DNA of 64,000 nucleotides from Paragordius varius (taxonomy: Eukaryota > Animalia > Nematomorpha), in contig OZ176057.1 of NCBI GenBank assembly GCA_964247055.1, positions 2,480,001 to 2,544,000 on the forward strand. Direction: 5' to 3'. Below are positions 1 through 64,000 of this stretch, piece by piece (within the stretch, counting starts at the first letter, position 1; each line of letters opens with the position of its first letter). A program made the translations under genes and the position numbers. The notes beneath the pieces are model-generated. The model was not told the DNA's origin. It worked only from the letters and a program-made list of their open reading frames with translations, and did no database searches.

Positions 1-239
1 TTTTTTTATCATATAAATATTGAAAATGTAACTAAAGTTTTAATTTTTGTGAATTTGAAGATGTAGTATATTTTTAAGAAGGGCGGTAGTTTTATTATAA
101 TTAATATCAAGGTTGTGAAATATAAATCGATCATAGGATAGGATGTATTGAAAGAAATAAAAATTTAAAAGTTGTGTTGTTTATTTTAAAATTGACAGTT
201 ATTTTTGGGTTATGTTTATCGTTTTATTTATCAAATATA

Positions 240-457
240 CCATTTACATTTCAAATTCAACCTAAAAATAATTTATGTATTTTTTAGGCTTTAACTTCTT
301 ATTAATATAAAATTTAGTTTGATGGCATAGTTTATTATTTTTTCAGTTATTTTAATTTTACACAAAATTTTATTTTTTCAATGTATAAAAAAATATAAGT
401 AATTTTTAATTTAAAAAACACTTAATTTATTTTAGGGTGAATTTGGAATGTAAATGA
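240..457. mobile_element. MITE family A copy
   Basis: ta|ccatttacatttcaaattc ... gaatttggaatgtaaatga|t, with the same internal core (tagtttattatttttt) as the other copies. Confidence 0.7.
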
Positions 458-459
458 TT

Positions 460-462
<3 letters not shown>

Positions 463-528
<66 letters not shown>

Positions 529-540
529 GAGAGAGAGAGA
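463..540. repeat. (TA)n followed by (GA)n microsatellite
   Basis: About 30 TA units then gagaga. Similar (TA)n tracts at ~15911-15947, ~33179-33210, ~38549-38588, ~52965-53000 and ~59408-59440. Confidence 0.95.
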
Positions 541-928
541 AATTTAAAAAAAATCCATTTAAATAAAAATGATTTTTATAAAATCTACTTAATTACAATT
601 GTAAAATGTGAAGTTATACCAAATTTAATTCCCTATTCATTCTTATAGGCTATATCCCAAAAGATTAATTTCTATGGTTTTCTTGATATAATTTTAATTT
701 TTACTTTTTTATTTTTTTAATTATATAACGTTTACTGTTTAATGAATGATGACACAATGTCCATCTAATATATTTATTTGTGAATTTGATATATAGGGTT
801 AAAAATATGGTTTTATTAATAAACCTTTATGTTTTTTGTTTATATTATTTTTATGTTTTAAGTAAGTTTAATAATTATAATTATGACAATGTCTAAATAA
901 GTATTATATTTATATCTGGATCTGATAG

Positions 929-3900
929 ATTCTAAAAAAATATCAAAAGAAAAATTGAATGCAACCAAATCATCGCCAAGTTTAAAGGCCTTACATGTTT
1001 TGAAACGTCGCCATTCTCATCACAAAGGTAATGCCTGTTTTTGACTTTAATAATTAACTTTTTTATTTTTTAATATTTAAGTCTACATTCTATAAGAGAG
1101 TAATTTCTTGCAAATAAATAATATGTATTAAAAGATAACATTAAAATTTTAATATAACTTAATCAGTGCCTGTTTTTTTTGAAAAATAAATAATTTTGAC
1201 TTCGGTTCGAAACGGCCCTATAAAATATTATATAAAGTTTTATACTACTAGCCGTATAAAATTTATGAAAAGTTCAAAAACAACAATCAGACGATATATT
1301 ATTGTTAACCTTATTAGGATGTTATATATATATATATATATATATGTATACTTATTATTTAACAAAAAAACTATTTAATTTATAATTTTATTGCTCACCC
1401 CATATATTTACCATTTACAGTTTAAATTCACCCTTGAACAAATCAAATTTACCCTAAAAATTATATGTTATAAACTTATATAACTCATATTAGTATGAAA
1501 TATATCTTAATGGCATAGTTTATTATTTTCAGTATTATTTTTATTTAAAACAAAATTTTTATTTTTTTATATTAAAATATTGGTAATTTTTAATCTTAAA
1601 AAACATATATTTTAGTTGAGGGTAATTGTTTTACCGTGAATTTGAATTGTCCAAGGCTGAATTTGAATTGTTTAAGAATGAATTTGAATTGTTCAAGGGT
1701 GAATTTGAATCCTAAATGGTATAATACATATGATAAACAATTTTTTAGAAATATTTTAATTTTGATAACTGACTTTAGTTTTAATATATATTATATGTAT
1801 ATATATAGTGGAAACGCCTGAAAACAGTAACTGCTCTATGAATGAACAAAAGACAAATTCCTCAAACATTCTTATATCACCTAATGACAATCTTGAACTC
1901 ATAAATGAAAATGGACACCCTAAAACTCATGATTTAAACCCTAAAACTCATAATAACAATAATAATAATCATCAAAATCAAAGATGTTCCAGTATAACAT
2001 TAGGTACCCTTTTACCGTATTCGCCCAGTTTAGATTCTAAAGCAGAAAATTTAGAAAGTCCCATACAAAACGATGAATCAAACAGAACAAATAAGAATGG
2101 AGAAATAATTTCTGACAACAATTTTGAAAAGTCCACGTATTTTGCCGATGATAATATATCACCCGATGCAATGTTACGTATTTTTTTAAAAAATATACCT
2201 CGCGAAACATGGACAGAAATTTTTGGTGAACCCTTGCCAGGTATTAGCTTTTCTTTCAATCAATTAATTTTAATGTTGAAAGGTTAACAGTTTTTATTAA
2301 CTTTTAGTATAATACAAAAAAAGTTTGATTTTTAAAATAAGTTTTCTCAAAGACAAAATACAATGATTTCATACTGATATAGTAAGGTAATTTGCAACAA
2401 ATTAGTGTATGGAACAAAGAAAGGAAATAAATGTTTATTCAACATTTTATTGTTTTTTCTATACACTACTGCGTAGCAAATTGCCCAACTATAGCAGTGT
2501 AAAATAAGCAATTATTAAAATACATACCGTATATAATAATTACACCTAGTTTTAAAATAATTATATATTGGTATTTTGAAATATTGCTATGTATATTTAT
2601 ATATATATATATATGGATATAAATTAATTTTAGTCTTAAAGACCATATGTAAGCCTGAATTTTACGGATTTTACTATTTTTTAAACTATTTTTAAAGTTT
2701 TTTTTATGCATTTTTTCAAAAATGGTATGAAGGATATAATATAATTTGTTTATTTTGTATCGTTATATTCAAATCATTTATAATATTTCTCCTAAATCAA
2801 TTATAGATCATGAAAATCTCACCGTATATCTTTCACATAATTTTTTGGATGAATCAAGCCAATCAACTTTTGATGTTAACGGCAATTGCTTAATTGTAAG
2901 GAATGATGGAACTAATATATATTGTTGTAATTTAAAACCCATCGAAAAAATGGTTAAAAACCCTTTAAAGGTGTCACAAAACTACTGTGGGGACAATGCT
3001 AAAAATGTTGACCATCAAGCCAATAATTTAAACGTTGAATTGATTAAAATTGGAATACTGTATAAACGAGTGGTATGTAATGCTAAATTTTATGAATAAT
3101 GTTGAGTTATGAAAACAAAATATTAGTAACTTTTTTTTAAAGAAACCAAAGTTTTTTATACCATTTACAGTTCAATTTCACCCTTAAACAATTCAAATTC
3201 ACCCTTAAACAATTCAAATTCACCCTCAAACAATTCAAATTGACCCTCAAATAAAATAATGTTGTTTTTTTAAGATTAAAAACTTATATTTTATATATAT
3301 TTTAAAAATACAAATTTTGTTTTAATTTAAAATAATACTGAAAAAAATAATGAACTATACCATATACACATATTTCATATTAAAAAAGAGTTATATTAGT
3401 TCGAAAACACATAAATTTATTTTTAGGGTGAATTTGAATTGTTCAAAGGTGATGTGAATTTGAACTGTAAATGGTATTTAATATATCAATTTGCTTATAT
3501 TTTTAGGGTTTATTTGCTAAACGACGCATTTTTTTGTTGTGCCGAAAGGGAATACCCGCCAAATCGATTCAAGAAAAAAATTGTGATTCCAACATTATTA
3601 ATAATGATGATCGAATTTTAGTCCTTTATTATGTGGAACCTCAAAGTTTGATAGTTAAAGGCCATATTGATTTGTAAGTTTTAGTAAATTTTTTGTTGAC
3701 ATTATGTTACAGTATCTTTTATAAATTTACGGAAATAAAAAAAGACAAATATAGTTTTTTTCTAAAGAATAACTCTATTTTTTTTACTACAAAGGCCTTA
3801 TAATTCATTGGTAAATGTATAATTGAGAATGTTATCAATTTACTTTCTCTATTACATATTTTGCGACCCCCAAAAAATAGTCTTATAATAATTAAGGTTT

Positions 3901-5641
3901 TATAAATATGCTTGTCATCCATATTAATTAATTTGATTTGATTTTGAATCTCATTTTTTATCTATTTATGCTAAATAAAGCCTATTTTGAGTACCATATA
4001 TATTTTTTGCAAAATGTGCACCCTTGACATGCGTTTTCGGACTAATATAAATAATCATTAATATGAAATATATTTTTATGGCATAGATTATTATTTTTTA
4101 CGTATTATTTTTAATTTTAATCGATAATTTTTTATTTTTAAAAAACAGATAATATATTTAAAAGTGATTTGAATTATTGAAGGGTGAATTTGAATTTTAA
4201 AGGGTATATTTATACATATAAATTTTATATTTTTAAATATAGAAATAAGGATGTGTTTGCGGAAGCAAAAAGTTTCAAGCTATTTGAAATACATACCGTA
4301 AGTTTATTCATTATTTTTATTTTTTTTGTTTTTTTTTTCAAATTTTTTATATCATTTTATTGTCAATTTTATATTTTTAAATTAAATTTTTTTCGTTTAT
4401 TTAATATTTTAACTCTACATGTTTCCATTCTATCTGCTTTTTTAGTTTAATAAAATTTTATTCTTTTTTATTAATTTTTTTGTCCCATAAGAAACATGAA
4501 AATTTAAAATTTTAAATTCTCCAGTATACTTTTAATTAAATTTAGTTATTACCATTTTTCTAAAAACATATTATGTTATAAATGATTTACAACAAACCCC
4601 AATTCTCTACTGGACTCGATTGAGGAGCAAAAATAATAAAAAAATATATAAAAAATTATTTTTTTTCATTTAATACTAAATTATATTCAATAATGGATAA
4701 ATAGTTAAAAAATTAGTTTACAAATATTTAAATAATTGATTATTTTTTCTTTATATTTTAAATAGCATATGATGATGATAATTTAATTATATGCACAAAT
4801 TAATATGATAGGATATATTAACTATTCTCCACTTTTAACGATGATAACTTTAAAATAAAGGGCTCTGTTCTTTTTATTTCGCAAATTCATGATTTTTTTT
4901 AAATGTTTTTATTTGTGTTTTAACCGTGGTTTACAGTAAAAATTTAAATTTACAGGCACAAATGTTAAAAGACAAATATTTTTTGCACAAACAACTGATT
5001 ATACTTTTTCGGGCCTTGATTTTCTTAGATTATTTATATAACATCAATAACGAAATTATATACGGATAAAATGGAAAAAATATAAAGACATAATTTTTTT
5101 TTCTACAACACTTTTTTTAAACCCTAATTTATATCCTATAAAATTCTTTTAGTTACGAAATTTAAAATAAACAATACATTGTTACATTTCTATTTTATAC
5201 ACTTTACGCAGTTTAAAAAAATGAGTTATATTAAAATAATCAAGATTTAAAGATTATGGTTGTCTATATTATGATAAAATGTCTTTATATTTTTTACTAG
5301 GTTTTGTCTGTCTTTAAACTTTACTGTATGTAATCACATGACACATTAATTGAGTTGAAATACATTGTTATATTTTTATACGTAAAACGATTAAATTACA
5401 TTAAAAAAAACAATTCTAAAAAGGTATTACGTACATATTATCTGTAAAATATCATTTTTTACTGTAGTTAAAAAAAAGTTTAGGGGAAATCTAATCTGCT
5501 ATGCTAATAATTTTATTTTTTATAATTGTTTAGCCGAATCGTACTTATTACCTTGAGGATGTGAATGGATACGCCCTTAAATGGTGTAAAACTTTAAATG
5601 AACAAATATCTCAACATATCAACAACTCAAAAAAACTATAA
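929..5641 (+). CDS. PDPK1: 3-phosphoinositide-dependent protein kinase 1, 3' part (linker + C-terminal PH domain); kinase exons lie upstream of the window
   Basis: Phase-consistent exons 929-1027, 1809-2240, 2807-3072, 3507-3673, 4243-4297, 5534-5641 (TAA). The spliced product reads [12 protein letters not shown]|[12 protein letters not shown]...[17 protein letters not shown]|[18 protein letters not shown]|[25 protein letters not shown]. This matches the PDK1 PH domain ([57 protein letters not shown]). Confidence 0.9.
1411..1719. mobile_element. MITE family A copy (TA-flanked, CCATTTAC..GTAAATGG TIR, subterminal ~21-bp repeats)
   Basis: ta|ccatttacagtttaaattcacccttgaacaa ... ttgttcaagggtgaatttgaatcctaaatgg|ta. 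The TA flanks are consistent with a Tc1/mariner-type target-site duplication. Confidence 0.85.
2385..2525. repeat. Dispersed short hairpin repeat family D (also ~12350-12495; partial at ~18570-18670, ~44950, ~55985-56135)
   Basis: agtgtatggaa..aaa ... ttttt(c)tatacactact..aaattgccc..gtgt(a/g)aaataa(a)gcaa..attaaaat is shared between 2385 and 12350. Confidence 0.6.
3161..3474. mobile_element. MITE family A copy
   Basis: Perfect 14-bp TIR ccatttacagttca / tgaactgtaaatgg with TA on both sides. Lies in a PDK1 intron. Confidence 0.88.
4934..5326. mobile_element. MITE family B copy (TA|CAGT..ACTG|TA, Tc1-like termini)
   Basis: ta|cagtaaaaatttaaatt..aaagacaaa ... gtctttatatttttt..actttactg|ta. Confidence 0.65.
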
Positions 5642-8600
5642 AAACACACACTCTGACATTTTAATAATAAAATTAGGTGACTTATTAATAAAGCTTAATT
5701 TTTCGACAATTGCAAATTTACGAGATAAAAATTATAAAAACAATGCATAAAGATTGGAACGCTTAAATTATAATTTTGTATTATTTTTTTTAATAAAAAG
5801 ACAGACATCATTTAAATTATCAATTATTTCTTTGCAAAAATGAAATTCTCTAAATTTAATCCCCTGGTTAACAATTTTATTATTAAAAAAACGTTTTGAT
5901 ATAATTTGCCTAATTTTGATATTTGATGTAGATATTTAGATACATAGATGGTATTAATATTTATTATTATTTTTATATGATATGACAAACATTTTTATAT
6001 ATTTGCATGCTTTATGTATATATTTGGATAAATTATATGTTATGTACTGTAATATATTTATAAATTAATTATTGCAATAAACTCTATCATTTAAATCAGG
6101 TGTTAATCAGATTTTTAATGATTAGAAAAATACGCGCAAGTTTTATGTATAAATTTTTATTTATTTTTTGAAATATAATTGTAATGATTTTTGATTTTCC
6201 CTAATTTGTAACTTATGATTTTATAATGATGACATGAATCTTCGAAATCTTCTCACGGAACATACAAATCGAGATATATGGCGGATATAGTTTTGTAATA
6301 AAAAGTCAACATTAGTGCGGTAAACTTTGTTAATCTACCTACCTTAATATATTACTTATTATTGACACTCGTATCATATTTTGGGATATCCCCGGACCAT
6401 TTAAAATTGAAATATCTCAAAAAATATATATATAAGTGGGTCAGATTTAGATATCTTTAGTCTTTTAAATCCATGATACAATTTTTTTAAAAATCCTACA
6501 ATTTTATATAAAACCTCAACTCAAACTTTTTAACTGCCATTTTTATTTATTAAGTTTATTTAAATTAAAAAATGAATGTATATAATCAATGTTAATATTT
6601 GATTTTTAATAGCTTTTTAGGCTAGATTTCTGCGAAAACGTAGTTTTTATTATTATCAAATGTTTGTTTCAATCGTGTTTTGGAGCTCAAATTTTGAACG
6701 CTAAAAGTTAAAACTAAAATATATAAGCTTTTTTAATCTACAGAACAATGAAATAAGGTTTAACCAAAACAATTTTTAAAACTAAAGGTCCTTTGCTGCT
6801 TTAAGCTTTCGGCAAATAAACTCCCCAATATATCATCGCGTACAAAAAATTAAAATTTAATATGTTATTTCATAAATGGTGACTCATATTTTCCGTAGAT
6901 AAATATGTTCTAATGTGTCTGTTGTAAGTAAGAAATATAAGTTTTTGTAGTAGTTTGTTTGTGTTTTGCGATTCCAATAACACCGCCAGCATTTTCATTT
7001 TTCTTCGCGTTTGCCCTATATTAAACTGTGCGGCAAAAATGGGGATTTAAAATGCTCTCGTTATGAATCAATTATTATTTGATAGGTAAAAACTTCAGAA
7101 TAAAATAAATAATTTCCCACACGATCAAGCGTATTTATTTTTTATATTCAATATCTCGAAGCTTTTACCTATCTAATAATATTTAATTCATAAATAGAAC
7201 ACTTTTACTGTACACCGTTTTCGTATGATATTGTTAATTATCCTTTAATAACAATATACCCAAAATACGATAATTTTATTTTTAAACATGGATTCGTTAG
7301 AAACATCTGGGGATTTTTTTAGAGAAGCACTGCATATTAGTGAACTCATCCGACACCGGTTCAATTATTAACAAATCTTAAAAAATTAAGTATGATTTTA
7401 ACCATTGCTGCATGACATGCGTTGCCATGAGATATCCTGTGCGGCCAATAAAAAGTTTATAACCAAATAAATGCTGATCCCTGCTGTGTACAAAATTTTG
7501 GTAAAATAGGTATTTTTAATAAATAAATTGAAGTGGCAAATTAATATAATATTTTCGTAATTATTAAATGTTCGCAATCGAATATTTTTTCCGAATGCGG
7601 GACTCATACCCCTTCCAAAATTTAAAAACTAATGACATGTCAAATTAAAATTTAAAGAAAAACAATCTATTAATCAAAATTCTGAGGTGATCGAAATATA
7701 ATCATCAAAATAATTATTTTTTTATAAAGTCAAAAACGCAATATAAATTTAAATGATAAGGAAAGATGCCATAAAAATTTGTCAAATCTAGCATATTTTT
7801 AAAATCCTTATCAGGCAATTAGGATTTCTGGTTTATTTTACGAGCATCCCATTTCATAATACACAAAAAAATGAGAATTTCCACAACTAATAACTTTCAT
7901 TTTATACGATAATTATTTTGATTTGTAAATTATATAATACATAATGTATTTTTAAAATATTTTTTGGAATGGGGCATTTTTTAACAAAATTATTTTAACA
8001 TGCGTGCAAATTTTGCGACATTTTTTTATGAAGCAGTCACAAAAGTGTTAGTAATTTTTTACTAGTAAGGCCTAAAAGCACATAGTTCAGATACATTTTT
8101 TATCAAAAAATCAAGATATTTTTTAGTGACAATATAAAAACATTCAATATGATGTAAAATCTTATATTTAATCCTTTTTACCAGGTGTCCCCGATACTAA
8201 TATCTCGGTCATTTTTGACTCGAAAAAACCCCTCGAGCTTAACGTGTTTATGAATTAAATAAATATCTTAGTAGATTATCCACTAGCTGTAATCGAACAA
8301 TAATATTGGTATTACCAAATTTTAGTTTGTGCCGCTATTTTGACAGTGATCAGGAATTTTCGGAAATATCGTAATATTATAAAGATAAGTAATATAATGT
8401 TACGGAACATGGTATTTATTTGTCCAAATAATGGTATACTCTAAAAAATATTTAGGAGGGCCGTTGGTTAGACACCCATATTATGCCTGAAAAAATATTT
8501 GAACATCATTAAAAAGTGTATGGCAAAAAATATGACATTTTTAAAGTTTATCTGTATTTTTTCCGTCCTAATTCATCCAAAATAAATATTTTGATTCTCT

Positions 8601-8786
8601 TAAAATTAAATATAATGCACTCCCGCTGCAGTAAATATTTAAATTAAAACCATCAAAAATTGGACTGGTGGATATAAGACCCCATTTGAATCGATGTGTT
8701 AAGGATTTAACAATATAAAAAACACACCTGAAAAAGTATTTTCAAACATATGGCCCTTTCGCTTTTTTTTCAAATATACTGAAATA

Positions 8787-11700
8787 ATGCATTTAACTTA
8801 TTTTACATATTTTTTTGTTTTATTCGTAAATTTACATACAATCCATGGTAGTTCATCCTATGCAGAAGAATTTAAAACTATATATTCGGCTCCTGTCAAA
8901 CCCCATTTTGGTAGAATATGGCCACAACCTACCACTCAGACGACATCAAATGATATTATGACCATTGATTTGGATGATTTAACCTTCACCTCGCCTAAAA
9001 ACTGTCCAATTTTAGATGCTGCATTTATTAGATTTGAAAAGCGATTAAAATTACTTCTATTTAATATCGTTCAAAAGACATTCCCAAATAAGCCTTACAT
9101 TAATAATTTTGTTCTCGATGGCTCTAATGATACCAAATCTAATTTGGTAACTACTAATATTACAATCGTGATCAATGAACCCCAAGTTTGTGAGTCTATC
9201 CCTCATGTCGATATGATTGAAAATTGTAAGAATTTTGAATAGAGCATTGGCTTATATTATTTATTGTGCATTTTGTCGTCAAATTTTTTAATAATTTTAT
9301 TAAGGTTAACAAAAAAATGTTTATTTTAGTTAACGAATTTTGAATTACATTCACCAAACAAAATAAAAATTTAAATTTTTCATATTTACTTAGCAAAGTT
9401 GTCAACCCGAAAAATTGAAATTTATTTTTATATTATCAAACTCTTTTTTATATTAATCTCATCAAAGGTTATATTTGGGCTTTTTATAACGAAAAATTGT
9501 TGAAAAATTTTAATAAGCAATTTATTATTTAAAAAAAAATTATTTCATTCCATCCCTAAATCATTTGTTTCTCCCCTAGTCGTTTATTGATGCTTAAAAT
9601 GATTCTTTATATTAAAACATGGTTTAAAGGACAGTCGTTCAATATTAATATTTAAAATTATTTTATATTTACAATTTATATTATGATTGAAACATTTTTA
9701 ATAATTCTTTTGGAAAATAAATGGTTACAGTACTCAGAACTATTCTCAACCATTTTGGATTTTTAACACTTCGATTCAAATTGGGGTATCTGAATACCTT
9801 AGACTAAATTTTAATTAATATTTTAAAACTTAAGGAAACGGTTTTAATTTAAATTTATGCTTCTATTGATAAAAATTATATAAATATGCCAAAATATCTT
9901 AACACTTGGATACAACACACTCATTTTAGTCCTTCGATTCAAATTGGGGTAGTTAGATACCACAGGCCTCTTTAAAATCAAATAGTTTGAAAAGTATGGA
10001 AGCAATCGAAACCATGGCAAAATTTTGCACTTATATAACATTAATAAACCAAGGTATCGAAAAAAATTTATTTAAAAATAATTGATAATACTTATTTCAA
10101 AGTAAAACTCAAAGGTAAAAATTTAGTCAACGTGTGACATGTGTGCATTGGCTAAATGAAAAATAATACAAATTAAACCGCTTTTTCTATTTCTATCAAT
10201 GTTAGCTGTATTTTAAATGAAAAATTAGCATTATTTTGCCTTCAAATTACATGAGGACGATATTTTGCAAAAATTTCGTATAATAAAAATGGCGTCGAAG
10301 TAGTTTGACATGGAACTTTTTTTTTCAAAACGAAATTATATTTAGATAATTTGGCATATTTATTTAATTTATATTAGGATTCAAGCATAAATTGAAATGG
10401 GGACCGTTTCCTTCAGTATTTTTTTATAATACTAACTTTAATTAAGTCTGAGGTATTTAGATACCCCAATTTGAATCGAATTTTTTTTGTTTTTATTATA
10501 ATTACATTTTTTGAAGTTGTGAGGAAAGTGCATAAGTTAATGAAATATGCAACTAATTAAATGATAAAAAATCTCACACATTTGGCAACTGACATGTATA
10601 AATTATATTCCCATCCAAATCAATAATATTTCTAATCAATGCATAATTACCGTGTATTATAAATACCCTCCCTAGTCAATAACGTCTAATATAAGTTTTT
10701 GTAAAATGTGAATACTTAAAACCCAAAGTATGTTAATATCATATACCATTTACAGTTTAAATTCACCCTTGAAGAATTCAAATTTACACTAAAAAAAAAT
10801 TATGTGGTTTCGAACTAATATAACTCATTATTTATACAAAATATATCTTTAGGGCATAGTTTATTATTTTTTCAGTATTATTCTAATTTAACACAAAATA
10901 TAATTTTTCAAAAATATATAAAAATATAGGTTTAATCTTGAAAAACATATGTTTTGTTTGAGGGTAAATTCAATTGTTTAAAAGTGAATTTGAATTGTTT
11001 AAGCGTGAATTTGAATTGTAAATGGTATATTTTCTTTCCTTTAGATTCCATCACCGTTAATTCTTCCGGAATACGGATTCAAGCGCCCCAAGTATGGGGC
11101 ATACTTCGTGGATTAACGAGCCTTTCACAGCTGATTTATTCACCACCCCCATCAGCTGATGGTGAGAAAACAGCTGAAACGCATGCGCTCATTAATCATA
11201 CGGAAATCCAAGATTCCCCTAGGTTTGGATTCCGTGCAATTTTGTTGGACACATCAAGACATTACCTGAGTTTACCTGTCCTGCTAGAAAATTTGGTTTA
11301 ATAAATTTTTTTTAAATTATTTTTTTTATTTTTTATTAGATTTATTGATTTATTTTAATATAAAATGGTATTATTGATTACTAATTTATTATTATATATT
11401 TAATTTCTTTAATTATTTTTTTAGAAATTTTTACCATTAAATATTATATTTTTATATATTTAATTTCTTTAATTATTTTTTAGTAATTTTTATTTTAATA
11501 TTTTTGTATTTTTCTTTTTTTCCTTTTTAATTTTAAATTGATAAATTATATTAAAATTATTTTATATTTGGATGTGCATGCGAAAAATTGTAACTTTTTT
11601 GAGTAAATTTATATTAAAAATATATATTTACACAAATGGTAAACTATCCTTAAACCAATATATATATATATATATATCATATTATTGATTTGGACAAAAA

Positions 11701-14700
11701 CTCTATAAAATAATTTAGTATTTAATTTTAAATTACTAAATCATTTGAAATTTTTTACTTAAATATCAAAAATTATCAAATTATAATGATAAAAAATTTG
11801 ATATTTTTGTTTTTTTTGTTTTAATAAAATTTTAAAAAGTTTTTAAGTGTAATATTTGTTTTTTATTGTGATTTTAAAAAAAATCTCTTTATATGATTAA
11901 AAAAAGATAAAATATGGATTAACTATGCTAAATTTTTTTATTAGATTCATTAGACATAGAAAATCAAATTTATAGAATTTTATTATTTCACAGTAAATTA
12001 ATTTGAGTTTAAAATACATAAATTATTGTGGAAACATTTTATTCGATTTTTTTACAAAAAAAATTTTTTTTCAATCAAACTTAATTTTAAAATATTTTTA
12101 TAATTATTATTAACTAGTTATAGAAAAAATTCATCTCAATAGAATTTAATTTCATTTACACGTAAATTATTGTGAAACATTTTTTTCGATTTTTTTTCAA
12201 AAAAATTTTTTTTTATAATTTTTATTATTTTATTAACTAATTATACTAAAATATTATATTAACTAATTTTTTAATTTAAAAATATTATTTTTTTAGATTT
12301 TTTTATATTACAGTATGCATTCTAATGGTTGCTTATTTCAAACTGCTATGGTAGGACAATTTTCAACCCAGTAGTGTATGGAAAAAAGAATAAAATGTTG
12401 CTTAGTCAATTGATTTCTTTCTTTTTTTCCATACACTACTGTGTTGCGAAATTGCCCTGCTAGAGTGTGAAATAAAAGCAACTATTAAAATGCATCATAT
12501 ATTATATTTAATTTTTTAAAAAATCCAAATTAATCAAATTTAAATTTATACAAAATTATATTTTTTTTTTATGAAATGATTTTTATTAATTTAATTTTTA
12601 TTGAATTTTTATTTTTTAAATAATAAATAATTTATTTTTATAGGATGCTATGGAATTCAATAAATACAATGTATTTCATTGGCACATTGTTGATGATCAA
12701 TCCTTCCCTTTTGTCAGTAAGACATATCCTGATTTAAGTCAAAAAGTATATTGTAAATTTATTTTATAAATTTTATTATTTTTAATATTTATAAAATTTT
12801 ACATATCATAAACAATTCAAATTTACCCTTGAACGATTGAAATTTACCCTTAAACAATTGAACCCTTGAACAATTAAAAGTAATTCTTGAACAATTGAAA
12901 TTCCCCCTCTTGGACAATTCAAATTCATCCTTAAACAATTCAAACAATTTCACCCAAAAATAATTCAAATTCACACTTGAACAATTCAAATTTACCCTTA
13001 AACAATTCAAACCCTTGAACCATTCAAATTCACTCTCGAACAATTCAAGATTTCACGCTTAAACAATTCAAATTTATACCATTTACATTTCAAATCCCTT
13101 AAACAATTTAAATAATTTCACCATAAAATAATTTAAATTCACCCTTGAACAATTCAAACAATTTTACCCTAAAATAATTCAAATTCACCCTTGAACAATT
13201 CAATCAAATTCATTCTAAACAAATAGATTATGAAATATCGGTCTAATATAATTTATCATTAAAATTAAATATAAGTTTATGGCAAAGTTTATTATTTTTT
13301 CAGTAATATATTTTAATTACATACAAAATTTCTTTATTTAAAAATATGAAAAAATATATAGGTAATATCCTAAAAAACAGATAATTTATTTTAGGGTGAT
13401 TCGAATTGTTCGAGAATTAATTTAAATTGTTAAAGGGTGAATTTGAACTGATGGTATATTTTTATAAAACATATACTATTTACGCTTCAAATTCCTCCCT
13501 CTTGAACAATTCAAATTTCACCCTAAAATAATAAATTATGTGTGTTTTTTTTAAAATTAAAAATTACCTATTTTTACAATATTTTTAAAAAAATGAAAAA
13601 TTTTTTTTAATATTAATAAAAAATTTAAAAAATAATAAATAATCTATGCCATAAAGATATATTTCGTATCAATAATGATGTGTTATATTAGTGCCAGAAA
13701 ACACATAATTTATTTTTAGGGTGAATTTGAATTGTTCAAGGGTGAATTTGAATTGTAAATTGTATATCTAAGATTTATTTATTTTTCGATCTAACTAATT
13801 TATATTTATATATTTTAAGATATAAATTGTCTATATTCGCCTTTTTTGAAATTAACATAATTTTATTTTATTAAGACTCAAGATTTATACATATTTTTCA
13901 AAAGCTTTTTTATTACAATAAAAATTAAAATTATACGGACAAAATGTAAAAATTTAAAGACAAATATTGACAACTATTTTTTTAAAACCCTTAATTTTTC
14001 TCATATAATCTATTTAATTACCATTGTAAAATATAGAATTGATTATGTTAGTAAAATATATCTCTATTCATTTAATAAAAATAAGTTTTGTTGAAAAAAT
14101 CAAGCTTTTAAAAATATATGGTTGTAGAAAAAAACATTTGTCTTTATATTTTTACGTTTTGTACGTTTCAGTTTTTACTGTATATATTATAACATTCGTT
14201 AATTCATTATGGGTATAATTAATTTTTGAACAGTTTTTTTTATCAAATTTATTTATAGTTTAATATAATTTTTTTATGTAAAAAATAAAGTTTTAATTTT
14301 TTAACTATTTACTCTTACTTCTATTCTCGGGTTAAGTTATTATATTTTAAGTTTAGTTTTAAACAATATTAACATTTAATTTATTTTTTTGATTTATATT
14401 TTTTTACGTTTTTGCAAATTATTTAAATACCTTAATTACAACAAAATTCGCTTTCTCCAGTAATATATTTATTTTTCAGTTTTTTTAAAATTTTTTAAAA
14501 ATAAAACATTTTTAAACATTTTTCAAGGTTTATATATATATATATAAATATATATATATATAGCAAACTACAAAAAATTATATATAAAATTAATTTTTTT
14601 CTTAAAAATATGATTTTTTTGTCTTTTTAGGGTGCTTACCGGCCAGATTACATTTATACGCCACGTGATGTGGATCTACTCCTTACATATGCTCATGAGC

Positions 14701-15908
14701 GGGGTATTAGAGTTCTAATGGAATTTGATACACCAGGTGAGCTACTTTTAAATATTTTTCCTTAAAATTAATTGATTTTCTTTTTATATAAGATTTGAAA
14801 CTATTTTATGAGTTAAAATATAATTTGGAGTTTTTTTTGGAATCTAAAGTTTTGTTGAGATTTGATTGGATTTCTTGAGATGTAATATGCACATATATTT
14901 TAAACAACAATTAGAGTTTTTTTGCTAAACGTTTGAAAGTATAATGATTTTTCAAAAAAATGATTGATTTTTAAGACAAAATTTCGATAATTTGCGGAAT
15001 AATTGCCTGTAATTTTGAGAATTTTTTATTTCGTGATTGGATTTGATTTGCTAAGATGTGAAAACAATTCTTATCATTAAACCAAAAAATTAGAATTTTC
15101 ACATTAATTGTCTTTAAATTAAAAATCAAATTTTTGAAGTTTTAATTTGATTTTAGCGATCAGTAAGTGTTTAAGATGAATAGGAATTTAGCTTTTTATA
15201 TATTTTTTGTTAAATAAAATCTGTATTGTATAAATCCGTTTTACTTTGATAAATATAAGTTTTTTTTACAATAATGAATCGAAAATTAATTAAATTTCAA
15301 AATATAAATTTTTTTGGTGTTTAATCATAGGTCATACTCTAAGTTGGGGGCGTGCTTACCCCAACATCCTTACAACATGTTATAAACCTGTAGAGAATAC
15401 CGACCATGAAATACAAAATGAAATTCCACAATCAACTTTTAATAAGGTAAAATTTAAAAATTCTAAGAGATTAGTTAGACTAATATATAATTAATTTTAT
15501 TTTTTATTAAGAACTCAAAAGCAAACCAAATTTTGTAATTCTGAATTTTTAACCTAAAATTTATAAGGGCTGAGTTTATATTCCTAAATTTTTTTATTTC
15601 AATTACTTTTTTGATAATTTACGGCATTTGAAGCCAAAATTCGCACATATATATGCCATTTACACTTCAAATTCACCCTTGAACAATTCAAATTCATCAA
15701 ATTTACCCTAAAATAAATTAGTGTTTTTTAAGATTCAAAATTACTTATATTTTTTTATATTTTGAAAAAATTTAATTTTGTTTTTAATTAAAATAAAACT
15801 GAAAAAAATAATAAAATATATGTCATATTAATGATGAGTTATATTACCCCGAAAACACATAATTTATTTTAGGGTGAATTTGAATTGTTAAAGGGTAAAT
15901 TTCAAGTG

Positions 15909-15952
<44 letters not shown>

Positions 15953-18900
15953 ATATAAATCCGCCTTTTATATCTAGAAATCCCTATTTTCCAACTAAAA
16001 ATCATCGGTTTAACTCAACAATTGACGTTTACTAAAATAAATTAACCTTTTTATAGATTTCTATAAGATATATATGATAAATTTATATTTCTCATATATA
16101 TATATACATACAATTAAGTGTGTTACCACAATTTATTAAGACTGAAGACGACATTAAACAAATAATCATAAGTTTTTAAATAATGTATTTGAGTTTCTTT
16201 GCAAGTTTTTGAATTAAAATCAATCTCCACTCTTTTTTTATATGAAAATATTCCAGATAAAATTTAAATAATCATTGCAACCAGCATTTTTTGAGACTTA
16301 AAAATCATGGCGGGCCGCAAAATAAAATATTTAATTTGATGACAAACCGAATACTGTAAACTTTTAACATATAATATACCATTTACAGTTCACATTCCTT
16401 GAACAATTCAATTCACCCTTGAAAAAATTTAATTCACCCTTGAAAAATTCAAATTCACCCTAAACATAAATTATGCGTTTTCGAACTAATCTAACTCATT
16501 ATTAATATGAAATATATATGTATGGCATAGTTTATTATTTTTTTAGTATAATTTTTTTAAAAGAAAATTTTTATTTTTTAAAAATATAGGTAATTTTAAT
16601 ATTACAGATATTTTAATTGTAGGTGAGTTTGAATTGTTCAGGGGTGAGTTTGAATTGTTCGAGGGTGAATTTGAATTGTTTAAGGGTGAATTTGAATTGT
16701 AAATGGTATATAACAATTTTTCTAATATTTATTCTGGAAATTTGTTTAGGAAACATCCTAAAAGATTTCATGAGCTTATTTTATCAAATTATTTTGCGGG
16801 CCACATTTTGAACCCCCCCTCCATTTTAGAGTATTGAACAATTTTATGTTTCTAAAAAGATTTCTAAAGTCCAATTCTTCTAATGATATTTCTTTTTTTC
16901 CGTAAATATTATTGGGTAATATTTAATTCACGAATTATACATATTTTTATTATTTTTTTTCCATAAATTTTATTTTTACCCATTAAGGCTGGTATTATGT
17001 GTGCTCCCCTGCCCAGTACAGTTAAACGAAGGAAAAAACGTTATTTTAGACATGATGTAAAAATATCCAAGCAACATGATATGAAACGATTACTCAAAGC
17101 AAATCAAATGGAAAAAGAAGAATCATTCGATACCCAAAAACTTGAAGAATTATCTAGAAGCAAAAGGTAGTGCATATAACTCTAAGAAACCTATATCAGC
17201 GAGAGTTATTATTAGTTGGTCATTTTGTTAAATAAATTTGCTAAATTTAGCTTGTCTATTAGATTTTTGATTTTTATTAAAAAATAAAAATTTTTACTAA
17301 CAAAAGATTCAGTTCCTACAATTTATGTAACTTATAAAACTGAAAATTATTATACATGCTAAAAAGTATTGTAAATTAAACCTTAAAACACTCATATGAC
17401 CAATAAAACTCTTGATGTTTAATACTCATATTCATAAGTTATGCAATGGTTTCCAAATATCTAAAGTCAGTATAGTATAGTGGTTAGTTACTGTAGAATA
17501 TTTATAAACTATTGCGTATAATTAAAGAGCTAGTATGAATAATTTTGTTATTAACAAATTAAAAACATACTTGCTCAATAATATGGCTGTTTAGTGTATT
17601 CGGTTTTTTATTGGAATAATCAGCTCTCTTTTTTTCGTAAGGAATATACTTTATTTTAGTATCTGCTTGAAACTATATATAAAATATTTGAAATATGAAA
17701 TTATTTGATGTTATACTTTAATTCAAATTTCGAAATAAAAGTACTTTTTGGCGAAGTCGTAAATATATTTTTAACTTTTGATTTAATTTAATTAGATTTA
17801 AAATAAATATGTATTTTCTTTAACACAGACTCTCCAATTTTTATTGGCTAAATAAAAATTATATTGACGATTTAAATGTGCACATGCCTATATTATAATT
17901 TTATTTTTGTTAAATCATTCTTTTTTTTCGGAATAAAGTATGGTCGAGAAACGGAAAGATACATCATCCAATCTTGGGGATTACTTTACCTGGTTGCTGA
18001 TGGCAACCACATTTATGTCTCAGCTAAATCCGTTGTCATGGAAACATCATCCCCTGTCTGGCAAAAGAGAAAAATTTAGCCTTTATAATTATTCGGATAT
18101 TGACCAACTTCAAAGTGGTTCCAATCTTTTTGCAAATATTCATACAAATCATAATAATGCACATAATGAAATTAATTTTGATTCCCTTTTGGATGAAAGA
18201 AAATATTTACATCACCCTAATCAACAAATGTATCTACAAAAAGCACCTCATATCTACGACGCCATTTTATCGTCTACTGAATACAATAAAAATAAAAGAA
18301 TACGGGGAGAAACTCCAACACTTGATTATAACCTTAATCTTAAAAGTATATATTATAAATAATTCTAAATATTAATAAAATAAGTAATTTCCTTTTGATT
18401 TTGCTTTTTTGCGTTATATTTAATGTATGTTTATAAATATTTTTAGTGAAAACCTACAAGACATGTTACTTTTTGACATTTCTCTCATCTTACAGTCTGC
18501 AAATTTATGCTGGCTTATTCTTATCGGACGATTTGGAATATATTACCGTGTGTTTAAATTAAATTTCTCCATAATTAAACAAAGTAATGTAAGATATGAA
18601 AAATTGTTTAATTTAAAAAGTTTGTTGTTTTTTTCGACACACTACTGTGTTCCTAATCGACCAACTATAATGCGAGTAAGCCAGAATAAATATGCATGCT
18701 TTAATAATTTTTTTCTTTAATTTCAACCTATAAATAATTAGAATCACCTACAGATGTTTTAAATCCATTAATTTATGATTGTTGGAGCCTGAATAAAAGT
18801 AATTCTTTATCGCGTGGTGAAACATTGCAAAATATTTTATCGTCTGCCACCACCAATAATCATGTGCTTCAAAATGATGGAGTTGGTACTGAGGCAGACG

Positions 18901-21900
18901 ATACATTGAGCACTAATAACGATGAAAATAAGATGATTATATCCAAAACTGATTCAAATACAACAACAACAAATGTTTATGGTTCAAATCAGCTTCAAAA
19001 TATTGATATTAATAATATAAATCAAGAAAAAAGTCAGGATGATTCATCAAAATTAACAAAATTTGTGGAAGATACCACGATACGAGGACCCCTAAACCCT
19101 ATCAGTTCTGAAACTTATGAATTCTTGAGTAAATTCTTTGATGAAATTTTTGTCCGGTTTCCTGAAACTTATATTCATTTGGGTGGGGATGAAGTCTTAT
19201 TCTCTTGTTGGTATGTACTTTACAGATCTATTTTTGGATTAAATACTATTTTTTTTAGATATGAAGAAATAAATATATGTAAGATTTAAACAAACCTTTT
19301 TGGTAAATCCACTATGTTTAAGAAATTTTACGAACAAAAGTACTGTAATTATTTTCAATTTCCCATTTTGATGTGTTTTTTTTTGGTTTTAATTCCTTTT
19401 TTAATTGACAAATTTTTAAGTTAATTGGCTACATATTTAAAATATAATGTTACTTTTTAAATCTAAAATATTCTATTTATTTTTAAGGTCTTCGAACCCA
19501 GAAATACAGGCCTTTATGAAAGCCAAAAATTGGACAAATTATGCCTTGTTGGAAAATTATTACATTCAGAAACTTATAACAGACATTTTGAGCCCTAAAG
19601 ATGCAAAACGCAAATATTTGGTTTGGCAAGAGATTTTTGATAACGCAGTCTCGGTATGATAATAAACTTTGTTTTAAATAAAAAATAAATTGAGTTTTTA
19701 CCAATATCGTTTAAAAATTTGTTAATTTAGCAATTAATCTTAGTTTATTTTGCCAAAGTTTATTTAGTTTCTGGCCATGTTTATTGTAACAATCATTTAG
19801 TCTAAATTATTATAACTTATTCATAATACATACTGAAATATGTATCGAAGGGGCAATTTTTTCATAAAAATGGCTGTAGTTTATTGGAAAAAATTAATTC
19901 TATTTAAAAACACAACAGATAATCTATATTATTGGGTCCCTGTTGCGTTTAGAGTTGATTAAATCCATATTTAAATATGTTTTTTTAATATGGTTTTTTG
20001 GATTTGTACCATTATATATTTTACGCCCTGTATCACTTTTAACCATTTTATTGTAAAATTTACTTTATGGTGTTAATTATAAAAATGGTCACATTTTTAC
20101 ATTTATGTTTTATTTCAAATTTTTTTACCTATTTTATGCCCTATATATCATTTACAAATCATATTTTAATGATTTAGAAAAAAACGACACATTCTTTACT
20201 TTAAACCAAATACAATTTAATTTTTTTTAAAATATCTATTGGTATTTAATTTTAATATCAATTGCACCTCAAGTCGATATTATAACACTTTCAATAGGTC
20301 ATTCATAATCATAATCTTTTAAATATATATATTTAACTATTGTTCAAACTATCAACATTTGTCATTTTTGAAACATCCCTTTTAAAAAAAAAATTTAATT
20401 TACAACAGTAATTTTTATCAACGGGCCAATTTAATATGTTCAGGGAACTATTTCATGAGTTTAAGGACCAATTTAATATGGTTAAGAATTAATTTTTATT
20501 TAAAAAAAATTTTATTCTGTATTTTAGATTAACAAAGCAAACACGATAATTCATGTGTGGAAAGATTATTGGAAAACTGAATTACTGAGCATACTCTCCC
20601 AACAAACTTATGCCGTTTTAAGTTCACCCTGGTACCTTAATTACATTAGATACGGACAGGACTGGCAAAATATTTATACTGTTGAACCGTTAGATATTCC
20701 AGGATGTATGATATATTTAACCATATATATATACCATTTACAATTCAAATTCACCCTTAAACAATTCACCAAATATTTTAGAGATCGGACTATAAATGTA
20801 ATTTTTGTGAATTTTATAAATATCGATAAAATTTATTTTTTATAAAATTAATTATGTGTTTTCGGGCAGATAATATAACTCATCATTAATATGAAATATA
20901 TTCTTATGGCGTAGTATATTATTTTTTCAGTTTTATATTAATTTTTAATAAAACTTTATTTTTTAAAAATATAAAAAAATATATTTAATTTTAAAAAACA
21001 CATAATTTATTTTAGGGTGAATAACTGTAAATGATATATATATATATATAATATGCACATTTATGTTGGCTTATTCATATTATTGTTGGTCAATTGGCAA
21101 AACAGTATCATATGTTATGAGCCAAATTTTGTCCATAATTAAATAACCAATTAATGTTATAAGTTAAATGAAAAAGTTGCATTTTTACATTTTGTTATTT
21201 TTACCTATGCGCTACCGTGTTGTTGATTTACTAACATTAATGTGAATAAGACAGCATGAACGTACATTTATACTAAATTGTAAAGTATAAATATAAAAGT
21301 AAAAAAATAAAAGACAAATATATTCATATCAAAACAGCTGATTCCTCTTCTTTCCCCTTTTAGCCGCGATTTATGAGAAAAAAATGAAATATTTGCATTA
21401 AAAACGTAAAAATTAGACTTATTTCAAGCAAAAAATAATTGATAGCGGATTTAATCAATTAATATATAATAATAAATATATTAATGATAGAGATATCTGA
21501 TAATAATAAATGACGGTTACATAATATTTTTAACTAGTAAAAAAATTTATTTAAAGGTTTTATCAACTATAAATGATATTAACATAAAAATTATGGCCTT
21601 ATATCATAATTGTTAAAGGTTATAATTTACTGATTTGTTTCTGTAACTATTTTTAAAAATTGATTTTATCCTAAAGTTTTTTTAATTATTTTTATATATA
21701 TATATATATATTTATATCATCAGTTTCAATATAAAGTTTATAAATAAAGGGACAAATGTTTTTCACTAAAAGACACAAAGTTGACTATATAAACATAAAA
21801 TTTGTATGTTTTGAATTTTATTATATTTACATATTATTTTTAATGTTGAATTTTTTTAAAATCAGATTTTTTTTGATTTTTTTTCCTATATATATAGTAA

Positions 21901-24900
21901 AGGATTCAGACACGCAATATTTACTGGGGGGCGAAGCTTGTATGTGGGGTGAATACATCAATGACGCTAACTTATTAACTACACTTTGGTACATAGATTT
22001 AAATTAAATTGAATTTTCTAGAAAAATTTTTTTTTGCCCTTTGATAAATTATGTTTTTTTCAGATTAACATAGAGGGTATGAAAAATTTATCCATCATTA
22101 ACACTCCTTTTTACCTTTTGGGGTAGTTTTGTATCCCAGAGCGATTTTAAATTTGGATATCTAAAAAGTATTTAAGGTATTAATAATCCGAATTTAAAAA
22201 TATGCTTTTTTAGCCTTTTAAACGCATTATACAAATTTTTTTTAAAGATGAAAAATTGTATAAAAATCCCTCAACTCAAACTTTTTGTCACCATCATTTT
22301 TTATATATTTGTTTAAATCGCCAACAGACATATATACATAGATATATATATTATGGTTCGAAAATATTATTAATTAACTTTAAAAATCGTTCAGGCTACA
22401 TTTTCTCAACAAAACAATTATATTTTGATTTAACTTTCAGCGGTTCGTTTCAAACGTTTTTTGCTTTCGACTTTAGACTATAGAAGTCAAAATATGAGCT
22501 ATTTAATCTTATACATGTCAACAATGTTTGAGAATTAATTTTAACCAAATTTAAACTATAATTTTGCTCTGAGATATAAATCTAAGCCTAAAGGTAAGCT
22601 TAGACGGAAAAGTGAAAAGATAATTAATTAAGTTTTAAATTAACAAAATTAACGTTGAAATATATGTGGAAAAATTGTTTAATTTCAAACATTTATTGTT
22701 TTTACCATAAGCAACTGTACAATTTAAATAATATAAACATTTTATTTAATTATTTTAAATTGTAGAATAGAGTGTACTATAATAATTCTAATCATATACA
22801 TTAAAAAGTAAAAAGAGATATAAATAAATAATATATAGTTTTTTCTTGTTAAAATATTAGTATTCTATTTCTCCTTAAATTAAAAAAATTGTTTTAATGA
22901 AATTTAATAAATATATGTGTATGTTAATATTTGGCCATTTATTATGTTTATATTTGTTAATAAAATCTATAAACCTAAACTTTTTTTGTTATCATCTCTT
23001 TTACCCAAATATATGTAAATAACTAATCAACCGTATTAGTAATTTTTAAAAATGATATACGTTGGAAGCTGTTCTCATATATTTTATAATACACAATAGT
23101 GATCCTAAGAAGTGTAGTAAAAAAACATCTAAAATTTACTCTTGAACAGTTCATATTCACCCTCATATTCACCTTAAAACAGAATATGTGTTTTTGATTT
23201 TACATGAACAGTAATCTTTTGAAAAATTATGATTTTTGTTAAATTTGTCCTTTATAAACCAATTATAATAGCAACACATAATCTACTCGGATTTCCGTGA
23301 TTTATTTCTTAAATTATCATACGTAAAATTTTAGAATACATGTAATATATGAGGAAAAATAAATTGCCAGTTTTTGATTAAACTATTGCGAGATTGCAGC
23401 ATTTATAATGAAAAAATTTTTTATGTTTTTAATTTTTTCCTTTCACTTAAATCTCCTAATTTTGTATTTTCACATTAAATTACATGGTAAAAACAACAAT
23501 TGGTTAAAATTAAACAATTTTTTCCCCATATATTAACATTCATATTGTTTGCCTATGTATGGACACACTTTTTTTATGTCCTTTACTTATACTAATGGGT
23601 TTTGTAGCTCTTTAAACAAGAAAGAAATAAATAAAAAAAAATTTTAACTTATTTTTATTCCTTTATGTGTGTTGATCTTACAGTGTGAGTAGATATTCAT
23701 TGCTAAATTTTTTATCAAATATTGCCAGGTGGCATATAAACCAAAGAGCCTTATTGTTAGTTATTAATAGTAAAAAGTTAAAAAAATAAGTATAAACCAA
23801 TAAATAATATTGCTCTTTGCTAAATCTGCTATACTATCTGGTGGTAATAATTAATGAAAAACTAGCACTGTACTCACTCTCATACTGTAAATTAAATTAG
23901 GATTTTGAAATACATATATAGCGAGTATTTTATTTTGTTTGAACTTTTTTTGACTTTTTTCTTATTATAATAATACATATATAGCGAGTGTGTTATTTTG
24001 TTTGAACACTTTTTTTAGTTTTTTTTTGACTTTTTTTAACCAAAAATAGGCCTAGGGCCAGTACCGTAGCAGAAAGGTTATGGAGTCCGCGTGAAGTAAA
24101 TAACGTTACAGAGGCGGCCACTCGTTTATCCGCACATGCTTGTCGAATGAAACGGTAAATTTTATTATTCACAAAATTATTTTAATATAAATCATCAAAA
24201 CAAACTATATTTCTAAATTATTATATTGCAATTATAATTCAGTTAAAATTATATGAATTTATTATATGAATTTGCGATTACTACAAGTAATCTTTTTGTC
24301 AAACGTAAAAATAAAATTAAAATATAAACTAAAATTTTAAAATATAAAATATTTTTTTAAATTTTTGTCAAAAAAAGTGTGGGTGGGGTTATTTTAGGGG
24401 TAAATGATAATTTTTAATTAATTTAGTAATAAAATACAATAATTATTATTGTTATTAGCGGAGTAGGAAAAAATGTATTTTGAATGGTTATATAGTATTT
24501 TCTTGAAGTTGATAGGTAGCCCATAATGATTGAAGTATTTGAAGGTAAAACTAAATTGTTTCGTTTTACTGAGTTTTAGGATTTCCTACATATAAGGAAG
24601 TTGCAATAATGGGCCATGTCTAAGTAAAAGTTGCCAATATTATCATATTGTGTAGATGGGTTATTTTCAGTTCTTTCTTGAGGTTATAATGATAAAACTA
24701 TGTATGAGAGACAAAAATAAATTTACAAAATTGGGCTTTAATGGATCGTATATATATATATAATATTACATATTGCACAAATGGGTATATTAACTGCTGT
24801 TAAAAGATTACAAAGCTATTTATTAATATTATTGCAGAAATGAAGGGGAGATTATGGGGGGGTTGGGATTTAAATTGTTTTTTTGAGATAGGCCATAATT

Positions 24901-25808
24901 CTCGAATGATTTTTAGTCAAAATATATTTTATTATGGAGTAGCTGTTGCAAAAATGAATCATTTTTATATTTAAATAAAATTATTATAGTGATTTGAAGT
25001 TAATATGTCATAACGTTTAAACTTTTTAGGGTCAAAATAATTTATTTCACAAAAATAAGGTAATTCACATCGGGTAAGGTATAAAATCGGTTATTTTAGC
25101 TCCTTGAAAGGTTATAACAATTTAATCTACTGTCAAAAAATTTATAAGCTAGTCGACAAATATGCCTCGTTTTGTGTTTTTTACTTATTAAACAAGATAT
25201 AATATATTGCTGGATGGAAATATAAATTTAAGCAATAAATATTAATTATTAATAAGTGAAAATATATAGGTTTTATTATATGCTAAAATACGGCCTTTTT
25301 CGTCGTTATTATTGAAAACTACGTTATATTTATACCGATACACAAATATAAATATTCAGTGAAAATAATTTACAGATTCATAACTGTTTAAATAAACAAA
25401 TATCACGAGTAAAATTATCTGTTGAAAATTAAAATATTTACAGTGAAAATTGAATTCGGACAAAACGTAAAAATATAAAGTCAATAATTTTTTTTAAAAG
25501 ACAACCATACTTTTTAATACCTTAATGTTTCCCATATAAGCTATTTAGATGCAATTGTAAGATATAGAATTGATTGTGTTAGTAATATATATCTCTATTT
25601 CACTCTTTGCCATTTAAAACAATGAGCTATATATTGAAATAAATCAAGATTTAGAAAGTATATGGTTGTCTTTAAAAAAAATATTTGTCTTTATATTTTT
25701 ACGTTTTGTCCGTATAATTTCCATTTATAATTACCATTTATTTTTTCCATTATATTTAGGCTTGGAATTGAAGTGGCACCCATATTAGGTCCAAGTTTTT
25801 GCCCTTGA
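8787..25808 (+). CDS. HEXB: Beta-hexosaminidase (GH20, HexA/HexB-like) with signal peptide and a ~330-aa insertion in the catalytic barrel; about 885 aa
   Basis: Exons 8787-9225, 11045-11295, 12644-12745, 14631-14736, 15331-15446, 16988-17166, 17939-18345, 18742-19210, 19488-19653, 20528-20705, 21898-21988, 24050-24154, 25760-25808 (total 2658 nt, in frame). Motifs: [56 protein letters not shown], catalytic [51 protein letters not shown]. Exons 6-7 are supported only by ORF and phase fit. Orthology to alpha versus beta subunit is not resolvable. Confidence 0.93.
9770..10480. mobile_element. Non-autonomous DNA element family C (~500-700 bp, 30-bp TIR)
   Basis: ttcgattcaaattggggtatctgaatacct (9770-9799) versus aggtatttagataccccaatttgaatcgaa (10451-10480), 29/30 inverted match. 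Related copies at ~29868-30412, ~31367-31868 and a fragment at ~58380. Confidence 0.8.
10746..11025. mobile_element. MITE family A copy
   Basis: ta|ccatttacagtttaaattcacccttg ... gaatttgaattgtaaatgg|ta. Ends 19 nt before hexosaminidase exon 2. Confidence 0.88.
12808..13765. repeat. Compound/nested family A MITEs with an expanded tandem array of the ~21-bp aacaattcaaattcaccctt(a/g) unit
   Basis: Many degenerate aacaattcaaatt(c/t)accc units at 12810-13210, an internal ccatttac at ~13079, and right ends at ~13454 and ~13762. Confidence 0.8.
13916..14180. mobile_element. MITE family B copy
   Basis: aaattatacggacaaaatgtaaaa..aaagacaaa ... tttgtctttatatttttacgttttgtacg..tttttactg|ta. Confidence 0.75.
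15656..15910. mobile_element. MITE family A copy followed by (TA)n
   Basis: ccatttacacttcaaattcacccttgaacaattc ... agggtgaatttgaattgttaaaggg. Confidence 0.75.
16379..16706. mobile_element. MITE family A copy
   Basis: ta|ccatttacagttcac ... gaatttgaattgtaaatgg|ta. Confidence 0.85.
20734..21034. mobile_element. MITE family A copy
   Basis: ta|ccatttacaattcaaattcaccc ... agggtgaataactgtaaatga|ta. Starts 28 nt after the exon-10 donor. Confidence 0.8.
25441..25725. mobile_element. MITE family B copy
   Basis: ta|cagtgaaaattgaattcggacaaaacgtaaaaatataaag ... tttgtctttatatttttacgttttgtccgtataatt. Confidence 0.8.
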
Positions 25809-26175
25809 AATGCACATGATTTATTACCATATCTATCTCAAAAATGTGATCTTAATTATATATATTGTTAAAAAATGAAATATTTTTAATCTACAAAATC
25901 AAAGTTTTATTATATATCAAAATTTTAAAGATATACTTATTATTAATATCATATATTTTTCAATTATTTTGTTATTTACAAAAAAAACTGACCAAACAAA
26001 CAACCAATCAATTATTGAAATATGTATGAAACTTTTTATACACATAGATATATTATGTATTATGTGATTTTCGAAATCAATAATTTTTTCTGGTATTATC
26101 AGTTTTACAACGGTATAATAAATTTAAGAACATAAATATATTTAATTTATTATATATATATATATCCTTAATATA

Positions 26176-26436
26176 CCATTTACAGTTCAAATTTACCCTT
26201 TAACAATTCAAATTCACCCTCAAATAAATAACATTTTTTTTAAGATTGAAAATTACCTATGTTTTATTTTTAAAAAATAAAAATTTTGTTTTAAATTAAA
26301 ATAATTCTGAAAATATAATAATTTATGCCATAAAGATATAGTTTATAATAATAATGTGTTATATTAGTTCGAATACACATAATTTATTTTTAGGGTGAAC
26401 TTGAATTGTTCAAGGGTGGATTTGAACTGTAAATGG
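26176..26436. mobile_element. MITE family A copy
   Basis: ta|ccatttacagttcaaatt ... atttgaactgtaaatgg|ta. Confidence 0.88.
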
Positions 26437-29400
26437 TATATTTTAAAATTATTGAAACAAATTTAAAATAAAACATCTATGGCCTGATAGAGGCGCATAT
26501 TTTTCAAATGTACAACTGCAATAAAATCGCCCTTATAAACTTTCTGCAGTCACCATTTTTTTAATTTTTTGTTGAAATTGCCACAAATAAAATGCTTTTA
26601 TTATATTTTGACTACGAATTTTCTGTTTGTTTTAATTATTTGCTAAATTGTTTATTAAACAAGGATGAAATATACTGGATAATATATATTTGCAATACAA
26701 TACTCTCATGGTGCTTGGTTTTGGCAGTTACCAGCATTTTAATCACCGATTTTCGGGTAATTGTTGCATATAGATAAATAGCAAAATTTGCGGATATTAT
26801 ATTAAAAAAATTTTGGCAAAAAAACTTTAAACCAAGATATTTTTTTAAATTTTCATAAAATATATATATATTTGGATTGCAAAATATTATTTATAATTTA
26901 GGTTAATTTGTTTCAGGCTACGAAATTCTTAAATTTTTCATAAAATGAATTAGATTTCTTTTAAAAAAATGCACCGATATTGCGCGATAAGAAAATTTAC
27001 ATATGGAAGATTATGCGCGATTTTAGAAACAAAACTATTTTATGGTTTTTTTTAAACATTATGAAAACATTTTATAACTAAAATATTTTTACGATGCTGC
27101 AGAAGTTAATAAATTCAAAATAATATTTGTCCTTTTTCAAATACTCACCCAAATTTGAATCGATTATTATCGATTTGAATTTCTTTCAGAAAACTTAAGC
27201 AGCGTCGAATTAAAAGTATATCCATAAAATCGTAAAGCATTTTAATATTATTTCCAAAATTCTTCATACCATAAATTGCAAAATCTAGCTAAATTTATAT
27301 TTCTAACAATATTCATTATTATATTCCATATGTCACGATTCAGCACACAATTTTATATATCGCTATTTAGGGGTATGATATTTAAAGACTTAGAGTCCAC
27401 ATCTGAAAATTATATCATTAAAAATAAAAGTATATAGCGAGAATCTGATGCATTTCCTTTAAATACCATTTTAGGGGCTTACTTTTTATACTATCTTGTT
27501 GATTTACTGTGTCTAATTTACACTGCGTTCGATATCAGGGGTAAAAAGAAATATCAATGCATATCTGATAGGAAAATCTAAGAGGAATATCATACTGCTT
27601 TTGGCTCTTACAAGTGATATAAAAAAGTTATCACACTTTTGTGATAACTGCTCCATATCATAAAATGGCAAAATTTGCATTCATTTTGTTCAATATTATT
27701 TTGGTGAAATCTAAATGCTTTTTTCAAAAATATCACTGAATATATTATAAACCACATATGAAAAGTATAATGATATATTTAAAAAAAAATCAATTTTAGA
27801 TTCTGAAGATCCCAAATTTTTGGACGCGTCTAAAATGTGCAAATATTTTTAAACTAAACGCGAAAATGCCCAGATTTTGCGAAAAAATTTTATTATATGC
27901 TAGATTATTTATTTTTGCAAAAATACTTTCTTTAAAATTTAGTTTATAGCGCAATTGTAGCAAAGCGAGTTTCATGGTTTTTGAAGCATGGGCGGAATAC
28001 AAAAACTAAACTGCAATCACTATTAGTTCCGATGCGTATGACTAAAACCGAAATATAAATTTCATTGAAGAGAGCCAAGAATTTGTCACATTAATTAATA
28101 TTCAAAGGAAAAATTTCCGAATCTCGTTGGCACTCAAAATTTAAAAAAATCTAATTTCAAAGCCTTTAAAAATGTTTAAGGGCTGATGCGTCCCGTAGGC
28201 TGCGGTTTGAGTATAGCTGCTTTAGAAATTACAAAAATGTAAAAAATATAAGCTTTTTTAATACAGGAGAACAATGTTTATACAACACGAGGCCAAAAAG
28301 GTAAAAGGTCATGAAGTGAGGAAACTAGCCCATGGCGAAAAAAATGGGACTTTGGAACCCACATCTAAGAATTAAAATTTGAACAAAATATTGTTTTTCC
28401 TTTTAATATATCTTATGATATATTATGGTGATATTTTGAAAATAGCATTTAGCCTTCCCCAAAATAAGTTATTTTAAAAAATATACGCAAATTTTCTCAT
28501 TTTCTGATATGGGGCAGTTATCACAAAAATTCAAATAGCTTTTAAAAATACATGTAAGACCCAAACGCACCAAAAAAACCCTGTATTCAATTTTCTAAAA
28601 TATTTTTTATATCCTAGATTTCGGACAGAGTGTATATGGCACAATCTAAATCGAATATTAAAATATTCAATAGATCACGTTTTCCGAATTGCTTTAGGAT
28701 CCATATTTAATCATTTTTTATATATTTAAACGATATCACATATGGCTTTATCAACCACGGCATATAAAATTAAATCTTATTAATATAATACTCATTACCT
28801 ATTCAATTTTAGTTTCCCTTTTAGGGAAGATTTATCCAGATTTCTATAAATAAACTATATATTTAAAAGTTATTTTAATTAAAATTAAATTATCCAACAT
28901 TTTTATCATGCATAAAAAAACTTACATTCTTAACAGTTTAAAGACCTTTAGAGGCTCATATCGGGTGAGCAAAAACACTATGAAACGCTTATTAAATTTA
29001 AACTATATCAGGTTTTTGCTGCTAAAATATCGCACTTTTTATATTTAATTATTTACATGGTCCAACCATAACAAACAATTATTTGCCTGTTGCAACAAAT
29101 TAAAATAATCATATGTAAAATGGCGGAAAAATAGTTTGAGATTTAACATTATTAAAATTTTGTATGATGCGCCTAAACTTAAGAAAGTATATTTTTAAGT
29201 TCAGCTTATTACCCTACATCTTTTAAGATAGTCAAATTTCAAATGGCTCCGGGATAGAATACTACCTCAAAAGGTAATGGAGTACTTTGTGAATAAATTT
29301 TTATATGTCTCGTTCATTACTGTTATACAACAAATTTTTTGCCATGATTTCAATTCATTTCATATTTTAGACTATTTATTGTTACACAGGCCTGGGTATC

Positions 29401-29867
29401 CAACTACCCTAAGGACTGAAATGAATGTATTATATCCAAATGTTGATAATAATTTTTAATTTATAGCGTTAGTAGAAAAAACGCGATATTTTGCAAATGT
29501 AATATAAATGGCTTTGAAGTTTATGGAGATTATTTAAATATTTATATATTTTGGCTACTTACCTAATTTGGATAGAAGTATAAATAATTGGACCGTGACT
29601 TTGAGTATTTTTTAATATAATTCAATGTCTGATGCAAATTACCCAATATGCGAAATATTAAGGCAAAATCGTTTATAATCACCAAACTGAAATGCATTTC
29701 AAAAGGTCTCCTGCAACTTCATTCGTAAAAAATTAATAAACAATTTGAATCCAATACGTCACATTTTTTTATAAAATGTTTTCAAAAAATTGGATTTGAT
29801 AAAAAAATTAAAAAAATTAGACAAAATTAAGAAAGTAACTGGCCCCTAACATTGACTATTTTAACAC

Positions 29868-30412
29868 TTCGATTCAATTTGGGGTATCTAAATACCCCAG
29901 ACCAAATTAAATTTAAAATTTTAAAAAAACTACAGAAGGAAACCGTCCTAATTTAAATTTATGCTTCGATCCCAATAAAAATTATATAAATAAGCTTAAA
30001 TATCTAAATAAAATTTAATTTTGAAAAAAAAGTTCCATGAAACTACTTGGACGCCATTTTTATATTTTAAAATTTTTGCAAAATATAGTGTTTATTTATT
30101 TTTCAAAGTATAATAAAAACTATTTATTTATTTAAATTACATCTAACATTGATATATATAAAAAAGTGGTTTGTTTTGTATTATATTTGAATTTAGCCAA
30201 TGTACATATGTTAAGTTGACCAAATTTTTACCTTTCGGTTTTACCCTAAAATAAGTAATATCAAGTATTTTTCAATAGTGTTTTTTATGTATTCCGGTTT
30301 ATAAATTACATATAAGGGCAAAATTTTGCCATGGTTTCTATTCCTTCAATAATTTTTAAATTATTTTATTTTTAACAGGCCTGGGGTATCCAACTATCCC
30401 AATTAATCGAAG
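29868..30412. mobile_element. Family C element copy
   Basis: cttcgattcaatttggggtatctaaatacccc ... ggggtatccaactatcccaattaatcgaag. The internal sequence is shared with 9770-10480. Confidence 0.72.
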
Positions 30413-30707
30413 GACTAAAATGAATGTGTTGTATCCAAGTGTTAATAATCTTAAATTCATTCTGCAATCGGAATCCACATTCGGTAAATTTAAATTTTAC
30501 TTTAAATATTTTGGGTAGATAGAATAAAAAATTTTTTTTTCGCAATAAAATTATTATATTTAGTATATATTAACTACAAACTATTAGTATTAATCTTTGA
30601 AACTAAAAAAATTCGACGTACGCGCACAAATATATTTACCATTTTTCGTGGAATGATTATATACGGCATTTTTGTTTTCATCTGATCCCTAAGTTAGCTT
30701 TGGATTT

Positions 30708-33176
30708 ATGATTCATAATCAGACCATGACAATACCCAACATTCCTTTTCCATTCGCATTTCAGCAAAATTCTACCCCTGAACAGTATGTTGTACCAAAT
30801 AATCCAAATTTTAACTCCTTGAACCGAAACAATAATGTGTCAAATACGATCAAACCTGATATAAAACAATTATTTCCACCATTTTTGACGGAATCTATTA
30901 ATTTGGCAAAATCTTTTTTTGGTGCTAATCGCAGGACACAAATTGATTTTTCAGGTCCGGTTACGATAATTAAAAACTATGAAGAAAATTCAAATATAAG
31001 CAAAGATACCCTTAACTCAGTAAATTCCAAAAATTCTCAATTGACAGAAGTCCCAAATCAAGTAATAATACTTTATAACTAAAAATAATGTGTTTTTACT
31101 TCATTATAAAATTTAATATCAGATACTATGGACCAAACGTTTAGAAAATTTGCAACCTTCTCTAGTGTTTTACAATCATTTCAATAATAATAATGAAAAT
31201 AATTGTCAGCAAAGTTCGCACTTAAATCACGCTCAAACTGTTAAAATTGATAATGCTTTTACACTACCCAAAATCAAAAGTTGTTATATATACATTATAA
31301 ATTTTTATAAAAAATATTTTTGATAAAATAAAGTTATTATTAACACTTACATTTATATCTATTAAACTTCGATTCAAATTGGACCAAACTAAATGGATGA
31401 CCCATATTTAAAAAAATAAGGAATAAATTAAACCATGGCAAAGGGCACTTATATAACATTAATTAACCGAAATATGTAAAAAAAATCATTCAAAAATACT
31501 TGATATTACTTATTAAGAGGTACCCAAAGGTAAAAATTTAGCCAATATGACATGTGTGCATAAGCTGAATATAAAAAATGCAAAATATACCACTTTTCTG
31601 TTTATATTAATATTAAATGTGATTTTTATAAAAAATAAACTTTATTTTAGGCTTAAAATTAAATAAACACAATATTTCGCAAAAATGATGTAAAATAAAA
31701 TCGCGTTCAATTAATTTGATTCGGAATTTTTTTTTTCAAAACAAATTTTATTTAAATATTTTGGTTAATAGGTAGAAGTATTTATTTAAATTGGAACCGT
31801 TTCTTTCACTGGTTTTTTAAATATCAACGCTATATTATTCAGGTTTAGATACCTCAATTTGGATCGACAAACCTTAAAATTAATTGCAATGTATTAAAAA
31901 TAATAATTTATAAAAATGTTATGATAAAGGTATAAATATATATTTTTATTAAAAAAATTATTCATGATTTTTTTCTTCGTGACATAGTCCAAAGTTAATT
32001 CCATTTTCGAACTTTTTTTAAATTTTAAAGATATTTAAAAGAATTAGCATTTATACACAAAGTAAAGGGCATTAATATTAGTTTTGGCAAAAAAAGCGAG
32101 AAAGATTGTTTGACTTAATCCATAGCCAAAATATTTCTCTGGACTGTAAATGCTAATTATATATACCATTTACAGTTTAAATTCACCCTTGAACAATTTA
32201 AATTCACCCTAAAATTTAGATGGTTTTTTAAGATTAAAAATTACCTTTATTTTATAATATTTTTAAAATGTGAAATTCTGTTTAAAATTACTATAATGCT
32301 GAAAAATAATAAACTATGTCGTAAAAATATGTTTCATATTAATGATGAGTTATATTAGCCCGAAAACAGTTAATTTTTAGGGTAAATTTGAATTGTTCAA
32401 GGGTAAATTTGAATTGTTCGACTGTGAATTTGAATCGTAAATGGTATTTTTACAATCGTAATCTTTAATTTTTTTATATTTCTCTTTTTAATTAAATATT
32501 TAATTAACCAAATAACTTTTTAGAATTTAAATTTTTCTTGTATAGCCATACTCCCTGGATATTTGAATGAATCACAAACTTTGACTGATGTAGCATATCA
32601 TACAAGCCTAAATACTCAAAAATTTAATCCTGTTTTGGGTCAAACACATATGAGTGCTGAGAAAGAAAAAATTTTGTTGAATATTTTATCAAATAACAAT
32701 AATAACTTAACAACCGCAAATGATGTGTCCACAAATAAAATTTTGGCATTTGAAGAATGTCTCTCCGATCCGAATGCTAAAAATCAGTTGGAAGAATTGA
32801 TTAACATGTGTTTATCTGTGTTAGACTCTAATCAACCTTTGATTGAAGTATAACTTACCTCTAACATTTGTACAATGGATATTTTGCTTTACATTTTATT
32901 TTAACTTTGAATGAAAAATAATTCATTTTAATAACTCAGCTTTTTAATTTAATTATTGGATAGCTATCTTCCTGATTAATAAAATCTAAAATGATTCCAA
33001 TTATATTAATTGAATTTTTATTATTCGTATTTATAAAAAGGGCAATTGGATTTTTACACAGGTTGATTGATAAATCTTATAATTAAAGTAAAATGACTAA
33101 CTATAAATCACGACGTAAAAATCAGCTTCTTTTTCAACGACAACCATACTTTTTTAAACCTTTATATATCTAAAGA

Positions 33177-33214
<38 letters not shown>

Positions 33215-33831
33215 ATTACAATTTTTAAATACAAAATTGAGTGCTTTATCATTCTAAATATCTCAACAGAAAACAATTTAGTTCTATTTTATAAAAAACA
33301 AGGGTTATAGCAGAATGCTTATGAAAATGGCTTCGCTTGCCGCATTTTTGGATAAAAAAGGGCTGGCCGCATTAGAATTATGTATGGGCAATAACAAATA
33401 TTTTATATTAGAATTAAACATAAAAAACTGTAAAAATACTATTTTTTTAATTTTTGCTATTTCATTGCCACATTTGATAATTCATAAAATTTGTTTGTGT
33501 AACTAAAACAATAATAGTTATTTCGTAAAATTCTGTTTTGAATGCGGCCCGCGGGCGTGTCGGACACCCCTAAAGCATAATATTATAGTCTTTTAGTTTT
33601 TACGTTTTTTTGCATATACATTTAATTTTTACTGTATTTTAGCCATTTGAAGTAACTGAGGATGACATTAAAGCCCAAGAAAGTGTCGTTTGTGATATGC
33701 GTCAAAAAATTACGCTTTTATTGAAACATTTGGAATCCATGAATTTAGCTCAATCAACCAATCCTTCTATTAACAACAACATTAACAACCCTAATAATAA
33801 TTTTGAATCTAATTTAAATCATCACACATAA
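30708..33831 (+). CDS. MBD2/3: MBD2/3-like NuRD subunit (MBDa + MBD_C/p66-binding coiled coil), no methyl-CpG-binding domain found; about 333 aa
   Basis: Exons 30708-31061, 31123-31279, 32546-32847, 33643-33831 (1002 nt). RRTQIDFSGPVTIIKN resembles RQTASIFKQPVTKVTN. PNQILWTKRLENL resembles PRQLFWEKRLQGL. LPKIKTILPGYLNESQTLTDVA resembles LPKGLQGVGPGSNDETLLSAVA. LDSNQPLIEPFEVTEDDIKAQESVVCDMRQKI resembles LNTSQPLCKAFIVTDEDIRKQEERVQQVRKKL. Confidence 0.88.
31367..31868. mobile_element. Family C element copy in the MBD2/3 intron
   Basis: cttcgattcaaattgg ... aggtttagatacctcaatttggatcga. Shared internal blocks (aaaccatggcaaa, gacatgtgtgcat). Confidence 0.7.
32166..32444. mobile_element. MITE family A copy
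   Basis: ta|ccatttacagtttaaattcacccttgaac ... gaatttgaatcgtaaatgg|ta. Confidence 0.85.
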
Positions 33832-33982
33832 ATACACACTTGTTAAAAAAAGATTTATATTTTGTATTTTTTGTGATAATATATTTAGTTTTAGTCTCTG
33901 GAAAATATATGTTGTATAAATAATTTTGAATATGTAAATTGTAAAACTTTTTTAATTTTATAGTCTTGCATATTTGAATATA

Positions 33983-34277
33983 CAGTGAAAATCGAAATAT
34001 AGGGACAAAACTTTATAATATGAAAACAAATATTTTTATCTAAAAGACAAGCATACTTTTTCAAATGTTATTCTTTTATATAAGTTATTTAATTACAATT
34101 CTAAAATATAGAATTGATTATGCTATTAATATATATATATATATATATATATCACGCTTTGCTATTTTAAACAAAATGAGTCATATTTTAAAAAATTAAG
34201 ATTTAAAAATATAAATGTTTTTTAGAAAAAATTTGTCTTTATATATTTACGTTTTGTCCGTATATCAATTTTTATTG
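33983..34277. mobile_element. MITE family B copy
   Basis: ta|cagtgaaaatcgaaatatagggacaaaac ... tttgtctttatatatttacgttttgtccgtata. Confidence 0.78.
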
Positions 34278-36499
34278 AGTCTATAAAAATTTAGAAAATA
34301 AGGTAAAAAATTTAAAACATATTTTTTTATATTTTGTTTAAATGCAATGATCTTATAGGGCAGTATTTTTTATTAACCGCTAAATTTAGCCTAGTTTTAT
34401 GTAAAAATTTCATGCTCCCAAAAATATTTTTTCAAAACATTTTTAAATCAAATTAAAACCGATGGATAATATTTGTGTCTATCCAGGTAAATATCATATT
34501 TTCATAAAAAATTCCATCGTCTTTGTTATGTAAAGTTTAATAATGCAAGAAATATTACCATGTCATTAAGCGCAAATAATCAAACAGTATACGAAATACC
34601 CTATTTAATTTTACTACACTTACCTTATCTATCGATATTTTTGAAACTAAAAACTGTTGGTTGTAAAAATGTGTCACCATGGGTTAGCTTCTATTTTATA
34701 TAGCTTTCTCTTGAAAATGTTTGTTATGAAATAATAATACAAGTGACCGAAAATAGAATCTTTAATTATTTTTAAAGAGAGGTTCACATAGAGTTCAGAT
34801 ATATTTTAATTCATTTTACCACAGACATGATCAAATTTCTTATTTTTCATAGTAAATTCTGTAAAACTGAGAAGAGAGAATTTTATAAATAGGCCTATGT
34901 ATTTTCATTTAAAAGGTCCATGTAACTAGGCTCTTGGGTGATTTTAGTCTCATAAAAAATTGATTCTAAACATTTTTTTGATTTAAATTGCATTTGGCAT
35001 ATAAAAAACTAGGATTAAGACTTAACCTTTTGGGTTCCACATCACTGTCAGCTCTGGGCAGGAACGAACAATTTAAGTCCTTACATTTTAATATGATAAA
35101 GGAAAAAAGTCACTTTAAACAGTATATAATTATTTAGAGTATTAGTGGAATTTAAAAATAGGGATATAACTTTTTAATAATGCATTTTTTTAAACAATTC
35201 AAAAAAAAATTCATACCAGCTTTTTCGCCGCCATTTTTTTTCTTTTAATTCACAATTCGAAATTAATGTATATTATCGTTAAATGTAAATAATCAACTTC
35301 AGTAAGCTTTCAGGTTGTATTACCATCAAAAACTTGATGTTTAGTTATTTTAAAATCAGTCTAGTTCAATCGTGTTTTGGTGCTGTCACAATTTTCTCTT
35401 TTAAATTACAAAATTGTAAATATGTGAACTTTTTTATCTAATACAGGAGAACAATGTTTGATAATCAAATTTTAACTTAAATAACTTTTAAAAAGTAGCT
35501 CTTTTATCAGAGGGATCCCAAAAAATTGCGGACAGTAAGGTCATAAAGTGTTATCAATTAACTATAAATCCATTTGCCTATATATCAAGGGCAAATTTTC
35601 TATGAGTTTATATAATCAACTGTCTGTTTTACTTAGATGAATGTCTAATTTAAAGAATGTAGAGGCTAGCAAATGTAAACCATATAACAAAATAAGTAAT
35701 TTCATATTTTTGAATGAGCTGAAGACCCAATTTTTGACTAAAATTCTAAGTCTACCCCAATCCAGGTTATATGATATTAAAAAAGTCCCCAATTTTTAAA
35801 AAACGTCCATTTAATAAAAATATCTCTTATTTCACAATTTTTTCCTCAAATTATTGCTTATACAATATTTTATTTGGATTTTTTGTGTTCAATACCCTTG
35901 CTGTAAAGTATAAAATAAAACTGTAAATTGTTAATATTGTATATGGGAGAAATTAAGGCTCAAAAAGATATGGTTCCCTTTTTAAAAAAATATTTTTCTT
36001 TCATTCTTTTACATTTTGTCCTATATAATTTCGATTTTTACTAAATCTCAAAGGGTCGCAGGACATATGCTTTATACCAAGTATAATTATTACCAGTATA
36101 ATTGATGTAAACCCATATCGAATTTAAAAGAATTAAGTTGCATATTTTTATCAAATATGATTAAACAAGAACAATATAAAAATCTATTAAAAGCAGTGGA
36201 TTTTGCTATAGTTATTGGAATTTTTTTAAATACACCCTATATAACTACAATATTTATTTATAAATTATATAGAACATTTATGTAAATATGTATTAACAGT
36301 AGAAAAAAATTATATTTAATTAAATGTCGGATAAAAATTCAAAAAAGGTTTCGTATTAAATTTATAGAGCAAAAACTAAAAGACGAATGTATTTTTCAAA
36401 AAAACAAACAATTTCCTTTTAAACCTTATTGTTATAAAAAAAATTGTTTTCATTTTTACGTTCAGTCTGTATAATTTTTTAGAAGTCATAATCAATGGT

Positions 36500-38545
36500 T
36501 TATTCAGAATCGCTAGTGGTAGATGAACTGCTAGATGTGTTTGAACTTGAATTGTCATTATCTGATGAAGAAGAAGTCGACGAGTTCGAACTTGAACCAG
36601 AAGTACTTTTAGATTTTTTGCTGCTCTTTCTTTTATTTTTGTCCGTTTTAGCGTTTTCTTTCAAATTCTCGTTTGATTGTTTTTTGACAACTTTTTCGTC
36701 CGTTACTCTTTTGGCGGTTGTTCTAACTTTTTTGGCATCACGTTCGGCGGCGTTGTCATGACGACGGTTGCTATTGGCAACGGAGCTACCACCTGATTTC
36801 CGGTCAGCTGCTGATTTAGATCTTGAACGTTTTTGCCTGGCTCCTGAATTTCGCCCAATATCAGCTGATTGATTTATAATGGAGTGATCATCTGTTTTCT
36901 TACCACTACTGAGTTCTTGCGCAAGTTTTTGTTCCTTAACATCAGTCACAATTGGTTGTGAATTGTTATTATGCGTAGACTTGATGTTTTTGTCCTTTAA
37001 ATCCGTGGTGGACGTATTACTATGTGAAACAGAAACACTGTCAGTAACATTTTTAATTTTATCTCTATATATATTTTAACAGAAAATGGTATAATTTAAA
37101 TTATCATGAATAAAAATTAGGTAAATTATGATCGGATATAAATGATATCCAAACGTTTAAAAAGTTAATATTTAGCTCCTAAACTATCCCAAAACACATG
37201 GATAAAATTATTTGTATAAATATTAAAATGACAATTACAATAGAAAACTATCTATAATCCTTAATCCCCTTTTAGAAGTCAAACAGCGCGTAAATTATGT
37301 TTATACATGATAGATTTAAAGACTCGTAGCATGTTAAACCTTGATGATTTTTTATCTTTATCATGCGGGTATTCATTCCTAGTGGATGAGGAATAGTCCT
37401 CTTTTTGGTTGCCCCCGGCAACAGAAACAGCCTCTTTATTAACTGTCTTTTCCTTTTGGTTGCCATCGGTAACGGAAATATTCGAGACATTTGACTGAGC
37501 ATCATGCATGGGTTTTTGTTTGTTAACAGGCGGTATAAATAGTTCTTCTAAAATTTAAGCAATTTCATTAAATTATATTAATTAAATTATTATCAAGATT
37601 TATTCAACATGTGAATTCATGTTACCAACATTTATGTGCATTATTTAGCCACCCAAAATTAAGGTTCTTTGTGGTTTATCAAAATATTTTTCATTTCACA
37701 AAAGACCTTAATTTACTATTTTGTTTTGCAAATAATTCCAAATCATAAAACTAATTTTAACATATCAAAAATAAAAATGATATTGATGAAAAAAATTACT
37801 AGTTTATAATAACCATTCAATCAATAATTAATCTAATCTTATTTGCCTTAAAAAAATAATCTTTAAAATTGAAAAAATATTGGAAACAAAACAGATTTTG
37901 ACCAAGTTAGTTTGATTATTTTACATATATATTTTTAAATAATTAGTAGTATTTTTGGTATCTAATAAATATATATATATACACTAATATTTTAATATTA
38001 AATGCAACATCAAACCTTTTTCTACCGGTTTATGAGACGAACCAGCTGATTTCGAATTATCATGTGTTTCATCTTTCCTGTAATGTCCGGAATCCTATAA
38101 TAGTTTATATAATAGATTTTAACTTCAATTTTAAAGGTACAACTATTAAGATTAAAAAATAGTAAAGTTAATATTTACTTCAAATAAAAATTATAAATAA
38201 AATAACATAAAAAGTTCAATTTAATAAATTTGCGTTAAATTGATCCAAAGCTTAAATTTTATCCTCAATTTGGAATCACTAAATAACAAACAAAGTATGA
38301 TGTACGCATATATATACGTATATTTATAAACAAAATAAAAATCTATAAACAGTTGTCAAATAAAATGACATGTAAATAAATTATTTTTATCATTGATAAA
38401 GTCATCTTCATAAAATGACAAAATTTTTTTGAGGCATTCTAAAATGGACAATAAAAAATACTTGAGTTTGCTTTCGAGAATTCGAAGAATTGTAGGATGG
38501 GACAACAAAAGCTACTATAATTTCTTGACCATCAATTTGACCTAA

Positions 38546-38592
<47 letters not shown>

Positions 38593-41151
38593 TTAAGAAT
38601 AATGAAAAAATAAACCAAAATAGAATATGAAAAAAAGATTTGAGAATTTTAAAATTCCATAATTCCGTAGAGAGAGAGAAAACCTCCATTCATAAATTTT
38701 TGAGCTTTGGCCGCTTCATTGGGTGTTTCATATTCGACGTAAGCGAAACCACGTGAGTACTGAATGTGATGACCCATTCGATCACGTGGCATATCAATGG
38801 CAACAATGTTGCCATAGTGACCGAAAATCTCTTTGATGTGATCGGCGGTAACGTGACGCGTCAGCCGGGCTACGTGAAGTCGACAGGGTAGGACATCTGG
38901 TTTCTTAAATTCGGAGGCGGTTGAACCAATAGCAGCGTGTTGTCTTGATGCAACAGTTGTAGATCTATCAGGTGAGCGAGTCACGTGGGTATGGCGTGAT
39001 CGGGTTGCTGCCCCAGTCCGAAGTTTTGGTGATGGTGTTCTACAATAAAATTATAAAAATAAAATTAAGTGGAAAAAAATATGGCTGATATGACTAATTT
39101 TGCTAACTGCTGCTAAAAATTGGGCAAATTGTCACGCACATTTAAAAAAAGACCGCAAAAATATTTTTTTAGTAATTACAGGGCATTTTTAAAATGTATG
39201 TATAAAATATTAGAATAGTATGTTGCTGCTCTAAATAATAGTAATTTGGAAACGAATATGAAAACCAGTCAAAACTTTATATAAATACGATAGTAAGATT
39301 CTTATATGTAAAGTAGAAAAATATACATTATAAATATAATTTCCCAAATTATTTAACACGTCAATAAGAATATAAATAATTAATATTTATCTATACAAAA
39401 TAGGTACGTTTCGTGGGTTCAGTTAAAACAACTCAAGCACATGTGACAGCTAAAAATTCGCCTCAGAAAAATTTAACTTTAATTTCGAAATCCATGCGCT
39501 GTAACATACTTTAGAATAAATAAAATGAAAATATATAAAATCACATGTATATCAAAAAGTCATGTATATATAAAAAATTATTTTACCGCGTAGAAGATCG
39601 ACTCTTCCTAGGTTTAGCGAGACTGTGATGATGACCGGAAGTGGAATGAGGATCTTTCCCTGTCCGGTCTACTCCTCGGGTTTCTGATCGACCATATGAT
39701 GATTTAGATGTATCAGCTGGAACCAAATTAGTCGGGGCAGCTGATGATGACGGCGGTTGTTTACTTGACTTTAATGTAAAAAATATAACAATTTAAACCA
39801 TGAACTTATACAGTAAATACCTTTGAATATTTGTAATTAACATTTAAATATTAGGAGTAAAAAAATGAATTATAAAAAGAAAAAAACAAAGGGGCATGGT
39901 GCACGAGTATGCATTACCATGCCCACCAAATAATAAATTTTTTTTACTTTTGTTAAAAAATTACTCAAAGTAATAATATCAATAAAAATAATCCGCTAAA
40001 GAGTAAAATAATATATAATTAAAATCGAAATTATAGTATCAGTTTTAAAAATCATTTATAAGTTTTGCGATATAATTGTCGCTAAAAATTCGGGTAAACA
40101 AATATTTCTGGACATCAAAACAATAAAAATACCGCTGATGTCATTTTTGTCGTCTCCGATTTGGCAGACGATAATTTCTTGATAGAATCGTCTGTTTTGT
40201 TCGCTACTGTTCCAGATGATCTTGGAGGAAAAGCACTAAATAACACACATTACAGAATATTTCAAATAGATTTTTTACTCTAATTTAATTTAAAATATTT
40301 TTGATACAAAAAAAGGGGTTTAGAAACAAAATGTTGCGGGTTCAAAATTTCACTAAAAAATTAATTTCCATTATTTTTTGGTCAAATAGTTAAGACTTTG
40401 TAACCACATTTTTTATTTAAATTTATATAAATCATCAAGTGTAGGCAAACTTTTATAAATTATAAATATTGCTATTATATATAATTAAAATCCATACAGC
40501 ATAACTTGAAATAGAAAATAGTTAGACAAAACTCTTTTGATTTTTCCATTAATTCCTCCATTTAAACATAATTACGTATATTAAACCCTGTATGAGGGAT
40601 ATGATCGCCTGTGTCAACGCGTGGTCTTCTAGCTTCCTCAGGAAGTTTCCTACCACTAGCTCCAGCATGATGATGAGAAGGTTGTTGACCCCGACGATCC
40701 CGTTCACGCATCATGGCACGATCTTGACTCCGACTGCGTGCGCGTCTAGCAGCACCCGCCGGAGGTGGAGAAGAACGGCGAACACCACTTCGATAACTAT
40801 CGTTTCTATGACGACGACCGCTATCACGTGCTTTAGCGGAGGCAGTGGATTCAGGTCCGGGTCTGCGTCTACTTACAGCTCGGGGTGATGGAGTACTTCT
40901 TGATGAGCCTGCGAATTTGTGTAAAATTCAAATTTAGAATATGACCATAAAAAAATTGATGTGCCATTATAAAAATATTTTACAAAACTTACCGGTGGAA
41001 GAACTCGAGCTACTGCGACTTCTATAAAAGATTACTATAAAATAAACTTTGATCCGGATGTAGTGCTAGAGGATGAGAAAGAAGATGCTCTTCTACGCTT
41101 AAAACTACCAGAAGCATTACTTCTGTTTGTTACTGGTCTACGATCTCCCAT
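36500..41151 (-). CDS. RNPS1: RNPS1-like exon-junction-complex/ASAP SR-related protein with one RRM, strongly extended (about 675 aa)
   Basis: Minus-strand exons 41151-41048, 41021-40993, 40908-40587, 40235-40133, 39768-39587, 39039-38684, 38541-38462, 38094-38016, 37547-37340, 37064-36500 (2028 nt). The RRM RLHVARLTRHVTADHIKEIFGHYGNIVAIDMPRDRMGHHIQYSRGFAYVEYETPNEAAKAQKFMNGG|QIDGQEI matches human KVHIGRLTRNVTKDHIMEIFSTYGKIKMIDMP..SKGYAYVEFENPDEAEKALKHMDGGQIDGQEI. There is an N-terminal Ser-rich tract. Confidence 0.9.
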
Positions 41152-42539
41152 CTTTTAAATTACGCTAATGAATAACTGCAAAATATGTTTCATGTGATTT
41201 AATTGATACAATTTTAGCAACCAACATCCAAAAATTTAAATTTTATAGGTATATTAAATATAATCTAAAGCTTTTAATCAATTTATAATTGCATTAGGCC
41301 CAATTTTAAAATAAAAACCGGTAGGCTGGATGCGGAAAATTTACAAAATTGTTAGATTTCTAAATACTGATAAACTATAAGGACGAATATACCATTGGTT
41401 CACATATTTATGCCAATTGCCAAAATTTGGAAAGAAGTCGAAATATTTTACTAAGACTTAAATGATTCTTTAAAAAATATAATTATAATATATCACCATC
41501 TATATATGAAAATCAAAATAATATTTTTAAAAAATTTGTATATGGGCTTTGAAAGTAAATTTGCTCTCTAAACAAAAGTGGTGAAAGCTAATTTATATAA
41601 AAATATTTTAAAAAATTGCTTTTTTTAAAACAATTAAATTTAGAAAAATTTCGATGCGTATTCCAGAATAATGCAATTGATGGAAATGTTATAGCGCTTC
41701 AAGATATTATAACAACGCTTTTCTAAAACTTTTAATATTTCTAAATTCTGTTTAAAATTTGATTTTGCAACAAACAAATAATATTTTTAATAAAAATATT
41801 TTGATCTTGTTTAATTGCATTCAACACCTATATGGTAAAAAATTTAAATTTTACATATAAAATAGAAAAACATAAGAATAAATATTATTCTAAGTATCAC
41901 TATAGTTTTATTACAAAAAAACTCATTGTTTAAAACTGTATTATATAAAATAATAATCTTAATTGGTCATACAATCAATCATCTTTTTTATATTGTAATT
42001 GAATAGTTTATAGATAAAAAATTAAAGTATAAACAGGCGCGGAAAAGAAACTGGTATGTTCACTCCTGATATACATATTCTTTTTTAAAAAATTTTTCAA
42101 CATTCTCTGATAAATGGACTCTATAATATTATAATAATTTCTTATCCCACCTAAATAACTGTTCTAAAACAAAAATTCGTCCTAAATAAAAATTAGCTAA
42201 CCCACCTCCTACGATCTTATAATCCATCAATCCTTTATCTGTTTTATTATTCGGAAGAAATTTAATTAATTGGAAAATACTTTATAGCCAGACATTTTAC
42301 ACAACCCTTATGACAAACGTTATTATATTTAATCGCTTGCTTTCCACAGATTACAAGCACACATGAAAAACAATCCTACAAACGTAAAATTTTATCTTCA
42401 ACAACTAAATTATTCCCTAAATATTGGAAAAATCAGTGGATATATCATACTGATTCTTATATCTGAGTACATCACCACTATGCCAAATCCACACATAGAA
42501 AGGAATAACTTTGTAATTAGCTCCTGTAACCTTACAAAA

Positions 42540-42660
42540 AACATGGCGACATGGAATATACGTGGCAGTTCAGGTAACAAATTGGATATAATAAATCGCG
42601 AGATGAAAAAACGTTTAAAACATCTATGTGTTGGGCGGAGACTCATATACAACATAACTC
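42540..42660 (+). pseudogene. Decayed non-LTR retrotransposon (RTE/LINE-type) APE endonuclease N-terminus
   Basis: MATWNIRGSSGNKLDIINREMKKR, then a frameshifted LNIYVLG..ETH, resembling the IATWNVR..KL.....IDILG.SET motif of LINE endonucleases. Confidence 0.5.
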
Positions 42661-43547
42661 ACACAAAATATTCGATTATTACTCGTTTTATAGGTATTTT
42701 TTATATTTTGTATGTTTTGTCTGTTTAATTTCAATTTTTACTGTAATAATCTAGAGCAATGGTATTCATTAAAGGCAAAATTTTTATCTTGCCTAAAAAA
42801 CCGCATACCCATTGATAACGTTAAATTTCATGATTGTTTGGCACATTTGCAAACACTTATATACCCAAAATAAGCAAATAAAAAATAAATTTAAATCAGG
42901 GCCATAGATAAGTCTTTTAGGGCCATGGTTTGAGTGTATCACTGATTTAAAACATATGTTTATTCGGACAAATTTAAACTAAACGCTTTACCAAGGACAT
43001 TTAGGTAAAGTGTTATAATAACTTTATTTGCCAATTTTGACGCCATATTAAAAACAAATATACCTTTATATTGCTTTTATAAGCAATAATATATGTTATT
43101 TCCCATAAGGTCATTTGGATAATATATATATATATATATATCTATTTATTTATTTAACAAACTAATACATTAACGAAACGGTGGATGTCAATTTATTTTA
43201 TATGGTGCCCAATTTAAACAATATATTTGAGCGGAATAAACATTGAGTTCTGTTTTCGGATATTACGAAATTGCATTTGCGTTGATATTTAGCCTTTTAA
43301 AACATTGTATTTCACTGCGATTGCTAAAAAGATGTTTGTTTGTTCAAATAAAACCTATATATCATAATGTTTTTTACATTGTGAGCTCTAGACAAATATT
43401 GGGTTAGGGACCATTTTGTACAATAATATGTCCCCTTAAAAATAAAAAACAACTATATTATAAATATAAGTGAAAACTTCCAAAAAATTAATTTTATATT
43501 TTATATCATCACTTTTTAATCATTATCTCACTGTGCTGAAAAATAAT

Positions 43548-45416
43548 ATGCGTAGCATTATAATACTTTTTTTGATTACTATCGTACATTTGGTGGCTTC
43601 AAGAACAGCTAACTTAGCTCCATCCCAACAAACAACCGAAAATCAATTAACGGTAAAAACAAATTTTTAAGCCCTCTATAATAATATAAAAATACGGATA
43701 ATACTAATGCATATATATATATATATCATATTAAATTACGTAAACATTATAAACTAATAATGTGAACTTTTTAAATAAGTTTGAATACGTTGAAAATATT
43801 ATATTATTGTCAAAAATATATAAATTATAACAAAATAGGATGCAATAATATATAGGGGTGATTGATCTTATTCACTATCAAAAAAATTTAAACACTATAT
43901 AAGGTATCAATCACATTTCCTTATAATTCATTGCATTTTTTTAACTTAAAATATTTATGCATTATTCACACATAATTTAAATTAAATTACCAATATACCA
44001 ATATATATATAAATATATTTTTTAGGTAACTATCGAACAATATAAATGCCCACGTTACAATGTTAATATAGCAAATTGTGCTCCGTGCGATCTCAGTTCC
44101 TGTGGCTGGGACAATCAAGTCATGAATGTCCTTTGCATACCCTATGTTTGTAGGGGCCAATGTAAGGCAATTATCATAAATCAAGATACGAATGCTACAT
44201 TGCAATGTGGTACGATATCGCTTAAAAATGCCAAAATTATTCAAAATGTGCTACAGGTATATAAAATAAGTTGACATTGCTAAATATTGTAAGCTAACAG
44301 CAATATATTATACAGCACAGAGCATTATTATTGCGGAATAGTAGTAAAAAGTTAACATTGACTTTTGCTGAATATGTCATCTGACAAAAATTTATGCACT
44401 TAGTGTGAAAATAGGGCTCCTAACAAATAGCGTTAAAGATTTTTTTGGTTTCAAAACAGACGGTTGTTTACTATAAGCTCTCGGGTAGAAAACTACCCCA
44501 AAATGTCACCGGGTACAAAAATAAAATGAAAAACTAACAATTTTTATATATAAATATATACTCATAGTATATTTTCAACGTTTAATAAATATCAGTAATA
44601 AATGTTTTGTTTGTTTTTTTTAAGTCGAAATAACATTCATACAATTTTATGTCAATACAACAATCAAATTTATTTAAGCTTAATTTTACTTATATTACGA
44701 TTAAACTTGGTCAAATAAAACAATGGATTTAAAATCAAAAAATATGTTTTTAGGATATATTATAGTCTTATTTTGTGAGAATATGTTTAAATTATTTTTT
44801 ACTTTTTAGAGTCTCCCTCCGAAAACTACACCAACTCCGGTTTTTACCCCCAAAAATGTAAGCTTTATTGCAAATATTTGCAATAATTAAACTTTTAGTC
44901 TCATCAAAAACATTTCAACTTTTATTTAATTTAGATTTGCGTTAATACAATAATATAGAATGCACTCTTTTTGGCCATTTGGTCATACAGTAGTGCATGA
45001 GTAAATACAACAGAATGTTGAAATTAAACAATTTTTCCAATCTTTGATACAAAATTTGTTTTATTCCATACGTTATTGTATTACCATTTGACCAACAATT
45101 AATAAGCATACTGTATTTATCCCTCTGAAAAAACTTTTATATCAACTTTTCTTTTCTTTAGTTTAATGAAACAGATCGCCTATCTTGCCCTCGACCATTT
45201 AGAGGAGTAGGACCAACCATACCTGAAAACTGTAATCCGTGTGCCTACAAAACTTGTACAACGCAATACTACAGTCAGGTTTTTTGTTCCCCTTACTATT
45301 GTGATGATGGGTTAGGTTGTCGCGCTATGCATGAGGATGACAAAGCCAATATCATACAATGTAATCAATACTCTTTGACTGATCAACAGATTTTGAGCAT
45401 TGGTGGAGGGCAATAA
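43548..45416 (+). CDS. Predicted secreted protein, about 212 aa: signal peptide + two homologous 8-Cys modules joined by a Pro/Thr-rich linker; family not recognised
   Basis: Exons 43548-43652 (MRSIIILFLITIVHLVASRTANL...), 44026-44256 (KCPRYNVNIANCAPCDLSSCGWDNQVMNVLCIPYVCRGQCKAIIINQDTNATLQC), 44810-44857 (SLPPKTTPTPVFTPKN), 45162-45416 (SCPRPFRGVGPTIPENCNPCAYKTCTTQYYSQVFCSPYYCDDGLGCRAMHEDDKANIIQC...TAA). All introns are phase 0 with GT..AG. Confidence 0.85.
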
Positions 45417-48400
45417 AAAGAACAAACTATTTTCAAATTGCACCCATTTTCTAATGTTAATATCAAATTTTAATCAATTAATTAATAATAATAAATGAGT
45501 CTGCATCATTATATTGTTACCTTGTGTATTTCATGTCATTTTGATATATAATTATTTACACTTAAAAAAATTTGCAAATGTGATTGATCTATTACAAAAA
45601 ACAATGGTAACTTTTCACATTTTTATTCTCTCTATAGCGAAAGTGTGTAGCGTTTAAAACTGCATATCCACATATATACCTAATATTTAAGAGATTACAT
45701 TTTTATTATTTTTTTGGATGTGTATATCTTTATAAAGCACCCTTGTTTTTATATATAGCGAGCACTATCCCATTTTGCATTTTTTGTTACTTAATGGCAT
45801 GGAAAGGCCAAAACAAAAATGAGGCACCCAATATTAAAAAATTAAAAAAATTTAATTTTTAAATTTGTATTTAATTTAAAAAAATTATTCCTTATTAGGG
45901 TTAATCAATACGAGGGGTATCCCATAGCCGGATTATTATTTTAAAACGAAAATGCAAAAATGATCCAAATATACCAGCTTCAGTATACGATACCACAGAA
46001 CATTTTTTATTAATTAGCGATGGTCTATATAATAAAAGTTTATCTTAAAATACCGTCGATAACATGAAAATAAAGTGCCCAAATTCGCTGCTGAAGTTTT
46101 GTTATCTCTTTTGCACGAGACAGGCTTATCGAGCGTGCCTGTTACTCTACATAGAAATCAATATACAATATATACAAATTCAATTTATTGAATATATTTA
46201 TATAAATTCTGTGCATCAAATGAAAGAGAATACGAAAATTTATAGAATTAAAATAAATTAAAGGCTTAAGCCATAGTGTTAAAAATCAAAAATATTAAAA
46301 ATCTAAAAGGGCTATCCTCCTATAATTAGTAGGAGAGACCTGCATAGAATATAAAGTAGTTAAATTCAAAAAATCCAGCGAAAAATTACCAATTCTCAGA
46401 TTAAACTTGACATATTCGACCATTAAATCGAATAAGAAGATTAGATAAGTACAAATGGTCCTATTGTACTTTATAACAGTATGGTAAGATATCCATCCCC
46501 CAATTAGTACTGGCCACCATTTATCTGATATTCAAAATATATGGTATCCAATGATTTTGAAAATAAATAATATCACTAGGTATAATTAACAGATCAACCG
46601 AACAGTACCCTAATAGGTACTAAAAATAACCAAAACTAACAAAATAAATATAGCCCATATGAAAGCCGAAGGTTAAAACTAAAAAATGTCTCTATTATTT
46701 TTTTTAATATAAATTTATTCGTGTTTAAAATTACCTTTACACCAAATTTTAACATTTAAGCCTGTACTATTCCTGATATTTAAATGACATATTTAAATTC
46801 AAAAAACCGACCTTAAAACACTTTATTTGGTGATATTAATTTTATAATATAATAACTTTTTATTCAAAACTTTTGATTTTCGATCGATTTTCTCTTGCTC
46901 TTAAAAATTTAAAAATCTGTTGTATCTCAAAATTCTGATTGGGGGATTAAAACTTTTTTCAAATTTGGTTTTAGAACACTAAATTTTAAAATTTGAGTGG
47001 TGGTGCTCGAAAAAGTCCAAATTTGTCGACTAAAGATATGCTTCAGATCTGTCGAGATTTTGCCATTTATTTTTATAAAAGAATGTTATATTCAAAATTA
47101 TCCAACAAATTTACGGTATGATTCTTACGCAAGCAAATACAAATATGGGTAGGTTTTGGAAGTTTTGCAATATGATGATAGCTGCAACCGTTTATCTGAG
47201 TTTTTAACAATGTACCACACAATTTAAAATTTAACCAAATTGTATATCCTTATAAAATAAGTTATTAAAGCTGGATATATGTTTTTCAATTTTCTGGATA
47301 TTTTACTAGTTTAAACACTAAATTAATGATCCATCAATCAATGACCAACTCACTTTTATTAGACATTTATTTTCCAATATGAATGTGACTTATTTTGTCA
47401 ACACCCAAGTATTTACGATACCTTTAGGAGCATGGATTCGAAATCAAGTAAGTAACATAAGTTTTTGAGTTACATATGTGGTTTATTTAAGCTTTTATTA
47501 ATACAATTGATCCTTCTTATGTGTTTGAAAACGCTTCGGCGTGCTTTATTTTTGCCGATTATTTTATTTGTTGAATTTGAGGAACTTGATATTAAATTCC
47601 TTATGATATAGGTAATACCTATGAGTTAACTAGCTAAAAAGAAAATTTAATTAATATATTATTTTATGAGGCAACATTTTAACCATGCTGTTTGTAACTA
47701 TGGGCCAATCCCCAAATACATTTTTCACAAATTAGGCAATCAGAGTATATTGTTGATTACAAAAACTAAAATGATTACAGGGTATTTCCAATGGTACAGC
47801 TAAAAATTAAACTAAGAAAGGTTGGTTATTATTCAGAGTTTTAGACTTTATTTAATTTTCCAATTTTATTACTTTGGGAGGATGGATTGATTGAGCGTCA
47901 AAAAAAGCATATGACTTAATATCATTTGCATTAATTTTCTTACCCATCCGAAATTTAAAATATGCCCGAAACTGTATAAAAGCCATATTATTAAAAATGT
48001 AACTTAAAAACTTAATAAATAATTGAATCTTACCGGTCAAAACATAATTTTGAATGTTTTCTCATAATTTAAATTATTTTATGGGGATATATGTGTTTTC
48101 TAGAATGGTCAATCAGTAGTACTGAGAATCAGGAGTTTTGCTATCAATTCGACTTTTTATGAAGCTATACAGTCGGATGTATATTTTAATACCAAGCCTG
48201 CCAAAACCTCCATGCTATTATTAAAGCACTTAATTTAGCGGATCATTGCTATATCTGTGAACATAATTCTAAAATTTTTTACAACAATTTTATATATTAA
48301 GACATGATAGTTTTGGATTTTATGGCAATGCAGTGGAAACAATTATTAAAACTACTATAATATACACTTTTTATAATGTTTAATTTATTTTTTTAAGAGA

Positions 48401-49225
48401 TTTTCTCTACTCAAGACATTAAAACTATTCTCTTGTAGCTGAATCTCGTATATATGATTTTTATAGCTAACAAAGGAAATAATATAATTATTATCCTAAG
48501 GAAATGTATACCATCATCTTATGAACTTATATAAAAATATGGTTATGATGGCGATATAAAATAGTTAAAATTGTAAAGGAATCATACCCTCCATGTCAGA
48601 AGTCAGCAATCATTTTTGGGGCAAGCCGTTTTAAAAATAGAAAATGCTAGGCGAGCCCTGTGCTTAAAAATATAATTTAAATAGAACTCTAGGTCAATAT
48701 AATAGTATATTAATAAATGAAAAAAATTTATTCTTAACATCACATCCTACATAATAATAATAATTTGACTAGATCATACAATTTTGTACTCCTTTTTAAA
48801 AAACCTATATGAATTATAATTTTCTATAATATTTATTTAAATTCGAAGTGTTTTCTGTTCTTGAATATTCTTTGATAATTCATTAAAATCTGGTTGTGTT
48901 TTCCATACTGATACTGTCAACAAGTTTTGCATTTTCTTCATAGATAATATAATAATAAACTGAAAATTAAGATTTATAATAGAGAAACATGGTTGTTAAA
49001 TTAAGCATGTTTATGTGCATACATATGATACATAAAAGTATCTGGTGAAATGAATAAATGCTAAATTTTCTGAAAAAGTTGTCATTATTTAAAGGCCGCG
49101 TTTTGGCTGGCTTACGGTTAAACAAAATTAATGCGGAGTCATATAAAAACACACAGCGGGCCAAGTTTGGCTCGCAAGCCCTAAATTGCCATCTCTGCTC
49201 TATGTTATAGTAAAGCAATGGTATT

Positions 49226-49430
49226 CAGAGACGTAGCTAGAGAGGGGATTTCAAAAAATAGGTATTTAAAAGTTATATTTTTTTAAATAATACATAAAAA
49301 ATCACCCATTTATTTGTAGTCATGACCTAGGTTTGGATTTACATATTTTAAAATTCAAGTAGTTGGATGAAGGTCATGGGGCGCTATCACGATTTTCTGG
49401 ACCGGGGGCCAGAAATGCAAGCTACGCCTA
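49226..49430. mobile_element. Possible Harbinger/PIF-type MITE remnant
   Basis: agagacgtagctag..gggg at the left and gctacgccta at the right, with a GC-rich interior in an AT-rich context. Confidence 0.35.
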
Positions 49431-49969
49431 GGGGCTTTCAACTAAGCATTTTGAGAGATCAAAAATATTTTTCGCCATATTACCTATGCAAAATTGCATT
49501 GCTGTTCGCATAAATTTCCAATTTAAATATGTTCGTTAATTAATTTATTAAATAATTCAGGGCTATAAAAGTCTATTTATCATTGGTTTAAAAACTTTAA
49601 AATGCAGCAAACAGCCGTTTATAAAAACGATAAAATTTTTTATGAGTATAAGACATAAAAAAAGGATTTTATGATTGGTTGGGAATTAACAACAGTAACT
49701 GCAGATCAATTATAAAGTTAAAAGCTTAAATCCCCAAGGGTGTCTAAAACAAATGGTTTCACGGGCATTTGTAAAATATATGAGCATTAACATATATTTT
49801 AATAGATTTCATACATAAAACTGTAAAAACTACTAATAATTTTAGCATGCTAGTCTTTGTTAAAATTCGGGAATATATTTATTCAAGAAATTTGTTTATA
49901 AAATTAATTTTGGTTTGAATTCGTAAAATACTGTATTAAAATTTTACCCGGGCTGCAAAAATTAATCAG

Positions 49970-52963
49970 AGGAAGTGTGTTGGACACCACTGGTGGCTCA
50001 AATATTGGTGAATATTCCTTTCTAGAAATTGGTAAGGTCATAAATAAGCATTTCAAACAGTTTTAAAATTTCAGCTTGGATTAATTTTCGATCGAATTTA
50101 TGGGCAGTATAAAACCTTACTTATATACATACACGCTCCTAAAATTCAATGTATTTCAATCCACAAATCCACAACACATGGCTGTCTTTGACATAATTAA
50201 TTTTAATTATATATATACAAATATTTTTCTAAAATTTAATTTGTGCATACATAAAAAGTGTGTGAGTGACATTTTTAGCCTAATTACCCGAAAACAAAAC
50301 AACGATAAAAATCATTAATTTTTTATAAAAAGCTATTTTGATGACATAAATCACTATAATTTTACCGAAAAATACCGCGTAAAAAACAATTTGCAAGAGA
50401 CTACTATCCTAGTTGATTTTAAGGGAATTTGCCTTATAAATCTAAACAAAATAGGAATGTCATAAAAAGATTACCATGTTATGTCATTTTATTATACTAT
50501 AAATCTTTTTTTCAAATACAGGACATTTGAAAAATTAAAGTTTTTTCAAATGTACGTAAAAAAACGACGAAAATTAATGAGCTTAGTATTTAACACATTA
50601 GCACCTCACCTACCTCTGGAAAATATTTTATAAATACAGTTTGAGATGTCTTGACATTTGTCTTTTAAAAATTAAAAAATAATATTTTTTTTATTTGCCA
50701 AATTTTATAAATATTGGTTTTCAATTAATATCTCATGTACATTTCTATCATTTATATATATATTCCAATGATTATTGGGGCCCGTCAAACATTAAAGGGT
50801 AAGCAAAAATCATCTGATTTTATATTACATGAATTTTAAAACTGATTCAAGGTTTATGTATAATTTTTTTCAAAAACAGGCCAACAAACATTTTAATTTT
50901 TAATATTTTATTAACTAAAATATAATTTCTTATATACATAGGACCAAAGTTGTATATAAAAATATCCCAATCATATCCATTAAATAATCCACACGGCGGT
51001 TTTTTCAATCATCTTTTCCCACATTCATTTTTCGCTAAGTCATCAAATTTGGTTCATTTAAAATGGGAGTTAGTATCACAAACAACATTTAAATATGGGC
51101 AGACTAAGACCGGAATTTATAGTGAATTCTTAAGGTTAATTACACGGTTCCCCAAAGGCGAATTCTTACTTGTGCACAATGCCAAGGATTCTAAAGATGC
51201 AGATCAATCCCATCTTTCAATAGCTCCTATTTCAAACGCCATTCAAGTTTTTGAAGTGCAAACAGGACAAATCAATCCAACACCTAATGTTGTTTTAAAC
51301 ATGTCAAAATCTGTAAATTTTGACGACACAATACCAAAATTAACTTATAGATCTGATTTAACTTTTGAAGCTAGACATCTTGAATGTTTCTACGAAGGCT
51401 ACATGATTTTCGCACAAAGTGATCAATATATTCCTGTGTCCGCAAACACGTGCGTCAATCGCAATAAGGATATGGATAATACCCTATTTTCAAGCCAAAA
51501 CCTTGTAAATATTATTTGCCTTCATTAGAAAGTGAAATTTTAAATTTTTGTAAACAAAATTGTGACACGTAAATACCTAAAGACAATTCCATGTTTTTTT
51601 AAGGAGATAACCAAATTTTTAAATCTTAATTTTTTTTAACTTATCGTTTTGGTTGGATAGCAAAATGGAGAGTAGAGACGTAAATTTTCCATATCAGAAT
51701 ATATTAAATAAATGATTATCACGAAAAAACAAATGAATATCCAAATGAAAAAAATGATTAGCACACGGTTAAAAAATCTCTAAAGACCCTTGATGAATGC
51801 TTTCTGATGTATCTACTTATACATTTAACATATTTCTTAACATGCGCTGATCATTTTTTTCATTTGGATATTCATTTGTTTTTTTTACTCATTTATTAAT
51901 CTTAATGTATTTTTAATTGTAATTATATAGTTAATGTAGAAAAAATCAATTCAAGTATGGTTGTTTGTTCCAAAAAATATTTGTCTTTTAATTTTTACAT
52001 TTTGTCCGGATAATTTAATATTTTACTGTCATTTAAGCAATTATATGAACAGTAAACTTTTATAATTGGAAAAAATATATAGTAGCTAAAATTAAAGATA
52101 TGTATATGATTTATTTTCTTTTACATGCACAAGATTATATTCCTAAACCATGAGGGTGTTTTATGGATCATTGAAAATTCCAACAGTACAAATTTTAAGC
52201 GCCAATTCCAAGACTTAAAGATGGAATCTAAAACAAAAAGCGATAGTCAACTAATGTTACTTTATCCGATTGGAAATGACTTATTCTTGTTTAATAAGAA
52301 AAGAATGGATAAATATAAAGCTTATTCCATATCAAATCATGCAATGTTAAAAAAGTGTCCAAAAAATTATAGCAATAACACAATCAATCGAGATAAGCGC
52401 GACACAGATGCCAGAAATATTCAAGATTTAAAGTTTATAGGAGAGGCTATGCTTCACGGAGGGCAGGAAGAAATAAATTATTATGAAAAAATAAGGCAAT
52501 TGGCAAATTTGCTTGACTACAAAACCACAAAACAGCTGATGAGTTGGGATTTAAATCCAAACAATGATACAGCAGTTGCTTCAAAACTGGATTTTACCCT
52601 TTTAGAGGGGAAAAATAAGCGGGCCAATAGTCTTTTTGCGAAACACGTGTCATCGCAACTTAATTCCTTTCACGAATACTTGGCCAAAGTTAGTTTCTAC
52701 TTGCTTTTGCGTCGGAATATTTTATGAACATAATTAAAACGTTTATATCTGCTATAAATTTTTAGATGATACGACACAGGAAAATGGAGAAATTGGTTGT
52801 CTTATCACGGCGATGTGGTGTCCGAAAAAGTAATATACAGTAAAAATTGAAATTATACGGACAACACGAAATTTTAAGAATATTTTTTAGAGACAAACAT
52901 AATTTTTATTAATTGATTTCTTGGATATAACTAATTTTCTAAAACTGCAAAGTATTAAAAAAG

Positions 52964-52996
<33 letters not shown>

Positions 52997-55900
52997 ATTT
53001 ATGTATATTGCAATTGTAATTTAATTATTTTTATAGAAATTAAGGTTTACAAATGTGTTATGGGCTTTAAAAAACTTTGTCTTTATATTTTTACGTTTTG
53101 CCCGTATAATTTCAATTCTTACGATAAAAATTCACCAATAGGCACAAGCTATATAATTTAAAAATTTTACACTTATATAAATCATAGATTATGGCCGTGA
53201 TCAGACTTAAATAAAACTATATATTTCAACATTTTAAAAAGACAAAAATTTTTTAATTTTTTACAACTTTATATTTGTCTATCCTTAAAATAACCCAAAT
53301 AATTTGTTTAAATTAGAGATCAAAAATTGCATTTATGTAATTTTTATATTAAATTCTTAAAACTTTACATTGAATCTATTGCGTTTAACGCTACATTTAT
53401 TTTTTCATATCTCTTGTGTAATTTTGAAATACGTATACTAAGATTCTATAAAAATAAGCCACCAATTATAAGTTAAAATCCCAATAAAACTTGAAATTAT
53501 ACGGACAAAACGTAAAAATATAAAGGCAAAATTTGTTAAAACACAACCATACTTTCTTAAACCTTAATCTATTTCATAAAAAATCAATAGCAATCGCAAA
53601 ATACATAATTGATTGAATTACCAATGTACATCTCTATTTACTTTGCAGTTTAAAACAATAATTTATTTTTAAAAAAATCAAGATATTAAAAATATAGTTA
53701 TCTTTAAATAAAAAATATTTGTCTTTATATTTTTACGTTTTGTCCGTACAATTTTAATTTTAGTGTGTTGGTTTAAAATTGGTCGTATACATAAAATTTA
53801 ACTTTTTGCTTTTTTCTGGTAAGCTTAATAGTACTCTTATGACTGTAATTAAATACTAGTAATCTAGTTTCCTATGCTTTAAAACAGTAGAACTCACCAA
53901 ATTTCAAAATAAATATTTTTCTTGGGCCGTGCAATATATATCGATAATTATTTTAAAGCTGTTTGACACATTTTTCTGATATACATACCCAAAATAAGTA
54001 CCTCACAATTATATAGATAATGTAGGGCCCTAAAAAGCCCTTTTAGACCGGTGATTTAAGTATAACACTATTTAGCGTTTATACTTTAATGTTAGGAATA
54101 CGCAATATTCCAAGAATACGCGGAGCTCAATTGAGAACATCCAGTCAAGCTGTAATTGAAACTGCCGTGTTCTTGGACTCACAAGCCATTTCTATGATCA
54201 AAAAAGCTCTGAGAACTCAATCGATGGGACTTTTGATGCGTTACGTTTTTGCCCTTTATCAAGGAGTATTGATCTAAAATTTATATAGAGACTCTAATTT
54301 TTCCCTGTATTCTTTAAATTAGAATTTAACTTAATTTATTTATTTATGAATAATATATTTAAAAATATGAGAAATTTAGATTTTGCTATATCGCACAATG
54401 CATGTAATATTTGTAGGCTAACCTATTGTATCAAGATCCAACACTTGGTCGATCCATTCAATTAGTGGTAACGCAACTTTTTTTAACGGGTCGGAGTATG
54501 GTATAATTATAATTATAGAAATTGAATATTTTCGCATTGCTAAAATAATGGGGATTTAATTAAAGAATCTTATTATTATGACTATTACAGGGTCTATTAC
54601 CAACAAATTTGTTTGACGGTGATTTACTTCTCGATAGAATTTTGACGCTTTCAGCTCGTATAAGAAGATCTAATCCACGACTTAGATGGGACCATTTCAC
54701 AGTTTTATCCGGGTAAGTGTGTGCTATCCAAACCATTTTGCGATGCAATCGAATTTCAACCTGAATTTTTTTATTTGAAACTTTTAAATGATTTGTTTTT
54801 CAATTAGTAAACTCTAGAACAGAGGTTTCTGTATCCATCGCAAATGGCTTCGTGGCCTGCATTTTTTGATCAAAAATACCCATAAACTGAATACGCAAAA
54901 CATATATAGCATTTAACAATTTTTTTTCTAAATTTTGGGCACAAGATTGTAAAAAACTTTAACCATTTTTTCAAGTTCCTGGCCGAAATTCGGAAAAACT
55001 TAATAGGAAATATTATTGTTCAAATTTTATTTAGATTACGTAAAATTTTGTTAAAATTTCTTGCGGGCTGCAGACCTTTAGTATAAAGTAATTATTTTGA
55101 TTAACAAAATAGTAAATGCTATTATTTAGTGGTAATGAATGATAAAATTTTTATTTATACGATTTAGAAACGTAATTTAAACGAACAGGTTGTGAAAATA
55201 AACTTAAGATTTGAAGTCCTTGTTTTACAGTATGAGTAAAAATACATGCTAGTATTATATTAAACAAATAAAATCTAATCGACTTGGCTCATAGCCAATA
55301 TAATTTTTTTATATAGTAAATTGCATAATATTATGAAATTATAAAATTGGCTACTTTAGATGCGATGTAAAAATTTATTAAACTCATTTTAACATATGTT
55401 AAGGTCACAGCTAAAATAAAAATAAGGTCAAAAAATTATGTTTGTTCAATGTTTCCCTTACTTTTTAATTTAGATGCTTATATAAGATATCTAGTTTAAT
55501 AAATACGTCTAAATATCTTTTGATTATGTTTAAAAAGGGGTAGGATTGGTTTTTTATATTATAAACAGGTCATAAGCAACCCTCTGATAGGCTTACTATT
55601 ATATAATATTTTCGATACATTTGGTTTTCCTTTGATTAGAAAGGATTTATTCAGTTTGGATGGTCGATCAAGAGATTTTTCCCTAATCGGTATGCTTATT
55701 TTTTATTACAACGCAAAAAATACTATTGTTAAATTAATATTTTGCAGTTTTATTTTAGCAAAAAAATCAAAATTGGGGTTAATCTAATTAGAAAAATAGG
55801 GCATATTTTTTTGTTTAATTAAAACTACATTTGATCCGTATCATGCAAACATTAGAGAAAATGTTTAAATAACCTAAAAAAACTAAAAGTATTAAGTGAG

Positions 55901-58900
55901 ATGTACATTGCGCTTGACTTTTGATAAAATTTATCCTTATAATTTCGATTAATTTTTCAACCAAATAATAATAAAACACAATATTTATCTGGCTTATTTA
56001 CATTATAGTTGGTCAATTGGCAACATAGTAGTGTAAGGTAAAAAATAAACAAAGTAATGTAAGATAGGAAAAAATTGTTTTAACATCTATTTGTTGTTTT
56101 CCTATACACTAAAGTGACGCCAATTGACCAGCTTTTATGTGAATTTGTAAATATTAAAATGAATACCTAAGATCATAAGCAGTTAATATTTCCAATAAAT
56201 ACTCCTGCTTTTTTACGTTCAATTTAATACATAATGTAGGATTAGCTTCATTTGGTCCAATTATTTGCAATCCTGCCCTATCTGGAAGCATTGTAGAAAG
56301 TAATATGGGCTTTTCAGCTATCAGCATAATTGCCCATGAAATAGGCCATACGTATGATAGATTTTTTTTATTTTTTTTAGGTAAAAATTTAATTTGCTGT
56401 TAACATTTTAATAATATAATTAGATTGGACAATTTCTACAATTTACAATTGGTTAAAGAATAATAGTCTGTATCGATAAGTCTTTTTTCGTGTCTAAATA
56501 TCGATATTTTGTTAAACTTAGTTAACTGCAATATATTTCATCATAAAATCTTTAATTTATATTTTGTAATATGTTAAAAAGTATGATTGCTTCACACATT
56601 TTGCCTATCTTGAAAAAAAAATTATACGTAATGTATATATTTTTTTATATACAAGGCTTGACCCATATAAAATTATATAAATTCGATCATTGGTTAAATG
56701 AACCTTTTATTTTGATATGAGATTGACATTTTTACAGCGTAAAGTATATTTCAAAAATTGGAGGCAAACAAGGTATTTTAAGTAAATTTTTTATGCATGA
56801 ATGACTAAACATGGAAATTATAAACACAAAACGTACATATCAAAAGTCTAATTAAAAATACAATTTTTTTTAATGTATATTTGGATTAAATAAGGAGGTG
56901 TTTAAACATCGCCTTAAATATACTAACATTTGTAATTATTTGGGTTATATGGAGACAATTGATATAAAAAATAAAAATTTTATTTTAAAAAAGATATTGG
57001 TTTTGCAGTTTAAATATGTTTTTATAAATTTCGTTTTTAATGAAGATTGTTTGAATAATTTTGAAACTTAAAATTGTACCGATCATCCTATGATAATTTT
57101 AATATTAAATTAACTATGACTAAAAAACTACGGCTTTAATTCACAAATTTATCACATCCATAATCTAAATAAATCTTTAAATTTAGAGTAGTTAAAATTT
57201 TTTTATATGATTCTTATTATAATATAGATTGGATTTTAGCCATGATCCTGCAATGTGCGGTTCGGGTTTCATAATGGGAGCCGTGTTAGGAAACAATGTA
57301 CGCAAATGGTCGCGATGTACAAAACGAAAACTTTTAAGCGAAATAAAGTTTATTTTTTTTTCATTTAGAAACTACAGAAAAAATGGAATATACAGACAGA
57401 CAAAACGTAAAAAATAAAAGACAACCGACCATATTTTTAAACTTGAAATGTTAAAATCTTTTTTACTTATAGTTTTTGGGTTCATAGAGATGTAAATTGG
57501 TTATACACTTAATTATAGCATAAAAATTGTAATTAAATAATTCAGGTGGAATAAATCGAGGTTTAAAAAGTATCTTAGTTTTTTAAATTAGTATAGAATT
57601 AAAAGGGAAATAAATTTATTGGAATATTTAAAACATAAACTAAATTAATATGAACTATTAATTTTTCAGAAAAAGTGGGGTATCATCACCTATAATTCGG
57701 GTCGCTATAAATTTTGATATGGAATATTTTCGTATATTAAAAATTTATAAAAGCTATTAGGTTTCCGTAAATAATTTTTATTAAATTCAGGTCTTCCGAT
57801 TTAGGAGCTTTTGAAAAGTTATTGAAGTTGGTCAGTTAACCTAATCTGAATCGAAAAGATGTCACAGTTGGTTCGGATTATATTTTGATTTATTAATTAA
57901 GCACTATTTACGGAGCATCCTTCCTAAAAATTGCACCAGACTTTGAAATAGACAATTTCAAGCTTTTAGAAAAGTTCTTCAAATGTTGACAAATAAAAAT
58001 TTTAAGTTTGATTTACTCAAAAGCCTCGAGACTTTGGGAAGATACTGATTAAGTTACCATTAGTGAACACAAATCTAAATTATACAGACAAATGCAAAAA
58101 CTAAAAGACAAACACTTTTTTTCAAAAGACAACCATACTTTTTTTTAAACTATATAATTATGAATAAAAATAATAAAAAAATGTATTTTACAGCCCTATA
58201 TCAAACTTTGCAGTTAAAAAAATGGCATATCTAATTCTTAAACCTTTAACATATCAACCTAGTTTTAATTACAGTAACGAGCACAATTACAGGCCAATTG
58301 TATTTTAAATTGCTAAAAGGTATATAAATTACATATCTATTGCTATGAAAATTTTTCTTTTATCAGCATTTAATAATTCAATTCGAATTGGGGTATCTAA
58401 GGAGCCCAGATCATTTTTAATTCGGTATTATAAAAGAACTACCGAATAGAATGATCCAATTTAAAGTTATGCTAAAATAAATTATATAAATAAGCCAAAA
58501 TATCGAAATTACAGTTTGGAAAATCAATCTCATTTCAGGACGCCTGAGTTTTTTTTATTTTTTTTTTAATAATGCGCTTTACTGTACATATTTTTTTGTG
58601 GAAAAAATGGATAGTAACCCTGCGTTTGATTGCTTGTTTAATCGAAACCCAAATACGCCGACATCTCAACTGTATAATGCTATATCATCTCCTGGATCCT
58701 TTTACACTTTAAACCAACAATGTCAATTGAGTTATGGACCAACTAGTGCATGGAATTCGCGGCAAAAACTAGAAGTTTTAATTTTTTACCTTTCTCATTA
58801 AATTAAATTTACGAAACTTCTGTTATATTTTTTACATTTCATCATAATACCCGTATAATATACATTGGTGCTAGATCATAATCCTTTTACATTTAAAATG

Positions 58901-59408
58901 GTTAAAATTTATTAATTTTTTATATCATCAACGGTTTTTACCTCGTTCATGCAAAATTTATTATTTTATTTGTCCAATTCACTATGCATGCGAAAAACCT
59001 TCATGAAACGTACATATATTTTTCCGTTAAAATATGCATGAACATTCGATTTATCAATTTTAAAACCGAGCTCTCGCAGGTTATCAAAGTCATATAAACT
59101 TAAGGAAATTTTTCTATTGGTAAAAATTTGAAAATTTACATTTAATTTTAAAAAAGAAGTTTTTCTATACTATTTATTCTTAACGCTTTAAAAAAAGTAC
59201 CAAAAATTTATATTTTTTTATCTAATAAAACCGCTATTTTTTAGAATGTTTGCCTTACACTATGGTGCCTAAACAGTGGGGGTGAGATTACTTTCCCTGC
59301 TCTTGCTGGGACATCTTGTGGCTCCGGAAAGGTTTTCAAACAATCTCGTATCTTAAAACTGAAACCATACACTTTGTTAAGGATTAATTTTAGCTAGAAG
59401 ATATATTA

Positions 59409-59440
<32 letters not shown>

Positions 59441-61739
59441 TTTTTCATTAAGGTATGCATAAATCATTTGTGTACAATCAAAAAATTGCCGACTGGAAAT
59501 TTGAAGTTCACGACGCCACAAAATGTACCCATTAACAACACTATTACTACTTTGGGTAAATTAAAGTTAGAAAAATACAGTGCGGATACCAATTTTATGG
59601 GTGGACAATCAGATACTGCGTCAAATATACCACCATTTTCCAATGGTAGCACGGAAAAAGGCACCAATATAAATGTTCTGAGGAAACCAATGAGAAATGT
59701 CATTTATGTTGAAAATATTAAACATCTCTTAGAACTTTTGTATGCAAACATGGCTGACAACAACACGGAGCTAAATGAAACTAAGGTTAACGACGAAAAT
59801 AATGGCAGTGAAAGCAAACCACTAGAAATAAATTCACCCACACCATATCAATACGTTATAAGTCAACAAAAATTGGGTAGAACTTGGAAAACTACTGGAC
59901 ATTGTCAACATAATGGCTTAACTAATGCACTACCCCTAATAAGGTAGTTTTTACTTTTTTACATTAAACTTTAATAAAAATAGAGACCACAACTTAAAAA
60001 GTGAAAAAACACTGTTTTTTTAAAATGGCAGGTAACCATGTTTTTTTCGCCCTTATTTGTTTGTATACATAACCTAATCAGCTGGGGCACATGCTGTTTT
60101 CATGAAACCATAAATAAGGACAAATAAGGAACTACTGTTCTATAACATAAGATTTCTAAATAAATAGAGGGTGATCTAACATATTCAAAACTTAGCTCGC
60201 TTCAAACCTTAATTTTATAGGATGTTATAGAATAATAAGGGTTAAAAATAGGATTATATTTGAAAATCATGTTTTTTTCGCTTTATAATTGTTCTGTATA
60301 TATCATTCTTGGTTGTGTTGTCTATAATTTATCCCATAATTTATTTTTTCTACAGAATACAGTAGCATATGGCATAAAACAATTTTAGTCCATAAAATAA
60401 AAAAATGTTTTTAAAAAAAAACAAGGGGATATTATGAATATGCGCATATACAACTAGGCTTGTTTTTTTAAACAAAACATTTTTTTATTTTTTTATGGAC
60501 TAATAATGATTTATGCCATACGCTACTGTATAAACGGGTTCTTTTGTAATGGTTTCTTATTCTTATTTTGCGGCCCTCCAATTCTTATCATAAATATAAA
60601 ACTTTTTTAAAATCATAAAGTATTGGGCTTTAGGAAATCGAATATTTTTTATGATACTTAACAAATTTTATTTTTTCCAGAATCGCTGAAAGAGGAAAAC
60701 AGATATATAAACGAATATACCTGATGTGCTCGCCCAATGTAAGTGGCCTCTTAGCTTAAATCTCTTTTTTATGAATTCGGAAAGATTATGTAAGGAATTT
60801 GTAGGTTTTAAATACTTAATGCACAAAAATGTGATTTTTAATCGAATACAAAAGTTTCAACAAATTCCAAACGCCTTTGATACTATTTTCTTGACAAAAT
60901 CAGATCATGCCCAGTGATATGGCATACCTCAGTTCTCATACATATTCTCAGGCACTTTGCACGTGGTTACGACATTCACAAAGTATTTACGCTTTAACGG
61001 GCAAATCACTGCAACCTATAGCAAGTAAAGATGATACACATTATATTTAAGTATAAATGTTTATAGATTTACCCCTTTCATAAGGACCCTTAAAATTAGA
61101 GCTATAGGACAAAAGTCATATCATAACTCTTTTATTAAAATTTTAATACTAATTTGAATTTTGGTAAAATTTAAATTCAACTATATCCAAAATTTTCGAT
61201 ACAAGATAGTATCTTTTTCAATGGATCAACTAAAAACAAAAGAAAATACAGTTTTTTTGTTTTTCATTTTAACAGTTTAGAATACCCATAAATTATAACG
61301 GTTGACTACTTTTACTCCGTGGGCCGAACGTCGGTGTTGTAAATATTTTATAGGACCCTCTAAAAACAACCCTTTAATTCCTTTCCTTAACTCAACGATA
61401 ATCCAATTTTATACATAAATCTAATTAAAGCACAATCCTTTGGACATTTCTATTCTTATGTTTTGCACTTTTTATATCCCTAATTAATTCTGTCTTATGT
61501 TTTCAGAAAGCGAGAGCTGTAAAGTATTTTGTGAGTTATCACCCAAATTCCTACCTTCGAATCAAGGGTCGCCTCCTGTAACTATAAAAGTTCCTGTAAC
61601 CGAAACAACTACAGAGAATATAACCTTATCCAATATGATTTTACCTAATGGGACACCATGTTGGTATCAAAATGATAATTCCATAAATGAAACCCATACC
61701 AATGAAGCATATTGTATCGAAGGGAAGTGTTTGAATAAG
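49970..61739 (+). CDS. ADAMTS-like M12B zinc metalloprotease (prodomain, catalytic, disintegrin-like, degenerate TSR-like, Cys-rich); first and last exons not resolved
   Basis: Exons 49970-50031 (tentative), 50942-51504, 52134-52688, 52766-52829, 54096-54265, 54417-54500, 54591-54712, 55640-55689, 56240-56351, 57228-57347, 58615-58774, 59245-59331, 59453-59943, 60681-60738, 60904-60982 (tentative), 61507-61739. Motifs: prodomain CFYEGY..VSANTC, furin site RDKR (52389-52400), VIETAVFLD, AHEIGHTLDFSHD, Met-turn FIMG..WSRC, PGSFYTLNQQCQLSYG, CLTLWC..PALAGTSCGSGKVCINHLC, CKVFC..LPNGTPC..YCIEGKC. Confidence 0.85.
51724..51886. repeat. ~50-bp inverted repeat (foldback) in an ADAMTS-like intron
   Basis: aaaaaacaaatgaatatccaaatgaaaaaaatgattagc versus gctgatcatttttttcatttggatattcatttgttttttt. 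Confidence 0.8.
52838..53123. mobile_element. MITE family B copy
   Basis: ta|cagtaaaaattgaaattatacggacaac ... tttgtctttatatttttacgttttgcccgtataatttcaatt. Begins 8 nt into the intron. Confidence 0.8.
53483..53764. mobile_element. MITE family B copy
   Basis: ttgaaattatacggacaaaacgtaaaaatataaaggcaaa ... tttgtctttatatttttacgttttgtccgtacaatttt. Confidence 0.8.
60360..60528. mobile_element. Almost fully palindromic TA-flanked MITE
   Basis: ta|cagtagcatatggcataaa..tagtccataaaataaaaaaatgtttt..aaaaaacaag ... cttgttttttt..aaaacatttttttatt..tatggacta..tttatgccatacgctactg|ta. Confidence 0.8.
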
Positions 61740-62078
61740 GTTGTATTTATTTATTTCAGGGGGTATCTAACAACACCAGAGAAGGTACCGTGGGCCGCAT
61801 TCAAAAAATATGTGGGCGCCCTAACAAATATTTCGTTAGGTTTTAAACATAAGACTGCAAAAATTACTATTTATTTTATTCATTGGCGAAATTTGGAATA
61901 ATTTGTTAAGAAAGACAATTTACTTAGATTTCATATTGTTTTAAAAAGCAAAATATGAATAAAGATGATATTAGTAACGTAATTATTTATTCATTTTACA
62001 GTCGTAATTAATAGTTTATAAGGCAAAAATTACGGTTAAAAAAGTATGATTGTCTGAAAAATTAGCCTTTATATGTAT

Positions 62079-62306
62079 ACATCAATTCAAATTCACCCTG
62101 AAATTAATTATTTGTTAAGAATATACTTATATTTTTTTATATTTCAAAAAATGTAATTTTGTTAAAATAATTAATACCGAAAATATAATAACTTTTCCCA
62201 TAAAAGTTATTTTTTTAATAATGCTGAGTTGTATAGGCTCGAAATTTCATAAATATTTTTACGATGACATTTGAAATGATCAAGGGTGAAGTTGAATTGT
62301 AAATGG
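62079..62306. mobile_element. MITE family A copy (degenerate left end)
   Basis: aattcaaattcaccctg ... caagggtgaagttgaattgtaaatgg|ta. Confidence 0.7.
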
Positions 62307-62786
62307 TACATTCGTTTTTGTCTGTATTTCAATTTAATGTCATTTCTATTTATTTTATAATATTTTATATTTAGAATAAAAATATCTACTTAAGAATTTC
62401 GCATTAGCTTGTTTTAAACAACCAGAATGGTTTAATAAATTAGTTAATTTTCCAGATTTTTTAGTCATCATTGGTTCAATGTTGATCTAGTTGGATTTAC
62501 ACTCTATTATGCATATAAAATATGCAGGCCTCGTAATGAAGAGTTAAGTGAAAAATAAATGTTTTTAAGTTTAATAAATAGCACAATTGCTAGGAAAAAT
62601 GAATATTGTTAGTCAAAAGTTCTCGTTGAATATCTAAAAAATTTTCATATTTCATCTTGCGTTTCGCCAACAATATTGCTCTTTACTGGTTATATATTTA
62701 ATAAATATTACAAATGTATTTTCCGTAGTGTTGTGATGAAGTTTCTGCAATAAAAATTTTTTATACTTAGATGCTTTTAAATGATA

Positions 62787-63025
62787 TAGTAAAAATTGAA
62801 TTAACGAGTAATTCGTGAAAACTAAAAGACAACTATATTTTTAAACCTTTTTTTTAATTAACTCTCGTTTTGGGTTGCAAAAATAGGGAATAATGGTAAC
62901 ATACCCATAACATTAATTTTTTTATTGTGAATGGAAGTTAGTGGCTTTTGTCGGTATGGTTATCTTTTCAAAAAATATTTGTCTTTTAGTTTTACTTTCT
63001 GTCTGTATAATTTAAATTTTTACAG
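62787..63025. mobile_element. MITE family B copy (degenerate)
   Basis: agtaaaaattgaatt..aaaactaaaagacaac ... tttgtcttttagtttt..gtctgtataattt. Confidence 0.6.
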
Positions 63026-63758
63026 TTAATAAATGATATCTTAGCATATGAAATTACCCTTAAACATATTTTTATTTATATAAGGTTACAATGGACAACC
63101 ATAATATTCATGAATATTTACGCATTTTCAACAAACCCGATCTTACATTGATTGAAATAACCAAATAAATTAAATTTACTTATGAAGTCTTCAAACAATA
63201 TTTTGTTGTAACATCTGCATTTTACATATCACGTTTTATTGGAAAAGCATTTGATTTAATTTGATTCATTATAGAAATCTTAAATATTATGAAAAATATT
63301 TAGCAATATCTAGGTGAAAAAATTTAATTAATTTATCTTAACAATTGTTAAAATATGATGGATATTTTATAATAAAAATTTCATTGGTAAAAAAAAGATT
63401 TTATTTAATATTATAGTTGTTAGCCGAATCAATTCGCATTTTTACGCACATTGGGTCGAATAAAAAACATCTCGTGAAACGTGTCTGCAAAATTAAAATA
63501 TATTTATATGGGCCAAAAAACTTGTCTGATACATTTTTAAACGTTTGCTCTTTTATTTTATGGAGATACATAAAATATAGTCATATCTTGATACGCCAAG
63601 CATATTTTATTGGAAAAACAGCAAATTAATTTAATAATAACGTTTAAAATAATTTATTTCATGTCTAAATTATGTTGATTGACTATATCAAAATTAAGTA
63701 TAAAAAACACCAAACTTAATTTATCGGTACTTCATAACATGATATACCATATACAAAG

Positions 63759-63916
63759 CTAATATATAATTTGAAACCAGGCTTGACAACCATGTGATAC
63801 CCAAATACTTTTTTGTTCGCGCATAATTCCATATGACTTTCCAAATATACAAGGTTTGGAACCTGGAATCATTTGTTTCATCAATAGTAATTTGATTGAT
63901 TTTTTATTGACTGATT
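63759..63916 (-). CDS. Terminal exon of an ADEL-lectin/DUF3011-like protein (5' exons beyond the window)
   Basis: After the acceptor ttgatag the minus strand reads SVNKKSIKLLLMKQMIPGSKPCIFGKSYGIMREQKSIWVSHGCQAWFQIIY*. This fits the recalled Q..S..C..G.S[YW]G.....[IL]WV..GC.A.F signature. It is not in the ORF track. Confidence 0.6.
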
Positions 63917-64000
63917 CTATCAAATATATATAAAATTATAGATATAAATTGGGATAAAATGGTGACTTAATGTTAGAATTTAGCAGAAAGAGAACAGCTC

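Follow-up and report, generated by a model that had tools for sequence, protein, structure and literature searches.

Results

A horsehair-worm beta-hexosaminidase gene

The window analysed here, a whole stretch of 64,000 nucleotides, is AT-rich horsehair worm (Nematomorpha) DNA. On its forward strand lies a gene for a family GH20 beta-hexosaminidase, which starts with a signal-peptide-like N-terminus. The closest relative in the databases is the beta-hexosaminidase subunit alpha-like protein of Gordionus sp. m RMFG-2023 (G. montsenyensis; XP_065318162.1 / CAK9299727.1), and tblastn of the Gordionus protein against the window returned 10 collinear pieces with 32-76% identity. No protein of Paragordius varius was found in the database searches. 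The exon 8 peptide matched the Pfam family PF00728 (E 9e-11, 42 bits, cut-off 22.3) and the human HexA/HexB chains (E 4e-11), while the exon 1 peptide reached PF14845 (Glycohydro_20b2) at E 0.036, under the cut-off; the Glycohydro_20b2 domain is assigned to the Gordionus ortholog in the precomputed Pfam assignments. The catalytic Asp-Glu pair is present in HLGGDEV at ~19176-19196, and the other GH20 core motifs, including WPRA..AERLWS, are present and aligned with the Gordionus ortholog. An earlier note, made on this DNA from the letters alone, had described the GH20 motifs as intact outside one loop, and indeed the core is complete and collinear with the ortholog. On sequence evidence, this gene represents the horsehair-worm ortholog of the animal lysosomal-type beta-hexosaminidase, with a predicted enzyme activity.

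Layout of the insert in the processing loop

The same note had proposed an insertion of ~330 residues, encoded in several exons, between the motifs TTCY and GPLNP. The features of the gene and of this loop are the following.

8787..24152, + strand: GH20 beta-hexosaminidase gene; core exons collinear with Gordionus CAK9299727.1; 3′ limit of the last exon approximate
15331..15446, + strand: exon 5; first 21 insert codons at 15384-15446; donor AAG/gtaaaa, phase 0
15447..16987, + strand: intron A, lineage-specific; a very high-copy MITE is present twice, at 15644-15960 and 16363-16730
16988..17166, + strand: candidate exon 6; 59 codons and 2 bases, ending in SRSKR; RRKKR furin-type motif at 17021-17044
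17167..17938, + strand: intron B, lineage-specific; no repeat found within the window
17939..18345, + strand: candidate exon 7; 135 full codons, ending in NLNLK; dibasic KRK, GKR (18060-18068), RK and KR
18346..18741, + strand: intron C, lineage-specific; mid-copy repeat at 18498-18693
18742..19085, + strand: 5′ part of exon 8; last 114 insert codons including the split first codon; Asn/Thr/Ser/Asp-rich
19086..19210, + strand: GH20 core part of exon 8 (GPLNP...HLGGDEV...CW); matches to PF00728 and human HexA/HexB

Summing the exon pieces confirms the proposed size, as 331 codons (21+59+1+135+1+113+1) separate TTCY from GPLNP, and every open frame, splice signal, phase and motif that had been listed was found in the sequence. 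The phases across the loop exons run 0, 2 and 1, as had been stated. All three GT donors around the end of exon 5 (15390, 15447 and 15474) are in phase 0. Candidate exon 6 is bounded by the acceptor ttacccattaag/G and the donor AAG/gtagtg, and the 5′ part of exon 8 begins with SPTDVLNPL and runs to EDTTIR, directly followed by GPLNP. The insert is not a homopeptide, its sequence entropy being 3.8-4.0 bits.

Coding signals of the extra pieces and competing gene models

Stop codons occur in the window at a frequency of 0.0756, so that an open run over the 114 codons that precede GPLNP would arise by chance with P ~1.3e-4, and the open run of 141 codons at 17937-18359, the 8th longest in the window, would be expected ~0.004 times in the 3.3-kb interval. 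The codon-usage scores in the proposed frame are 0.36 for exon 6, 0.37 for exon 7 and 0.34 for the exon 8 extension, and the highest among 56 intronic control ORFs is 0.138; the signal of the three pieces is confined to the proposed frame, with the other frames of exon 6 scoring 0.02 and -0.20. The order GC1>GC2>GC3 holds in exon 6, which has an exon-like GC of 0.34, and in exon 7. The splice sites of the extra pieces resemble the proven sites of the same gene. The genomic continuity of the exon 7 region is backed by independent contigs. An origin of the extra exons from transposable elements was ruled out, since each occurs once in the window and has single-copy depth in the reads. Two sequencing runs carrying the label of this species and a possible-RNA tag contained no part of the gene; those in which it does occur are DNA.

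Exhaustive enumeration of in-frame bridges in the interval gave 37 with one exon and 1926 with two exons. Phase compatibility is thus weak evidence, because many short compatible exon chains arise by chance. The exon chain of the earlier note is 176th of the 1926 by splice score, a ranking that used a crude matrix and is not discriminating, as many short MITE-derived chains score well; by coding length it is second, and the top chain is a 3-nt donor variant of it.

Two other gene models were weighed. In one, exon 6 is left out of the mRNA or is no exon at all, and exon 5 is joined to an acceptor that lies 10 nt into exon 7, at 17949 (...FNK|KRKDTSS...), leaving an insert of ~268 aa, which may represent an alternative isoform. 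Exon 6 is indeed dispensable for the frame, because the 15446>17949 join also stays in frame, and 15446>17949-18345>18742 is the longest one-exon in-frame bridge in the enumeration; moreover, the open frame of exon 6 is not long enough to be significant alone, with ~1 such run expected in introns A and B from the stop frequency. However, exon 6 has coding-like usage in the proposed frame alone, above 56/56 of the control ORFs, together with its exon-like base composition and a good acceptor and donor, and the 17949 acceptor is a gag/A with the better aag/T at 17939 standing upstream. We regard exon skipping as unlikely and candidate exon 6 as the least certain piece of the insert.

In the other model, exons 6 and 7 lie outside the hexosaminidase mRNA, either as a nested same-strand gene (ATG 16997, stop 18360) or as non-functional frames, and exon 5 is spliced directly to 18993 or 19038, where in-frame cag acceptors occur, giving a loop of ~37-52 aa. 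In keeping with this model, there is an ATG close to the start of exon 6 and of exon 7, and each proposed donor has a stop within a few codons downstream. Nevertheless, the direct splice leaves 85-100 open codons with coding usage that end exactly at a strong acceptor (P ~1e-3 to 4e-4). The frame is open as far as the T-rich acceptor at 18742, and joining exon 5 directly to that good acceptor breaks the frame, while the in-frame internal acceptors of exon 8 have poor pyrimidine tracts, those at 18993 and 19038 having none, unlike every proven acceptor of the gene. In addition, the putative nested protein has no homolog of comparable length and no Pfam family match, and Gordionus provides a case in which a long insert at this position is truly translated. 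We consider this second model unlikely. The large insertion in the HexB-type processing loop is the best gene model, with computational support from the sequence.

A second long insert at the same loop in Gordionus

The Gordionus ortholog carries an insert of 162 aa at exactly the same loop, within one 666-bp exon. These 162 aa are present in all three public Gordionus models, which come from two annotation pipelines; the chance that the insert is open by accident is 3e-6, and GC1>GC2>GC3 holds here as well. The loop-insert feature is considered real because this related worm bears an insert at the same spot. The loop has 9-16 aa in 47 other animal orthologs, and 9 in almost all. XP_065318162.1 was the sole insert-bearing match in the HMMER search, and the 3808 GH20 proteins retrieved with the Gordionus protein as query included none from another nematomorph and no other with the insert. 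An 887-aa match with GPLNP at residue 698 was rejected, as it is a tandem fusion of two hexosaminidases and not an insert.

The two worms share the core intron positions and the collinear core exons, an equally AT-rich genome (the Gordionus locus has 26% GC), and a long polar insert at the identical loop, that of Gordionus being modelled as mostly disordered. However, the Gordionus insert lies in a single exon and has 0 dibasic sites, whereas that of Paragordius has ~331 aa, three introns and seven dibasic sites, with no detectable similarity between the two. Exon 6, exon 7 and the extension matched the Gordionus insert and locus at chance level in Smith-Waterman comparisons with shuffles, tblastn and blastn, and no introns occur in this loop in Gordionus or the other animals compared. 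Against Pfam (E<=1), the three Paragordius pieces gave chance-level matches only, and the exon 7 peptide had no homolog in a word search among proteins 0.55-1.75 times the query length. As judged from the sequences, no element of the insert is conserved between the two worms.

Predicted structure and haplotype variation

For the Gordionus enzyme, the AF2 model gives pLDDT values mostly >90 in the core blocks and of 27-69 in the insert, and its target-normalised TM against human HexA/HexB is 0.92-0.93. The expectation that the barrel folds with the loop external is thus borne out at the level of this model, where the HexA/HexB-like fold is complete and the insert lies external to it. As the loop ends adjoin each other on the barrel exterior, the enzyme could fold around the insert. 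Exon 7 folded alone gave pLDDT 37, which is uninformative without an alignment. A transmembrane reading of the hydrophobic stretch in the insert was rejected, with the highest 19-residue Kyte-Doolittle mean being just 0.65.

Among the differences listed for the second haplotype, codon changes in the insert part of exon 8 are non-synonymous in 8 cases and synonymous in 2, and a single 9-bp deletion there keeps the frame, while the adjacent core, from codon 19083 to the exon end, has 6 synonymous changes and 1 non-synonymous; those listed for intron C include indels of 1, 3, 3, 1, 1 and 4 bp. In the comparable part, the insert evolves almost neutrally between the haplotypes.

Basic cleavage sites and the propeptide reading

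The earlier note had read the insert as a large internal propeptide or a released cargo peptide, cut at a furin-type site and at further basic sites. Convertases would then cut RRKKR and the dibasic sites, activating or retargeting the enzyme or freeing peptides. The basic sites themselves stood up, with RRKKR, GKREK and NKRIR all present in the insert, but they have no counterpart in the Gordionus insert, which contains no dibasic site and no RX[KR]R, and hence no conserved cleavage site. RRKKR, an R-K-K-R motif in exon 6, corresponds to the R-X-K/R-R motif in a lumenal segment, and the segment may well be accessible, judging from the disorder modelled for its Gordionus counterpart and from the low confidence with which exon 7 alone folds; the insert would enter the secretory pathway by way of the enzyme's N-terminal signal peptide. 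In exon 7, the dibasic sites KRK, GKR, RK and KR are clustered beyond composition (4 observed vs 1.4 expected, P ~0.02 by shuffles), a pattern that hints at a degree of constraint beyond that expected of a purely neutral insert; in exon 6, the clustering does not reach significance. A language-model search placed exon 7 near neuropeptide precursors (galanin 0.87, spexin, CCAP, bombesin and FMRFamide), and the control piece 18744-19082 gave unrelated matches; however, the scores of 0.83-0.87 all lie below the trust threshold of 0.9, with 125-150 shared features, and constitute a lead only. Against the propeptide reading also stand the missing similarity of the Gordionus insert to exons 6 and 7, the mostly non-synonymous haplotype changes, the failure of the insert pieces to match any Pfam neuropeptide family and the outcome of the exon 7 word search. 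A dedicated propeptide or cargo cut at the furin site is therefore not upheld, and we judge an internal propeptide or cargo improbable.

A narrower version would treat exons 6 and 7 as a prohormone-like cassette within a secretory enzyme, released by dibasic cuts while the enzyme halves stay joined, as those of human HexB do. The signal peptide of the enzyme would lead the cassette into the ER, convertases would cut the clustered dibasic sites, and free peptides would be let out; exon 7 holds one Gly-Lys-Arg, at 18060-18068, where an amidation-type cut would end a ~34-residue peptide, and no repeated peptide copies. We find this version very improbable. Horsehair worms are parasites that change host behaviour, and, if true, such a piggy-backed precursor would represent a novel route to secreted signalling peptides in a parasite.

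Discussion

Based on these findings, we propose that the locus most likely encodes an otherwise intact GH20 enzyme whose processing loop holds a ~330-residue insert, split by three new introns. With moderate confidence, and with this gene model included, we take the insert to be a tolerated, lineage-specific and disordered loop expansion that is probably clipped. In the gordiid horsehair worms, the short TxCY-GPxNP surface loop would have grown into a long polar insert, whose Paragordius version would begin in the last part of exon 5, run through two extra exons and finish in the 5′ part of exon 8; because it spans several exons, it is interrupted by three introns that the other animals are without. 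Proteases of the secretory or lysosomal pathway would then probably cut the insert and yield a two-chain enzyme, by analogy with HexB.

The human enzymes HEXB and HEXA (PDB 1nou, 1o7a, 2gjx and 2gk1) share with the worm gene the GH20 fold and the catalytic HLGGDE, but their loop has 9 residues and nothing like an insert of 160-330 aa. As the earlier note had stated, the human loop reads TPCY-SRQNKLDSF-GPINP, consistent with the PDB chain matches, and is processed in HexB, where the chains named beta-hexosaminidase subunit beta chain A (2gk1_N and 1np0_D) start 4 residues before GPINP. The beta residues RQNK312-315 correspond to the alpha GSEP280-283 loop (PMC3129794), and the loop serves as the nick site in mature HexB and in GM2-activator binding in HexA (PMC3129794 and the PDB chains). 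While the human HexB loop is nicked, cleavage of the worm loop is argued by analogy, and such clipping in the worm enzyme is plausible.

Rather than a dedicated module, we infer that the insert most likely represents one case of a general growth of loop inserts in an AT-rich genome. AT-rich genomes of the Plasmodium falciparum type carry low-complexity inserts inside enzyme domains. The likeness lies in the AT-rich genome and in the Asn/Ser/Lys/Thr-rich, fast-evolving surface-loop inserts of conserved enzymes; however, the worm is an animal, and its insert differs in not being a homopeptide and in having new introns within it.

Provided that the gene model holds, 160-330 additional residues are tolerated by a conserved lysosomal-type enzyme in a loop that otherwise keeps to 9 residues across animals and that in humans has roles in the processing nick and in GM2-activator docking. 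Homology-guided gene models in these genomes would be liable to miss or truncate such exons. The three introns born in a lineage-specific insert would offer a clean, datable case of the origin of a coding insertion and of introns, in the setting of an AT-rich, transposon-laden animal genome.

Gene model and coding evidence

Three-frame translation of the window (GC ~25%) recovered every element that the earlier note had listed in the GH20 beta-hexosaminidase gene, with 331 codons from TTCY to GPLNP and compatible phases 0, 2 and 1. The analysis treated the gene one exon at a time throughout. The gene and the exons concerned are:

8787 to at least 24152, + strand: multi-exon GH20 beta-hexosaminidase gene
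15331-15446, + strand: exon 5, with a phase-0 donor (AAG/gtaaaa) at its end
16988-17166, + strand: candidate exon 6, frame open, peptide ending in SRSKR
17939-18345, + strand: candidate exon 7, frame open, peptide including GKREK and NKRIR and ending in NLNLK
acceptor 18742, + strand: exon 8, GPLNP...HLGGDEV, frame open upstream to a T-rich acceptor

Chance openness was estimated from the share of stop codons among all window triplets (7.56%). The 114 codons directly 5' of GPLNP would stay open by chance with a probability of ~1.3e-4. Of the 9683 runs in the window, the one of 141 codons at 17937-18359 ranks eighth in length, and ~0.004 such runs are expected in this 3.3-kb interval. The GC content of exon 6, exon 7 and the exon 8 extension (from 18742 to GPLNP) is 0.30-0.34 versus ~0.20-0.25 in the flanking introns, and GC1>GC2>GC3 in all three pieces. 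When codon usage was scored as log-odds, with 907 core codons from the window's gene and the Gordionus ortholog as training set and intron trinucleotides as background, the proposed frames reached 0.36, 0.37 and 0.34 per codon, respectively, and their other frames <=0.02; as a control, 56 stop-free intronic ORFs of at least 40 codons had a mean of -0.17 (SD 0.18, maximum 0.138). Each piece is unique within the window, and the local assembly and single-copy depth are backed by independent DNA contigs.

Exon ends were compared with the proven splice sites of the same gene. Every GT donor that could end exon 5 is in phase 0, and a direct join to 18742 hits a stop because this strong acceptor needs one upstream base; the in-frame internal acceptors at 18894, 18933, 18993 and 19038 lack the pyrimidine tract that every proven acceptor of the gene possesses. 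Exhaustive enumeration gave 37 one-exon and 1926 two-exon in-frame bridges by chance, and as short bridges are this common, phase compatibility alone proves little. By coding length, the exon chain first proposed ranks second, behind its own 3-nt donor variant, and the longest one-exon alternative uses an acceptor at 17949 and skips exon 6. Therefore, the gene model is well supported for exon 7 and for the extension of exon 8; exon 6 has the support of its codon usage, yet is not required.

The intronic sequence between the insert pieces includes two MITE copies (15644-15960 and 16363-16730) and another repeat (18498-18693). The same MITE family, with arms made from the motif GGGTGAATTTGAATTGTTCAAGGGTGAA, also occurs at 10932-11054, 12789-13200, 13400-13760 and 20730-20790; it is very abundant, with up to 28-33 overlapping non-self matches inside the window and a read depth in sequencing run X1 thousands of times the single-copy level.

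Reads and haplotypes

The runs containing the stretch are DNA, since their contigs span introns, and nothing of the gene was found in X6 and X8, which bear the same species label and were marked as possible RNA. A low-depth contig of 424 nt from run X5 aligns to 18742-19040 only. The alignment breaks off precisely at the acceptor proposed for exon 8, and the other 125 nt of the contig do not resemble the window. This contig does not represent the spliced junction that was expected, because X5 depth is close to zero where exon 7 ends (mean 0.25 over 18191-18361) and zero over exon 6 (16994-17164).

DNA run X1 holds a second, divergent haplotype, which carries at least six synonymous and at least one non-synonymous codon changes in the GH20 core (19083 onward in exon 8), and at least two synonymous and at least eight non-synonymous changes with one in-frame 9-bp deletion in the extension (18744-19080). 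Among the contigs listed, the extension has no stop, and intron C (18346-18741) has indels of 1, 3, 3, 1, 1 and 4 bp; on these contigs, the changes are compatible with a translated segment under weak constraint. This haplotype differs by ~4-10% at 14927-15262, 17718-18066 and 18703-19160 among the alternative contigs listed, with many small intron indels, which reflects unusually high heterozygosity or else a pooled sample.

Comparison with Gordionus and other animals

When the exon 8 peptide was used as query in a full HMMER search, one relative had a match reaching into the insert, XP_065318162.1 of the horsehair worm Gordionus sp. m RMFG-2023; the databases searched contained no protein of the window's species and none from any other nematomorph. 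All three public Gordionus models (RefSeq isoforms X1 and X2, and the submitter's CAK9299727.1) have 162 residues between TTCY and GPINP, in a genome of 26.9% GC and 64% repeats, mostly DNA transposons, whose annotation was aided by RNA-seq (10.1101/2023.06.26.546503). The segment from GHTLSWG...TTCY through the 162 aa to GPINP...CW is a single 666-bp exon (locus L001, 26% GC), with coding-type GC periodicity and a probability of 3e-6 that its frame is open accidentally. The Gordionus gene is 26 kb long (L001 3001-29282), with a 9-kb intron directly upstream of this exon, and the two RefSeq isoforms differ only at the N-terminus. Its protein is collinear with the window's core exons at 32-76% identity, and the core intron positions are the same, which identifies the source of the window as another gordiid horsehair worm. 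Compared with Gordionus, the N-terminal domain of the window's enzyme (8787-9221 plus 11065-11295) carries additional small inserts, of ~15 aa and ~6 aa (KTAETH).

The loop comprises 9 residues in 41 of 47 other animal orthologs and 16 at most. In genomic ORF fragments of other animals, the loop is free of introns: the open stretch spans GHT to CW, or begins at an intron before TxCY and continues to CW. Therefore, the three introns of the window's insert are lineage-specific. Similarity between the two worms' inserts is limited to the final few residues beside GPxNP: their Smith-Waterman scores fall inside the shuffle range, and tblastn and blastn of the window's pieces against Gordionus gave no match. 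Both are polar-rich (52-67% N/S/T/D/Q/E/K/R versus ~40% in the core) and are not homopeptides.

Fold and processing of the insert

The earlier note had placed the insert in the loop that is processed in human HexB, and this is correct: in the mature HexB PDB entries, a separate 'beta chain A' begins four residues before GPINP, and beta RQNK312-315 corresponds to alpha GSEP280-283, a loop needed for GM2-activator binding (PMC3129794). When the Gordionus enzyme was modelled with AF2 from 48 aligned sequences, the core was confident and the insert had a pLDDT of 27-69 with three weak helices; the model superposes on human HexA/HexB with target-normalised TM 0.92-0.93. In this model, the barrel folds around an external loop. 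Exon 7 folded by itself has a pLDDT of 37, and its hydrophobic stretch is not membrane-like, with hydropathy far under the transmembrane level.

All dibasic sites, the furin-type RRKKR among them, fall in exons 6 and 7, and zero occur in the tail of exon 5, the extension of exon 8 or the whole Gordionus insert. Therefore, conserved processing by convertases, as in the propeptide or cargo first suggested, is not supported as a role of the insert itself. A narrower reading, in which exon 7 yields a processed peptide, draws on four dibasic sites versus 1.4 expected (P ~0.02), one being Gly-Lys-Arg, and on language-model neighbours that are neuropeptide precursors (galanin, spexin, CCAP, bombesin and FMRFamide; 0.83-0.87, under the search threshold of 0.9); the exon 8 extension, taken as control, gave unrelated matches in the same search, and no Pfam family backs the likeness. 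From these sequence features, a peptide role of exon 7 is a lead that we regard as very improbable.

Other features of the window

None of the five longest stop-free runs, of 172-205 codons, matches a Pfam family at E<=0.001, and they may be more lineage-specific coding sequence; two neighbouring genes gave domain matches:

52110-52724, + strand: stop-free run
50926-51525, + strand: stop-free run
36503-37075, - strand: stop-free run
59381-59944, + strand: stop-free run
1769-2284, + strand: stop-free run
38652-39050, - strand: RRM_1 domain exon of a neighbouring gene (E 1.4e-13)
61488-61898, + strand: weak Adt-1-like match of a neighbouring gene (E 2e-4, below cut-off)

Discussion

The insert is best read as a lineage-specific, fast-evolving surface-loop expansion, predicted to be disordered as modelled in the Gordionus ortholog. 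We propose that the enzyme is translated with the insert in place, that this is tolerated since the two ends of the loop lie next to each other at the surface of the barrel, and that the loop, by analogy with human HexB, is probably clipped.
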